Source of the DNA: Scenedesmus sp. PABB004
Lineage: Eukaryota
Length of the DNA stretch: 64,000 nt
Direction of reading: 5' to 3'
Assembly (NCBI GenBank): GCA_014905635.1
Contig: JABVCE010000038.1
Location: forward strand, 62,001 to 126,000
The position numbers and the translations under genes are program-made. Shown here piece after piece: positions 1 through 64,000 of this stretch. Under the pieces are notes generated by a model. The model was not told the DNA's origin. It ran no database searches and saw nothing but the letters and a program-made list of their open reading frames with translations. Position 1 is the first letter of the stretch. Every line of letters starts with the position of its first letter.

Positions 1-6
1 GCGGCG

Positions 7-3000
7 ATGCAGGCGGGCGGCACGCTCCCCGGCGACGGCACGCACGACGCGATGCTCGGCCTCGCCCCCGGCGGCGACGCCGCCGCCGCCGCCGCGGCGG
101 GCAACCCGCCGGGCAGCTTCGCCGGCGGCAGCTTCGCCGCCGGCGGCGGCGGCAGCACGCTCGGCGCGGAGGGCGTCGCCGCCGCGCTCGCCGCGGCGGG
201 CGCCGGCGGCAGCGTCGCGCTCGGCGGCGGCGGCAGCGTCGTGCTGGGCGGCGCCGGCGACAACAGCGCGGGCAACGTCAGCAAGAAGCTCTTCGTCAAG
301 CGCTCCTGCACCGAGGCCATGCTCAAGGCGCGCGCGCGGCGCGCTTACCGCCGGCGGCCGCTTTGGGGCGGGCCAGGGCGGGGCGCGGGGCGGCCCGCCG
401 GGCTCGCACGCGTCGCGCCACACGCACGACCTCCACGCCCACGCCCACCGCACACCGCGCACGCTCGCTCGCCACGTCCACCGCGCGCGCTCGCGCTCAC
501 GCGCGCTTGCTTGCTGCCACGCACGCACGCACGCGCAGGTGCTGCAGCACGAGATCCGCAAGACGCACGCGCGCAACCAGAAGGTGGAGTGGGTGGACGA
601 CCTGGTGCTGATGGAGACGATCGGCAAGGGCGGCTTTGGCGTCGTCTACAAGGGCAGCTGGAAGGGCAGCCTCGCCGCAATCAAGGTGGGCGGGCACGGC
701 CGCGTTTGCAGTGATCGGCGGGGCTGCGCGCGCAGACGCGGCGCCGGGCGCGGGCGCGGGCCAGGGTCTCACGCCGCCGCGCCCGCGGCGGCCGCCGCCG
801 CAGGTGATGTACGCGCGGCAGCACGAGCGCCAGGCGATGAAGGACGCGCTGGAGATGGCGGTGCTCACCACGGTGCGCGACACACCCCGCGCGCCGCGCC
901 GCGTGCCCCACCCCGCGCGCCGCGGGGCCGCGGCCGCCCAACGGCGCCCCGCGCCGCGCTCCCCGGCCTCGTGCCGCGCCTCGACCGCGCCTCGACCGCG
1001 CCTCGCCGTGTGCCGCTGTGTGTGTGTCCCGCCCCGCCCCGCGCCGCCCCACACCGCCCCGCTGCCCCGCGCCGCCGCGCCGCCAGGTGAGCCACCCCAA
1101 CATCATCCAGGTGTACAACTGCTTCACAGACATGGTCGAGGACGCGGGTGCGCCGCAGCAGCGGGGCCCGCGGCCGGCGGGCACGGCCGGGCGGGTCGCC
1201 GCGACGCTCCGAACCAGGGCGCGGCGGCGCCCAGCCGCCCGGCCGCGGCGGCCGCGCGCCCGCCGCGACCCGACCCGACCCGACCCCGCCCGGCGCGGCG
1301 CCGCCCGACCCAGGCACGACGCCCAACGCGAGCCAGCCCGAGGGCCGCATCAACGTGCGCTTCCGCCGCCTCGAGCCGGAGGAGGACCGCAGCCTGGTGC
1401 GCCCGCCCGCCCCGCGCGCCCGCGCCGGGCACGACCCGTCGCCCGGCCGCGCTGCACCCCCCTGCGCCGCCGCGCGGGACGCCCTCGCACACCCTCTCAC
1501 ACACCTCTCACGCACCCTCTCGCACGCGCCCTCTCACACCTCTCAAACCCTGGACCCCAACTGAACCCCGCCGCCCCGCGCCCCGCGCCCCGTGCGCCCC
1601 CAGGCGACGTGCAACATTGTGGTCATGGAGTTTTGCGACAAGGGCAGCCTGCGCCACGCGATGAAGCGCGGCGTCTTCCACAAGCGCCTCGGCTCCACCA
1701 GCGTCGCGGTCGACCTCTGCGCCATCGTGCAGGCGCGGCCGCGCGCGCGGCGGGGGGGGGGGGGGCGGGGGCGGTTGCGCGTGGAGGCTCTGGCCGGTTG
1801 CGCGCGCCCACGAACGGCGGGCGGGTGGCAGGGTTGCAGCGTGGGTTGTGGCGTGCGGCTCACGTGCCATGCCGCACGCGGCCGCCGCGCCCAGGTGCTG
1901 CTGGAGGTCGCGGCGAGCGTGCAGCACCTGCACAACATGCAGCTGCTGCACTGCGACATCAAGCCTGAGAACGTGCTGCTCAAGAGCGACAACTCAAACC
2001 CCCTCGGCTTCACAACCAAGGTCCGCCCCGCCCCCACGCCTCTGCGCCGCGCGTCCGCGCCGCCTGGGCTCACGCGCCTGGGCCGCTCACCCGCGCTGCC
2101 CGCGTGCTGTGCCCCCGCGTGCTGTGCGTGCTGTGCGTGCTGTGCCCGCCGCGCAGCTGAGCGACTTTGGCCTGGCCAAGCTGCTGCGGGACAACTATTA
2201 CATCATCAACCGCAGCGGCAGCGGCACCGGTGCGCCGCACGCCGGGCTCGCGGCCGCGCTCGGACGCGCCCTGCGCGCTCGGCGGCAAGCGTGGGGCCCT
2301 GGGCGCGCCCGCCGCGCTCACACGCCGCCGCCGCCGGGCGGTCGCGCGTGCGTCGTCGTCGCGCGCGCAGTGACGCACCTCGCGCCGGAGCTGTTCCAGG
2401 TTGGCAGCAAGATCACGACCGCGGTGGACACCTTCAGCTTCGGCATCAGTGAGCCCCGCACATGAGCCTCGCGCGCCGTCGGGGGGCTGGGCCGGCCCGC
2501 GCCGCACGGCCTGCCGCGCACGCCGCCGCCCACGCGCCGCGCCTTGTTCCCCCGCCCCTGGCCTGCCTCCCTCCCGCCTGCCCGCAGTGATGTGGGAGCT
2601 CTACACCGGGCAGCGCGCCTACAGCGGCCTCGGGCGCGACGCCATCATCGACCGGTGCGCGCACCCGCCGCCACGGGGGCCCGCGCCGCCCGCGCCGCCC
2701 GCGCCGCCCGCGCCGCCCGCGCTTTGCGCACGGGCCGCGCTGCGCGCGCGGCCGCCGCCGCCGACGCCCGCGCTGCCGCCGCCGACCCCGCCCCGCGCGC
2801 CCGCCGCGTCCACGCCGCAGCGTGTACAAGAAGCAGAGCCGGCCGGTCTTCCCGAGCGGCGTGCCCGCGCTGTACAGCCACCTCGCGCGGAGCTGCTGGG
2901 AGACCGACATCCACCTGCGCCCCGGCTTCGCGACCATCCGCTCCCGCCTGCAGGCGCGCCCGCGCGCCCGCGGCGCGCAGCCACACGGGCCGCGCCCGCG

Positions 3001-3029
3001 CGGCGCCCGCGCGCGCGGCGGCGGCGGCA

Positions 3030-3060
<31 letters not shown>

Positions 3061-3609
3061 GTCCTCGTGCGCGCGCGGGGCCTCACCGGCAGACCCGTCT
3101 TCGCCCGCCGCGCGCCCGCAGGAGATGCTGGTCGCATTTCAGAGCGGCACGTACGCCGGCGCGGGCGCGGCCGCCGAGGCGGTGCGGGAGCGCCTGCAGG
3201 CGGTGGGCGGGCCGCCCAACAACCAGCTGCTGCAGCCGCAGCAGCTGGAGCAGCTGCAGCAGCAGCTCGCGCTGCAGCAGCAGCAGCAGGCGCTGCAGGC
3301 GCAGCAGCAGCAGCGGCAGGGCGGCATGCTCGCGGGCTCGTACGCGATGCCGGACATCGGCGGCCAGCAGCAGCTGCACCTGCAGCAGGCCCAGCTGCGC
3401 GTGCAGGCGCAGCTGCTGCAGCAGCAGCAGCAGCTCCAGCAGCAGGCCGCCGCGGCCGCGGTGGCGCAGCAGGACGGCGGCGCCGAGCCGGACGGCGGCG
3501 CCGAGCCGGACGGCGGCGTCGCGGGCGCGCCGGGCGGCGAGGGCCAGCTGCAGGACATGCAGCAGCACTATGAGCAGATGAGGTGGCTGTATCAGCAGGA
3601 GTACGGCAT

Positions 3610-3648
<39 letters not shown>

Positions 3649-3799
3649 CGATCACGTCGCTGCTCAGCGCCAGCAGCTCGCGGCGGCGGCCGCGGTGGCG
3701 GCGGCGCAGCAGCAGCTGGCCGCGGGCCAGCCGGGCAGCGACGGCGGGGCGCACGCGCCGTTGCCGCAGCAGCCGGCCGCGGTGGGCGGCCCCGCATGA
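7..3799 (+). CDS. Tyrosine-kinase-like (Raf/MAPKKK-like) Ser/Thr kinase, multi-exon, probably 5' partial, with Gln-rich C-terminal tail
   Basis: Spliced exons give IGKGGFGVVYKG..AAIK, HPNIIQVY, VMEFCDKGSL, HCDIKPENVLL, DFGLAK, TVTHLAPE, DTFSFGI and MWELYTG. Stop TGA at 3797-3799. Confidence 0.9.
3611..3646 (+). repeat. (CAG)12 coding microsatellite (polyQ)
   Basis: Direct cagcagcag run in the last kinase exon. Confidence 0.9.
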
Positions 3800-4632
3800 G
3801 AGGGGGGCGGGGGCGGCTGGCGCGCTGCACCGCGCTGCCGCGCGCTGCCGCAAGCGGGGCACCGGCCGCGCCTGCTCCGCTGCGCCTTGAATGGAATCGA
3901 TTCGCGCCGCTGCGCGGCAGCGCGCCTTGCTTAGCGCTCTCCCGCCGCGCGCATGCGCCGGCGGCCGTGGGCCCGCCGGGCCCGCACAACTGCGTTGCCG
4001 CGCGCCGGCCCTTGGCGGGCGCGCCACTTGATCCTTCCGGCTCGTGTCGCTCCGATGCGTCGAACACTTGGACGGCGGGCGGGGGCGCGCCGGGGCGGCG
4101 CGCGCGCGGGTCACAGAGCTCGGTGCAGCTCCATTGCTTTGCTGCCGCGCGCGCGGCGCGCGGCAACAGCACTGAGGCGCGAGCGCCCTCGCATCAAGGC
4201 ACGCACCCCTTGTCGGCGGCGGCGCGCGGCCGCCGTGCGCGGGGGACCGACATCGGTGTTGTTGGTGGCGTGGCGACCGCGTGTCTCGCGTATCCGAGCA
4301 CTGCTCGGCACTATAGATCTGTGCCACGCTTGGCGCCGCGCCCCAGCCGCGGCGGCGTCCATCCCGCCTTGTCGCCCCGCGCAGCTGCGCCCCACCGCCC
4401 GCCGATGCACCAGCCGGCGGCGGCGGGGGCGTCGGCGGCTGCCGCGGGGCGGGAGGCACTGCACCGTGTGCGCGGCCGTTGCCGCACGGCCTGCCGGGGC
4501 CCCTTCCCTGCACTCGCACTCAATTCGCGCGTGCGCTGCGCGCCCCGGCTGCTGCGACGGCCCCTGGCCGTGACGGACACCTTCGGCAATCAGGATCGCG
4601 TTCGGCTCTCTCGTGGAGTTGGCGGGGCGCCT

Positions 4633-4637
4633 TGTAA
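4633..4637 (+). terminator. TGTAA polyadenylation signal, probably of the kinase
   Basis: Chlorophyte UGUAA signal downstream of the kinase stop and upstream of the next ATG. Confidence 0.5.
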
Positions 4638-4796
4638 TTGCGGCCGGCCGCCCCGCTCGCGCGCTCGAGCGGTTTGGCGGCCGCTGTTCTGCGCGCTCGC
4701 GCGGCGCGTTCTCGCCGCGCACCGCCTCCGCCCGCCACAGCTCGGCGGTATCGGTACACTAGGCGGGCGACACTGTGGCGGCACGTAGCAGCAACG

Positions 4797-6215
4797 ATGA
4801 GCGGCAGCGCCGACGCGCCAGGTGCGGGGCTGCCGCGCCGCCGCGCGCCGCCTCTGCGCCGCGCGGCCACGCCCACGGCACCGCGTGGTTTCGGGACGCG
4901 CGGAAGCCCGCGCGGACGCGCCCGCGCCGCGATCGCAGGCGGCGACCGCGCCGGCCGGCCGGGGGCGCGGGGCGGCGCCGCCGCGCGCAGCCAGGCCTCG
5001 CCAGTGTGCCAGGTGCGAGCGATGCGACGGCGCTGGGTGGTCGAGGTCGCGGCGGGGCGCGGCGAGGACGCGTGGCGGCCCCACCGCGCGCCGCCGCTGC
5101 GCAGGTCGACGGGTGCGGCATCTCCCTCGCCAGCGCCACGCGCTACTGCGCCCGCTACCGCGTCTGCACGGCGCACCTCGCCGCGCCCAGCGTCAGCGTG
5201 GGCGGCGTGGCGGGCCTCCGCCACTGCCAGCAGGCGCGCGCCGCGCGCTCGCCGCGGCGCGCTCGCCGCGGCGCGCGCGCCGCCGTGCACGCGCGGCGCA
5301 CGCGGGCCGGGCCGCTCGCCGCGCAGGCCGCTCGTCGCGCAGGCCGCTCACCGCGCCGCTCACCGTGCCGCGCAGTGCGGCAAGTTTGAGCCGCTGGCCC
5401 TGTTCGACGGCGCCAAAAAGTCCTGCCGCTCGCGCCTCGCCGCGCACAACGCGGGCCGCAGGCTCCGCCGCCAACTGGCGAGCACGGCCCGCGCCGACGC
5501 TCCGCTGCGCGCAGCGCGCCCGAGCGCCGACGGCCGCGGCAGCAGCGAGGGCGACGGCAGCCACGCGAGCCCGCCCGGCCACCACGGCAGCGGCAGCAGC
5601 TGCAGCAGCAGCACCAGCTGGAGCGCCGAGGGGCTGCCGCCGCGCGCCGCTGGCTCGGGCACGCGCGGGCACGCGACGGCGGCGTGCAGCGGCGCTGCGC
5701 AGACGGAGCGCGACGGCTGGGACGCGGGGGCGCCCGCCGTCGCCCGCGGCCAGCAGACGGGCCGCGACGCCCCCGGCGGCGCCAGCCCCGCGCCTGGCCT
5801 GCCGGCGGGCGGCGGAGGCTGCGCAGCGGCTGCTGGCGCGCCCAAGGCGGCCGCCAGCTTCGACCGGGCCGCGCCTGGCAGCCCAGGCACCGCCAGCCAG
5901 GCGTCGGCTGGCCATGCCGGCGACGTCGCAGCGGCGCCGATGGGGACCAGCTCGCGTGCCGGCGCGGCCGGCCCAGGCGAGCAGCACGCGCTGCCCGGCG
6001 GCCGCCCCGGTGTCGCGGCCGCGCCCGCGGGGCTTGCGCTGCACGGCTCGCTCGACGGCGGCAGCCTGCTGGAGCTGATGATGCACGGCGCGCCCGCCCC
6101 GGGCGGCGGCGGCTGCCTGGACGCCGGCGTCCTCGGCCTGGACGCCTGGTGCCGCGCGCTGCACGGCGGCGACCGCGACGCGCTGGTGCGCGAGCTGCTG
6201 CGCGACATGGCGTGA
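4797..6215 (+). CDS. SBP-domain (SQUAMOSA promoter-binding) transcription factor
   Basis: Spliced CQ|VDGC...YCARYRVCTAH...RHCQQ|CGKFEPLALFDGAKKSCRSRLAAHNAGRR. The ATG at 4797 is tentative. Confidence 0.88.
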   Translation: MSGSADAPGAGLPRRRAPPLRRAATPTAPRGFGTRGSPRGRARAAIAGGDRAGRPGARGGAAARSQASPVCQVRAMRRRWVVEVAAGRGEDAWRPHRAPPLRRSTGAASPSPAPRATAPATASARRTSPRPASAWAAWRASATASRRAPRARRGALAAARAPPCTRGARGPGRSPRRPLVAQAAHRAAHRAAQCGKFEPLALFDGAKKSCRSRLAAHNAGRRLRRQLASTARADAPLRAARPSADGRGSSEGDGSHASPPGHHGSGSSCSSSTSWSAEGLPPRAAGSGTRGHATAACSGAAQTERDGWDAGAPAVARGQQTGRDAPGGASPAPGLPAGGGGCAAAAGAPKAAASFDRAAPGSPGTASQASAGHAGDVAAAPMGTSSRAGAAGPGEQHALPGGRPGVAAAPAGLALHGSLDGGSLLELMMHGAPAPGGGGCLDAGVLGLDAWCRALHGGDRDALVRELLRDMA

Positions 6216-7404
6216 CGTGAGCGCGCCGCGCGCGCGCCGCCCGCGGCGGCGAGTGTGGAGGGCATGGAGGGCGGAGAGCAGCTGCCCTGAGCAGCCCGGT
6301 CGGCATGCGGGAGCACTAGCCGTGGGGGAGGCGCGCGGCGCGGCGCGCGGCTGCACCCTACGGCGCGGCCGCGCCCGCCGCCGCCGCCGCCGCCGCGCTG
6401 CCGTCGGCGCGGTTTGCATCACATCTGTACAAGGTCTCGCAGCGCGCCGCAGAGGCCGCACAGGGCGTGGGGGTGGCGGCGAACGCTGGCCGTGTCGCGC
6501 CGCGCCGGGGCGGGTGAGAATGCGCCCCGCGCGGCCGCGCGGCAGAGGCTTTTGGGGGGGGTGAGTGCTTCTTTCGCTAGTCGGGACGGGGTGGGCCGAG
6601 TCGTGCGCTTGCGCGTGCGTGCGTGTGCTGAGCGGGAGCGGCACTTGCAGGGGCATCGCGTTGTGGCGTGCAAAGCCCTCGGCAGCACTCGCACGCGCGC
6701 CGTTGACGGGGAATGCTGGGCACTTGCAGGCGAGTACTAACCTAGGGCAGGCGTTGCTGTTGACCCTAGGTCAGGCGCGAGTGCGCACGTGTCGAGGGCT
6801 CGGGCGGGCGGGCGGAGGCGTGCCGGCGCGGGGGCGTCGCGCGGGGGGTCGGGCCGGGTCCGGAGTTGGCGGCGGCGCAGGCGGGCACACGAGTTGGCGG
6901 CAGTTGCACACACGCAGGCGGCGGCGTTTTTTCATTGCGCAAGCGCGCGCGGGGCCTGAGCCGCAGCGTCGCGGTGCACTTGGCTAGTCTAGTCCTGGGC
7001 CTCCCGCGAGCGCCTCCAGAATAAAATAAAAAGGCATAGAAAGAAGAATAAGCAGATTTTGGTCGATGGCGGAAGAGTGCGGCGCGCGTTGAGTTGCGGC
7101 GGCGGCGTGAGGTTGCAGTTGGCACGCCGCCGCGGTTCGGCAACGTCACTGACGCAAGAGCTCCCGGCGGCGCGCGCCACGAGCACTCGCGCCGGCAGGG
7201 TCCCGCCGGCCACAGAGCGAGCGCAGCCGCAGCCGCACACCACCCGAGCATCCGCGCCGCCATCGCCGCCCAGCAACCGCCGCCGCTGCTCCGCGCCGCT
7301 GCTGCTCCCTCGCCGCCGCGCCGCACGCCCTCGCCCCGCCCGCCCGCCTCCTCGCGGTAGCCGCCACCCAGCGCGGCGGGCGGCCGGCTCCGCGGCGCGG
7401 CGGG

Positions 7405-7695
7405 ATGGATTTCGAGGGCCAGAAGGCGGCGGAGGCGTGGCTGATGCGGCTGCTCGTCGCGTTTGCTGCGGCCGCCTTCCTGGCGGGCTACGCGCTGGGC
7501 AGCTTCGCGCTGATGGTCTGGATCAACGCTGCGGGCCTGGCGCTGACGCTGCTGCTGGTGGTGCCGGACTGGCCCTGCTTTCGGCGCCACCCGCTCAACT
7601 GGCTGCCGCCGCTGCAGCCCGGCGGCGCCGGCCCCGCCTCCACAGGCGGCGCGCCGGCGGTCACGCCCGCCAAGACGCCCAAGCAGCGCCGGTAG
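7405..7695 (+). CDS. SPCS1: Signal peptidase complex subunit 1 (SPC12), single exon
   Basis: MDFEGQK start, two hydrophobic helices, VVPDWPCFRRHPLNWLPP motif. Confidence 0.92.
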   Translation: MDFEGQKAAEAWLMRLLVAFAAAAFLAGYALGSFALMVWINAAGLALTLLLVVPDWPCFRRHPLNWLPPLQPGGAGPASTGGAPAVTPAKTPKQRR

Positions 7696-8327
7696 CCGCC
7701 GCGCCGCGCGACGGGCCTCGGCGTCGACTGCGCGAGCGCGCCGAGCGGTCGCGCGCTGCCACCCGCGCGCCCGGCGGCGGCGGCCGGACCGGCCGCCAAC
7801 GCGCCGCCAATGCGCACAGCAGCTGCTGGGAGCGCTGTGACCAACGCCGGGCGGCGTGACTGCAGGCACTTCGGGGGGGCTCGGGCCGGACGCGCGTGCG
7901 CGCGACGCGGCGCGCACGCGGCGCGCGGTGCGGTTGCGGGCGTCAGACCTCAGCGTCGGGTGGGGCGCACGCCGGTAACTAGCACCTGGCGGCACCGGCG
8001 GCAGCGGCGGCAGCGGCGGCAGCGGCGGCAGCGGCTGGCGGCAGCGGCGGCACCTCGCGCGCGCCGGCGGCGTGCGAGCAGGGCTCAAGGCCGCCGGCGC
8101 CGCCGGACGAGCGCGGCCCCGCCACCCCACGATCGACAGCATCGTCCCGGGAACCTCCAGCCCACCTGGCGCGCAGCCTGCCGAGCAGTTCAGCAGCTCC
8201 ACCCGCCAGCCGCGCGCACTTGCCCGCTTGCATCTCTCGATCGCGCTGATTCGACGGTTGCACACTCACTGATCGCCCTCGCGAAGCGCCGCCCCCGCAT
8301 GCGCCCGCGCGGCGCCTAGCGGCCGCG

Positions 8328-11300
8328 ATGCCGGCGCCCGCCGGGGCGCCCAGCGCGCCCGCGGCCCCCGGCCCGGCGGAGAAGGCGGCCAACGGCCATG
8401 CCGGCGCCGACAGCGCGCCCAAGGCGCGGGGCGCGGCGCCGCTGCTGCTGGCGCGCGCCGGCAGCGGCAGCGGCGGCAGCGCCGGCAGCGGCGCCGCCGC
8501 CGGCCCGGCCAGCGGCGCGGGCGGCAGCGGCGCCGGCCGGGGGCCGACGCTGGTGCGCCCGGGCAGCGGCGGCAAGCTCGCGGCCGGCGGCGGCGGGCGC
8601 GCAATGCCGTCGCTGCCGGCGCGCGCGGGCGGCGGCGCGGGCGGCGTGATCGACCCGGAGGAGCCCGAGGCCACGCAGCGCCTGCGAGCGCGCGTGCACG
8701 ACATCCGCGTCGCGCTCGTGCGCGCGGCGCGGCGGCTGGGGTACGACCACGACAGCGGGCTGGTCAAGCAGGTGCGGGCGCAGGCGGCGCGGGCGCAGGC
8801 GGCGCGTAGCTTGGCCGCCGCGGCGGCGGCGCCGCGCTCGCGCGCTGCGCAGCACAGCACGCGATGCGTGACCGCCCGCCGCCACCGGGGCCGCCAGGTG
8901 CTGTACCGCCTGTACCTCGCCGAGAAGCTGAAGGAGCCGTTCCGCAAGGGCGCGCGCCGCCCCGACGCGGCGCTGCTGGCGGCGCGCGACGCGGCGCGGC
9001 TCGAGGCGGAGCAGGTGTGACCCCGCGGGCGCCCGCGGCCCGACCCGGCCGCGGCCACGCCCCGCCCGCCGCCCGCCGCCCGCCGCCGCGCCGCCCGCTG
9101 CCGACGCCGCGCCGCGCCGCGCTGCAGGGCCCCGACTCGCCGCTGTCGCTTGACGTGACGATCCTGACCATCGGCCTGCGCGGCACGGGCAAGACGCAGC
9201 TCATCCGCAGCCTGCTCGCCATGGGCGGCCCCGACGGCGCCGCCGCGGCCGCGCCCGACGGCGGCGGCCCCGACGCGTTTGACGGCGGCACGCGGCGCGT
9301 CGAGGTGTCGCGCGGCACCGTGCACGGCATCCGCCTCACCCTCGTCGACACGCCGGGCCTCACCGCGAGCGCGGCGGGCACGGCGGCCAACGCGGGCGTG
9401 CTGCGCGCGATCAAGCGCGCGTACAAGGCGCACCAGCCAGACCTCGTGCTCTACGTCGACAGGTGGGCGCCCCTGCGCTGCCCTGCCCTGCCCTGCCCAC
9501 GGGGCGGCTTGGCCGCGCTCGGCCGCGCCCGGGCGGCACGCGCCGCCGCGCCGCGCCCTCACGCGCCGCCGCCGCCGTCGGCGCCGCACGCGCGCGTGCG
9601 CGCGCAGGTTTGACCAGCCCTCGCGCGCGGGCGGCGAGCTCTCGGTGCTGCAGGCCGTGACCGCCGCGGTCGGGCCGGCGGTGTGGCTCAACACCATCGT
9701 CGCGCTCACGCACGCGGGCGCGGCGCCGCCGAGCAGCGGGCAGGGGCACCTCAGCTGGGACGGCTACAGCGCGCAGCGCAGCCAGCTGCTGCAGCTCATC
9801 ATCCGCTCCGCGAGCGGCGACGCGCGGCTTATGAACCCGATCGCCTTTGCAGAGAGCCACCCGGGCTGCCGGCGCAACGCGCAGGCGCGTGCCGCCTGGC
9901 GGGCTCCCCGCCGCCTCGCGCCGCGCCGCGCCGCCCCGCCGCGGCGCGGCCCACGCGCCGCGCCATTGCCGCCGCCGCCGCGCAGGGGCAGGCGATCATT
10001 CCCAGCGGCATGGCGTGGCAGCAGCACCTGCTGGTGCTGATCGTCTCCGCCAAGCTGCTCGCGGACGCCGAGGCGGCGCTGCAGATGACGCCGGACGCGG
10101 GCGGCGGCGGTGCGCGGCGCCGGCCGGTGCCGGGGGGGGGGGGGTGACCGGAGCGCCGGCGGCGGGCGGCTGCCGCAGCGGCGGCCGCGGCCGCCGCTCG
10201 CTCACTGCTCGCTCACCGACCGCGCCGCGCCGCGCCGCGCCGCGGCAGGCGGCAAGCTCGGAAGCGGCGCGGGCGCGGGGCTGGACCCGGCGAGCATCCG
10301 GCAGCTCATGGGCCGCGCGGAGGGGCCGCCGGTGCGGTACCTGATGACGCAGCTCACGGGGCTCAGCCAGCCGCTGACCTTCCCCGACCACGGCGCCATC
10401 CTGGAGCTGCGCAGCGCGCAGCAGCAGTGAGCGCCGCCGCGCGCGCCGCCCCGGTGCCGCCGCGCGGGCGCGCTGGCTGGCGCGGGGCGCTCGGCGCCGT
10501 TGGCCGTTCGTCGCCGCGCCCGTGCAGGCGCCGACGCGCAGCCGCCGCCGCCGCGCCCGTGCCAGGCTGCGCAAGCTGCGCCACTGGCGTGACCGCAAGG
10601 AGCTGAGCCGGCAGATACGCTTCAGGCTGCTGCAGATGCGCCAGGTGCGAACGCGTGCACGACGGCGGCCGCGCCGCGCCGCTTGCATTGGACCCAGGTG
10701 CTGCTTGCTGGCAGCGGCGCCGCGCGCGCCGACGCGGGGCCCGCCGCGCCGCCGCCGCAGGTCGCGCGGCGCCAGCAGCGCACGAGCGACCTGCTCTGCC
10801 GCGCGACGCGCGCGGGCGGCAAGCTGCAGCTCGCGCAGCCGCGCACCGCGACGCGCTGCCGGCCGAGCGTGCAGCCGCCGGTCGGGCACCGCTACCGGGC
10901 GCTCGAGCCGGGCGCGGGCTGGATCGTGCGGCCCCACATCGAGCCCCACGGTGCGTGTGTGCGCGCACTCGCGCGCGCGCTTGCGGCCGCCGCACTGCCC
11001 CGGTTCCCTGCCGTGTCCCCGCCGCGCTCACTCCCTGCTCACGCCCGTGCCCCGGGCCCCGCGGCCCCGCCAGGCATGGACAACGCTGACAACGTGGAGG
11101 GATTCATGGCAGAGAAGTCGGGCGTGCTGCGCACGGCCAGCCCCGACGGCCCCGGGCCCAGCGCCGGCGGCGGCAGCGGCGGCGGCGGCCGCGGCGGCGG
11201 GCGCGGCGCGCCGCTGTGCGCGAGTGGCAGCGACGCGCTGCTCGGTGGCGCGCCGTACCGGCTCACCAGCAGCGCGAGCGCGAGCAAGGAGCAGCTGCTG

Positions 11301-12467
11301 GTGCAGGTGCGGCGCGGCCACGCGCGGACCGCCCCGCCGCCGCCGCCGCTGCCTGCTGCGGCGCGTGCCGACCGCCCGCCCTGCCATGCCCTGCCCCTCC
11401 TCCCCTTCGCCCGCTGCTCCCTTGTGCCCCCGCCAGGCGCGCGGCGAGCTGTCGGTGTACCACGACCTGCCTGGCCTCGCCACCACGACGCTCTCGGCCG
11501 ACCTGCAGACCTCGGGCGCGGCCGCGGGTGCGCGGCGGCCCGCGCGCGCGCGCGGCGGCGCTCGCCGCGCGCACCCCCCCCCCCCCCCGCGCGGCCGCCG
11601 CTTCCCGGGCCGCGCCGGCCCTGCCGAGCGACGCGCGACCCGCCGCCCGCCCGCCTGCCCGCCCGCCCGCCCTGCCCGCCCAGGCGGCGCGCCCGACATG
11701 CTGATCGTGCTGCGCGCCGACGCGCAGCGCCGCGGCTTCCCGTTTGCGGCGAACAACCCGGCCGTGGGGCTGCTGGTCTCGCGCCTCGCGCAGGAGGGGC
11801 GCCCGCACCGCGGCCCGCTCGCGACGGGCGTGCGGCTGCAGGACTGCCTGCGGCTCACGGCGCCGGGCGGCGCGCCGCTGGAGCTCGACGTGGCGCTCGG
11901 CCGGGTGCGCGCGGCGGGGGCAGGGAGGCACGGCGGGGCGCGGGCGCGGGCGCGGCGCCGCGCGCGGAGTCGCCGCCGGCGCTCACCGCCGCCCGGCGCC
12001 CGCGGGCGCGCTGCCGGCGCGCGCAGATGTTTTGCCGGCCGGGCGTGGAGCCGGACGACGCCTGGGGCGTCAACGCAGAGATGCGCACTGACGCGGCGCA
12101 GCTGCTCGGCGGCGGGCGCTACGGCGCGCCGCTGAGCCTGTCGGGCAGCGTGATGAGCCACCGCGGCGAGGCGATGGGCGCGGTGTCGGCGGCGATGCAG
12201 GTGCAGCGCGGCCGGCGCAGCGGCGTGGGCGGCAAGCTGCAGGTCAACAGCCGCGGCATCGCGACGCTGTCGATGCAGCTGCGCGCCGACGGGCCGCAGT
12301 GGTGGGGCCTGGCCGGGCTCATCCCGCTGGCCAACCTGGGCTGGGAGCTGCTTGCGGGCGCGCTGCCGGGGCGGCGCGGCGCCGGGGACGACGGTGACGA
12401 CGCCGGCGGCGGCGCCGTCGAGGGCGGCGGCGAGCGCGAGCAGGCTCAGCAGGCGCGGCCGGCGTGA
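8328..12467 (+). CDS. Chloroplast outer-envelope translocon GTPase of the Toc159/Toc90/Toc120 family
   Basis: AIG1-type G domain (GLRGTGKT, LVDTPGL, LYVDRFD, LTHA, AESHPGCRRN). M-domain motifs HRYR..WIVRPHIEPHG and VNSRGIATLSMQLR...LAGLIPL. Confidence 0.88.
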
Positions 12468-12539
12468 GCAGCGGCGCGGCCTGCTGTGGCGTTCTTCTTA
12501 TTTTGTAGCGAGGCGAGCCGGGGCGCTGTCGTTGTCGTG

Positions 12540-12544
12540 TGTAA
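12540..12544 (+). terminator. TGTAA poly(A) signal of the Toc gene
   Basis: Lies 73 nt after the stop codon. Confidence 0.65.
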
Positions 12545-12886
12545 CGCTGCCGCAAGTCAGGTCAGCCGCGCCCTCGGGCCGTCACACGGCCGTCACAGAA
12601 TGCCCCCACGGGGCGCCTGTGCACGCGCTGGCGCACACACACACACTTGACAGACCACCGCTCGCCCGCGCGCCGGCCGCACTGTCGGCCGGCCGCTCGG
12701 CGGCGGGGCATGCGCGCGCTGCGGCCGCGCGGCGGCAGCGCCCGCCGGCCCCCGCCCCGCCCCGCCGTCCCCGCCCCGCTCTCCTGCTGCGCTCCTGCGG
12801 CGGCGGCCGCCCGCCGCGCCCCTCCCCCGCGCTGCAACGCCCCGCCCGCGCTGCGCCCGCGCTGCGCCGCGCCGCGCCCGCGCTGC

Positions 12887-14603
12887 TCAGTACATGGGCG
12901 GCACCCAGGCCTCCTTGGGGTCCATCTTCTCAAAGCCAGCGCCCGAGGAGTGGATGCCCGCGCTGTCGCCGTCGTGCGTGTACTGCTCGCTGTACTCGCC
13001 CGACCGGCGGCGGCCGAGCTTGTTGTCCCACACGCTGCGCGCCGCGCGCACCGGGCGGCGGGCGGCGCGGCGCGCGGCGGGCGGCGGGCGGCGGCGGTGG
13101 GCGGCGGCGCGCGCGGCGCGGGCGGCGGCCTGAACCCTCGCCCGCGGCGCGGCGCGCGGCGCTCACGAGAACCACGCGCGGTAGCCGCCGCGCAGGCCGA
13201 CGATGTTGGTGTAGCCCGCCTCGTCAAGGGCCTCGAGCGCGCTGATGCTGTACTGCGTGCCGTTGCCGCAGCCGATGAGCAGCTTCGCGTCCTTGCTCGG
13301 GAAGCGCTTCTCCACCTGGCCACCGCCGGCGGCGGGCAGCGGCGGCGGCGGCGTGTTCGTGCCGTGGCGCCAGCGGCGGCGGCGTGGCGTCGGGACGGCG
13401 CGCGCGCGGCGCCCTGGGGCGCCCCGGGCAGCGCGGGTGTCGCTCTGCCCTGCCCTTCTGCTTTGCTCGCCCCGCCCCGCTGCTTTGCTCGCCCCGCCCC
13501 GCTGCTTCGCTGCTTTGCTCGCGCTGCCCCGCTGCTTCGCTGCTTTGCTCGCGCTGCCCCGCTGCTTCGCCCCGCTGCCCCGCTGCGTTGCTGCGCACCA
13601 TGCGGATGAAGTCCGGGTTGTCCTCCTTGACCACCTTCTTGGTGCGCGTCTCGGCGTCATACACCTGCGCGCCGCCAGAGCGCAGCGGGCGGCGGGACGC
13701 ACGCGCAGCCGCTCGGGCGCGGCCTAGCAGGCCGCCAGCGCACGCGCCCCGCTGCTGGCGCACGCCCGCTGCCCGCCGCCGTGCGCGGCTGCCCGGGGCT
13801 GCTGCCCGCTCTTCTCAGCTGTCCGCTCAGCCCAGCTCGGCCCGGCTCAGCTCAGCTCGGCTCCGTGAGCTTGCAGCCCGCACCTTGCGGGCGTTGACAA
13901 AGGGGATGTTGACCGAGTCCTTCACCTTGCCCACGTCCTCTACCTCCAGCGCACTGCGCACGTCGAGGTAGGTGTAGCCGCCGTTGGAGTAGAGGCACTG
14001 CGGCGCGCGCGGGCGGCGGGGCGCGTGGGCGCGGGGCAGGGGCGCGCACGCGCGCGCCGACGCCGCCGGGCGACGCCGCCGGGCGACGCCGCCGGGCGGG
14101 CGCTTCTGGAAGCGGCAGCGCGCTGCGTGCGCGCGGGCGCGCAGCAGCGCCGCGCCCGGCCGCTGCGCGCTGCGGGTCCGCCAGGCGCAGCAGCGGCCTG
14201 CACGCGCTGGCGCGCCGCCCGGGCCGCCGGCGCCGCGGGCGCCCCGCGCCGGCGGCGCGCGCGGCGCCGCTGCCGCGCCCGCACGGCCGGCAGCGCCGCG
14301 CCGCGGGGCGGCCCATTGGCGCCGCGCCCGCGCGTGCCACGCGCGTTCGTCCCGGGCCGCCCGCTGCGCGCCCGGGCTGCCCGCTGCGCGCACCCGGGCC
14401 TGCTCCGCGTCCGCGACGCCATCGTCCGGGAAAGCGGCGAGCGTGTGCTGGATGAACTCCGGGTCGGGCCACTCCCGGATCATCGCACGCACCACGGGCG
14501 CGCGACGGCTGCGGGCGGCGCCCAGGCCGCGCGCGGGCGCGGCGAGGCGAGCGGCGCCGGGCGCGCGGTGGCCCAGGCGGGCGCGGGAGGCGAGGGCGGC
14601 CAT
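12887..14603 (-). CDS. Rhodanese-like domain protein, chloroplast-targeted
   Basis: Transit-like N-terminus MAALASRARLG, then IREWPDPEF, YTYLDVRSALE, LLIGCGNG, GYTNIVGLRGGYRAW and WDNKLGRRR...VPPMY*. Confidence 0.88.
13461..13585. repeat. Intronic ~30 bp degenerate tandem repeat (ctgcttcgctgctttgctcgcgctgccccg)
   Basis: About 4 imperfect copies inside a rhodanese intron. Confidence 0.75.
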
Positions 14604-15015
14604 GGCGGCGGCGTGACCGGTGGGGCGGGGGTGCGGCCAAAGGTGGCGCGCGAGCGCGCGGCGGCCCGCTTTGGCAGCAGCAGCGAGAAGACCTGCGGGC
14701 GCGCGCGCCGGCGCGCGGGCGGCGGCGGCGCTGGCGGCCGCGTGGCGGCTGCGTCGTGGTACCTCCCGGTACCTCCCCTCCTCGCAAGCACCGCACCACG
14801 TAACCAAGCACCCGGCGCAGCTCCGCACGCAACCCCGGTCGCGGCGCTTCGCTCTCTTGCACACCCAGCTCCTTCACCGGCCCCCTGCCAGCCACGTCTC
14901 CACAGCTTCGGCCGGGCTCCCGAGCGCGCGGACGGGGCTGCGGCGCAGCAGCGCGGCCCCGGAGCGCCGCCGCGGGCTGCCGGAGCTCGCGCGGCCGCCT
15001 TGACCGGCCGGCGCC

Positions 15016-18000
15016 ATGTCAAAGCAGGCGCGCCCCGGCGCGCCGGGCCAGCCCGGGCGGGCTTCGACGCTCTCGGAGCCGCTGAGCCACAAGTCGGTAG
15101 TGGAGAAGCAGCGGTGCGCGCGCGCGCGCGCCGCCCGCTGCTCCGGCGCCCCCTTGCTCCGCCGCCGGCCGCCGACCGCTCGCGGCGCGCGCGGAGTCTC
15201 CCACCCGGCCCCCCAGGGCGGCCATCAGCAAGCTGCGGGAGCAGAACGCGCGGTTGAAGGAGGAGCTGCTGCTGGAGAACAAGTTCAGCGTGCGCCCGAG
15301 CAACCCGGGCGCCGCGGCGCTCATCAACAAGCTGCAGGACGAGGCCGACCTCTTCACACGCAAGGTGGGCGGCGGCTCCAGCCGGGGCAGGGTCCGCGGC
15401 GCGACCGACGCGCGACCGACGCCACCCCGGCACGCCGCGCGCGCTGCGGCCGCCGCGGCGCGCGCCGCCCCCCATCATCGCCCGCGCCCCCACGCCGCGC
15501 GCCCGCGCCCCGCAGATCCAGCTGGAGCGGCGCAAGGTGCTGATGCTGCAGCAGCAGCTCGAGGCGGCGTCGGGGCAGCTCGGCGCGAGCCGCACCGCGA
15601 TGGGCGGCATCTTCAGCGCGCGCGAGCAGGCGACCGCGGCGGCAAAGCAGATCACGATCCTGGAGAACCGGCTCGAGAAGCAGTTTGTCAAATACAACGA
15701 GGTGCGGCGGCCCACCGCCTGGTCAGGGCCTGGTCAGGGCCAGGGCCGCGGCGCGGCGCGGCGTGTCAGCACGTGGACCCGCCGCCGCTGGCTCACGTCC
15801 GGCGCGCGCGCCCCGCGCGCGCGCGCGCGCGGCACGCGCAGGCCATCACGCACAACAAGCAGCTGCAGGAGCAGATCGACAACCTGCGGCGCGAGCGCCT
15901 CATGTTTGAGGCCATCGACGCTAGCCTGGACAAGGAGCTCGCACGCATCAAGCGCACCATCGCGGGTCAGCGCCGGCTGCCGGCGCGGCGCGGCGCGGGA
16001 GCCGGCGCCGGCAGCAGCCGCCGGCCGCGGCGGCCTCACGCGCGCCGCGCCACCGCGCCGCGCCGCGCCGCGCCGCGCCCAGACACCATCACCGCCGCCA
16101 ACGAGGCGCACGTGGGCAAGGACAAGGCGCTCGCCGAGGTCGCGGCGCTGAAGCTGGCGGCGGAGAAGGAGCACGCGGCGTTCGAGGAGGAGTGGCGCCA
16201 GCTGTCGCACATCATCGAGGACGACCGGTGCGTCGGCTGACCCGCCCCGCGCGGCGCGGCCGGGCGGCTGCTGGCGCGCGCGCGTCGCCGACGGCCGCCG
16301 CCGCCGCCGCCGCTGGCCGCAGGCGCGGGCGCGAGGCGGCGCGGCAGATGGAGATGGCCGAGCGCGAACGTCGCACGCAGGAGCTGCTCAAGAGCTGCGA
16401 GGCGCGCGCGGCAGCCGCCGGGCGCGCGGGGCGCGGTCGGGCCCGCCGCTTGCACGGCGCGCCGCCGACGCGCTGCGCGGCGCCCGCCCGCCCGCACGCG
16501 CGCGCGCAGGCAAGCGCGGCGGGGCGCAAGAAGGCGGTGCGCGGCAGCTGGGCGGTCGGCATGAGCAAGGTGCTCGCGCAGGACGTGAGCCACGAGAAGG
16601 TCCGCCTCTTCGGCGAGGCGTTTGCCAAGATCCAGGACGCCACGGGTGAGCGCCGACGCGTCGGCGACGCCCGCAGCACTGGGTTTGCCGCCGCCGGGCC
16701 GCGCCGCACCACACTCCGCGAGTCCACGCTCCACCACACCGCCCCGCGCCGCCGCGCCCCGCTGCTGTTGCCGGCAGGCATCCAGGACATCGACGCGCTC
16801 GTGGCGGCGTTTGGGTCGGGCGAGGACGCCAACTACACGCTCTTTGCCTACGTCAACGAGGCACGCCGGGGCCAGGGTTTAGGGTTTAGGGTCTAGGGTA
16901 TAGGGTCTAGGACCCCACCTCGCGCGCCGCGCCGCGCTGCGCTCCAGCGCGCGGCCTCGCGGGCACGTGCGGCGGAGGCGTGCGGGCTGGCCGCCGCTCA
17001 CGGCGGCCCGCGCCGCCGGTCGCAGGTCAACGCGGAGGTGGAGGCGCTAGAGGACAACATTGGGCGCGTGCGCCAGGAGATTGAGGCCGCGCAGGCGCAG
17101 GTGCGGCGCCGCGCGCAGCGACGCCGGCAGCCGCGAGGGACGTGCGCGCGCGCGCGCGGGCGCGCGCAGGTCGTCGCCGAGCGCGGCGCGCGCCCCGGCC
17201 GCCGCCGCCGCCGCGCAGGCGCGCGCGAGCGAGGCGGCCGCGAGCGCGGCCGCGGGCAGCAGCCTCGCGCGCGGCGCGGCGGCGGAGGCCAAGGCCGCCG
17301 CGTACGAGCGCCGCCTCGGCGCCGCCGCGGGCGTGGTGGAGCAGCTCAAGGGCGGCGTGGGCGCGCTCTTTGACGTGGCGGTGCGGCCTGCGCGCGGCGC
17401 GCGTGGCGCCGCTGCAGCGGCCCTGGCGGCACGCCGCCGCGCGTGGGGTCAACGCCTGACTGACCCGCGGCGCGCGTGCAGGGCTGCAACACCAACACCG
17501 TGCGCGAGCTGCTGGGCGACGCGCTGACCGACGCCAACGTGCTGGCGCACCTGGGCATCGTCGAGCAGCGCAGCAACGAGCTGCTGCAGGCGCGCGCGGC
17601 GGCGGGCGGGCCTCGGACCGCCGCCTTGGACCGCGCGTGCGCGGATCCGCCCGCCCGCCCGCCCCGGCGCAGGCGTACGCGCTCAGCAAGCCTGGCAACG
17701 CGGCGCTGCAGGAGCTGCTGCATGCACCGCCGGCCGCGCCGGCGCCGTCGCACCGCATCGCGGTGGACCCGCCGTCCACGCTGGAGCCGAGCGCCGCCGC
17801 GGCGCCCGGCCCCGGCGGCGCCGCCGCCGCGCCGGGCCTGGGCGGCAACGGGGGCCTCGCCGCGCTGCTGGACCAGGGCGACGCGGCGGGCGGGGAGGAG
17901 GCGCTGCCCGACGACGTGCCGCTCACGCGCAGCCAGCTGCAGGCCAAGGTGCGGGGTGCGGCGCGGGGTGCTGCGACAGCTGGAGGCCCACTTCGCCTCC

Positions 18001-18163
18001 CTCGGCTGCCACAGCATGGCCCCCCCCCCACTGCCCCGCCCCGCTGAGCGCCGCCCCTCCCGTGCCGCCCGTGCAGGTGACCAAGAACCTCGACAGGATT
18101 GTCGAGCGCAGCCTGCGGGTCAAGCCCGTCGGCGCGGGCGGCTCCGCGGCGCGGCGGCGGTAG
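15016..18163 (+). CDS. ODA1: Outer dynein arm docking complex subunit 2 (CCDC63/114 family)
   Basis: Segments closely resembling Chlamydomonas DC2 as recalled: HKSVVEKQRAAI, ELLLENKFSVRP, MGGIFSAREQ, LENRLEK..VKYN.AITHNKQL, FEEEWRQL. Stop TAG at 18161-18163. Confidence 0.9.
16873..16911 (+). repeat. Interstitial degenerate telomere-like (TTTAGGG) tract inside an ODA1 intron
   Basis: cagggtttagggtttagggtctagggtatagggtctagg. Confidence 0.8.
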
Positions 18164-18215
18164 CGGCTGCGGCGCGGTCGCCGGCGCGTGGCGCGAGGCC
18201 CGCCTGCAACTTGCT

Positions 18216-18220
18216 TTACA
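18216..18220 (-). terminator. TGTAA poly(A) signal of the DUF5054-like gene
   Basis: ttaca on the plus strand, ~55 nt past the minus-strand stop. Confidence 0.6.
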
Positions 18221-18273
18221 GCCCCGCTCCCGAGGCACGCCAGTCCCCCGCGCCCCACACCGCGCCGCTGCGC

Positions 18274-21200
18274 TCACGCCGCCGGGGGCGGCACGCGCTC
18301 GGCGGCGAGCTCGAAGCGGAACGCCATGTCGGCGTCGCCGGGCGTGTAGGGCGCCCACATGGCGTAGTTGGTGCCCTGCGCGCGGGCGCGGGGGCGAGCG
18401 GGCGGACCAGGGGTCGCGCGGCCGCGGCGGCCGCCGCACGGCCAAGGCGCTGCGCAGCTCGCTCCGCGCCGGCACGGGAGCCCGGCCGCCCTGCCCCGCC
18501 CCCCCCCCCCCCAATCCCGCCCCCGCCCCCGCCGCGGGCGCGTGCGCCGCACCCAGACGTTGTTGACCAGGTTTACCGACACGCCCCGGCGCATGTCCGG
18601 GCCGAGGCAGGGGTTTGGAAACGGCGCGGGCGCGCCCAGCGCGACGAGCGGCGCGTCGAGCGTGCGCAGCAGCAGCCGCTCGCGCCCGTCGGCGCTGCGC
18701 ACGCTCGCGCCGGCCGACACGGCGTGCAGGGAGTGGCTGCCGTTGACGATGATCTGCGCCCACGCCGGCGGCGGCGGCGGCGGCAGGGTTTTGGTCGGTG
18801 GTGGCAGGGTTTTGGTCGGCGGCGCGCGCCACGCCGCCCAGCCACGCCGCCGCCGCCGCCGCTGTGCCCCCCCCCCCCCCCCCCCGCGTGCCGCCGCCGG
18901 CGTCGCGCCTGGTGCGGGCGGATGTGGCTGTCGAGCTTGCGCAGCGCCCAACTGCCCGCGTCCACCGCGCCGGGGCCGGGCTCGAAGCGCAGCCAGAGCG
19001 CCTCGGGCAGGCGCGTCGGCGTCTTGTCCTGCCACACCGCGGCGACGCGCAGCGGCGCGTCGCCGGGCGGGCTGTGCAGGTGCAGCCACGCGGCCGCGGG
19101 CGCGCCGGCGTCGCGCACGAGGCGGCGGGGGAAGGAGAGGCGCAGGTGGAGCTCCAGCCCGCGCGACTCGTCTTGCGTGTGCCACGCCTGCACCAGCCGC
19201 GGCTGCGCGCGCGGCGGGCGCCGCGCGGGCGTCGGCGGCGGCGGTGCATGGCGGCGCGCGGCGGGCGGCGCGGCGCGGCGCGGCGACCGCGCACCGTGGC
19301 CACCACGCTCATGTTTGAGCTCGCGCTCAGGTTTTTCTGCGAGGCGAGCCGCGGCGCAGGGCGTCGGCGCGCGCGGCGGCGGCGCAGCCACGACCGGCGC
19401 GCGACGCGGCAGCGCGCGGCAGGCGCGGACGGTGCAGCAGCAACCGGCAGAGCGTGGCGGGCGCGGATGGAGCGGCAGGCGCGGCAGGCGCGGCGTGCAA
19501 GGCGCTAGCCACGTGCCTTGCGGAAGTCGTCCCAGAAGACCGCCGTCTCATAAGCGTAGTGATCGATGACCACCTGGGCGGCAGTGGAGGGGAGGGGATG
19601 GAGGTGGGCGCGGCGCGGCGCCGCGCGTCGGCGTGGCCGGCGGCGCCGCGCGTCGGCGGGGCCGGCGGCGGTCTTGCCCGCTGCAGGGGGCGAGGCCGGC
19701 CTCAGCCCGAACCCCACCTGGAAGTCGTCGGCGTTGTAAACGTTGTACTGCAGCTGGCCAAACGCCCCACGCGGCGCCCGCCCCGCCGTTGCGCCGCTGG
19801 GCGGCGCATCCGCGCGCAGCCGCCGCCGCTGCTGCGCGAGCGCGCCCGCCGCCGGCGGCCGCGGCGGCGCGGCTGCCCAGTCGTTGCCCCACCCCGGCGC
19901 GCCGCCGCCCGGGCCGCCGCCGGGGTGCCAGCGCTGCAGGCGCGCGAGGCCGCCTGCGCGGCCCGGCGCGCGGGGCAGGGGCAGGGAGCTGGTCGGTGCC
20001 GCGCCGCGTGCCGCTGGTGTCGTGCATTGCGCCGCGCCCCACCTGTGCGCGGGTCGATTTGGATCTTCCAGGCGTGGCTGCAGAACAGCAGCAGCTCCGG
20101 CCGCGATTCGCCCGGCCGGCAGTCTGGCGATTCGCGATTCCCCAGCCGGGCCTCGGCGCTCCGCCCCAGCGCCGCCGCCGCGCCGGCGACGGCCAGGCCC
20201 GCCTCGCTCGTGCTGGCCAGCCGGCGCCGCGCGGCGCGGTCGGCCGCCACCGACGCGCGCACCGGGTGCGACGCGGGCAGCGCCTGCCGACGGCGCACGG
20301 GCGTGCGGGGGGGCCGCCGGGTCAGCGGCGCGCCTTGGACCGCCGGCCCGCCGGCCCGCGCGCGAGCCAGGCCGCCGCCACCGCGCGCCGCACCTCCAGC
20401 GCCCAGTCCACGTACGCGCGCTGCCGCCGCCAGGAGGCGAGCGACAGCGCCAAGCCCGGGTGCGCCGCCTCGCCCTCGGCCAGGAAGCGGCGCAGCCAGG
20501 CGTTGCGATAGTCAGAAAAGTCGTCTGAGCGCGGCGGCGGCGGCGGCGGCGCGGCCGCGGCAGGGCGGGCGGCGGTCGGCGCCGCGGGGCGCGCGCGGCG
20601 GGCGCGCGCGGCAGCATGGATGGCGCCGCGCGAGGGCTCACCAAACTTGACGTTGAAGGAAATGCCCCTGCGAGCGGTTGACACCAGGCGTGGCCCTCAG
20701 CGCGGTCACAGGCGCAGGCGCAGGCGCGGCGCGCGTGAGCGTGTGCCCAGCCGCGCCCCCTTGCGCGTGGGCACCCACCCGGTGTGCTCCGCCACCTTGA
20801 CCAGCAGGCGCGTGAAGTTTCGGTACGCCGCACTCTGCGCGCGGCAGCGCGGAGCGGCGGTGGCGCCACCGCACGCGAGCCCCCCCTCGCCGTGAGGCGG
20901 CGTGCGCGCACGCGCTGGGGCGCTGCGCTCCCGCCCGCGCAGCCCCGCGGCGCGGCGCGGCGTGCGCGCTTCCGGTGCCCGCACCTGGTCGTCGCAGGCG
21001 GGCGCGGCGGCGCAGGCGCGCCGCGCGCGCAGCACTGCCCGGTAGTCGGCGGTACGCCCCGGGTCGGCGGCGACGCCGTGTATCCAGGTGTCGCCGATCT
21101 CCCCTGCGCCGCGTGGAGTGTGACGTTCGGCCAGCGCCGCGGCGCCGGGGCCCCGCGGCGCCCAGCGGCTGGGCGCGGCTTGCGCTTTCGCGCCGCGCCG

Positions 21201-23152
21201 CGGAGGGCGGCGGCGGCGCGCCGCGGCCGGGCTGCCCCGCGCACCCGTGACGACGGGCAGGGTCAGCCCCGCCTCCACCGCCGCCTCCAGGTGGGACAGG
21301 TACTCATCCAGGCTGCTCGCCAGCACGCGCGCATGCGGCCACTCGCGGCGCACCTGCGCAAACATGGCCGCCAGCTCCTCCACGCTCTGGGGCGGGCCTG
21401 CGCGCCGGGGCGCGCGCGGGCCGGGCACGCTCGCATGCAGCTCGCGCGGCGGCCGGCTGCGCGCCGCGCCGCCGCCGCCGGGCTGGGGCGGCGCAGGGCG
21501 CGGCGCAGCGCGCGCGCACCCTCGTTGTCCTGGCGCCAGGAGGCGCAGAGCGCGTGGTCAAAGCCCCGCGCCGTCACGCAGTCTGCCGCGTTGTCCATCT
21601 GCAGGAGCGAGCCGTTGCTGTCCTGGGTGTAGCCGGCGTAGCCGCCTGGGCGAAGGGAGGAGGCGCGCGCGGTCGCGGTCGCGGCGGCCACGCGGCAAGG
21701 CGCGGCGCGGCCGCGCGCTCGCTGCCGGCGCGCTTGCCGCCAGCCAGAGCTGCAGCCCGGGCCCGCGGCCGCGCCTGGGTGCCACATCGCGAGCAGCTGC
21801 GCGCCGCTCTCCTCGTCGCGCCACACAAAGGGCGTGCACTTGGGCACGCCCGGGGGCGCTGAGAAGGCGTTGACGCCGCCCGTCAGCGCGCGCACGCCGC
21901 GCGACGCCAGCACGGGCACCGCACCGCGCGTCAAGCCCGGCACGTCGCGCTGCGGCGCGCGGCGGCGGGCCGGGGTCTCGCACGGCACGCGGCAGAGCAC
22001 GCGGCGGAGGCGCACGCGGCGCGGCGCGCCGCCGGGTCACCGCCGCCGCCGCCGCGTGCCGCCGCACCAGGCTGGCCATGCGCTTGGGCGGCAGCCCGTG
22101 CGCCGCGTCGAGCGCGTGCGTGACGTCCACCGCGGCGCCGAGCAGCTCCGCGCTGAACACCTGCGGCACCGCGGGCCCCCGGCGGCGCGGGCGTCGGCGC
22201 GGGCGTCGGCGCCGCGCCGTGCCGAGGGGCTCCTCCCCCCATGCGCGGCAGCGCCCTGCCCGCCCTGCAGTCCCCCCTACCCCCCCCCCCCCCCCCCCCA
22301 CGTGCCTCATACTGGGGTTGAAAGGCACCGCGTGCCACGTGATCACGCCGCGCCGCACCGCGTCCGCGACCGCGGCCGCCTCGGCCGCGCTGGGGCAGCG
22401 CGCCCCGAGGCCGGGCGGGCAGTCAAAGAAGAGCGAGAGCAGCCAGGAGTGGGTGAGGTACCTGCGGCCCCCGGCGGCGCGGTGTGTGGCATGATGCGTG
22501 GCACGGCGCGGGCGCCCGCGGCTCGGCGGCGGGCCGGCCGGCGGGGCCGGCGCGTGCAGCGCGTGGCGCGCCTGAAGCTGTCGCGGTGCTTGTTGAGCGG
22601 CGACGCCGCCCACTCGGCCGCGACCCGGATCTGCGGCGCGGCGGTTGGCGGCGGTTGCGGGCGCGCCGCCGGCGATGCGCGCGGCGCGGCGCACGGCGCG
22701 GCGCGAGCGCACTCGCGCGGCGCACGCACCGCGGTGGGGAAGTGGGTGTGCCAGTAGAGCTCGAGCACGCCCGAGTCGAGGTCGGTGAAGCCCACGTCCT
22801 GCGCGACGGCGAGCCAGCGGCGTCAGCTGCAGCGCGGCCGCGTCGCGCGCGGCACGATTTCGCGGCGGCGGTGCGGCCGGGAGGTGTCGGGGCCGCCCGC
22901 CGCGGCACCCGGTCGGGCTACCCGGCCGGCAGCACGCGGCAGAGAGAGAGGGAGAGCAGGCGCGGAGCAGCGGGCGTGGCGCCGCTGCCGCTGCCGCCGC
23001 GTGCACGAGACACCCCCACGCGCCAGGTGGTTGCTGAACACCACGTGCACGGTCTTGACGCCGTGGCGCTCGGCCGCCGCCGCCGCTGCGGCCGCGAGCG
23101 CTGCGAGGCACGCCAGCGCGGCCGCTGCTCGCGCGCTGCGTGGCCGCGCCAT
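18274..23152 (-). CDS. Secreted glycoside-hydrolase-like protein (GH38-like N-terminus, DUF5054-like)
   Basis: Signal peptide, then VHVVFSNHL|DVGFTD, YLTHSWLLSLFFDCP, ITWHAVPFN, RDVPGLTR, EIGDTWIHGVAADP, KVAEHT, KTPTRLPEALW and NLVNNVWGTNYAMWAPY. Confidence 0.82.
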
Positions 23153-23729
23153 CGCGCTGCACTGGTGCCGATCGGGCGTCGGCGGCCCCGGCCTTGCTGC
23201 GGCGACGGCAGCGGCACCGGGTGCCAGCACCAGGCGCGCGCAGGGCTCAGCGGTTGAGCGCGGTTCAGCCGCTCGAATTTACTCGTCCGCAGCAACTCGT
23301 CCGCACCGCCGCCGCGCCAATGCAGCGCAGACCCGGTCCGCGCGCCAACGCAAGTGCAGCCGCCCCGCCCGCTGTGGCTCCCCCCTCCCGCGCGCGCCCC
23401 CTCCGGACGGCGCCGTGCATGCAGATTAGCGACCGCCTGACTGCCTGCCTGGCTGCCCTCGGCACAGCTGGCGGGCAGGAGGGGCGTGTCGCCGCCCCCT
23501 GCGCCGCCGTCCCTGTCGCATCGCCACACAGTCAAGTGCCGCTCGCGGCGCAGTGCGCCAAAAAAACGCGCGGCCCGCGTCGCGCGCGCGCGCGCGCGCA
23601 TGCAAACCGACCGACGAGGAGGCGCCGCCGCGGCCTGTACAGGCGCGCGCTTCCTCGCTCGCCGTCGCCGCGCCGCGCCGTCGCCGCGCGCGGCGTCTCG
23701 CGTCCGCGGCCTCGCCGGCCTCCCCCGCC

Positions 23730-26700
23730 TCACGCGGCGCCGCCAGAGGCAGCAGAGGCGTAAAGCACCTGCAGCTCGCACTGCAGGCCCTTGCCCTGGG
23801 GCAGCTCCACCTCGAGCCGGCCGGTGTAGGGGTCATGCGCAAAGTTGTGGGGCGCGAGGTTGATCAGCACGCGCGCCGGCGCCGCGCTCGAATAGGCGAG
23901 GAAGCGGCCGCACCCGCGCAGCGCGAGCGCCGCGACCGCGAGCGGCGCGCCGCCGGCGCCGGCGCCGGCGCCGGCGCCGCCCGCGGGCGCGCCGCCCGGC
24001 GCGACGCTGCAGCTCAGCACCGCGCCGCCGCCGTTGAACATCTCGACCAGGCCCAGCGGCGCAAACGCGACGCCGCGCGCGCGGCGCAGCGGCGAGACCC
24101 AGACCAGGTCGCTGCCGGCGGGGTCGAGCGAGACCTCGAGGCCGTGCGTGCCGCCGCGCACGCTCAGCTCCTCCGTCCCGTAGCGGTACACCACAAACTC
24201 CTGCTCCGCCGCCTGCTCCTGCCCCTGCTCCGCCTCCGCCGCCGACGCCTGGGCCGGCGCGCCCGCGGCGGCGCCGCCGTCCACGCCCGCGCCTGCCGCC
24301 GCGCCGCCCAGCGCCCGCCGGCGTCCGCGCGCGGCGGCGCGGCGGCGCGGGGCGGCGGCGGCGCGCGGAAGGGCTCCACGTCGTGCGGCGCCACGGTCGC
24401 CGACAGCCGGCGGCCGCGCGTGTCGTGCTGGTGGAACTTGCGGCGCGTGCGGTCCCAGCTGCTGCCCTGCAGGTTGAACACGCCAACGATGCCCACCACG
24501 GCGTTGACGTTCCACACCTGCGCGCGCAGCGCCGCGCCCGGCGGCGCGCGCAACGCGCGTGGGCGGCGGCGCGGGCAGGCGCAGAGGCGCGCCGGGCCGG
24601 GCGCGAGCGCCGCGGCGCGCCCCCCGCGGGTCGCGCCGGCGGCGGCGCCTGGGCGGCGCGGGCGAGCCGCAGCGCACGCGCGCGCGCCGCAGCCACGCAC
24701 CTTGAGCAGGCTCGCGCCGTCGCGCAGCGGGTCGGTGAACAGGCAGTCGCGCGTGGGGCGGCCCGGCAGCGCCGCGCGCAGCACGCCGCCGTCGGGCAGC
24801 ACGAGGCGGCGCAGCAGCGCAAAGTCGTGCTGCCCGGGGCGGTCCGACACATACACGGCGCCGCCGCTCACGGCGCGGGCCATGCCGTGCAGCACGCCTG
24901 CGGCGGGGCAGCCGCAGCGGCGGCAGATGCGTCAGCACGCGGCGCCCGGCGGCGGCGCCAACGCCGCGGCGCGTGCCCCGCCGGCGCGCCCGCGCGCGCC
25001 GCCGTCGCCGCCCGCCGCCCCATCCATCCGCACCCGCGGGGTGTGCCGACTGGAACATGTCCCAGTCGGGCTGCACGAGCGCGCCCATGTAGAGGGAGTT
25101 GTAGGCGCACGCGCCGATGTGGGGCGTGGAGGAGGCGGGGTCGCGGGGGTAGTAGTCGTCGCTCACGCGCGCGACCGCGGTCGCGGCAAACCTGGGCGGC
25201 GGTGGGGAGGGTGTGAGTGAGTGAGCGAGTGAGTGAGTGGGTGAGTGGGTGAGTGGGTGAGTGAGCGAGTGGGGCGAATGGGGCGAGTGAGTGGGGCGAG
25301 TGCGGGAGGGAGGCGTGGCGCGCGTGGGGGCGGCGTGCCCGTGCGCGCGCGCGCGCCTGTAGAAGTTTTCGGTCGAGTGGCACATGCAGTTGATCGCGTG
25401 ATTGCCGGGGAAGTGCCCCGCGATGCTGCGCTCGAGCGCGGCCTGGAAGCGCCGCGCCGCGGCGGGGCCGCCGCCGAGCACGCTGCCGACGAGGCCCACG
25501 CCCGCCTGGCAGTCGACCTTTACGCCGTCGACGCCGCAGGACGCGAGGTAGCTGTGCATGCTGCTGTAGAGCGCGTCGGGGTTGGCCGCGATGCCCACGC
25601 CTGCGCATGCGTGTGTGGTCAGCGCGGCGCGCCGCGGCGGCGGCCGGGTGAGAGGGGGCGGGACGGGCGCCGTCGTGCGGCGCGCGCGCGCGCATCCGGA
25701 TGCAAGCGCAGCGCAGCGCAAGCAGCGTGCCGCGCGCCCGCACCCGCGAGCACGGCGGGGCTCCACATGAGGCTCGGCTCGACCTCCGCGATGCTGTCGG
25801 TGGGCTTGGGGAACACGAGCGTCGCGCCGCTCACGCCGCCGAGCGCGGGCGCGTCGGGCATGACGCCGCCCCAGTAGGCCGGCAGGCCGTGCCAGCAGTA
25901 CACATACCGCACGCCAAAGCTGCGGCGGCGCGGCGGGCGCGCGCGGCGGCGGCGCGGCGGGCGCGCGGCGGCGACACAGTGGGCGCGCGGCAGCGGCGCG
26001 GCGGGCGCGCGGCGGCGGCGCGGCGGGCGCGCGGCGCGGGGCGGCGGAGCACGCGCGCCGGGCGGGGGCGGACCGGCCCGCACGCGGCTGCGCCAGCTGC
26101 GCGCCACACCGCGCAGCTGTGGCGCGCGCGCACCGCTGCTTGATCGCCGCGACGACGGCGGCAAAGTCGGCGGGCGTGGACTCCCAGTCCTCCTCGGGCC
26201 CGGCGTCGAGGCGCGCAAACTTGGCGTTTGCCTCCACGCTCGTGAGGCGGCGCGTGAAGTCGGACGCGCTCGCGAAAAAGGTCAGCAGCGTGCCGCGCAG
26301 GAAGCCCTGCAGGCACGCGCGCGAGAGAGGAAGAGGGTGAGAGGGCGCGCGCGCGCGCGCGCGTGAGAGCGCGCAAGCGGGCGGCGCAGCACGGTGGCGC
26401 AGCACGGCGGCGGCGCCCGGCCGCCGCCGCCCGGCGCGCGCGCCGTGCCGCGCGCCGCGCGCGCCGCGCCGCACCTGCGCGACGGCCGCGAACGCGCGCG
26501 TGCGCAGGCTGTGCGGCGGCGCGGGCTCGATGACCCACTGATAGAACAGCAGGTAGCTCGCGGTCAGCAGCCCCGCCAGCGCGCCGGCGGCCTTCTGGGC
26601 CCAGCGGATGACGATGAACTGCTGCCGCGGCGTCGGCGCCGCCGCCGCGAGCGCGCGGCGCACCGCGGCCTTGCCGCCCGCGGCCGCGGCCTCGAGCGCC

Positions 26701-29700
26701 GCCTCCGCCTCGGCCGCGGCGTCGAGCAGCGGCGCGCGCGCGTCGGCGGCGGGGCTGCCGCGCTGCGCCGCCCAGTCGGGCGCGGAGCCGGCCGCGCCGT
26801 CGCCGTCGCCGGCGGCGCGGCGCGGCGCGGGGCGCGCCCGCGCCGCCGCCGCGGCGCCCCGCGCGGCGATCTCCGCCTCCTTGGCCGCGGCGGCCGCGTC
26901 GGCGGCGGCGTCCCAGGACGCCGCGGGCGGCGTGTGGTGGTGCGCGATGGCGCCCGTGTTGGCGACCGTGGGGAAGAGGTTGCGCACCTCCTGCTGCATC
27001 GCGGGGGACGCCTCGGCCAGGAGCTTGGCGTTCTCCTCGTAAAACGTGTCCTGCGAGCGTTTAAGGGGGGGGGGGGTGCACGGGGGCACAGAGTCACGGG
27101 CAGGGACGGGCGGCGGCCGGGCCGGAGGCGGGGGCACGCGCGCGGGGGTGGGGGCGGGTCGGCGCCGCGCGCGCGGCGGGGGCGGAGGCGGTGCGGCGCC
27201 GCCGCGGCTCGCGGTTGGCGGCGGCGCGCGGTGACGCCTCGCTGCCGCTCACAAGCCGCGGCGGCGCCGCCCGCCCTCAACCCCGGCCCCGGCCCCGCGG
27301 CGGCGCGCGCCTGCGTCTCCAGCACCATCTCGCGCGGGCCGTCGAGCAGCGCTCCCGCGCGCGTGCCCTCGAGCTCGCCGACCAGCTTGTCAGCGAGCAC
27401 CGCGGTCGGGGCCTTGCCGTACGGCGGGTCGATGTCGGTGAGCTGGGCGGGTTTAGGGAGGGTTGTGCAGGGTCGTGCGGGGTTCAGGGTTCGGGCCGGG
27501 GGCTCGGGCGGGTCAGCACTCGCGCCGCGCCGCGGGTCAGCCGCAGGTCAGCACTCGCGCCGCGGGTCAGCACTCGCGCCGCGGGTTTCGGGGTTGGGGG
27601 CGAGGGTGGGGCGAGGCGTGTGGCCGGGGCGGCGGCGCGCGCGGGCGGCCCGCGGGCTCGGTGCTGCGCTATACATATCTCGGCGCTGTGTACCTGCCAG
27701 CCGTCATCAATGATCAGGAGGTGGGGGTGCAGCCCGCCCGCCTGCAGGCTCGACAGGCCCTCCACGAGGCCGCGCGCGCTCACGGTCGAATAGAAGGCGT
27801 CCCAGGTGCACCTGCGACCCCGTGTGCGCGCGTGTGTGTGTAAGTGTGTGTGTGAGCGTGCGTGCGCGCGTGTGTGAGTGTGGAGGGGGGGGGCGGGGGG
27901 GGTGGCGGCGCGCGGTGTGGTGCGCGGCGCGACACACGGCGTGCGCACCAGCCGAAGCCGTCGAGGCTCGCCGGCAGCGCCTTGGCGGCGCGCGGCGCCG
28001 CGCCGCCGGAGAGCGCGGCGCCCGCGGCGACGCCGGCGTCGACGAGGTGGAACGGGTCGGTGCCGACGGCGAGCAGCAGCACGCCTGCGGCCGCGCGCGC
28101 GCGCGCGCGCGGTCGGGCGCCGGGGCGCCACAGGCCGGGGCGGCGGCGCCGGCGGCGCGGCGCCGGCGGCGGCGGCAGCGGGGCTCACTGTCGCACGACT
28201 CGCCCAGCTTGGAGTCGTCGCCGCTCTCGACGCGCATGACGACCTGCCCCGCGCGGTCGGCGCCCCAGGCCCTGCGCCGCGCGGCGCGGCGCGCGGTGGT
28301 TTAGCAAGCGAGACCCTGCTGCGTGGAGAACATGCCCCCCAGCACACGACTCGACAAAATCAACGGCAACGGCACGCGGCGGCGGCGCACGCGGCATCAG
28401 CAGCGGCGGCGAGCGAGCGCGTGCGCCGAGCCCCTGCCGCTGCGGCGCCAGGCCGATCGCGCCGCGCGCATCCCGGGACGACACGGGGGCAGCCTAGGGG
28501 CCCCTTGCCGCCCCCCCAGCGGGCGCGGGGCGGCCCGAGAGGATGCAGGGCCTCCCGGACGGCGGATCCGCGGCCAAGCGGCCACGCCTGGCCCCGCTCT
28601 CGCCGGCGGGCGGCATGGGCCACGCGCAGGGGTGAGCGCGGGGCCGCCAACCGCGCGCAGCGCGGCCCCAGGGCGCGAGGCAGCAGCCAACCGCAACACC
28701 ACGCACGCAGGCGAGACGGCCCCGACGACCTGGTGGCCTACATGGCCTCCCGCGGCGGCAGGGTGCGCGACGGCGCACCGCGCGGCCGCCGCGCCACGCC
28801 GCGGCGGGCAGCAGCGGCAGCAGCGCACACGCGTGCCACGCCAACCACGCGCCGCCACGCCGCCAACGCGCCACACCACAGATCCAGGAGCTCGAGGACG
28901 AGCTGGCGGCGCTGTGCGGCGCGCACGCGGCGGCGGCCGCGGCGGCCGAGGCGCGCGAGGGCGAGGTCGCGTCGCTGCGCGCGCAGCTGACCACCTGGCG
29001 CGCGGTCAAGGACGCCGAGGCAGCCAGCCTGAACAGCAGCAACGCGCAGCTCGCGGAGCAGCTGACGCGGGAGATCGCCCGCGCGCGCACGCTCGAGGGC
29101 CAGCTCGCGCGAGCGCAGGCCGACGGGGTGCGCGGCGCCCGCGCCGTGATGCACTTGTGCTCGACTAACTCTGGCGCCAGCACACACCAACGCCGCCGCA
29201 CCCCGCCCCCGACCGCGGCGCAGGGCCGGAGCAAGCTCGAGGCGGAGCAGCTGCGGGCGCAGCTGGCAGACGCGCTGGCGGGCGCCGCGGCGGCGGGCTC
29301 GTCCGCCGAGGGCAGCGTGCGGGAGCTCGGCCAGCAGCTCGCCGCGTGCCAGCGCGACGCGGACGAGGCGCGCCGCGCGGCGGCGCAGGCGGCCGCGCTG
29401 CAGGCGGAGCGGCTGCAAGCGGAACAGGACGCGCACGCGGTCGCGGCGCGGCAGCTGGCCGACGCGAAGCAGCAGCTCACGGCCGCGCTCGCGCGCGCCG
29501 CCGAGGCCGACGCGGCGGCGGCAGACGCGCAGGGGCGCGCGATCAAGGCGGAGATGCAGGCGGCGACCATGGCGAGCAGCGACGGCCAGGTGCTGCTGAA
29601 GACGCTGCAGGAGCAGCTCCGCGCGCAGGGCGAGGCGCTCGCGGCGGCGCGCGCGGGCGCGGCGCAGGCGGCTGCGCTGCCGGGCCTGCAGGCGGGGCTC

Positions 29701-32639
29701 GCAGAGGCGCAGCAGGAGCTGCGCGCCGCGAAGCGCAGCCTTGAGGAGGCCCAGCTCGGCGCGGCGCAGGCTGAGGGGCTGCGCAACGAGCTGGACCTCT
29801 GGCGCACCGCGTTCAAGGTGCGGGGTCCATGCGAGGCACGCGGCCGGCTGCTGGCCGCCGCCCCGCTGCGAGCGGCCTGGGTGACCGCGCGCCGCCCGCC
29901 CCGCCCCGCTGCCCCCGCCCCCGGCGCAGAGCGCGCTCGGGCTGGACCACCCGAGCCCGCAGGCGCTCGCGGCGCTGCAGAGCAAGCAGCAGCATGCGGA
30001 GAAGCAGCGCCACGACGCGCAGGTGGAGCTGTCGTCGCTGCGCTCGGAGTGCGCGGAGCTGCGCGCCGCGGCCGAGGCGGGCGAGGCGGCGCGCGCCACG
30101 CTCGAGGGCGAGCTGCACAAGGCGCAGCAGCAGCTGTCGCAGGCGCAGGTGTTTGTAAAGCTCTCGCAGAGCGAATGCGAGGGCCTCAAGCGCCTCGTCG
30201 CGCTGCTGGAGCAGGAGCAGGAGCGCCCCAGCGGCGGCGACGGCGCGGCCGGTGGCGGCGCCGACGGCGCGGCCGGCGGGGCCCCGAGCGCGGCGGACGC
30301 CGCCAAGGCCGCGGGCCTGCAGGCGCTGGTGGAGCAGCTGCAGGCGGCGCAGGGCGAGCTGCAGGCGCAGCTCGCGGCCGCGACCGAGGCCGAGGCGGCG
30401 GCCAAGGCGGGCGCGGCAGAGGCGGCGGCGGCGCTGAAAAAGCAGGAGCGCGAGCTGGACGAGCTCGCCGCGACCGTCGACGCGCTGCAGGCGCAGCTGT
30501 CGGGCGGGGAGTACGACCCCACGCGCACGCGCGTGCTGCACCTCGTGCACAACCCCGCGGCCGAGCTGGAGCGGCTGCAGGACAAGGCCGACATTGAGCG
30601 CCTGCGAGAGGAAAATGCCGCGCTGCGCGGCGCGCTCGCGCGCGCGAGCGCGAGCGCGGCGGGCGCCGCCGCCGGCGCGGCGGGCGCCGCGGGCGGGGGC
30701 GCGTCCGCACCCGACGCCGCGCCGGCGGCGGGGGCGGCGGCGCCGGGCGCCGCGGCGGGCGGCGGCGCGCCCGACGCGGACGACCCCCTCGTCGCCGCCG
30801 CGGTCGCGGCGGCCGAGGCCAAGCTGCTCACGCGCAAGCTCGCGGCGGCGGAGAAGCAGGTGCGGCCGGCCGGACGCCCACCCGGCGCCGCCACACGGCC
30901 CCGCCGTCGCTGCGACCGCTGCCCGAGCGCCGCCATCCGCCCGCCCACCGCCCGCCCGCCCGCCGCCGCCGCCGCGGCCAGGTCAGCGCGCTCAAGGACG
31001 TCTTCAAGCAGCGCGTCAAGGCACTGCGCGAGGCCTGCCGGTGCGCGCCCGCCCGGCAAGCGCCTCAGGAAAAAAAAACACGCAACGCTCGGCACCAACT
31101 CAACGCACACTCACACTCAACCCGCACCGCCCTGCCGGCCTGCTGCCCTGAACCCTGCCGCCGCCCCGCAGCGCGCTGTTTGGGTACCGCATGGACATGG
31201 TCAGCGACCCCTGGCCCGACGTCGGCCGCGCGCCGACGACCTACACGCTCAGCAGCGTGCTCGGCCCCAAGGACGACGTGCTCATGTTCAGGTGAGGCGC
31301 ACCGCCGCGCTGCCGGCGCGTGCTGTGCCGTGCGCCGCCGCTGCCGGCGCGCGCTGTGCTGTGCGCCGCCGCCTGCGCGCCCACGCGCCCACGCGCCCAC
31401 GCGCCCCGCCGCCCGCCTGTGTCCCTTCCTCGTAGGTACCACCCCGACGCGGAGCCCGCGTACAGCCTGCTCAAGACGCCGCTGAGCGCGGCGCTTGCGC
31501 AGGAGGTGGAGGTGTTTGTGACCAACTTTGGCTCCATCCCCGCCTTCACCGCCAACCGCACCGTCACGCTCTTCCAGCAGGCGACGAGCTCGGGGCCCGC
31601 GTGAGCGAGCGCGGCGCGCGCGGCGCGTTGGCAACTGCGCTGGCAACTGCGCTGGCAACTGCGCTGGTAACTGCCCGGCGACGCCGGCCGCGACCGCTCA
31701 AGGAGGACGAGATCGCGCGGCTGGGCGCCGCGCGCGGCACGCGCCCCCCGCGGCGGCGCGCCGACACAACACGCAGCAACGACAGCACACACAGACAAAC
31801 CAACGACGCAACCCGCCGCGCGCGGCGCGCAGCCCCCGGCCGGCCCACCTGTTGGGCCGCAGCGTGGCCCGGAAGTCTCCATCGATGAGGGGCAGGACGA
31901 GGCCGTACGCCTGCTCGCCGCCGGCGCCGGCCTCGAGCTCCAGCAGCAGGAACTGTGTCTCCGGCGGCAGCGCACCGCCGCTGCTGCCCCACTCGGGCGT
32001 CATCCACCAGAGCTTGTTGCGCGCGCACGCGAGGAAGCGCGTGAACTTGAGCTGCGCGCGCGCGCGCAGACGCGGACGCGGCGGGAGGGCGGTGAGCCCG
32101 CGGGCGGGCGGCGCTGCACGGCTCGCAGCGCAGAGCGCGACGCGCGCCCGCCGCCGGCTCGCGCAGCTGCGCCGGCGCCGCACCTGGCCCAGGACCACGT
32201 CCCAGCTCGCCGCGGGGCCCTGCTCGCTGCTCGCGCCAAACACGAGCGCCCCGTGCCGCGACTCGCGCGGGTTGAGCGAGAGGCGGGCGCTCGCGCGCTC
32301 CAGCAGCACGCGCCCGCACGCGTCGCGCACGGCGTCGCCGTCGAGCTGCAGCGGCACAATGCTGGGGTGGTCCAGGCTCGGCACGCCGCCGCCGGGCGGC
32401 GCCGCGGCGCTGCCGGTCATGCCTGAGGAGCCTCGCTGCTGCTGCTGCTGCTGCTGCGGCGGCTGCGGCCAGCCGCCCGCCTGCGCGCGCTGCAGCAGCG
32501 CCGCCTGGCTGCCGGCGCCCGAGTCCGACGGCGGCCCTGCGCCGCGGCGGCGGCGGCAGCGGCGGCGGCGCGCGCGCGTCGGCCGGGCGCGCCCGGCGCC
32601 TGCGATCGCCGCCGCCGCGGCGGCGCGGGCGCGCAGCAT
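23730..32639 (-). CDS. Raffinose synthase / seed-imbibition alkaline alpha-galactosidase (GH36) with a 3.58 kb intron
   Basis: KLWWMTP..G..LPPETQFLLLE, FRATL, VESGD, FGWCTWDAFY, LIIDDGWQ, YVYCWHGLPAYWGG, GVDGVKVDCQ, CMCH, RVSDDYYP, PDWDMFQS, VYVSDRPG, RPTRDCLFTDP and FAPLGLVEMFNGGGAV. The start codon is tentative. Confidence 0.92.
25211..25295. repeat. (GAGT/GGGT)n tetranucleotide microsatellite in a GH36 intron
   Basis: gtgagtgagtgagcgagtgagtgagtgggtgag... Confidence 0.8.
28742..31604 (+). CDS. MAD1: Mitotic spindle checkpoint protein MAD1, nested antisense in the GH36 intron
   Basis: Long coiled coil, GEYDPTRTRVLHLVHNP (MAD2-interaction motif), LKDVFK..REAC..LFGYRMD and C-terminal SIPAFTA..TLF. 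Confidence 0.88.
31626..31674. repeat. 12 bp tandem repeat (gcgctggcaact) x~4 in the MAD1 3' region
   Basis: Visible directly. The last copy carries GGTAA. Confidence 0.75.
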
Positions 32640-34157
32640 GCGTGCGAGCACTGCGACCGCGCGTGCGCTCGGCGCGGCCGCGCACCTTGCTCAACGCCGG
32701 CCACGCGGCGCGTCGTCGCCGAGGCCAGGACCCGGGGCAGCCTGCCCGGGGGCGGCGCGGGGAGCCGGCGCGGCGCCGCGGCGCCGAGCGGCGCGCGCCT
32801 GCGCAGCAGCGGCAGCGGCCGCCGGCGCCGCGTCAGCGCGGCGCGGCGCGGCGCCGGCGGCTCGCGGCGCGGGCCCAGGATCGCAGCGAGCGCGCAGGGC
32901 CGCCCGCTGCGCAATGCCGCGGCCCGCCAGCGGCGCCGCGCGCGACGGCAGGGCGTGCCGTCGCACGCGCGGGCGGCGAGCGGGCGTTAGGGCCCCCACC
33001 TGGCTCGCAGCCCGAGCGAGGCGCTCCGGGTGCTGATGAGGGCGGTCAGGCTGCTGGCGGAGCGGCACGGAGCGGCTGCTGCTCGCGCCAGCTGCATGCC
33101 GGGTGGCCGCCCGCCCTGCAGGCCACGCGCCCTGCAGGTACAGCGCCACCGGGTGCGCGCCGATCGATCCAACTGCGCGCTGGCACACGGCGCCAGGCGG
33201 CGAGAGGGGGCGGGCCAGAAAGCGTGGGCCACGACAGCGGGCGCGACGCAGGCGCCGCCCTGGTGCTGCGGGAGGCGGCCCTAACTGTGGGCAGAGTGGG
33301 CGCGCCGGCGCCGCCACCGCAGCTGCGCGGCCGCGCGGGCGCCGCGCCGCGCCGCTGCACCGCCGCTGCTCACGCGCGCGCCGCCGGGCCGCTGAACTGC
33401 CGGCAGGGCACGTGCTGGCGCAATTGACGGTGATGGGAGGCCGTGGGCGGGTGGCGGCGCGCACACGAAGCCGCACGCTCGCCGCGCGCGCTCGACGTCG
33501 CCGCCGCAACCCGCGCCCGCGCGCACGGTCGGGCGTCCGGCGAGCCGATCGCGTTCGATGTTGCGGCTCGCGTTCGTTGCGTGGTGAGCTCCGCAGACCC
33601 TGCGCGGTCTCGCGTCAGCGGCAGCTCGGTCGGCTCCCGCGACGCCCCGCGCTGTGCCTCGCCCGCCCCCCAGCGCGCCCGCGGGCCGGCCATTCATGAA
33701 TCCCGTGAGCTCCTCACGACCACGAGGCACGATGCGCCAGCAGGCGGCCAGCCCGTAGACGCGGCCGGCAGCAGCCAGCCGCGCCCAGCCCGCCACCCCG
33801 CCCCGCGCGCAGCGGGCCGGAAATCGCACACGCCGGGGCGCGTGAGCATCTTCGACCCTCTCACTCAGCAGTCAGCGACTCGCGGGGCGCATCAGGTCCG
33901 GCAGCGCGCGCGAGCGCGGCGCTTGCCGCGCGCGCCCGCCCCGCGCGCGCGGGGCGCCCGGCGGCCCGGCAGCGCGCCTGCGGGGTGCCAGGAGCCTCAA
34001 CAGCTCGGGCCGAGCTCGGCGCGTCGCGGCGTGGCCCCGGTTGGCCCCGGCAGCAGCAGCCAGCGCCCCCGCTGCTGGCCGCGGCCACGCGCCCACGCGC
34101 CCACGCGCTCACGCGCCCGCGCGCCGCCCGCGCCGCCGCCGGCCTCCAGCAGGCCAC

Positions 34158-37100
34158 ATGAGCCCCCTAGGCTCCTGGGGCCGGGCGGCGCCCGGCTGCG
34201 CCGCGCCGCACCACCACGCCGGCGCGGGCGGCGGGAGCTACAGCATCCGCCGCGCGTTTGATGGCGCGACCGTGTTCATCACCGGCGCGTCCGGCTACAT
34301 CGGCAGCGTCGTGCTGGAGCAGCTGCTGCGCACCACGGGCGTCGCGACGGTGTACCTGCTGCTGCGGCCGCGCCGCGGCGAGGCCATCCAGGCGCGCGCC
34401 GACAAGCTGCTGCAGGGCGCGCTCTTCCACAAGGTACCACCGGCGCCGCGCTGCCGCTTGCATCGCACGCGCCGAGGCCGCCGCGCCGCACCTGCCGCCG
34501 GCCGCTGCGCGCCGCTCACGCGGCCCCGCGGCGCGCGCGCCGCGCAGGTGCGCGACTCGCCCAAGCTGCTGTCCAAGGTGCGCGTCATGGGCGGTGACAT
34601 CTCGGCGCCCGGGCTCGGCCTGAGCGCGGCCGACCGGTCCACGCTGCTGGGGTGCGTGGACTTCATCATCCACTGCGCCGCCGACATACGGCTCGAGGCG
34701 GACATCCAGGTGCGTTACGTTGCGCCCCAGGGGCCTGGGCTTGACGGCCCTAAACCCTGAGCCTCAGGGTTCAGGGCTGAGACCGCCTGCCCGGCGGGCC
34801 GGTGCTGCTCCCCCGTGCTGCTGGTCCCGCGGCGGCTGAGCTTACGCTTACGAAATCCACCGGCGGCGGCGCCCCCTCAGGAGACGCTGACCGCCAACTT
34901 TGAGGGCACGCGCACCGTGCTCGAGCTCGCCGCGGCGGCGGGGCACCTCAAGGCGCTCGTCCACGTCAGCAGCGCGTTTGTCAACATGAACCAGCCCCGC
35001 AGCAGCATCATCGACGAGCAGGCGCGGCGCGCAGCGCGCGCAGCGCGGCCGCCCAGCGTGATGTGCGGCGCAACGTTTGGCGCGCGGGGCTCACGCGGCG
35101 CGCCGCGCCCCCCCCCCCCTTCCCGCTGTCGCCGCCCGCAGGTCTACCCGCTGCGCTATGGCAACCAGGTGGCGGACGTGGAGGAGCTCGCGCGGGTGCG
35201 CGCACCGCCGGCTGTGCTCTGCCTGCGCGGGCTGCAAGCGCGCGCGCGCGCGCGCGGGGTTCCCACCAGCCGTCACGCGCCGCCGCCGCCGCCGCCGGCG
35301 GCCGGCCGCGCGCAGGAGCTGCTGTCGATGCCGAGCCGCGACGCCAACCGGCGCGCGGCCGCGCTGCTCGAGCGCTGGGCGTTCCCCAACACCTACACCA
35401 TGGGCAAGCACATGTCGGAGCAGCTCGTCACGCGCTACCAGGCGCGCCTGCAGCTGCCCGTCGCGATCGTGCGCCCGAGCCTCGTCTGCGCGCTCGCGGG
35501 CGAGCCCTACCCCGGCTACGTGGGCAACTGGGCGGGTGCGGCGCGCGCGCGCGCGCGCGCGCGCGCTCGCGGGGACCGCGCGGCGCCGGGCGGGCGGCGC
35601 CGCCGCGCCGCGTCGCGGCCGGCCGGCGGCGCTCACGCCCGCGCCCACGCGCCCGCGGCCGCGGCGCAGGCCCGATCGGCGCGGGCGCGGCGATGGCGAT
35701 CGGGCTGTTTGACTGCCTGCAGAGCGTGGCGAGCCAGCCGATGGGCGTGTGGGACGTCGTGCCGGCCGATCTGGTCGCGAGCTCGATCATTGCCTCTGCC
35801 GCGGCCGTCGCGGCGGGCGTCGGCGCGGCGATCAGCCGCGTGACGCGGTCCGGCGGCATCGTCGGCTCGGCGTCCGACGCGGCGGTCGTGCTCGGCACGC
35901 CGCACCAGTTCAGCCCCGCCGCGGCCGCGGCGCGGCTCGCGCAGGGCGAGGCCGCCGCGGCCGCGGCGCGCGCCGGCGGCCGGGCGTTTGCGGGGCACGA
36001 CGTCGCGGCGACGATCAAGGTGGCGGACGAGCTCGCCGGCGGCGCCGGCGGCGACGCGGCCGGCGCCAAGCCCGGGCCGGGCAAGCCGCCCGCCGCGGGG
36101 CGCGCGCGCTCGGACGACACCGCGATGCCGCCCGGCGGCCGGCACGGCAGCCTCGCCGACCTCGCGGGCATGGCCCCGGCCAGCGACGGCGCGAGCGACG
36201 CGTGCAGCACGCCGAGCGCGGGCGGCAGCCCGCAGCTGCGCGCCGGCCGCGGCGGCGGCGGGCGGGGCGTCGCGCTGACCGCGTCGCTGCTCGAGCGCGT
36301 GGGCCGGGGCGGCGGCGGCAGCGAGGAGTGCATGCACTCCATCGACGAGCTCGCGCTGTCCGAGGCCACGGCCGGCGAGGAGACGGGGGGCCTGCCGCTG
36401 CTCATCGTGCACGCCGCGACGAGCAGCACCTACCCGCTCACGTGCGCAGCGGGGCTTGGGCGGGCGCGCGGGGCCTGGGTTCAGGGTTCAGGGGCGTGGG
36501 CCCTCTTGCGGCACACGCGCGCCGGCCGCCGCCGACCCGGTGCGTCGCCGCCGCCGCCCCGTCGCCGCCCCTCCCAGGCTGATGGAGGGCTGGAACTACA
36601 ACTTGGACTTCTTTGACGCCCACCCCCAGCCCTTCAGGTGCGATAAGGGCGACGGCGGCCTCCGCGCGCGCGCGCGCGCGTGCCTGAAATGCGAGCGCAG
36701 CGCGCGCGCCGCGCGGCGCAGCCGGCTGAGCCGCGCGCGCGCGTGCGCGCGCCGCAGGATCACGCTGGGCGCGCTGCCGCCGATGCCGCCGAGCTTTGTG
36801 CCGAGCGAGGCCGCCGTGCTCGCGTGCCGGCGGCGGATCTGGTGGAAGGTCTGGGCGATCGCGGGCCTGCTGCGCCTCGCGGGGCGCGAGCGCGAGGCCA
36901 AGAAGCTGGTCGTCGGCTACGAGGCCTTCTGCGTGCACAACAACTCCAAGACCGACCGCGACCTCGTGTTCTCAACGCACGCGCTCGTCGCGCTCGAGGC
37001 CGCGCTCGCCCCCGACGAGTCCCCCGCCTACCTGCTCGTCTGGCGGCCCATGCAGCGCCCCGGCGCCAGCGCCGGCGCCGGCGCGGGCGCGGGCGCCGCC

Positions 37101-37579
37101 AAGGCGGGCGGCGCCGCCGCCAAGCCCGGCGGCGGGCGGAAGGCGGGCAAGGGCGGCGCGGCCAAGGCCGCGGGCGCGGGCGCGGGCGCGCCGCTGGCGG
37201 GGCGCGCCGAGGCGGCGCTCGCGCCCGTCGGCGGCGACGTGACGTGGCGGCGCTACGTGCACACCCAGGTGCGCCGCGCGCCCCCCCCCCCCCCCCCCCC
37301 CCCGCCGCCGCCCCGCGCGCCGCCCCGTGCGCCGCCCGCTGACACACACCCCGCCGCCCGCCAATCCAACCACCTGTCGCGTTTCAATACAACGTCCTTG
37401 TCTCACTGTAATTCAACTCACCTCAACTCAAACAGATGGCCGGCATCTACCGCCTGCTCTACGGCGTCGCGGTCGACCCCGCCAAGCCCATGGCGAGCGC
37501 GCTCGCGGCCGCGGCGGCCGGCGGCGGCGAGCTGCGGCCCGAGGCGTTCATCGAGCATGACTTTGTGCGCATCAAGTGA
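34158..37579 (+). CDS. Fatty acyl-CoA reductase (male-sterility/FAR family)
   Basis: VFITGASGYIGSVVLEQLLR, IIHCAA, HVSSAFVN, FPNTYTMGK, IVRPSLV, EPYPGY and DVVPADLV, followed by a C-terminal region ending WRRYVHTQMAGIYR..RIK*. Confidence 0.9.
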
Positions 37580-38368
37580 GGGCCTCACTTTGGGTGCAGG
37601 GTGCAGGGTGCGGCCCTCTGGGCAACGTGACTGCTTTGGCCTCAGCTCCTCGAGCAAACTGAGGCCAAGCGGTCGCTCGGCTCGACTCGACTTGTGGCCG
37701 CGACCCCATGAGCGGCGGCGGCCGCCGCCACGCGCGGCGGGGGCAGGCCAGCGGGGGCAGGGCCGCACCACTGCGGGCCCAGCCTCGAGGACCAGGGTTG
37801 ACCAGGGGCGGCTCCAGGCGGGGGCGCTCGAACGCTTGCGGGGGCGGCGTGGTGTGTGTGTATGCGCATGTGTGTGTGTGCGCGCAGCCAGGCCGGGGGC
37901 GTGCGCGGCAGCGCGCACAGGAGAGGCGGCGCGCGGGCGCCGCGACGCAGACCGGTCCCCGCAGCGATGCGGGCGGGGTGACGCCGCGCCGCGGCGGGGG
38001 CAGCAGCATGGCAGCAGGCGGGTGCGTTTGTTCAGGGGCGACGGTGTGCGCGCGCGGGCGAGGACGGCCGCCGCCCGTGGCGACGGCCGCCGCGCGCTCG
38101 CGTGCGTTGCAGCAACGCACGTGCTGCGTAGGTGCTAGGGCGTAGCAGTGGCTTTCGCGCCTGATTACTTCAAAAACTGCGGGCGCCTGGCCCGGCGGCG
38201 GTGGCGCGGCGCGCAGGGCCGGCGGCGCGTTGCCGGGCCCGTCCGCCGCCGCGCCGTCGTCGGGGCGCAGGCGGGGCAAAGAACCGCGGGGCCGCCCACC
38301 AACGCGAGAGCGGCGGTCGCCACAGTGCCCAGCTCCCGCCCAGCTCCGCAGTCAGCCAGCCGCACGCG

Positions 38369-39356
38369 ATGCTCCTGCGCACGCCGCCGCTGCCGCCGCG
38401 CGGCGCCGCCGCTGCCGCGCCCGCCCGGGCGCCAGCGGGGCTGCATGCACTCCGCGCGGTGGCGCGACCTGCGCCCAGACCCAGCGCGACGCGCGTGAGC
38501 TCGCGGGTACAGCGCTGCGTGGCGCGGCTGGGCGAGGAGCAGTCGGGCCGCGCTCTCGGGCATGCCCCCGGCCGCGTGGCGCGGAGGCGCGCCGGCGCGG
38601 CGCGCAGCACGCTGTTTCCGGACCCCATACCCTCTGGTGAGCCTCCAGTGGCGCGTCTGCGCCGTTCCCTGCCGCCGGCACCTTCCGGGGCGCGCCGCCG
38701 CCAGGTGCAGAGCGCCGAGCCCGCCGCCGGCCGCCGCCGCCCGCGCGCAGACGTGAAGCTGGAGGTCGACCAGGATCCGGGCGCCAAGGAGGTCACGTAT
38801 GACGAGGAGGCCAAGGCGGTGCGCATCCCGCTCGCCGCAGTGAACGACGGCTCGCGCCGCACCAAGCTGGTGATGTTCACATGCAACAAGTGCGGTGCGT
38901 GTGCCGGCGTGCACGCGGGCGGGCGGGCCGGCGCGCGGGCGGGGCGTCGCCCCGGTGCTGCAAGGGCAGCCGGCGGCGCCGGTGCGGGCGCGCGCGCGCC
39001 TCACGCTGCCCGCGCGCGCCGGCCGCGCAGGGGGGCGCACGGCGCGGCTCGTCAACCCCGTCGCGTGGGAGAAGGGCGCGGTGTTCTGCCAGTGCCAGCA
39101 CTGCGGCGTGTGGCACACGCTCGCGGCGCACCCGAGCATCATCGAGGAGGTTCGGTACAACGACCCAGGCTGGTCGCTCGAGCGGCAGGGCAAGGACGCG
39201 ACGGCAGCGGCTGCTGCCGCGGCGGCAGCGGCGTCGGCGGCGCCTGCGGCGGCGGCCGCCGACTCGGGCGCGTCGAGCGGCACGGCGCTGGGCGCCAGCA
39301 GCGGCAGCGACGACGGCGGGCAGGAGGCGAGCTCGGCGCCGCCGGCGGGCAGCTGA
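38369..39356 (+). CDS. zf-DNL (Zim17/HEP-like) zinc-ribbon protein, probably organelle-targeted
   Basis: MFTCNKCG.RT.RLVNPVAWEKGAVFCQCQHCGVWH, preceded by an Ala/Arg-rich transit-like N-terminus. Confidence 0.8.
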
Positions 39357-39747
39357 CGCGGGGCACGGTGCGGGCTCGTGAGCCCCCGGCGCGACGCGGC
39401 GCTGCGACACGCACCCCGCGCCGCGCGGCAGTGCGTGTGACTGGCCGGCCTCCTCCCTGGCCGGTCGCCGCGCGCTCATGAGCGCGCGGGCGTGATCACG
39501 CCCGCGAGCCGCTCGGTTACCCTGCAGGCGGGCAGCTGCCTGCCCGCCGCCGATCACGAGGGGGCGCCACCGCGCCGCCGAAAGTCTCGCCGGCGGGCTC
39601 GCTGGCCAGCAGGGCCGCCGTTCCGCTGAGCAGGCCCGCGGTGCGTCCCGGCGGCCGGGGCGCGTGTGTGCACGCGCCCGCCCGGGAAAAGAAAGCAGGC
39701 GATAAAAAGTCAAATGCGCCAGCCGGATCGCTCGCGCACCGCCACGC

Positions 39748-42700
39748 TCACCGTGGCGCCGCCGCCGCCGCGGCGCCGCGCTGCTTGTCGGCCTGCTCCT
39801 GCAGCGCGAGCACCGCGCCGGGGTCGTGCGCCTTGGCGTGGGCGATGAGGTACTCCAGGCTCTGCATCTCCGTCAGCCGGCTGATCGCGCGGTCCTTGGC
39901 AAAGCCGAGCTGGTCGTCCACGACCACCTCACCGCTGCTCGAGGCCCCAGACGCGCCAGGCAAGCGCGCGCCGGCGCGGCGCGCGGCGGCGGCGCCCGCC
40001 TGCGTCTCGATGCGCTCGAAGAGCTCAAACGGCGTGCCCTCGGCGGAGAGGAGCAGCCGCACGCTGGCGCGCGCGGGCGGGGGGGGGGGGAGGGGGCGGG
40101 CGGGCGGGCGCGCGCGCGGGGCGGCGTGGGCGAGCGCCGCGCCGCCGGCCGACCCTGCCGAGCGTGCGCCCGCCCGGCCCTGCCGCGCGCGCCCCGCGCA
40201 CCAGCGAGCCCCGCGCGCCCCTCCAGCCCCGCCCCGACAGCCCTGGTAGGTCCCGCCCGGACAGGGGCCCTGGCCCCGCAAGCCGGCGCGCTGCGGCTCA
40301 CCGGTGCTCGTACAGGACGTCGATGAGGGTGACAAAGCGGTACGCCGCGGCGCGGTTGGCCCCGACAAAGCGCGGCACGTCGGACAGCGCGAGCGTGCTG
40401 AACGCGCCCGCGAGCGCGATGTAGTCGGCCGCAGCGAGCGGGCGGTCGCAGAGCTCGGCAAAGTCAAACATCGCGGCCGGGCCTGCGGCGCAGCGCGCGG
40501 CGGTGCGTGCGCGCGCGCGAGCGGGCGCGGGCGGGTGTGGGCGCGGATGGGAGGAGGGCGCAACGCCGCGCTCCGGGCGGCACCACGGCGCGGCGCGGCA
40601 CCACGCGCCCGCAACGCTCGGCGCGGCGCGGCGCACCGAGCGCCTGCGGCACGTGCAGCGTGCGGCCCATCGCGACGTCGAGGTCGACCGGCCCGGGGTT
40701 GCCGAGCGCGGGAGGCGCCCCCGCGGCGGCGCCGCCGCGCCCGGCGCCGGCGCCGCCCTGCTCGCCGCACGCGAGGAATGCGGCGTGCAGGCGGGCGGTG
40801 CGGTCGGGGGTGAGGAAGTACATGCCAGCCGCGTGGTGCGCGAGGCGGCGGTAGTCGACGGGCGAGGCCATGTCGTGCACCACGCACGCCTCCTGCCGTG
40901 CGTGCGCGCGCGGCGGCGCGCGGGGGCGGGGCGGGCGCGTGAGGCCGGGCAGGAGGGGCTGCCCCCGCTGTCAAGACAGCCCCTGGGCTCGCCCTGAGCC
41001 CTGCGCCCCGCCGCCCCGCCGCCCAGTGCGCTGCCGCCCCGCCGCTCTGCGCCCCCTGAGCCCTAAACCCTGTGCCGCCGCGCCCGCCGAGCCCTAAACC
41101 CTGCGCCCCCTGAGCCCTAAACCCTGCGCCCCAACCCGCCGCGCCTTGAGCCGCGCGATGAAGGGCAGGAAGAGCGGGCGCTGCAGGCCGCCCTCGTAGA
41201 GCGAGTCGGGCGCGCGGTTGCTCGTCGCGACGAGCACGAGGCCGTCGTCCCAGAGGCGGCCAAAGAGGCGGTGCAGGATCGCCGCGTCGGCGACGTCCGT
41301 CACAAAGAGCTCGTCGAGCGCGAGGACCTGCGGGCGGTGAGCGGGCGGGGCGGGCGCGTGGCGTGGGCGGGCGGCGCGGGCGGCGTGGGCGGCCGGCGCG
41401 GGCGGCGCGGGCGGCAGGGGAGGGCGGGGCGGGCGGCCGCGGCGCGCGCGGCGCGCGGCGCGCCTTGACGCCGGCGGCGACGTCGTCGGCGACGCGGCGC
41501 AGCGGGTCGGCCTCGCCGCGCGTGCGCGCGAGCCTGGCGTGGATGTCGAGCATGAAGTCGTGGAAGTGCGTGCGCGTGACCTGGCAGGTGGTTTTTGAAT
41601 TTGAATTTGAAGTTTGGTTTGAACGGACGGGCGGCGGTTTGAACAGGGTTGGACAACGAGGCGCGGGCACGGTCGGCCCGCGCGCGGCGCACGGCGGCGA
41701 GCGCGCGCGGCGGCGGCGCGCCTGGAACTCCTTTGGCGCCGCCGCGACGAGGAGGTCCATGAGCATCGTCTTGCCGCACCCCACGCCGCCATACATGTAC
41801 AGCCCGCGCGCCGGCGCGCGCCGCACGCCGCCGCCGCCGGGGCCGGCCGCCGCGGCGGCGCCGTGCAGGCCCGCCTGGGCCTTGATGAGGCCGGAGATGC
41901 CATCAAACCTGGCGGGAGGGGGTGGGAGGGGAGAGCAGGGGCGGGCGGGCGGCGGCGCGGGAGGGGTTGATGGCAGGAGGCGTCGTCGCCAGGGGCGGTG
42001 ACGGCGGGGCCGAGAGACGGCGGCGCGGGGCGGCCAGGGAGCGCGACCGAGCGCGGCGGGGGAAAGCGCCGCGCGGCGGCGTCCTCGGGAGCCGCGGCCG
42101 CGAGTTACACGCGCCGCCTGGCCGCCCGCGTGTTGCAGCGGGGCGCGCCGGCGGCGCGGCAGCGGGTCGGGGCGCGCGAGGCGCGCGGCGCAGCGGGCGG
42201 CGCCTCGCAGTCGGCCGCGAAGCCACGCCCGGCTGGTGCGGGCGGCCCAGCCACCGCCCGGCCGCCTGCTGCAGGCCTTGATGCACCCGTGCTGCTGCCG
42301 TGCCGGCGGCTAGCGGCCCCCGCGGTGGATTTCGGTCAGCGGGCGGTCGGGGCCGGCGTCCTTGGAGCCAGAGTTGATGTACGCGCCCCGCATGCTCGTG
42401 TGCGCGGGAAGCGTTTTGTTGGCGTCCACCTGGCGCGCCGCGGGGGAAGCGTTCGGCCGGCGGCGGCGCGTGTGCGGCTGGCGGCGCGCGGCGCTGCTGC
42501 CGGGCGCGCGGCGGCGCGCTCGTGCGTGCCGGCGGGCTGCGACCGGGCGCGTGCGACGTAGAGCATGCTGGAGGCGCCCACGCACCCGCGAGGTGGGGGA
42601 GAGGAACATGTAGGCGACGGGGCCGAGGCCGATTGCGGCGATGCCGAACAGGAAGCACGCCGCCAGCGGCCCGTTGCGCACGTGCGTGCGCGGGCCCGGC

Positions 42701-45700
42701 GGCATGCTGCACAGGGCCTGCGACCGGCCGGCGCTGCTGCTTCGGGGAGCTGCAAGGCGAGGAGCGAGCGCTGCCGCCGCTGCTGCTGTCGCTGCTGCCG
42801 CCAGTCGCGGTGCCGGGTGCACCCACGCGCCAGGGACGGTCCAGAGAGGTTTGCTGCTTGACGCCGGCCAGCCAGGGCGTGCACCCGCTGCCGCATGACG
42901 CCCCGACCGCCCGCCCGGGCGCCGGGTGACGCGCAGGCCGCACGAGACGGGGCCGCACGCGCCCCAATTACCCGCCCGACTGCCGGCCCCCAGGCCCCAG
43001 CCCCCAACCCACAGCCCCCCAACCGTGTCGGCAGGCTGCCTCGCCTGGTGAGGCGGCGGACGTGCACGACCACGTCTGCCGCTTCCACCGGACAAGGGGG
43101 GCCTGCTGACACGGCCGCGGCCGCCGGCGCGCCTGCTCCTGCAGGCGCGCGGCGACCGCCGCTGCCGCTGCTGCTGCTGCTGGCGCCGCCGCCCGCGGCT
43201 GCGTCAGCTGACGAACAGCGCCTCGCCAAAGTTGCGCGCGATGATGATGCCGGCGGCAAAGACGGCAAACGCGCGCAGCACCTGCGGGCCGGGCCAGGAG
43301 CGCGATCAGGCGGCGGCCGCTGCTGCCGTTCGCCGCGCGGCGCGGCGGAGAGCTCGCTGCCGCTGACGGCCGCGCGCGTGCGGCCTCCCGGCGCCCGGGC
43401 GGCGGCGTGGGCACCTTGCAGTTGGCCTCAAACTTGGCGGGGTGCGAGTACTCGTCGAAGATGTCGTCCTTCAGCTTCTCCCACTGCCAGCTGCTGCGCG
43501 AGCCCGGGTTGGGCGCGGGCAGCGCCTTGGGAGCCATGACTCGCCTGCCGGCTGCACTGAGCGCGGGGCGGCAGCGGCTGTGTGCGCGCGGGCCGATGCG
43601 GGCGCCGGGGGGCCGCTGCGGGAGGTGACGAGCGGGTCCGGAGGAGCGGCGGCGGGGAGCGGTGGAGCCGGCCAGCGGCCGCAGGGGCAGGCACTCGAGC
43701 TGCCGAGCCGCGTCGCGACGACGCCGCGCTTCTGCTGCTGCCGCCGCCGCGCTTCTGCTGCTGCCGCCGCCAGACGCAAAGAGGACGAGCGCCCATGCCC
43801 GCCCGCCCACTCCCGGCCAAGACAGTCCCCGCTTCAACGCGATCGCAGCACTCACACGCAGAGCGCCCGCCGCGACCGCCGCTGCCCCCTGCCTCACTCT
43901 AGCGCACGCGCAGCGGCGCCGCGCCCGCCGCGCCCGCCGCCCGCTGGCAGGCATGGCGGCGCCGCCGCCGCCCGCCGGCGCGCCCGCCGGCGGCGGCCCG
44001 GCGGCGCGGAGCGAGAAGGAGAAGATGCTTGCGGGCGAGCTGTACTACGCGTTTGACGACACGCTGCTGTCCGAGCGCCAGGCGGCCAAGGCGCTGATCC
44101 ACACCTACAACACGACCCTCGCCACGCGCATCGAGGGCCGCACCGAGCTGCTGAAGCAGGCGCGCGCGCGCGCGGGCTGTCCGCGTGGCGGCCGGCGCCA
44201 AGCCCGCGCCGCCCGCGGTGGCGGCGGCGACCGGCGGCGAAACTGAAACCGCCCCGACCCCGCCGTCCGCGCAGCTGCTGGGCGGCCTGGACGAGGCCGA
44301 CCCGCCGTTCATTGAGCCGCCCTTCTATTGCGACTATGGCTACAACATACACATCGGTGCGGCGCCAGCGCCGGCGGCCTTTGGCCTCCCGCCCCGCGGC
44401 GGCGGCGGCCGCGCAGCCCCCGCGGCGGCGGCGGCGGCGCGTGTGCGGAGCGCGGCCGCGCCCAGGCCCCCGGCGCGCGCCGGCGCCGCCGGTGCCGCCG
44501 CAGGCGCGGGGAGCTACATGAACTTTGGGGCGACGATCCTCGACGGCTGCCGCGTGACGATCGGCGCGCGCGTGCTGTTTGGGCCCAACGTCCAGGTCTA
44601 CGCCGCGACGCACCCGATCGAGGGCCACGTGCGGCAGGGCATCCGCGGCCCCGAGTGCGCGCCGCGCCGCGGCCGGCGGCCGGCGCGCTGCGGGCGGCGC
44701 GCGCCCTGCCGCGCCGCGCCGCGCCGCACCGCGCCCGGCGCCGCGCCACGCCCTGCCGCTGACAAGGCCCGGCCACCCGCCCGCCCGCCACGCCCGCCCG
44801 CCCCCCGGCCGCGGCGCAGGTACTCCAAGCCCATCACGATCGGCGACGACGTGTGGGTCGGCGGCGCGGTCGTGATCTGCCCCGGCGTCACGATCGGCGC
44901 GCACGCCGTCGTCGGCGCGGGCTCGGTCGTGACGCGCGACGTGAAGCCGTGGACCGTCGTCGCCGGCAACCCGGCGCGCCTCATCCGGCGGATCGAGCGC
45001 CCGGACGGCAACGACGGCGACGCCGCCGCAGTGGTGCTGAACTGACGGCGCTTGCGGGACGGGCCACCACCATAAACCAAACAATAAGCGCAACGCAAAG
45101 CACGCACAACAACAACAATGTAACCCGAAGGGCCGGCGCGCCCGCCGCGCGCACCACGACTGCTTGCTCTGCTTCACGGCGCCCACGTTGTCCACCAGCG
45201 TCAGCCCGCTCGGCTTGCTCGGCGGCGGGTTGGCGCTGCGCAGGCTCGTGAAGAGCTCCTGCGGCGCGGCGCTCGGCGCGGCGGCGTGAGCTGCCGCCGG
45301 GGCAGCCGCGCACGCGCGCACGTCGCTGCCGAGCAGCGCGCGCCCCACCCGCCCCACCCGGCGCACCTGCAGCTTCTGCACGGTGACCTGCTGCAGCGGG
45401 TCGGGGCGGTAAGTGCCGGACGCGATGCCCGCGGCGTACAGCGCGGCGGGGCCCTCCGTCGCGGCCGCGAGCTCCGGCGGCAGCGCCGCCGCCGCCGCCG
45501 CGCCGCCCGCCGCCGGTGCGGCGCCGCCGGCGTGCAGGCGCCGCCGCGCCGCGGCGCCGCCTGCGGCCGCCGCGCGTGCGGGCGGGCGGTTGCGGCGTCA
45601 GCGCGCCGGCGGCGCGCGGCGCGCCCCGGCCGCTGCCGCGGGGCCCATCACGCCCCGGGCCCCCCGCTGGCCGCGCCCGGCGCGCGCCGCGGCCGCCGCG

Positions 45701-45890
45701 GGCGCCGGCGGCGGCGCGGCAGCGGCGGCAGCGGGTGTGCAGCGGCGCGCGCCGCGGCCGCCGCCCGCTGCGGCGCGCCGGCGGGGGCCGCACCTGGCCA
45801 CGCCTGCTGGCTGGGCCAGCAGCCCGCCCGCTGCGCCTGCAGCGCGCGGAGGAGCAGCCCGGCGCCGCGCGGCGCCCGGCCGCCCGCCAT
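39748..45890 (-). CDS. AFG1/ZapE-like ATPase (mitochondrial) with a 3.25 kb intron
   Basis: Exons 45794-45890, 45367-45560 and 45155-45258 encode a presequence and GPAALYAAGIASGTYRPDPLQQ. From 41908 down: GLYMYGGVGCGKT, RTHFHDFM, LALDELFVTDVADA, ATSNRAPDSLYEGGLQR, DYR, YRFVTLIDVLYE and FAKDRAISRLTEMQS. Confidence 0.9.
42105..42109 (-). terminator. TGTAA poly(A) signal for the nested minus-strand gene(s)
   Basis: ttaca on the plus strand, ~200 nt after the stop at 42310. Confidence 0.6.
42310..42705 (-). CDS. Small (~79 aa) single-TM protein of unknown function, two exons, nested in the AFG1 intron
   Basis: Exons 42586-42705 and 42310-42429 with a phase-0 GT-AG intron give MPPGPRTHVRNGPLAACFLFGIAAIGLGPVAYMFLSPTSR|VDANKTLPAHTSMRGAYINSGSKDAGPD...*. 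Confidence 0.72.
   Translation of the reverse strand: MPPGPRTHVRNGPLAACFLFGIAAIGLGPVAYMFLSPTSRVRGRLQHALRRTRPVAARRHARARRRAPGSSAARRQPHTRRRRPNASPAARQVDANKTLPAHTSMRGAYINSGSKDAGPDRPLTEIHRGGR
43204..43537 (-). CDS. TOM5: Plant-type mitochondrial import receptor subunit TOM5, nested in the AFG1 intron
   Basis: Exons 43415-43537 and 43204-43281 give EKLKDDIFDEYSHPAKFEANCK|VLRAFAVFAAGIIIARNFGEALFVS*. This resembles the recalled plant TOM5 pattern EKMK...N.KLLRA..FAGG...R.YG. Confidence 0.8.
43538..43952. promoter_or_regulatory. Putative bidirectional promoter between TOM5 and the O-acetyltransferase, inside the AFG1 intron
   Basis: Head-to-head ATGs separated by 415 bp. Confidence 0.5.
43953..45045 (+). 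CDS. Maltose/galactoside O-acetyltransferase (Mac domain plus hexapeptide repeats), nested antisense in the AFG1 intron
   Basis: SEKEKMLAGELY, IEPPFYCDYGYNIHIG, LFGPNVQVYAATHP and PITIGDDVWVGGAVVICPGVTIG...VVAGNPAR. Confidence 0.93.
45119..45123 (+). terminator. TGTAA poly(A) signal of the O-acetyltransferase
   Basis: Lies 74 nt after the stop in an A/C-rich 3' UTR. Confidence 0.7.
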
Positions 45891-46240
45891 CGCTGCCGCC
45901 GCCGCTGCCGCTCCGGCCGGGCGCGGTCGCGCTGCCCGGCCGCGCCGAGTGCCGGGCCAGCTGGTCTCGAGGAGGCGTCGGGCTCAGCGCGCCCGCAGCG
46001 ACGACGCGGCAGCAGCGGCAGCAGCAGCAGCAGCAGGCCGAAAACCCCCGGGACGGCGCTGAGTCGCGTGTGTGCTGGGATGTGCGCGTGGTCAGCGAGC
46101 GCGTGGAGGCTCCTGCTTCGTCGCGTGCTGGCAGCAGTGCCGGTCCAGCTCCCCGAGCTTGCAGTCGCTTTCAGGAGCCGCTCGCGCGCCCCGCCGGCAC
46201 CTTTTCGTCCACCCCGCGCCACACAGCAACTCACGCCGCC

Positions 46241-49200
46241 ATGAGCGTCGCCAGCATGCAGGCCAAGGTGCCCGCGCCGGCGCGCGGCGCCCTCCGCGAG
46301 CCCGCGGCGGCGCCGGGGCGCCGCATTCTGATCCCCCCGCGCCGCCCCCGCGAGCGCAGGGCCTGAGCAAGAGCGGGGTGGCGGTCGGCCGCGGCCCGCG
46401 GCGCAGCAGGCTGGTGCGTGGGGCATGGCCGGCGCGGGCGATGGGCCTGGAAGCTTCGGAGCGCTCACGCATTGGCCCGCCCGCAGGTGGTGGCCGCCAG
46501 CGACGCAAAGGAGATCGTTTTCGACAGCGACAGCCGCCGCCGGCTGCAGAGGGGCATCAACAAGGTCGCGGACGCCGTCTCGGTCACGCTGGGTCCCCGC
46601 GGTGCGCGCCGGGCGCCCCCCGCGCCGCCCGCGCCCGCCCAGGGGACGCGCTGAGCCGGCCGCCGCGCCCCGCAGGCCGCAACGTGGTGCTGGAGCAGAA
46701 GTTTGGCGTGCCGCAGGTGCGGACGCGCGCAGCGGCGGCGCTGCTGCCGGCGGCCGCCGCCCGCGCCGGCGCGGCCGGGCCCGCGCGGCGCGGCGCGGCG
46801 GTCGCGACGCGCGGGGGGCGCCCCGGCCGCTGTCCTCGCGGCCCGCGGCGCGGGCAGGCTGCGGCGGCAGGCCGCCGGCGGCGCGCAGCTGCTGCTGTGG
46901 TGGCGGCTGCCGCATGCGCATGCACGCGCAGCGCTCGAGCCCGCCGCGCTCACGCCGTCCCCGCGCCCGCGCGCAGGTCATCAACGATGGCGTGTCCATC
47001 GCGCGCGCGATCGAGCTGGCCGACCCGGTGGAGAACGCCGGCGCGCAGCTCATCAAGGAGGTGCGGCCGGCCGCGCGCTGGCGGCAGCCGGGGCGAGCCG
47101 GGCGAGCCGCGGGCGAGCCGCGGGCGAGCCGCGGGCGAGCCGGGGGAGCAGCGGCAGCGGTGGCAGCGGCAGCAGCGGCGGCGGCGGCGGCTGGCGGCGG
47201 CCTGCCCGCCTGCAGCACCGACACGCCCCGCGCCGCCCGCGCGCCCCCTCCCGCAGGTGGCCGGCCGCACCAACGACAGCGCCGGCGACGGCACCACCAC
47301 CGCGAGCGTGCTGGCGCGTGAGATGATCCACTTTGGCCTGCAGGTGCGTGCGCCAGCGGCCGCGCGCGCGCCGCCGGCTGGCGGCGGCGGCGCTGGGGGC
47401 TGGGAGGCGCCGCCGCGCGGGCAGCGGCCGGCGCGGTCGCAGCAGGCGGCAGCGCTAGCAGCGCCGGCGGACGGCTCACGCCGCCGCCGCCGCCGCGGCC
47501 GTCGCGCGTGTGTGGCGCAGGTCGTGACGGCGGGCGCCAACCCCATCGCGGTGAAGAAGGGCATCGACAAGACCCAGGAGTACCTGGTCGGCAAGCTGCG
47601 CGAGAACGCCAAGCCCGTCAACGGCCGCCAGGACATCCGGGTGCGCCGCGCGCCGCACGCTCTCCCTCTATCTCTCTCTCACGCGCGCGCGCGCCGCCGC
47701 CGCCGGCGCCCGGCCGTCGCGCACGCACCACAGTGCGCGCGCACGCAGCGCGCGTGCGCGACGCGCCCGCGCGCCGCCGTGCCCTGCTCACGTGCCGCCG
47801 CCGCCGCCGCCGCGCGGGACGTCCGCCGCACACACACCACCGCCAGAACATCGCGTCCATCTCTGCCGGCAACGACGACAGCGTGGGCGACATGATCGCC
47901 GACGCGCTGGACAAGGTCGGCAGCAACGGCGTGCTGTCGATCGAGTCGTCCAACTCGATCGAGACCTTTGTCGAGGTGAGAGGGAGGGAGGGAGAGGCAG
48001 AGGGAGGGAGAGGGAGAGGGAGAGGGCAGGGAGGGGCGGGCAGGGGAGGCGCATCGTCCGCGGCGAGCGGGCGCGCAGGCCCGCCGCGCTGCCCGCTGCG
48101 CCGCCCCTCGCCGCGCGTCCTGCGCGCCCGCCAAGCACACGCCGCGCGCCCTGCGCCCCCCTCAACCCCAGGTGACTGAGGGCATGGAGATTGACCGCGG
48201 CTACATCTCGCCCCAGTTTGTGACCAACAGCGAGCGGCTGCTGGTTGAGTATGATGGCGCGCGCGTGCTGGTGACGGACCAGAAGATCGAGAGCGTGCGC
48301 GACATCGTGCCCATCCTGGAGCAGGTGCGGGGCGCTGGGCGGTGTGGGCGGTGTGTGTGTGGGTGTGTGTGGAGAGGGGGGGGGGGGGCGGCTTGGCTGG
48401 CGGCGCAGCAGCTGCGGCGAGGCTGGCGCCGACGGCGCGCGCCCGCGCGCCGTGCGGCGCAGGTCACGCGCCTCAACGCGCCGCTGCTGATCATCGCCGA
48501 GGACGTCACGGGTGCGGCGGCGGCGCGCGGCGCCGCCTCGCCCCGCCCCGCCTCGCCCTGCCCCCCCCCCCCCCCCCCGCCGCGCTTCTTCTCTGACCGC
48601 GTCCGCGGCCGCGCCGCGCCGCCTCCGCCCTCCGCCCGGCGTCCGCCCGCGCGCGCGTCCCAGGCGAGGCGCTGGCGACGCTCGTGGTGAACAAGCTGCG
48701 CGGCATCCTCAACGTCGTGGCCATCAAGGCGCCCGGCTTTGGCGAGCGCCGCAAGGCGCTGCTGCAGGACATCGCCATCGTCACGGGCGCGGAGTTTATC
48801 GCCAAGGACCTCGGCATGAAGGTGGGCGGGCGATCGGGGTTTAGAGGGCGGCCGCGGGGTTCAGCGGGGCAGGGGGTCAGGGGGGCGGCGGCGCCGCGGG
48901 CGGTGGGGAGGGGCGGGGGACCTCGAGAGGGCGGCCGTGGGACACTGCAGCCGCGCGCGCCGACGCACGCCGACACTCGCCCGTGCCGCGTCCGCCGGGG
49001 CCGCGTGCCCGCAGGTCGACGCGACCGTGGTGGAGCAGCTCGGTGTCGCGCGCAAGGTCGCGGTCGCGAGCACGAGCACCACGCTCATCGCCGACGCGGC
49101 GAGCAAGGACGAGATTGACATGCGCATCGCGCAGCTCAAGAAGGAGCTGGCAGAGACCGACAGCGTCTACGACACCGGTGCGAGAGGGGGGGGGGGTGTT

Positions 49201-50583
49201 GGCGGGCGGGCGGCCTGCGGGGCGCGGCCGGGCGGGGCGCTCAGGCGGCCGGTCAGGAGGGTGTGGCTGCCGCCGGCGCGCGCGGCGCGGCGGGGTGCCC
49301 CGCCGCCGCTCGCCGCCGCCCGCGCGCGCCCGCCGCGGACGCTGCCGCTGAACGCTGCCGCCGGGCGCTGCCGCGCAGAGAAGCTGAGCGAGCGCATTGC
49401 CAAGCTCTCTGGCGGCGTCGCGGTCATCAAGGTCGGCGCCGCGACCGAGGCGGAGCTGGAGGACCGCAAGCTGCGCATTGAGGACGCGAAGAACGCGACC
49501 TTTGCCGCCGTGGAGGAGGTGCGCGGACGGGCGTGTGCGTGTGGGCGTGCGTGTGTGGGTGTGTGGGGAGGGAGGGGGAGCAGCGGAGGGAGGGCGGGCG
49601 GCGGAGGGAGGGCGGGCGGGGACGGCGGGCGTGGGGCGGCGCCGACGGCGGCGGCCGCCGCCCGCTCGCGCCCACACCGTCGCCGTCGCCGCCGCGCGCG
49701 CGATGCGCGCAGGGCATCGTGCCCGGCGGCGGCGCGGCGCTGCTGCACCTGAGCGAGCTCGTGCCCGCGTTCAAGGACACCCTGTCCGACCCGGAGGAGA
49801 AGCTGGGCGCGGAGATCGTGATGAAGGCGCTGCGCGCGCCGGCGCGCATCATCGCCGAGAACGCGGGTGCGGCGGCGCGCGGCGGCGGCCGCGCCGCGCG
49901 GGCGGGGCGCGCCGCGCGCCGCACGCCACCGCCCACGCCCACGCGCGCGCGTGACACGCGCCGCCGCGCGCCGCCGCCGCCGCTGCCGCGCGCGCATGAC
50001 GCCAGGCGTGGAGGGCGAGGTGATCATCCAGAAGGTCCTGGGCCAGCCCTTCACGCACGGCTACAACGCGATGTCCGACAAGGTCTGCGACCTGCTGGAG
50101 CAGGTGCGCGCGGTTGTGGCGGGGAGAGCGGCGGCGGCGGCGGCGGCGCCGGAAGGCCGCGCGCCGGGGGGCCGCCGGGGCGGCGGGGCGGGCTGGCGCG
50201 GGGCTGGCGCGGCGCGGCGAGCGCCGCGGCCGCCTCTTGACGCGCGCCCCTCCCCGCCTGCCGCCGGCGGCACGCGCAGGGCGTGATCGACCCCGCCAAG
50301 GTCACGCGCAACGGGCTTATGAACGCCTGCAGCATCGCCGGCATCATGCTCACCACGCAGGTGCGGCTGGTTGCGCTGCGCGGTCGCTGCCGCGGGCCGG
50401 GCCGGCCGGGGCCGGGGGCTGCGCGCTGGGCTGGCGAGAGCCTGGCGGGCTGCGCGCTGCGGCCGACCCCGCGGCGGCCGCCGCCGGCCGTCGCCGCCGC
50501 AGGCGGTCATGGTCGAGAAGTTCAAGGCCGAGGCGCCCGGCGGCATGGGCGCCGGCGGCATGCCCGCGGGCATGACGCTGTGA
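46241..50583 (+). CDS. CPN60A: Plastid chaperonin 60 alpha subunit
   Basis: Transit peptide, then [68 protein letters not shown] and [27 protein letters not shown], ending PAGMTL*. About 17 exons. Confidence 0.95.
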
Positions 50584-50929
50584 GCGCGCGGCAGCAGCAG
50601 CGGCAGCTTGGCGGGCGGGCGGGCGCGGCGGCGCGGCGGCGCAGCGCATTGCTGCGCGGCGCCCCTCGACAATAATCAGTCCGCCACCGACTTGGCCGCG
50701 CGGCCTCGGGCGGCGGCGGTGGTAAACCCGCAGCGTGGACACGCCGGCACGCGCGGCGGCCGGGCTCTCGGGCTGCGGGTTCCGCCGCTCGTCCGCCGCC
50801 GCCGCTCGACTCGTCCGCCGCCGCCGCGCCGACCGCGTGCACACGAGCGCACCCGTCTCAAGCTCCCGCGACCGACGACGCGAGCCGCACGGCAGCGCGC
50901 GCCCTCAGCGCCCACCTGCGCGCGCGCTC

Positions 50930-51807
50930 ATGCTCGCCTCGCGCTCGCTCGGCCGCCCCAGCAGCCGCGCAGCAGCCCCGAAGCACGCCACCAGCTCACC
51001 GGCGCGGCACCAGCCGGCTCGTCGCAGCGGCGGCGCAGGGATGGCGGCGGCAGCGCCGGCAGCAGCAGCGGCGCAGCCAATGCCCGACCTGGCGAGCATC
51101 AAGGGCGTGCTGTTCGACATTGACGGCACGCTGGTGCTCAGCGACCCGCTGCACTTCCTGGCGTGAGCGCTCGCGCAATTTGGCGGGCGCGCAGCGTGCG
51201 CCGCCGCCGGCGCCGCCGCCGCGCGGCGCTGCCGCCGCTGACCCCGGCCGCCGCGCCGCCGCGCTGCCGCCGGGCGCAGCTTCCAGGAGATCCTGGTGGA
51301 GGCGGGCTTCCAGGGCGGCGCGCCCATCGACGAGGGCTTCTACCGCGCGCGCATCAGCGGGCGGCACAACCCGGAGATTGCGGCCGACCTGTTCCCCGAC
51401 TGGCCCGAGGCGCAGCGCACCGCGCTGTACGAGGACAAGGAGCAGCGCTTCCGGGACATGGCGGGTGCGGCCGGGGTCGCAGGCAGGGGCCGGCCAGGGG
51501 CCCGCACGAGCGCGGCGGCGGCGGCGGCGGCGGCGGGTTCGTGCGGCCGCCCGACCGCCGCCGCGCCGGCGCCGCGCCGCCGCCCGGCGCCCGCGCGCGC
51601 AGGCAGCAAGCTGCAGCGCATGGAGGGCCTGTCGGAGTTCCTGGCCTGGCTCGACGGCCGCGGGCTGCGCAAGGCCGCGGTGACCAACGCGCCGCGCGCC
51701 AACACGCAGCTCATGCTCCAGGCGCGCCGCGCCGCCTTGCCTGCCTGCGCGCCGGGGCGCGCTCGCCGGGGCGCTCGCGCGGGCCGGCTCGGCGCCGCGC
51801 GCCCACG

Positions 51808-51843
<36 letters not shown>

Positions 51844-52354
51844 CGCCACGTGCGGTCAGGCGCTGGCGCTGGACTCGTACTTTGAGCACGTCGTGCTCGG
51901 CGAGGAGTGCGCGCGCGCCAAGCCCCACCCTGAGCCCTACCTGCACGCCCTGGAGCTGCTCGGCCTCGCGCCGCACGAGGCGCTCGTGGTCGAGGACTCG
52001 CCCTCGGGTGCGGCGGCGCGGCGGCGGCGGCGGTTCGCGGCGGCGGCGCGCGGCGGCTGGGCCGCCCCCGGCGCCCCCGCCGCGACGCGGCGCGCCGCCC
52101 CGACCCGCCGCCCGCGTCCGCGCCCCGCCGCGGCAGGCGTGCGCGCGGCGGTGGCGGCGGGCGTCCCCGTCGTCGGCATCACGAGCGGGCAGGACGCGGC
52201 CGTGCTCGCGGCGGCGGGGTGCTGCATGATCGTCGACGACTGGCGCCCGCTCACGCGCCTTGCGCAGCAGCACTGCGCCGCGGCGGCGGCGGCCAAGCAG
52301 GGCGGCGCCGTGGCGGCGGCGGCGGCGGTGTCGCTGATGGCAGACGGCCGATAA
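50930..52354 (+). CDS. HAD-superfamily sugar phosphatase (Sgpp/CbbY-like)
   Basis: LFDIDGTLVLSDPLH, AAVTNAPR, AKPHPEPY and VVEDSPSG. In-frame ATGs at 50930, 51041 and 51080. Confidence 0.9.
51808..51842. repeat. Poly-C homopolymer (~35 nt) in a HAD gene intron
   Basis: Visible directly. Confidence 0.85.
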
Positions 52355-52984
52355 GGGGGTTGGGCGCGCGGCGGCTTTGCGGCGCAGAGCCCAGGCGGCG
52401 CCGGCGATGGCAACGCAGCCGCGGCCGCGACGGGGCCTCACCTTGGCAGTCAGAGACGCTCAGTTTTGATCAGGCAGGCAGGTAGAGCAGAGGGCACATC
52501 TGGTCGCCCTGTGGCGCCACACTGCCGGCGCTGCCGGGGCTTGACCGCGGCCTGCAGCGCAGCCCCATCCGTCGCGCAACCGCCATGAAGGGCGCCGAGC
52601 CGCACTGGGGCAGCGCCGCGCGCCCAGCCCCCGGCCCGCCCAGCCCGGCACACGCCACGCCCGTCTGGTCGACTCAGGAGGTGCGCGGGGCCGTGGAGCC
52701 ACGCTGCACGCGCCGCGGGGGCGCGCGCGCCGCGGGCGGCCCCGCGCGGGGCCGCTGACCGCGGCATCGTTCGCGCCCGCCGGCAATGCGCGGCCGCCGG
52801 CCACCGCCCGGCGCTGGGGTCCGGGCCCCGCGGCTTCTCTGGGCCTGCATAGTCGGTGAAGGGCCGCATGGGACACGCAGCGGCGGCAAGGCGCCGCACC
52901 GGCGCGCAGCAGCGGCGCGGCGCCAGCTTGGGGCCCCCAGGCCCGCCGCTGCCCGGCCGCCCCCGCCGCGCCGCCCCCGGCGCC

Positions 52985-55789
52985 ATGGAGCTGTCCCACA
53001 CCCGCTACCTCGCCGCGCTCACCCTGCCGCCGCGCGCCGCCCGCGCGCCGCGCCGCCCGCAGCCGCTGTGCAGCGCGGTCGCCGCCAAGCGCCGCCTGCT
53101 GCTCGCGCCGGCGTCGCCGGACGTGGAGCGCGAGGCGCGCCGCCCCCTGGACGACAGCGCGAGCAGCATGGAGGGCCTGGGCGACGGCATCGACGCGCTG
53201 GGGGAGAGCTTTGACGCCGCGTGCTTCGTCCGCCGCCGCCCCGGCGCGCTGCACGCAGGCGCGCCCGACAGCCCCGCCGCTGCGCATGCCGGCGCCCACA
53301 CCAAGGTGGGGCGGCGCACATCGCGCGCGGGCTGCCGCCGGGCTGGTGGCGGCGCGCGCCAGCGACACCGGCGCGCGGCAGCATGGCCTCGCGCGCCGGC
53401 GGGCGGCGCGCGCCATGCATCAGCCCACGCTCGGCCCACCGCCGCCGCCGCCGCTGCGTCGCCGCCACCGCCGCCGCCGCAGGCGAGCGCGCCGCCGCCC
53501 AGCCCCGCGGTCTTCGCCGCCGCGGCCGCCACCTGCAACGGCCGCGCCAGCGCGGACGACACGGGCGGGCACGATACCCCGCGCAAGGGCGCCGCCGAGC
53601 AGGCAGGCGACGAGCCCTGCAAGCCCGCCAGGGGCGACGGCGGCGCGGTGGCCGCCTGGCACCCGGACCAGGCCCAGGAGCAGGCCCAGGAGCAGGCCCA
53701 GGAGCAGCAGGAGATGCAGCAGCAGGGGCAGGAGCAGGAGCAGCGGGAGCAGACCCAGCAGCCGGCACAGGAGGGCGAGGCGGGCGGGGGCGGCGGCGCC
53801 GCAGCGCCGGCGCCGCCCGGCCACGGCGCGAGCGTGTTTTTCGCGCGCGTGCCGCCCACGGTGCCGTACGAGGCCATCCTGGCGCTCTTCGAGACGTTTG
53901 GCGCGGTCAAGAGCCTCAACCTGTTCAGGCCGTGGGCGTCCGCCAAGACGAGCAAGGCGCGCCTGCGGCGCACGCACTCGCCCCTGCCGCGCGCCCTGCG
54001 CGCGCCCCGCGCGCGCGCGCGCGCCCGCGCCTGGGCCGCGCCGCCCACGCGCCCACGTGCCCACGCCGCCGCGCCGTCCGCGCCCGCCGCGTCGTCCGCA
54101 TCCGCAGGGCTGCGGCATCGTGGAGTATGAGGACGCGCCGTCGGCGCTCGCCGCGATGACCGCGCTGCACGCGCAGCACCACTGGACGGGCGGCGAGACG
54201 ACGATGGTCGTCGAGTGGATGGACCCCGCGCGCCACCGCAAGGACCGCGCCGCGGCCGGCGGCGACGGCGACGGTGCGCGCGCGCGCGCGCGGGGCCGAG
54301 GCGGGGGCGCGCACCGCACGCGCCGCGCCGCGCTCGCACGCGCTGTGCGCGCCGCGCCACGCCCACGCGCGCCCGCGTGCGCGCGCGCGCCCCCAGGCCT
54401 GCTGCCCAAGCCCAAGTCCAGGAGCGGGCGCAAGAAGGCGGGCAGGGCCGGCCCTGGCTGCCACCGCTCCTCGAGCGCGCTCAACATCGCCATGGCCCTG
54501 CCCGGCGCGGGCGCGGGCGAGCACCTGCTCGGCGGGCCGCAGTTCCACCACCACGGCCTGGGCGGCTACGCCGGCAGCGGCGGCACGCTGCGGCGCGCGA
54601 GCTACGGCGGCGGCCTGCTGCACCCCCACGTGCACGGCGCGCACGGCACGCGCAGCATGGACGGCTCGGGCCTGGGCGGCGGCGGCGGCGACCTGACGGC
54701 GCACGTGGTGCAGGCGATGCAGCCCAACTGGGTGAGGCGGCGGCGCAGCGCGCTGTGCTGGCGCGCGCGCTGTCCAGCCGCCCCCCGCCCGCCGCGCCCG
54801 CGAGCCGCGCGCCTGCTCTGACGCGCGCGCTCACGGCGCCGCGCCTGCCTGCCGGCCTCCCTCCCCCCGCCGCGCGCGACCCGCAGGGCGTCAGCCCTTT
54901 CCCGCTGGGCGGCACGCTGCCGGGCGCTGCCGGCTGCGCCGCCGCCGGCCTCGACCCGCTGGGCGCCCAGCCCTGGCCCGCGCTGGGGTCGCTGTCCGAG
55001 CCGCTGATGCGCCTCGCCAGCCCCGACAAGGTCGACGCCGCGGCGGCGCAGGCGCTGATGGCGGGGCTGATGCTGCAGCAGCAGCAGCTCAACGCGAGCC
55101 TCGCCAGCGCCGGGGCCTTCAACGACGGCCTGGCCGAGGAGATGGAGCACAAGCTCGCCCTCGGCACGCTCAGCCAGGGCTGCCTGGGCCAGGGCCTGGG
55201 CGGCGTCGACGGGCACGGGGGATGCGACCCCGGCGCGGCCGGTGCTGCCGCGTTCGCCGCGCCCGGCATGTTTGCCTGCGACCTGGGTGGCGGCGGGGCC
55301 GCGTCGCTCGCCTTTGGCGGCGACTGCGGCTGCGCGGCGCACGGCGCTGGCGGCGGCTTCGCGCCGCTCCCGCCGGCTAGCGCTGCCGCGGACTGGCTCG
55401 TGGCCGACGGCGCCGGCTTTGGCGCGCCCGGCGGCCACGGCCACGGCTCGCCGCTGCCACGCATCGGGGTGCGGCCCTCGCTGCGCGGCGAGGGCCCCGC
55501 GTGCTTTGCGCTGGGCGACCCGGACCTGAGCCCCCTGGCGGGGCACGCCGCGCCCACCTACTTCCAGCCCATGTTCACACTGCCCTCACAGGGCAGCGTG
55601 GCCGCCCTTCCGCCCCTGGAGGTGCTGGGGCCCCTGGAGGCGGCTGCCGCGACCGGCGCGCGCGGCCGCGGCGGGCGCGCGAGCGCGTGCTGCCTCTCGG
55701 CGCCGCTGCTCGGCGGCGGCGGCGTGGCCGGCGCAGTCGCCGGCATGGGCGGGCTGCTCACCTCGGACCAACGCTGGGGCAGCCTGTGA
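52985..55789 (+). CDS. RRM-containing RNA-binding protein (CELF/FCA-like RRM) with long low-complexity flanks
   Basis: VFFARVPP...LFETFGAV..LNLFR....SK|GCGIVEY....A..AM.ALH...W.G....MVVEW. Confidence 0.8.
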
Positions 55790-55885
55790 GCCCGCGCGGC
55801 CGGGCGCGCGCGCAGGGCTGACCTGGCGCCAGCATGTTTCTCTCGCTGCAGCCGCGCGCGCGCGTGCGTGCTTGTGTTTTTTTTT

Positions 55886-55986
55886 GGGTGTGGGTGTGTG
55901 TCTGTGTGGTGGTGTGTGCGTGCTTGGGTGTGTGGGTGTGGTGTGTGGGTGTGCTTGGGTGTGTGGGTGTGGTGTGGGTGTGTGTG
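55886..55986. repeat. GT-rich simple repeat in the RRM gene 3' region
   Basis: gggtgtgggtgtgtgtctgtgtggtggtgtg... Confidence 0.75.
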
Positions 55987-57716
55987 ACCGCGTGAACGCC
56001 TGCGTGAACGCTCGCCTGCCTGCAGGCACCAGCTGGTGCCGATTGAGGCAGGCTTGCACGTGCAGGCTCTCGCACGTGCTGGCCCTTCGCTTTCGCAAGC
56101 TCCATGTGGCAGCCGCTGCCACCTGGCGAGCTGCTTTGCTGGGCGCTGTCATGCGCGCGGCCCGGGGGTAGGGCAGCACATGCATCTGCAGCGCGCCCTG
56201 GGCAGTGCAGGCTGCGGACGGCTTCGGCGGGTGGCATCGGCGGCTGCGAGGGCAGGTTCGCACCGGCAGTCGTATTGGGCACCGGCGAGGCGAGGTTCCT
56301 TGGCTGCGCATGCGCCCAGGGAGCCGCTTGATCCCTCCCTGCCACGGGCAGCTACTGTGAGGCCTTATCGTGGGCGGCCGAGACTGAGACTGAGGCTTGA
56401 ATGCCGCCGCGCTTTGGCGCCGCCGCGTGCGGCGCGTGGACGACGAGGCGCGAGAGCGAGCCAAGCACGATGGAGCGCGTTGGGGCGCGCGGGCCCTGGT
56501 GCCCGCGCATGCTGCTGCTGCAACACGCAACTGCTCCCCCAGTGTGGCGTCAGCGCCGGCGCGTGCGGCTGTGATTGCTCGGCGCCCTCCGGTTGTGCAC
56601 GCGTGCGCGCGGCGCGGCTGCGCGGCTCCCTCTCTCTGTGTGGCAGCCCCACGGCAGCAGTCGCGCGACGGGCTGATGGCTGCCAAGGCTGGCTGATGGG
56701 CAGGTGTGGAGAAGGCCGCGCTCTGTTGCTGGCATGGCGCAGGTGGCGAGGTGATGGTTTGCATGCCGCGGCGTCGCGTGCGCTGCTGGTCGGGCGCAGG
56801 AGGAGAGGCCGTGTGACGCTCCGTCGCGCCGCCGCCGCCGCCGCAGCAGCCCCGGCCACGCGGGCTGAGCCTGCGGCGGCGGGCTGGCGGGCGGCGCGCT
56901 GCCGGCCGCACACTTCCTTCATTCATCATCATCCACAAGAATCGGGCGCTGCCCCCGGTGGCGCGTTCCAACGTTCGGGCGCGCGGCGCGCGGCGCCCCG
57001 CCCCGCTTGCCCCGGCTGCACTGCACTGGCGGGCGTGCCCCGATTGACGGCGCTGCTGGGGCTCGCACTTGGCGCGCGCGCGACACGACACCACACTCAC
57101 TGCACGTGCATGACCGTGCAAACGCGCGGTGTTCTTGCAAGCACCACTGCTTGCGCAGAGGACTGAGGTCTGAGGTCTGAGGTCTTGCCGGCTACGTCGG
57201 TCCAGGGTGGCCGGTCGGTCCGGGCTTGGTCAACGCACGCCACGCAGATAAGGGTAAGGGTGTAAGCACCTGCGGCCGCGCGCGTGCGCGCGAATTTGTG
57301 TGTGTTTGTGTGTGTGTGTGAGAGTGGGCGTGTGTGGGTTTGGTGGGGCGGGGGTGCAAGCTCAGATGGACGGACGGTCGGTGTGCAGCGGCGGACGCTT
57401 CTCCTACCTGGCGGTGTATCGCGAGGGGTGGGGGTGGGGGGGGGGGGGTGGTTGGTTCTCGGCTGGTTTGCAGACGGCGGCGGCGACGCTCTCCTGATCT
57501 CTCCTTTCAACCCCACCGACCCCGCGCAGCCCCGCGCGCGAGCAACCGCCGTGACCGAACCGCAGCGACGGGGTTCGTTCCGCGTGTGCGCGCTGCTCGG
57601 CGGAGAGTCGCTCCCTCTACCGCCAGGCATCGGTCAGGCCCAGCCCCGGGGGTCGCCGCCGCACGCAGCACGCCGCTGCGCCCTGAGCCGCCGCCGCCGC
57701 TGCTCCGCCGGCTGCC

Positions 57717-60079
57717 ATGCTGCGCCGGCGAGTCCCGGCGGCCGCACACCGTGACTCCGGGCCATCTCTCATGACCGGGGTGCCGCAGCAGCAGCCCGCG
57801 GCACGCCAGCGAGGCGCGAGGGGCCCGTTGCGTTCATTGATCGGTGTCGGGCTGGGTGTCGCGCTGCTGATCTTCGCCGCCACGCAGCTCCCGCTGCTGA
57901 GGGACTCGCTGCCCGGCGTGGAGACGAGCGGGCCCGGCGCGCGCGGCGACGGCGGCGCGGCGCGGCGCGGGAGCAGCAGCGGCGCACGCGGCGGCGCGGC
58001 GATGGCGCCGCCGGCCGTGGTGGTGGTCGGCAGCGGCCTGGCGGGCCTGGCGGCCGCCCACGACGCGGCGGCGGCGCTCGCGGCGGCGCTGCCGGACGCG
58101 CGCGTGGTGGTGCTCGAGAAGAGCGCGTCGCTGGGCGGCAACAGCATGAAGGCGAGCAGCGGCATCAACGCGCTCAACCCGCCCGCCGGCGACAGCGGCC
58201 CCGCGTTTGAGGCCGACACGCTCGAGTCGGGCGGTGGGCTGAGCAAGGAGGCGCTCGTGTCGCAGCTCGTGGTGCGCCGCGCGCCGCGACGCGGCGCGGC
58301 GCGGCGCCAGTGCTGTGGCGGCCCGGCCTGGCGGCGCCCGCGCGGGGCCGGCCCGCCAGCAGCGCCCGCTCGCGCGCACCCGTAGGCGGACAGCCAGGGC
58401 GGCCTGGCCTTCCTGGAGGGGCTGGGGCTCAACCTCAGCAGCGTCGTGCGGCTCGGCGGGCACAGCATCCCGCGCACGCGCAGCAACCCCGCGGGGCCCA
58501 ACGTCGGCGCCTACCTGGTCAAAGCGGTCGCCGCGGCGGTCACGGGCGCGCCCAACGTGGAGGTCCGCACCGGCACCAAGGTGCGGCGCCGCGGCGCCGT
58601 GGCCGGGCACGCGGCGCGCGGCGCGCAGCACGCAGCACGCAGCACGCGGCCGAGGCGCGCGCTCGCGCGCGCGGCGCTCTCGCCCACGCCCACGCCGCGC
58701 AGGTCGTGTCGATCACGGCCGACGACGACGGCACGTTCAGCGTGGCGCTCGCGGCGCCCGGCGCCGGCGGCGACGCGCCCGCCGCGCTGACCGCGCACGC
58801 GGTCGTGCTGGCGACGGGCGGCTTTGGCGCCAGCAAAGAGATGCTGCGGGTGCGGCCCGCGGGCTCGGGGCTTTGGCAGCTAGCTAGCAGCGCTCGCAGC
58901 AGGGGACTGCCGCGAGCCGACGCCGCCGCCCGCCGTCGCGCGCGCACGCCGACGCGCGCCCGCGCCGCCCGCAGCGCCACAGCCCGGGCATCGCAGACCT
59001 GCCGACCACCAACGGCGCGTGGGCGCAGGGCGAGGGCATCGCGCTGGGCGAGGCGCTCGGCGGCGCGGTGCTGCACATGGACCAGGTGCAGGTGCACCCG
59101 ACCGGCTTTGTGGACCCGGCCGACCCGGGCGCGGGCACCAAGGTGCGCCGCGCCGCCCGCGCCCCGCCAGCGGCGCCCGCGCGCCCGTGCCCGCGCGCGG
59201 GCCGAGCCCGCGGCGCCGCTTTCGCCGCCGCAGTTCCTCGCGCCGGAGAAGCTGCGCGGCTGCGGCGCGCTGCTGGTCAACGGCGAGGGGCGGCGGTTCG
59301 TGGACGAGCTCTCCACGCGCGACCGCGTGACGGCGGCGATCATGGCCCAGGCCGGGGGCGCCGCGTGGCTGCTGCTCGGGCGCGACGGCGCGGAGATGTT
59401 TGGCGAGCCGACGCTCCGCTTCTATGGCAGCAAGCGCCTCCTCGTCCAGGCGCGCGCGCGCGGGCGCGGCGCGGACGCGCGGGGGACTGGCGCGGCGCGC
59501 CCGCGCCGACGCGCCGTGCGCGCTGCGCGCCACGCGCCGCAGGCCGACTCGCTCGACGCCGCCGCGGCGGCCATGGGCGTGCCGCCCGGCGCGCTGCGCG
59601 AGGAGCTGCAAACCTATAACGCTGCTGCCGCGGCCGGCGGCGGCGACCCGCACGGCAAGCGCTTCTTCCCCACCGCGCTGGACCCCGCCGGCGGCTTCTG
59701 GCTCGGCCGCATCACGCCCGTCGTGCACTACACCATGGGCGGCCTGGAGATCAACGAGCGCGCGCAGGTGGGGCGCCGCCGGGCCGCCGGCGGGGCGCCG
59801 GGGCCGGGGCCGCGCCGGAGGCGCGCCGAGCGGCGCCGCCGGCACCACCGCGCGCAGGTGCTGGGCCGCAGCGGCGCGCCCGTGCGCGGGCTGTTCGCCG
59901 CTGGCGAGGTCAGCGGCGGCCTGCACGGCGCCAACCGCCTGGGCGGCAACAGCCTCGCCGAGTGCGTGGTGTTTGGCCGCATCGCGGGGCAGCAGGCCGC
60001 CGCGTTCGTCGCGCCACGCGCGACCGTCGTGCTCGGCGCGGGCGCCGGGGCCGGGACGCCCGTGGCGGCGGCGCTGTGA
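57717..60079 (+). CDS. FAD-dependent fumarate reductase (Osm1/Frd1, flavocytochrome-c flavin-domain type) with an N-terminal hydrophobic anchor
   Basis: VVVGSGLAG, GGNSMKASSGIN, LGGHSIPRT, LATGGF, VQVHPTG, APEKLRG, ELSTRD, VHYTMGG and GLFAAGEVSGGLHGANRLGGNSLAECVVFGR. Start is at 57717 or 57771. Confidence 0.92.
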
Positions 60080-60762
60080 GTTGAACCGACTGATTGGCTG
60101 GCGTGGCCGCGGCCCCCCTGCTGCGGCAGCAGCGCGCCGCCGCGAGCAGCGGGCAGCGCCGCCGCCCGGTGCCGCCGGCGCCGCGCGCCGCCGGCGCCGC
60201 CCAGGCCGCGCCCTCCCAGCTAGCTCGGCGATTCGGGCTGGCCGCCGCGGCGCCAAGGCGCCCCGAGAGGCGGGGCCGACGGGTGGCACCCGTCTGTCCA
60301 GAGCGCCTTCGCCGCGGGCTGCGTCGACGGGCGGCCGCGAGTGCGGTGCGTTCGGGTCGCTCCCAGGACGGCGCTGATCGCGCGTCCGCGCCTTTTCGGC
60401 GGCGTCAGACGGGAACTCGAGCAGCCGCGGTCGCAGCGGCCCGCCCGCGCCCATACCAGCCGCGCGGCGGCCCGGCGGCGCCACTCTGCGCACTCCCGGG
60501 ACCAGGGCCACGCCATACACACGCTAGCGGCTCTAGCACCTGCACGCAAGCGCTGCTGCTGCTGGTGAGCTACCCGCTGCGCCGACGGCTGGCCGCCCAG
60601 GCAGCGGCCTGGCGCGCCTGGTTGCCCAGGAGGCGCTATGGACGTGCCAGCCGGCCGTCCCGCCCAGCGGACGGGCGGCAGTGCCGCCCGCCCGCCAGTC
60701 GTCGCCGCGCCCGGCCTCAGGCGCCCGCCCGCCCGCGTTTCGCAGAGACCACAGCTTTCAGC

Positions 60763-62309
60763 ATGGCGTCCAGCACGGCCCGGTGCCTGGCCGCCGCCCT
60801 GGCGCTCAGCGCCCTCGCGGTCGCGTCTGCCAACGTGTTTGAGCAGGTGCGCCCCGCCCAGCGCCCGGCGCGCCCCGCCCCGGCCCCGGCACGCTGCACC
60901 GCAGCCGGGGGCGCGACGCCGGGGCCGGCGGCGCGCCGGCGCCGCGTCTCACCCAAGCCCGCCGCTGCTGCGCCGCGCGCCCGTGGCGCCGCCGCCGCTC
61001 GCAGGGCAGCAAGACCGCGGTGCTCTCGGGCGACGCCACGTACTACGGCTACCGCACGCGCGGGTTCGGGCACTGCAGCTTCCACTTCCACGGCTTTGGC
61101 GATTCCAAGGGCTACGTCGGCACGCCGCTCGCGATCAACGCGGCGCAATACACCGGCACGAGCGTGTGCGGGCTGTGCGTCAAGTACCGCGGCGTGGGCC
61201 ATGGCGCGGGCGGCAACCCCGTGTCGACCGACTGGCAGCCGGGGTTCATCTGCGACCAGTGCCCCGAGTGCAAGTTTGGCGACCTCGACCAGCAGATGGG
61301 CGGCGACGGGCGCTGGCGCATCGAGTGGTACCCCGTGCAGTGCCCCGTGGGCGGCTCGGCCTTCCGCTTCGGCTTCCAGGTGCGCCGCCGCCGCCGGGGG
61401 GAGGCCTTGCGGCGGCTCGCTCCGCTGGCGGTTGCGCCGCCGGGCGCCGCGCGCCGGCCGCGCGAGGAGAGCACGAGCGCTCACGCGCGGCTCCCGCCTG
61501 CCGCGCTCTCGCCGGGGCGGCGCGCAGGGCGGCAACCCTTGGTACCGTAAGATGATGGTCGCCAACGCGCGCGTGCCGCTCGCCAACGTGCGCATCTGGG
61601 AGGCGGGCGCGTGGAAGCAGCTGATCAAGACGATCGACAACTACTGGTGCGCGCCCGCGGCGCCGATACGGCTGGGCCGGGCTGGGGCTCTGGGCCTGCG
61701 CCGCGGGCTGCCCGGGGCGGCCGGCCGCTGGCGGGCTGGGAGCTGCGGGCGGCGGCTCCGGCGGCGTGCGGCGCGGGCTCTGAGCCTCCCGCGCCGCGCC
61801 GCCGCCTGCCGCGCAGGGAGTACCACGGCGACGTGAACGCGGCGTGGACGCCGTGCGCCAAGATCGAGGTGACCAGCATCCTGGGCGACACCGTCACCGA
61901 CAGCGTGTGCTGCGGCAGCGGCACCTGCACCGGCGCGGCGCAGCTCCCCTGCCGCAGCAACCTGCCGTCGGACGACGCGAGCTGCGCCGGCGGCGCCGCG
62001 CCGACCAAGCCCAACGTCGGCGGCATCGGGCAGGCCGGCCAGGGCAGCGGCGGCGGCCAGCCGGGCAGCCAGGCCAAGGCCAGCTTCACGCGCGCCGCGG
62101 CGGCGCGCTATGGCCGCTCCGACCTCAGCGCGGCGCGTGTCGCGTCGGGCGCGCTGCTGGCCAAGGGCCAGCAGTGCGGCGGGCAGGGCTTTGACTGCGG
62201 CAAGTTCGGCCCCGGCGAGTGCAAGGACGCGGCGTTTGCGACCGCGCGCTGCGCCGACGGCCTGTCGTGCCGCCGCAACGACGCGCAGTGGTGGGGCTGC
62301 GCGGCGTGA
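60763..62309 (+). CDS. Secreted expansin-like protein (DPBB plus CBM63-like domain) with a C-terminal CBM1-like Cys module
   Basis: Signal peptide, then GDATYYG..G.CS, CGLCV, DQCPECKFGDLD, IEWYPVQCP, GNPWY..MVANARVPL and DNYW. Tail QQCGGQG...C..GLSCRRNDAQWWGC. Confidence 0.85.
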
Positions 62310-63886
62310 GCGGCGGGCGGGCGGGCGGCGCCGGCGCGCGCGGTGCCTGCCCCCGGCGGGCCCGGCGCGCTGCCCAATGGTCGGCTGCATCGGCACACAT
62401 ACACGCACTGCAGCGCACCCCTGCACACAGGGACGAAGAGTTTGAGTTGCACGCGCGACCCATGAGCCATGCATGGGGTGGGAGTGGGAGGGCGGGCGGG
62501 CGAGGTGCCGCGGGCGCGCCGTGCGCCGCCGCCGCGGCGGCGCGTTGCGCACCGCGCGTGCTCCTGCGCGCTCGCTCGCTGCAGGCGGGCAGGCTGCTGC
62601 CTCACGGGGCTTTGTGTATTCCTAGACGGCGGGGAGGCGCGCGCGAGCGGGGCTCGGCGCGTGTTTTTTGGGGCGCTCACGAGCGCTCACGGCATAAACG
62701 GCCGAGGAGGTGGGCATCTGCCAGCGGCGCTGCTTGCACGCACACACAGCAGCAACGGCGGCCGCATAGCCGAATCAAAGGAGACGGAATCAAGGAGGGA
62801 GGTTGTGCTGCACAGGGCTGGCTCGCTGACTGGTGCTGACGCGGGGCTTGGCGGCCGTGCCGCCAGCCCCTGGGCTGACGCCGCCCGGCGCGCAGCGGTG
62901 CGCGCGGGCGGCGTGACCGTATCATGCCTCCGCCGCTGGCACAGCGGTGCGAGCCGTGGGGTGGTGCGCCAGCGCGGCGCGGACGAGACCGGGGCCTGTC
63001 GTGCGATCGGCGACTGGGCGCGGACAGGCCAGTTGGGGCCTGCGCCCCGTGCGCGAGCACATGCCGCCGCGCCCGCGCAATCGGCGGGCGCGGCCGGCTG
63101 ACGGGCACACACGACGCGGGCGCCGCGGCTCGCACCAGGGCCGCGCTGACCCAGACCCACACACGCGTGCGAAGCCGGCGCCCCGCGCAGGGGCGGCGCG
63201 CTCGCACACCACACCACCACCTGAATTTTGTTTGACCCACGTGAGATGCTGCTGATGCTGCTGCTGCTGAGGGCGCGCCGGGGCTCAGGCCCCGGCCACG
63301 CGACCCCCTAGGCTTTTGATCAGAGCTGCTGCGCAGCTTGCCGCGTGCGTGCGCATACGTGCTGCTGCGTGCACAGAGTGACCGAGCGATTGCGCGCCCA
63401 GGCCGCTTCCTGCCCTGTGTCCGTGGCGGCGGCATGCCCGGGCTGGTAAGCGTCTCTGTTCCGCCTCGGCGGCTCGCTCGCGCAGCCTGGCCGCCGCTGG
63501 CAGCCTGGTCGCCTGTCGCCTGGCAGCACGCGGCAAACTCTCGCCACACGTCCGGAGGGCTGAAAGCGGCGTGCCGGGAGCTGCTTGGTCGGGAGCGGGC
63601 GGGCACCAGTGCCCCGACAGAAAGTGACACTGCGCCTGTCGCCTCCGCGCCGCTGCCATCGCGACACTCTTAATCACAGCGTTGGCGTGGCGCCAGCTCA
63701 CGCACGCGCGCCCACACCGAGCGGCAAGTGGCCGCCGGCAACCACCGCGCGAGCCGCCCGGTGCCGAGCGCGCGCGGCCGCCGCGGGCCAGATCGGCCTG
63801 TGACCCGCCCCTGCGATCACGGCGGGGCCGGCACACGCGCACACACTCCCGCGCTGCAGCAGCAGCAGGAGCGCCCAGCCGCGGCC

Positions 63887-63940
63887 ATGGCGCGGCGCAG
63901 CGCGGCGGCCTGCCTGGCGCTGGCGGCTCTGCTGGTGCAG
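63887..63940 (+). CDS. First exon (signal peptide) of a secreted protein that continues beyond the window
   Basis: gccATGg context, MARRSAAACLALAALLVQ, then CAG|GTGCG donor. Confidence 0.6.
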
Positions 63941-64000
63941 GTGCGACCGTTGGGCATTGCGCCGGGACCGCGCGGGGGCGGCCGGCGGCTGTGAGGCTGC

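Follow-up and report, generated by a model that had tools for sequence, protein, structure and literature searches.

The 64,000-nt stretch of Scenedesmus sp. PABB004 DNA analysed here (the window) carries two minus-strand blocks with similarity to raffinose synthases of glycoside hydrolase family GH36, and a plus-strand gene resembling the mitotic checkpoint gene MAD1 lies between them. The question is whether the two blocks are parts of one gene, which would then harbour a complete antisense gene in an intron, and what has maintained such a layout. The deduced features are listed in Table 1. The length of open reading frames was dropped as evidence, because at a GC content of about 80% long open frames exist in all six frames; for example, one stop-free frame of 1172 codons runs through several introns.

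Table 1. Coordinates of the host gene, the nested gene and the spacers between them, given as positions in the window.
Feature	Position	Strand	Remarks and basis
Host GH36 exon 1	32639 (or ATG 32420)-32184	minus	Pfam PF05691, tblastn
Host intron 1	32183-32052	minus	132 nt; picked in junction enumeration
Host exon 2	32051-31849	minus	Pfam PF05691, tblastn; colinear with algal homologues
Host intron 2	31848-28272	minus	3577 nt, GT-AG, phase 2; CAG/GTGGGC ... GCGCAG/G
Host exons 3-5	28271-28189, 28084-27949, 27811-27694	minus	coordinate-based junction enumeration
Host exons 6-7	27442-27326 (3' end tentative), 27050-26475	minus	junction enumeration
Host exons 8-9	26306-26134, 25919-25744	minus	junction enumeration
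Host exons 10-12	25600-25357 (GC donor, tentative), 25191-25034, 24897-24701	minus	junction enumeration
Host exons 13-14	24517-24380 (tentative), 24224-23730 (5' end tentative; stop 23732-23730)	minus	junction enumeration
MAD1 gene, 8 exons	28543-31604	plus	752 aa, introns 79-144 nt; homology
MAD1 exons 1-4	28543-28631, 28711-28762, 28882-29127, 29224-29817	plus	homology-supported model
MAD1 exons 5-8	29930-30859, 30982-31040, 31172-31291, 31436-31604 (TGA 31602-31604)	plus	homology-supported model
5' spacer	28272-28542	plus	271 nt, host acceptor to MAD1 start codon
3' spacer	31605-31848	plus	244 nt, MAD1 stop to host donor

The minus-strand gene is predicted by family membership to be a GH36 gene of the raffinose-synthase/seed-imbibition type (PF05691). 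The spliced model comprises about 14 exons with 3270 nt and codes for 1089 residues without an internal stop. Its initiator is ambiguous, as exon 1 may be read from 32639 or from the ATG at 32420, and four junctions among exons 6/7, 10/11 (GC donor) and 13/14 are tentative. Against the Pfam profile PF05691 (Raffinose_syn; cut-off 20), exons 1 and 2 cover positions 65-135 with 54.1 bits, and positions 204-242 are covered by the exon at 27810-27694 with 51.4 bits; exon 3 alone, which contributes 27 residues, gave no Pfam match. Over its full length the protein is 45-52% identical to algal members of the raffinose synthase/SIP family, and the identity to the raffinose-synthase proteins of Tetradesmus and Hariotina is 67-84%. 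The motifs DGVKVD and RVSDDYY occupy nearly invariant columns of our host alignment A2; they contain the K-V-D and S-D-D blocks, which we take to be catalytic in GH36. The protein represents the long form found in algae, which differs from the rest of the family in an Ala/Gly-rich insertion of some 200 residues located after the DDGWQ block and before the catalytic barrel.

The two parts of this gene are separated by intron 2, whose length contrasts with the 104-275 nt of the 12 other modelled introns. On the minus strand, exon 2 ends at 31849 and the donor GT occupies 31848-31847, whereas the acceptor AG occupies 28273-28272 and exon 3 starts at 28271. With the two exons joined, an Arg codon (AG/G) is restored and the reading frame is maintained. 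Enumeration of GT/GC-AG joins between the conserved blocks on either side gave 15 that are in frame and free of stops, and of these the pair 31849/28271 had the highest simple splice score. Six algal raffinose synthases aligned colinearly across the gap in tblastn searches; residues 87-266 of P0001, for example, map to 32531-31854 and residues 287-342 to 28112-27945. The peptide encoded by exon 3 aligns in register with the Coccomyxa protein P0019 and with 11 other homologues. Furthermore, single blastp HSPs cross the junction, namely those linking model residues 111-1047 to P0004 (50% identity) and residues 107-1081 to P0003 (47% identity). An Rfam scan of 27500-33000 yielded nothing at gathering score. 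We infer that splicing links exon 2 to exon 3 in the mRNA of this alga. The initial annotation, which had described GH36 halves split by a phase-matched GT-AG intron, agrees with this splice geometry, with the conserved frame and with the colinearity of the homologues.

The plus-strand gene inside intron 2 is, judging by its predicted product, a complete MAD1. Its coding region lies wholly within the host intron and occupies 86% of it, in line with the earlier description of a multi-exon antisense MAD1 that fills most of the intron. MAD1 homologues map colinearly to 28.7-31.6 kb, and PF05557 scored above its cut-off in all 14 scanned homologues of the nested gene. When single exons were used as queries against a cut-off of 30, the scores were 27.1 bits for exon 5 (positions 416-521) and 15.3 bits for the last exon (positions 620-661). 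In blastp alignments, model residues 6-748 were matched by P0057 and residues 10-747 by P0109; residues 32-748 are 61% identical over 727 columns to P0122, a mitotic checkpoint protein from Scenedesmus sp. The product resembles known MAD1 proteins (PF05557) in its coiled-coil body, its [KR]VLH..NP motif and its FGY...IPAFTAN C-terminal domain. An N-terminal K-R-x-R motif aligns with the homologues, and RVLHLVHNP, a predicted Mad2-interaction-type motif, and FGY...IPAFTAN align with the matching columns of 10 homologues; we regard a motif defined in this way and the C-terminal domain as hallmarks of MAD1. Directly before the C-terminal domain the model contains A-L-K, unlike most homologues, which have R-L/Y-K/Q. 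This variant may be a detail of the model, because the residue lies three codons after a modelled acceptor.

The distance of about 245 bp that had been given from the stop codon of MAD1 to the donor of the host is confirmed to within a nucleotide. The start codon, in contrast, has to be moved. It had been placed about 470 bp from the host acceptor, but the ATG at 28742 encodes an internal Met; two further 5' exons are backed by homology, and the start codon is therefore found 271 nt from the acceptor.

Public gene models of related algae give a mixed picture of the host gene. Among the most closely related annotated algae, three models from T. obliquus and one from Hariotina begin at exon 3 (model residues 217-220), and the Apatococcus model WJX84_008039 stops at the end of exon 2 (model residue 220), where it is fused to a neighbouring gene. 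P0126, a protein predicted on a transcript-like contig of a close relative (75-78% identical), starts at a Met inside exon 3, and the window model has a Met at residue 232. Such starts would fit a separately transcribed C-terminal gene, with the enzyme expressed from an intron promoter near exon 3 and with exons 1 and 2 forming a short gene of their own or a decaying remnant. However, the exon-3 Met is replaced by Leu in T. obliquus, in Hariotina and in 9 of 11 aligned homologues. The start of the T. obliquus models consists of sequence upstream of the acceptor, whereas the corresponding read-through frame of the window contains no ATG before the upstream stop. Both host parts are present in single models from Astrephomene, Volvox, Bryopsis, Ulva and Coccomyxa as well as in transcript-like contigs, and the break lies at position 135 of the 750-position Pfam profile, away from any domain border.

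The transcript-like contigs include those of P0015 (1152 residues on 4240 nt), P0005 and P0009, which were predicted on contigs too short for introns. In nested loci the three proteins have matches to the left and right of MAD1, and their residue numbering continues without a break across the gap: residues 94-159 and 159-250 of P0015 flank 4.07 kb in locus L019, and residues 92-157 and 158-241 of P0005 flank 4.95 kb in locus L006. They stem from relatives that are 70-80% identical and belong to other organisms than the loci, and these contigs probably represent transcripts, as judged from their size alone.

In five clean pairs of nested lineages, the dN/dS values of exon 2 were 0.007/0.162, 0/0.14, 0.051/0.729, 0.061/0.674 and 0.096/0.518; for the window and locus L005 (pair WIN/L005), dN was 0.226 and dS 0.633. 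The pairs L045/L046 and L008/L013 and the downstream blocks of L033/L037 and L027/L037 were left out (mis-mapped; for L008/L013, dS was saturated). Purifying selection acts on exon 2 in the nested lineages, and the donor of this exon is found at exactly the same codon. Moreover, introns that contain another gene are commonly not bridged by gene predictors. A division of the host into two genes is accordingly improbable. The recurrent break of public raffinose-synthase models at the MAD1-bearing intron is most probably an annotation error, which would cost the T. obliquus and Hariotina models about 220 N-terminal residues.

Related loci were collected by means of the exon-2 alignment A2, which yielded 80 metagenome contigs holding exon 2. 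In 27 of them MAD1 follows directly downstream of host exon 2, always in antisense and never in sense orientation. The next host exons are present in 14 of these 27 nested loci, 2143-4964 nt after exon 2, and in these 14 the whole MAD1 gene lies in an intron flanked on both sides by host exons; the remaining 13 contigs end before the next host exons. The position of the intron in related host genes had been named as a check in the initial annotation, and in the nested loci the donor AG/GT is indeed located at the same Arg codon and in the same phase. The MAD1 stop precedes the donor by 44-294 nt, and the GC content of the nested loci ranges from 46 to 80%. Lineages were assigned to the metagenome contigs by their resemblance to a small set of named proteins: the MAD1 of Trebouxia sp. 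C0005 is 78-92% identical to loci L013-L019, and these Trebouxia-like contigs show the same nested arrangement.

Named genomes add to this set. In Tetradesmus obliquus the tags of host and MAD1 are consecutive (OEZ85_006012/006013, and OEZ86_013807/013808 in a second assembly). In Astrephomene, Agub_g12493, which spans both host halves, and Agub_g12495, the MAD1 gene, are near-consecutive on one contig of 880,306 bp. This comparison of tags covers Tetradesmus and Astrephomene, where tags of both genes are known; Volvox, Pleodorina, Bryopsis, Ulva and Coccomyxa elongata, with a host tag and no MAD1 tag, and Chlamydomonas euryale, Sanguina, Symbiochloris, Micromonas and Monoraphidium, with MAD1 and no host tag, fall outside it.

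The same layout thus occurs in many distantly related green algae and is therefore real, not a chance arrangement, and very old; its distribution points to an origin that would predate the split of Chlorophyceae and Trebouxiophyceae. An assembly artefact or a recent rearrangement that inserted a MAD1 segment between the host halves might be suspected, as intron 2 is 13 times longer than any other intron of the host. This explanation has a negligible probability: the splice sites are intact and phase-matched, and 27 independent contigs from many different samples, as well as two named genomes with adjacent locus tags, show the layout too, which excludes misassembly. The structural reading, a single GH36 gene with an intron holding a complete antisense MAD1, is supported by splice geometry, colinearity, purifying selection on exon 2, the conserved layout and the transcript-like contigs that cross the junction.

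The 5' spacer presumably houses the MAD1 promoter and 5' UTR in addition to the 3' end of the host intron, and the 3' spacer presumably serves as 3' UTR and terminator of MAD1. The latter contains a 12-nt tandem repeat (4.2 copies, 31625-31674). The green-algal poly(A) signal TGTAA is absent from the 3' spacer of the window. It is found 3-185 nt past the MAD1 stop and inside the host intron in 19 of the 27 nested loci; in two further loci the nearest copy lies outside the intron, five loci and the window have none, and one locus was not evaluated. It is plausible to assume that each gene of the pair has its own promoter and its own terminator.

A genuine pair of host and nested gene is by far the most probable explanation: a GH36 host of about 14 exons, whose intron 2 carries an independently transcribed antisense MAD1, with an arrangement that is ancient and probably kept by entrapment. 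The host pre-mRNA would be transcribed through MAD1 in antisense, and the entire MAD1 unit would be removed from it as an ordinary spliceosomal intron. MAD1 would be transcribed independently from the plus strand, its 5' end adjoining the host acceptor and its 3' end the host donor. The layout would already have existed in the common ancestor of chlorophycean (Sphaeropleales, Volvocales) and trebouxiophycean algae. It would most likely have been retained by structural entrapment, because un-nesting without breaking either gene is hard, and any regulatory cross-talk between host and MAD1 would be secondary.

Conservation could also be the result of a functionally selected coupling, as the initial annotation had proposed, in which convergent transcription of host and MAD1 leads to transcriptional interference or antisense pairing and makes raffinose-family sugar metabolism and checkpoint/cell-cycle expression exclusive or coordinated. 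The depth of conservation, the invariant orientation and the tight packing at the host donor, both in the loci and in the window, are in accordance with this idea. A further point is the presence of two AACGG cores at 28362 and 28368 in the 5' spacer, some 175 nt ahead of the start of MAD1, compared with 38 occurrences on both strands of the 64-kb window; plant G2/M-phase promoter elements have AACGG as their core. Interplay between host and nested genes has been reported in animals (PMC11694760, PMC12274878, PMC13309782). However, the AACGG excess across the loci (21 observed vs 9.9 expected on both strands) is weak and redundant; in 7 of 15 regions the pentamer is absent from the MAD1 strand.

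In eight loci of the host family (L010, L022, L023, L025, L026, L029, L030, L035), the intron near the site is short and flanks of up to 10 kb contain no MAD1. In a host-gene tree with 20 non-nested locus rows, which was calculated by a quick search, they correspond to four distinct rows, three of which are placed among nested rows; the relevant node has a moderate SH-aLRT value of 93. Nesting therefore appears dispensable, unless these loci are paralogues. Conservation is equally expected from entrapment. The inferred coupling drew no support from the measurements, and it is an unlikely reason for the layout. Its most specific form is slightly less likely still, namely that selection has held the nesting since before the divergence of Chlorophyceae and Trebouxiophyceae and that transcription of one gene gates that of the other. 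In that case, transcription of the host while cells are stressed or not dividing would run across MAD1 and silence it, or transcription of MAD1 at division would cause the host transcript to be aborted or mis-spliced. The pair would then switch the cell between carbohydrate/stress metabolism and mitosis in a hard-wired manner.

Gene nesting is a well-known phenomenon, and the MAD1/GH36 pair reveals no new kind of mechanism; it is a new, deeply conserved example. A search of open-access full texts and bioRxiv turned up no description of the MAD1/GH36 pair, nor of conserved gene nesting in green algae. What it adds is a clean conserved pair in green algae, where nested genes have hardly been described and introns are short. 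It therefore offers a compact natural system for studying transcriptional interference and intron definition across an active gene. In addition, the presence or absence of MAD1 in the intron is a rare genomic change and a potential phylogenetic marker within core chlorophytes. Among animals, the TIMP genes inside synapsin introns are old conserved nested pairs. Opposite-strand pairs of host and nested gene have been studied in mammals and C. elegans (PMC11694760, PMC12274878, PMC13309782). The algal pair is similar in that a complete coding gene with exons of its own resides in one intron on the opposite strand and has long been retained there. It differs from the animal pairs in belonging to small, intron-short genomes, in spacers of only 244 and 271 nt, and in a nested gene that is itself multi-exonic, fills 86% of the intron and is a core cell-cycle gene.

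G+C content is about 73–87% across the whole of the 20–36 kb region of the window. Since long open stretches occur in every reading frame at such G+C, ORFs alone are uninformative, and all gene models, both for the host raffinose synthase (GH36) and for MAD1, were based on homology and splice signals. The window as a whole (~80% G+C) contains stop-free frames of hundreds of codons in all six frames, and low-complexity Ala/Gly/Arg-rich proteins give spurious tblastn matches throughout. The deduced features are compiled in the following table.

Features of the host locus and of the nested MAD1 gene
Feature	Position	Strand	Signals and remarks	Basis
Host exons 1–2	31849–32639	minus		homology, splice signals
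Host intron 2	28272–31848	minus	donor CAG|GTGGGC, acceptor GCGCAG|G	homology, splice signals
Host exons 3–14	23730–28271	minus		homology, splice signals
Host intron with GC donor	25356–25192	minus	ACAG|GCGCGC ... GCCCAG|G; filled by CACTCA-type repeats	
Open frame	23733–27248	minus	1172 codons, crosses several host introns	
AACGG cores	28362 and 28368	plus	6 nt apart, ~175 nt before the MAD1 ATG	
MAD1 CDS	28543–31604	plus		homology, splice signals
MAD1 first exon	starts at ATG 28543	plus	donor GGG|GTGAGC	homology
MAD1 second exon	28711–28762	plus		homology
MAD1 exon 5	29930–30859	plus		
Tandem repeat	31625–31674		12-nt unit GCGCTGGCAACT, 4.2 copies, 94% matches, 21 nt past the MAD1 stop	

The host translation of 32420–31851 (minus) corresponds to positions 65–135 of the Pfam profile Raffinose_syn (PF05691; 54.1 bits), and the exon 27810–27694 to positions 204–242 (51.4 bits; cut-off 20 for both). 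PF05691 is present in 25 of the 26 proteins returned by a search with the N-terminal exon, and most of the matches come from green algae (Volvox, Astrephomene, Pleodorina, Bryopsis, Ulva, Coccomyxa, Tetraselmis). According to tblastn, six algal homologues are colinear along the entire host locus, and no residues are lost over the gap; residues 87–266 of the algal homologue P0001 map to 32531–31854, and residues 287–342 to 28112–27945. The conserved blocks on either side can be connected by 15 GT/GC-AG joins that keep the frame and avoid stops; of these, joining 31849 to 28271 ranked first, and Coccomyxa P0019 and 11 further homologues align in register with the resulting exon 3 of 27 residues. 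With the other junctions enumerated from the coordinates, the host model consists of 14 exons (3270 nt) and encodes 1089 residues free of stops. Two further algal homologues align to it in one segment each (P0004, residues 111–1047, 50% identity; P0003, residues 107–1081). Four junctions are tentative; one of these has a GC donor, which the sole frame-keeping join of the STENFY and SDDYY blocks needs; this donor either belongs to a GC-AG intron or results from a base error. Intron 2 comprises 3577 nt and is 13 times as long as the next longest; the remaining host introns measure 104–275 nt.

MAD1 occupies 3062 of these 3577 nt. Exon 5 and the last exon match the Pfam MAD profile at colinear positions with 27.1 and 15.3 bits, both below the cut-off of 30. 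Searching exhaustively with the frame 29885–30871 (plus strand), which includes exon 5, yielded 94 proteins at E ≤ 0.001, and PF05557 was above cut-off in all 14 of them that were scanned. Full-length homologues are colinear from ~28.7 to 31.6 kb, with C-termini at 31586–31592, and clear GT-AG introns, 79–144 nt long, emerged when the junctions were enumerated. The first two exons restore an N-terminal K-R-x-R motif, aligned in six of ten homologues, and a D-L-x-x-Y-x-x-x-R block, aligned in four of those; the alignment of the model starts at residue 10 for the public protein P0123 and at residue 32 for P0122, the MAD1 of Scenedesmus sp. The ATG at 28742, which the initial annotation had taken as the start, is an internal Met with homology-supported exons upstream. 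The distance from the true start to the host acceptor is 271 nt instead of ~470 bp; the stop lies 244 nt from the host donor, in agreement with the ~245 bp proposed. The model (752 residues) shares 61% identity (727 columns) with the mitotic checkpoint protein of Scenedesmus sp. NREL 46B-D3 and ~60% with a Tetradesmus obliquus protein, which places the window near Sphaeropleales. At the start of exon 6 (30982), most homologues have an Arg ahead of the C-terminal domain (R-L/Y-K/Q), for which the model reads Ala (A-L-K); either the substitution is real or the acceptor is a few bases off.

Host exon 2 was aligned with nine homologues and used to scan metagenome contigs. The scan confirmed 206 stretches; the best 80 were analysed, and these loci were searched for MAD1, with the MAD1 model plus 14 homologues as tblastn queries. 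MAD1 was found in 27 of the best 80, always directly downstream of exon 2, 27 times antisense and never sense. Together with the splice sites and the colinear homologues, this confirms the proposed antisense nesting of MAD1 in the GH36 intron. Of the 27 nested loci, 14 include the next host exons, which lie 2143–4964 nt beyond exon 2 on the far side of MAD1; the other 13 contigs end before reaching them. The nested loci have 46–80% G+C, form about eleven groups by exon-2 sequence and share a donor (AG|GT) that falls within one and the same Arg codon. Among the remaining 53 loci, the host frame is uninterrupted at the site in 36, two (L065, L068) have a different structure, and seven extend less than 600 nt downstream. 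The last eight (L010, L022, L023, L025, L026, L029, L030, L035) lack MAD1 in the flanks and carry only a short intron close to the site. Their gap is 150–255 nt, and among the named proteins tried Coccomyxa elongata is closest (78% identity for L035); either MAD1 left the intron or these loci are paralogues.

A quick maximum-likelihood tree was built from 40 distinct rows. All ten nested rows fall into one 20-row clade (SH-aLRT 93, not starred), which also includes Volvocales, Ulva, Bryopsis and Coccomyxa elongata. The uninterrupted loci make up 16 distinct rows, 15 outside this clade and one (L038) inside. Nearest to the window are L005 and L007 (69% identity), both nested. The nested state requires at least three changes on the tree, only one of them forced by well-supported branches alone. 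In T. obliquus, cluster look-ups gave consecutive tags and accessions of host and MAD1 in two assemblies (OEZ85_006012/006013, OEZ86_013807/013808). The Astrephomene host model Agub_g12493 holds both gene halves, and Agub_g12495 is a MAD1 fragment whose contig is equal in length to that of the host model. Locus L003 shares 66–79% identity with host proteins of Volvox and 77% with this fragment, and L013–L019 are 78–92% identical to MAD1 of Trebouxia sp. C0005. These matches locate the layout in Sphaeropleales-like, Volvocales-like and Trebouxia-like algae. The economical reading of the sequences would be that the layout arose once, before Chlorophyceae separated from Trebouxiophyceae, with losses or paralogue divergence afterwards; that the same gene was inserted repeatedly into this intron in this orientation is very unlikely.

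Comparative data strongly support the structural interpretation, one GH36 gene with a complete antisense MAD1 in its intron. The dN/dS values of exon 2 in five clean nested-lineage pairs (0.04, 0, 0.07, 0.09, 0.19; four other rows, mis-mapped or saturated, were excluded) indicate that this exon is under purifying selection in nested lineages, and the downstream exons of L014/L017 have a similar value (0.07). The exon-2 donor is conserved to the base among nested loci, and the split falls inside the domain, at profile position 135 of 750. Moreover, proteins P0015, P0005 and P0009, predicted from contigs too short for the introns, match nested loci before and after the MAD1 gap, and their numbering is contiguous. 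From these four indirect lines of evidence we infer that both halves are probably joined in one transcript. It is improbable that exons 1–2 form a separate gene and that the enzyme is made from a promoter inside the intron, although all three T. obliquus models (P0128, P0131, P0133) and that of Hariotina reticulata (P0127) start at exon 3 after a short non-homologous leader; P0126, a protein from a transcript-like contig of a close relative, starts with a Met within exon 3; and the raffinose-synthase part of the Apatococcus fuscideae model P0020 stops where exon 2 does and is fused to RanBD1/NUP50 domains. However, the exon-3 Met is not conserved, being Leu in most homologues, and the window contains no ATG upstream of the host acceptor in the exon-3 frame. 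The breaks are therefore read as gene-prediction failures due to the nested gene.

The MAD1 stop lies 44–294 nt from the host donor in nested loci, which puts MAD1, presumably a self-contained unit, tight against host exon 2. TGTAA, which we take to be the green-algal poly(A) signal, occurs 3–185 nt past the stop within the host intron in 19 of the 27 nested loci; in two, the nearest copy is outside the intron, and none follows the stop in five high-GC loci and the window (one of the 27 was not evaluated). The 12-nt repeat is presumed to lie in the MAD1 3' UTR, adjoining the host donor. Upstream of the MAD1 start there is a single A-rich patch, and the two AACGG cores lie in it; in the entire 64-kb window this pentamer occurs 18 + 20 times. 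Within the final 700 nt of the intron, Trebouxia-like and L033/L037-type loci carry one to three copies of AACGG on the strand of MAD1; seven of 15 regions have none. The pair may be a cell-cycle promoter element.

The host polymerase would have to cross MAD1 in antisense. Selected coupling of host and MAD1 expression is an unlikely reason for the persistence of the layout, as some host-family loci lack MAD1. Nested pairs generally persist by entrapment; for both reasons, neutral retention is preferred. In open-access full texts and bioRxiv, no report was found on MAD1 together with raffinose synthase, and nothing relevant on nested genes in Chlamydomonas or green algae. The nested MAD1 has practical consequences for algal gene annotation. 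Pairs of host and nested genes that interact in transcription are well known from animals (PMC11694760, PMC12274878, PMC13309782); the nested MAD1 adds a new case, and an unusually old one, to this known type of genomic arrangement.

Follow-up and report, generated by a model that had tools for sequence, protein, structure and literature searches.

The minus strand of the window, i.e., the whole 64-kb stretch of Scenedesmus sp. PABB004 DNA that was analysed, contains between positions 45890 and 39748 a nine-exon model that is open once spliced and encodes a 544-aa AFG1-like ATPase. Its third intron holds three further genes: a TOM5-like gene and a gene for a small protein (SP) on the host strand, and an antisense O-acetyltransferase-like gene.

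AFG1 host gene and its third intron

The exons of the host gene and the borders of intron 3 are located as follows:

45794..45890, minus: AFG1 exon 1; ATG at 45890; Arg/Ala-rich putative presequence; GC3 0.97; without homology
45367..45560, minus: AFG1 exon 2; conserved EGPAALY..G.YRPDPLQQVTVQKLQ motif
45155..45258, minus: AFG1 exon 3; ...SGLTLVDNVGAVKQSKQS and the TG of a Trp codon; donor TG|GTGCGC
41909..45154, minus: AFG1 intron 3; 3,246 nt, phase 2, three genes inside
41909..41990, minus: pyrimidine tract and acceptor of intron 3; C-rich; acceptor ...CCCGCCAG / ...CCCTCCCGCCAG|; exon 4 begins at 41908
41722..41908, minus: AFG1 exon 4; G of the Trp codon, FDGISGLIK..., Walker A GGVGCGKT
41580-41464, 41327-41145, 40892-40637, 40482-40302 and 40063-39748, minus: AFG1 exons 5-9, including the stop (TGA, 39748-39750)

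The ATPase core is encoded by exons 4-9. Pfam AFG1_ATPase matches exon 4 (3e-08, profile positions 58-88 of 361), exon 5 (7.8e-06), and exon 6 (3.6e-20), and the annotated protein containing exons 4-9 matches PF03969 at 2.7e-76, above the 27-bit cut-off. Walker A (consensus G..G.GKT) is located in exon 4 and Walker B (hhhhDE; here VLALDELFVTD) in exon 6, while the translation of exons 5-9 is identical to the corresponding residues of P0002. The host protein shares with the AFG1/LACE1/ZapE family (PF03969) both the ATPase core and the eukaryotic N-terminal Y..G..R.DP.Q...LQ region; its gene structure alone is unusual, the protein being ordinary. The mitochondrial location is putative; exon 1, the candidate presequence, is Arg/Ala-rich.

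The original prediction, made from the sequence alone, had placed the missing AFG1 N-terminus in three exons upstream of the intron, and all of its coordinates were confirmed. A profile built from 14 orthologous N-terminal regions, compared with all six frames of the window, matches only 45525-45367 (3.5e-14) and 45261-45154 (2.5e-06), i.e., exons 2 and 3; the third-ranked match has an E-value of 0.96. In BLASTP comparisons, exon 2 is identical to the transcript-derived orthologue P0020 at 30 of 48 positions (E 3e-16) and exon 3 to the Raphidocelis protein P0006 at 22 of 33 (E 9e-11). The boundaries and splice sites of exon 1 are the least certain, because this exon is without homology and they were set by frame and GC3 only; an intron after it is required, since the frame stops near 45650.

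As had been claimed, the P-loop exon begins at an acceptor and lacks a start codon that could be used: from the SP stop (42310) to exon 4 the frame contains no ATG, and the first ATG within exon 4 sits immediately before Walker A. The claimed phase of the joint also holds, as TG from exon 3 and G from exon 4 form a Trp codon in '...SKQSW|FDGIS...', matching SSW|FDGIS in P0020. Alignment of the spliced protein with its orthologues, proposed as a check, gave 12 sequences that align over the full length of the 544-aa model, joint included, and all 12 possess the N-terminal region encoded by exons 2-3.

Intron 3 is 13-30 times as long as its 12 neighbouring introns, which are short, as noted beforehand (108-252 nt for the other seven AFG1 introns and 115-165 nt for the five introns of the nested genes). 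N is absent from its borders, and a search for direct or inverted repeats flanking it returned only GC-rich low-complexity matches. Elsewhere in the window, a Pfam scan of 77 of the 81 stop-to-stop ORFs yielded only NAD_binding_4 (34.8-35.8 kb) and Cpn60_TCP1 (~49.7 kb) as neighbours.

Genes and signals within intron 3

The intron contains the following features:

43204..43537, minus: TOM5-like gene; 2 exons (43537-43415, 43281-43204); 66 aa; C-terminus ...ARNFGEALFVS
42310..42705, minus: SP gene; 2 exons (42705-42586, 42429-42310); 79 aa; single-pass membrane protein; motif RGAYINSGSKDAGPD
43953..45045, plus (antisense): maltose/galactoside O-acetyltransferase-like gene; 4 exons (43953-44159, 44275-44356, 44504-44654, 44820-45045); 221 aa
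43538..43952, no strand: divergent intergenic region; 415 nt between the TOM5 and acetyltransferase start codons
45119..45123, plus: TGTAA; 74 nt past the acetyltransferase stop, 32 nt from the AFG1 exon 3 donor
42105..42109, minus: TGTAA; 201 nt past the SP stop, 196 nt before the exon 4 acceptor

All three passengers are conserved, complete genes that have start and stop codons of their own, and AFG1 exons flank them on both sides and join in frame, as is characteristic of nested genes. Homology, matching splice phase, and gene order shared with other algae support the predicted architecture, i.e., both the upstream AFG1 exons and the content of the intron. GC3 amounts to 0.85-1.00 and the order GC3 > GC1 > GC2, indicative of coding periodicity, is observed in all 17 exons of AFG1 and the nested genes (0.85-0.97 for GC3 in the acetyltransferase exons).

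The TOM5-like protein resembles plant-type TOM5 (PF27930, TOM5_2) in its size of ~65 aa and C-terminal hydrophobic anchor, the family being tentatively assigned from precomputed Pfam matches, which are present for seven of its eight homologues (54-171 aa). A precomputed PF27930.1 match is also present for P0002. A profile of the eight homologues matches both exons (2.8e-18 and 2.4e-14). Scanning the two exons and three homologues against a Pfam set that did not include PF27930 gave no match, and atlas feature scores were below 0.9, except for a TOM6p-labelled cluster (0.90).

SP belongs to a family with 107 cluster representatives in a full HMMER scan, the named members of which include green algae and a legume. 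An independent profile of the family matches SP exon 2 at 6e-14 and exon 1 at 0.026. A word-based search for relatives scored none of four candidates. None of the 25 representatives (out of 107) compared with Pfam produced a match above the cut-off (COX7C 0.0051, Coa3_cc 0.01), and the only PDB match of the SP profile, complex I subunit NI9M/B9, is non-significant (E 0.6). The atlas features of SP are similar to those of mitochondrial single-pass proteins of small size (CEBPZOS-like 0.91, SMIM20 0.90) and offer no more than a lead. Both SP and the TOM5-like protein match free-standing proteins of 64-124 aa from other algae and plants with the same C-terminal ends; queries with the two against genome and viral contig collections found no relative.

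The acetyltransferase combines an N-terminal Mac cap (Pfam Mac, 7.9e-15) with left-handed beta-helix hexapeptide repeats (Hexapep 8.5e-10, Hexapep_2 2.5e-08).

The TGTAA signals of the original prediction were found again: between 39000 and 46600 there are only two, one after the acetyltransferase stop and one after the SP stop. The window contains 11 (3.3 expected), so many genes there are without one and absence of the signal says little. As none follows the AFG1 or TOM5 stop, these 3' ends are unreadable from sequence. The SP signal lies 196 nt before the host acceptor, and together with the same-strand nesting it should hinder AFG1 transcription.

The locus in other algae

In two other high-GC algae, AFG1 likewise has an SP homologue inside this phase-2 intron at the Trp codon; they are represented by contigs L001 and L003 (two records with identical sequence) and L005 (a different organism). 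In both, the '...SKQSW' exon is followed by an intact same-strand SP ORF, CAG|G with F/L..., and the Walker A exon; the donors are TG|GTAAGT or TG|GTGAGT, and the introns measure ~1,016 nt (L001/L003) and ~896 nt (L005). On these contigs, SP shows 13 synonymous and 10 non-synonymous differences in 66 codons (dN/dS ~0.26), while the non-coding parts of the intron have diverged. These contigs are without AFG1 introns 4-8, and the SP-bearing intron has been retained. The same TG|G intron occurs without a passenger in L029/L041 (~336 nt), the split Trp codon being common to L001, L005, and L029. In the AFG1 tree, the L001 and L005 organisms are sister to Scenedesmaceae plus Selenastraceae, where L001 and L005 occupy no more than 33-38% of the columns.

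Consecutive accessions on a single 486,431-bp scaffold have been assigned in Scenedesmus sp. NREL 46B-D3 to the TOM5 homologue (KAF6261141.1) and the AFG1 model (KAF6261142.1). The latter is N-truncated and starts with MHGGVGCGKT; the nested-gene problem is probably responsible for this truncation in a second Scenedesmus. Elsewhere, a TOM5 homologue and an AFG1 fragment share a listed longest contig of 21,593 bp, and TOM5 and SP homologues share one of 3,061 bp. Consecutive accessions and equal longest-contig listings are indirect arguments. The synteny comparison suggested with the original prediction supports the arrangement for SP and, indirectly through the NREL 46B-D3 accessions, for TOM5. 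Misassembly appears unlikely in view of these two observations.

SP and AFG1 are found on different contigs in Haematococcus, and SP is missing at 77 of the 80 AFG1 loci examined; the nesting is therefore limited to certain lineages. The idea of a co-regulated mitochondrial biogenesis cassette is not shown by these data: the acetyltransferase has no mitochondrial link, SP has no assigned function, and SP and AFG1 are separated in Haematococcus.

Origin, expression, and significance of the nested arrangement

The locus is best explained, with high probability, as one intact nuclear gene for a mitochondrial-type AFG1/LACE1 AAA ATPase whose old phase-2 third intron carries three genes. Coding capacity, homology, splice-site phase, and the conserved arrangement are all in place. 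AFG1 would be transcribed from a ~340-nt region upstream of 45890, shared with a divergent plus-strand ORF; the polymerase would traverse the entire 3.2-kb intron and read through the SP poly(A) signal, and splicing from donor 45155/45154 to acceptor 41909/41908 would remove the intron, leaving a 544-aa product with a normal family N-terminus. The TOM5-like and antisense acetyltransferase genes would be separate spliced units with promoters of their own, expressed back to back from the 415-nt divergent region, which is presumed from its coordinates to be a shared promoter. Beyond TOM5, at a distance of 498 nt and on the same (AFG1) strand, SP would form another spliced gene, with the acetyltransferase and SP transcripts each ending at their own TGTAA. 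As regards the history of the intron, which splits a conserved Trp codon and is also known in an empty version from a 50%-GC algal lineage, SP would already have been inside it in the common ancestor of PABB004 and the two other high-GC algae, and TOM5 would have entered within the Scenedesmus lineage.

The public protein 'Afg1l [Scenedesmus sp. PABB004]' (KAF8055927.1, 531 aa) consists of TOM5, SP, and AFG1 exons 4-9, in line with the expectation that gene predictors fuse such loci. Taken at face value, it would mean that a TOM5-SP-AFG1 fusion is made and that exons 1-3 are relics or part of something else. The model does use GT-AG sites, keeps the frame, and enters the same exon 4 acceptor; nevertheless, it loses the invariant TOM5 C-terminus (FVS) and, through an internal SP donor that is absent in L001 (GCC TAC there), splices away YINSGSKDAGPD, the motif that is the hallmark of SP and the best-conserved block of its family. 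Moreover, the homologues of TOM5 and SP are free-standing small proteins elsewhere, and the N-terminal region that the fusion dispenses with is kept in 12 of 12 aligned AFG1 orthologues. Comparative sequence data thus already contradict the fusion, which is scarcely credible, and KAF8055927.1 is, as judged from the same data, an artefactual product of annotation with the predicted true AFG1 N-terminus 3.2 kb upstream. A breakage of AFG1 by insertion or rearrangement, or a misassembled contig, with exons 1-3 and 4-9 not forming one functional gene, is very improbable as well. The disproportionate length of intron 3 and the missing N-terminus of the NREL 46B-D3 annotation would fit it, but all exons are open, with coding periodicity and conserved residues retained, the donor and acceptor phases agree, and no repeat or N marks the borders. 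The interrupted arrangement also recurs in independent assemblies (SP in L001, L003, and L005; TOM5-AFG1 adjacency in NREL 46B-D3), and the PABB004 assembly is reported to comprise 77 contigs with an N50 of 1.3 Mb (PMC12571836). As a separate matter, SP was considered as an alternative 5' exon of AFG1, a role rejected on the grounds that L001 does not share the in-frame donor on which the public model relies.

How the small proteins are expressed is a different question. SP and TOM5 might be without promoters of their own and, with polyadenylation inside the intron at the 42109 TGTAA, originate from the AFG1 pre-mRNA or as a TOM5-SP bicistron, in which case splicing and polyadenylation would compete and yield either AFG1 or the small proteins. 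No TGTAA separates the TOM5 stop from the SP start and a single one follows SP, the spliced RNA from one start codon to the other, 700 nt long, contains just one ATG, same-strand SP nesting has been kept in three lineages, and retention of the intron in L001 and L005 would lead to a stop right after the Trp codon. Green algae are described as translating polycistronic mRNAs, including a conserved bicistron that pairs a TOM9.2-like small TOM subunit with SDHAF3 (PMC7896298). On the other hand, the TOM5-SP spacing is about twice the published medians, and leaky scanning is disfavoured by the lone ATG (near 42895), which is not in frame and overlaps the start of SP. TOM5 and the acetyltransferase begin back to back, an arrangement to be expected if TOM5 has its own promoter, and with only 11 TGTAA in the window its absence after TOM5 carries little weight. 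A shared primary transcript is thus unlikely. Less probable still is its more specific form, a conserved processing switch in which transcripts from one promoter would be either spliced to AFG1 or cut at the intronic TGTAA to give polycistronic SP (with TOM5 in Scenedesmus). If true, AFG1 output would be coupled, inversely or proportionally, to two small mitochondrial membrane biogenesis proteins, a coupling that would account for the persistence of SP on the AFG1 strand in one intron while neighbouring introns were lost.

With separate passenger genes inside an intact AFG1 as the preferred reading, the locus is a new conserved example of nested genes, an already known phenomenon. In human NF1, one intron contains three genes (EVI2A, EVI2B, and OMG) antisense to the host, and Drosophila has many nested genes. 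The rarity initially attributed to multi-gene nesting was overstated, several genes in one intron being known in animals. The AFG1 locus resembles NF1 in that several complete genes with their own exons occupy one host intron across which the host is, or here would be, spliced; in contrast to NF1, two of the three passengers are on the host strand, and SP has been kept in the orthologous intron across separate algal lineages. It also differs from animal cases in its very compact genome, described as 39.8 Mb with 78.5% GC (PMC12571836), in which the other introns at the locus span 108-252 nt.

Among green algae, the closest parallel comes from polycistronic loci (Gallaher et al. 2021, PMC7896298), whose ORFs are separated by medians of 212-260 nt and which likewise have close colinear small ORFs for mitochondrial membrane-biogenesis proteins that predictors mis-model. 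Here, in contrast, 498 nt separate TOM5 from SP, the pair is in the intron of another gene, and the locus is known from sequence alone. The main text of that article contains 0 occurrences of 'nested', and a search by title or abstract found no paper on nested genes in Chlamydomonas or other green algae. What is new is that SP occupies the corresponding AFG1 intron in two other high-GC algae (three contigs), and that in NREL 46B-D3 the accessions of TOM5 and the N-truncated AFG1 follow each other directly.

The analysis corrects the public model KAF8055927.1 as a three-gene chimera. Fused models may be common in PABB004, given its 7,092 annotated genes versus 13,000-17,000 in relatives (PMC12571836). 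For a compact, non-animal genome, an intron with several nested genes, two of them in host orientation, is a rare case. SP belongs to an uncharacterised family of small proteins, and the locus provides a testable hint linking it to mitochondria. The conserved position of SP in AFG1, within an intron kept where others were lost, illustrates in a natural case how a nested gene can lock in its host intron. If the passengers depend on host transcription, the locus would connect nested genes with algal polycistrony.

The AFG1 gene and its third intron

The minus strand of the window can be read as a nine-exon gene for the mitochondrial AFG1/LACE1-type ATPase, with an open coding sequence of 1,635 nt (544 aa). 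Intron 3 measures 3,246 nt and the remaining seven 108-252 nt; it carries a TOM5-like gene, a gene for a small single-pass membrane protein (SP) and an acetyltransferase gene.

Features of the AFG1 locus and its surroundings
45890-45794, 45560-45367, 45258-45155, minus: AFG1 exons 1-3 (model)
41908-41722, 41580-41464, 41327-41145, minus: AFG1 exons 4-6 (model)
40892-40637, 40482-40302, 40063-39748, minus: AFG1 exons 7-9 (model)
43537-43415 and 43281-43204, minus: TOM5-like gene, 66 aa
42705-42586 and 42429-42310, minus: SP gene, 79 aa
43953-45045, plus: acetyltransferase gene, 4 exons, 221 aa (Pfam Mac 7.9e-15, Hexapep 8.5e-10)
41721, 41463, 41144, minus, and 44160, plus: GC-AG intron starts in the locus models
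41061-41123 (minus), 16876-16891 (plus), 27450-27458 (plus), 34748-34756 (minus): copies of GGTTTAGGG (motif count)
34761-35840, plus: NAD_binding_4 neighbour exons (Pfam 2.8e-18)
49482-50237, plus: Cpn60_TCP1 chaperonin family neighbour exons (Pfam 2.1e-09)

The original prediction placed the AFG1 N-terminus in three upstream exons joined in the correct phase, and the spliced model agrees. Exon 3 ends in TG before GTGCGC, and exon 4, preceded by ...CCCGCCAG, begins with G, so that a Trp codon is rebuilt at the joint, followed by FDGIS. Exon 2 shares 30 of 48 residues with the transcript-derived orthologue P0020 (E 3e-16), and exon 3 shares 22 of 33 with Raphidocelis AFG1 (P0006, E 9e-11). When aligned by MAFFT with 12 orthologues, a comparison proposed together with the prediction, the model shares the conserved block EGP..Y..G.YR.DP.Q..T..LQ ... 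SGLT.VD ... W and continues into the P-loop through a gap-free joint. A profile of the region before the P-loop (14 orthologues, window excluded), run against all stop-to-stop frames of the window, matches only 45525-45367 (3.5e-14) and 45261-45154 (2.5e-06); the sequence ranked after these has an E of 0.96. Exon 1, for which no homology was found, is modelled from the requirement for a start codon, its frame and a GC3 of 0.97. No in-frame ATG was found upstream of exon 4, back to the SP stop. The Pfam AFG1_ATPase match begins at profile position 58 within exon 4 (E 3e-08) and includes exons 5 (7.8e-06) and 6 (3.6e-20); exons 2, 3, 7 and 8, each searched alone, gave no Pfam match.

GC3 ranges over 0.85-1.00 in the 17 exons of the four genes, and GC3 > GC1 > GC2 holds in every one; the 64-kb window has 72-82% G+C in each 2-kb bin. 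GC-AG introns, starting AG/GCGCG, account for four of the 13 modelled at the locus (AFG1 introns 4-6 and the first intron of the acetyltransferase gene), a share far higher than the approximately 1% usual in eukaryotes; an alternative GT donor cannot be accommodated in the alignments with orthologues. Seven copies of the telomere-like or 'telo-box' motif GGTTTAGGG are present in the window (0.06 expected), three of them inside a 23-31-nt tandem repeat in AFG1 intron 6; the motif may serve in regulation or represent an interstitial telomeric repeat. Upstream, a divergent plus-strand ORF (about 46233 onward, without a Pfam match at 1e-05) starts approximately 340 nt from the AFG1 start codon, an arrangement suggestive of a bidirectional promoter.

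Passenger genes and their possible transcripts

Homology and coding periodicity support the prediction of a spliced TOM5, a spliced small protein and a spliced antisense O-acetyltransferase within intron 3. Eight of nine candidate TOM5 homologues reach E <= 0.001; most are 64-65 aa long and end in ...ARNFGEALFVS, and seven of the eight have a precomputed assignment to PF27930 (TOM5_2 in the atlas output). Their profile matches both exons (2.8e-18 and 2.4e-14), with no further match in the window or 80 fetched loci. SP homologues were not found by word-based search; a full HMMER scan, for which an alignment of four rows served as query, gave 107 cluster representatives at E <= 1e-3, including nine at <= 1e-10 and two at <= 1e-30. 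The family (proteins P0129-P0235) combines one transmembrane stretch with a following ..LP.qa.RGAY(V/I)N.GS.D.GPD motif; its named members, from Haematococcus, Polytomella and a legume, are annotated 'hypothetical' throughout. No Pfam family reached the cut-off in the 25 of 107 representatives scanned, and the PDB holds no significant relative (best E 0.6). Atlas features resemble those of small mitochondrial single-pass proteins (0.90-0.91).

TGTAA occurs 11 times in the window (3.3 expected; 11 attained in 0 of 100 shuffles). Only two copies lie in 39000-46600, 74 nt past the acetyltransferase stop and 201 nt past the SP stop, as anticipated for the intron; AFG1 transcription would have to pass the latter, 196 nt before the AFG1 acceptor. 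A less likely reading is that the same-strand passengers share one primary transcript or form a TOM5-SP bicistron: TGTAA is absent between them, 700 nt contain one intervening ATG only, and PMC7896298 describes a conserved algal bicistron of a small TOM subunit and SDHAF3. However, their spacing of 498 nt exceeds the medians of 212-260 nt published there, the lone ATG, which is not in frame, overlaps with the SP start, and TOM5 is paired with a divergently oriented gene. The 'mitochondrial cassette' is a putative one. AFG1 and TOM5 are mitochondrial by family; SP has only the atlas resemblance, and the acetyltransferase is at odds with the idea.

The locus in other algae

Relatives were collected by one metagenome scan with the public 'Afg1l' model (P0002), keeping 80 of 181 confirmed loci, which were searched by tblastn with the four spliced products. 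SP is present in three of the 80 (L001, L003 and L005), and TOM5 and the acetyltransferase in none. L001 and L003 are two records identical across the 3.5 kb compared; L005 is from a different organism (AFG1 identity 89% over 167 columns). The synteny comparison suggested earlier places SP within the same AFG1 intron in all three.

SP-bearing introns in related loci
9443-10458, L001: about 1,016 nt
199-1094, L005: about 896 nt

In L001 and L005, the AFG1 exon before SP encodes '...SGL(T/A)MVDHV.AA.SK.SW' and ends TG/GTAAGT or TG/GTGAGT; the intron holds, on the AFG1 strand, an intact SP ORF that consists of one exon and has a stop codon of its own, and CAG/G then opens an exon leading to GLYM.GGVGCGKT. 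The two SP cores differ by 13 synonymous and 10 non-synonymous changes over 66 codons (dN/dS about 0.26), and the non-coding intron parts have diverged. A family profile that draws on 12 other members alone recovers these SP ORFs (7e-22 to 9e-23) as well as SP exon 2 of the window (6e-14). From exon 4 on, L001 and L005 form a single tblastn segment (residues 1-383 of the C-terminal part); AFG1 introns 4-8 are therefore absent from these two high-GC algae and the SP-bearing intron is kept, a pattern that would fit a nested gene preventing the loss of its host intron.

A quick ML tree built on 39 AFG1 rows places L001 and L005, which have residues in just 33-38% of the columns retained, as sister to Raphidocelis, Monoraphidium, two rows from transcriptomes, Scenedesmus NREL 46B-D3 and the window (8 rows, SH-aLRT 98). 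The split Trp codon is also present in L029 and L041 (about 50% GC), with an intron of roughly 336 nt and no SP match in it; L010, L015 and L027 showed no intron at this position, and Haematococcus has SP and AFG1 on separate contigs. In Scenedesmus sp. NREL 46B-D3, a TOM5 homologue (KAF6261141.1) and an AFG1 model (KAF6261142.1, P0035) have consecutive accessions on a 486,431-bp scaffold. The latter (393 aa) starts with MHGGVGCGKT and thus lacks the AFG1 N-terminus, truncated at the same exon as the public model of the window. A longest contig of equal length is listed for a TOM5 homologue and an AFG1 fragment (P0123 and P0014, 21,593 bp), and for a TOM5 and an SP homologue (P0127 and P0132, 3,061 bp). 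Such equal lengths and consecutive accessions are indirect hints of TOM5-AFG1 and TOM5-SP adjacency.

Public gene model and reading of the locus

P0002 (KAF8055927.1, 246,936-bp contig), which is 100% identical to a 61-aa exon translation from the window, has 531 aa and reads MAPKAL...NFGEAL, MPPGP...TSMRGA and FDGIS..., i.e., TOM5 minus its last three residues, SP cut before its hallmark motif and AFG1 exons 4-9. The joints are in-frame GT-AG sites; the fusion loses the best-conserved parts of TOM5 and SP and lacks the N-terminus present in 12 of 12 aligned AFG1 orthologues. It is regarded as a prediction artefact, in line with the expectation that gene predictors mis-join such loci. The PABB004 genome (39.8 Mb, 77 contigs, 78.5% GC) is credited in PMC12571836 with 7,092 annotated genes versus 13,000-17,000 in relatives, which hints at widespread fused models in this annotation.

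Misassembly or a broken AFG1 gene is unlikely, because the exons are intact, the phases match, independent assemblies show AFG1 interrupted in the same way, and neither repeat nor N was found at the intron 3 borders. At the sequence level the prediction holds, and comparison with other algae gives the nested architecture good support. On the best reading, AFG1 would be an intact gene whose old phase-2 intron took up SP before the L001/L005 lineage branched off; TOM5 would have entered it within Scenedesmus, and the acetyltransferase has so far been found there in this window only. Nested genes are an already known kind of feature; new here are a conserved algal case, a corrected public model and the SP family.
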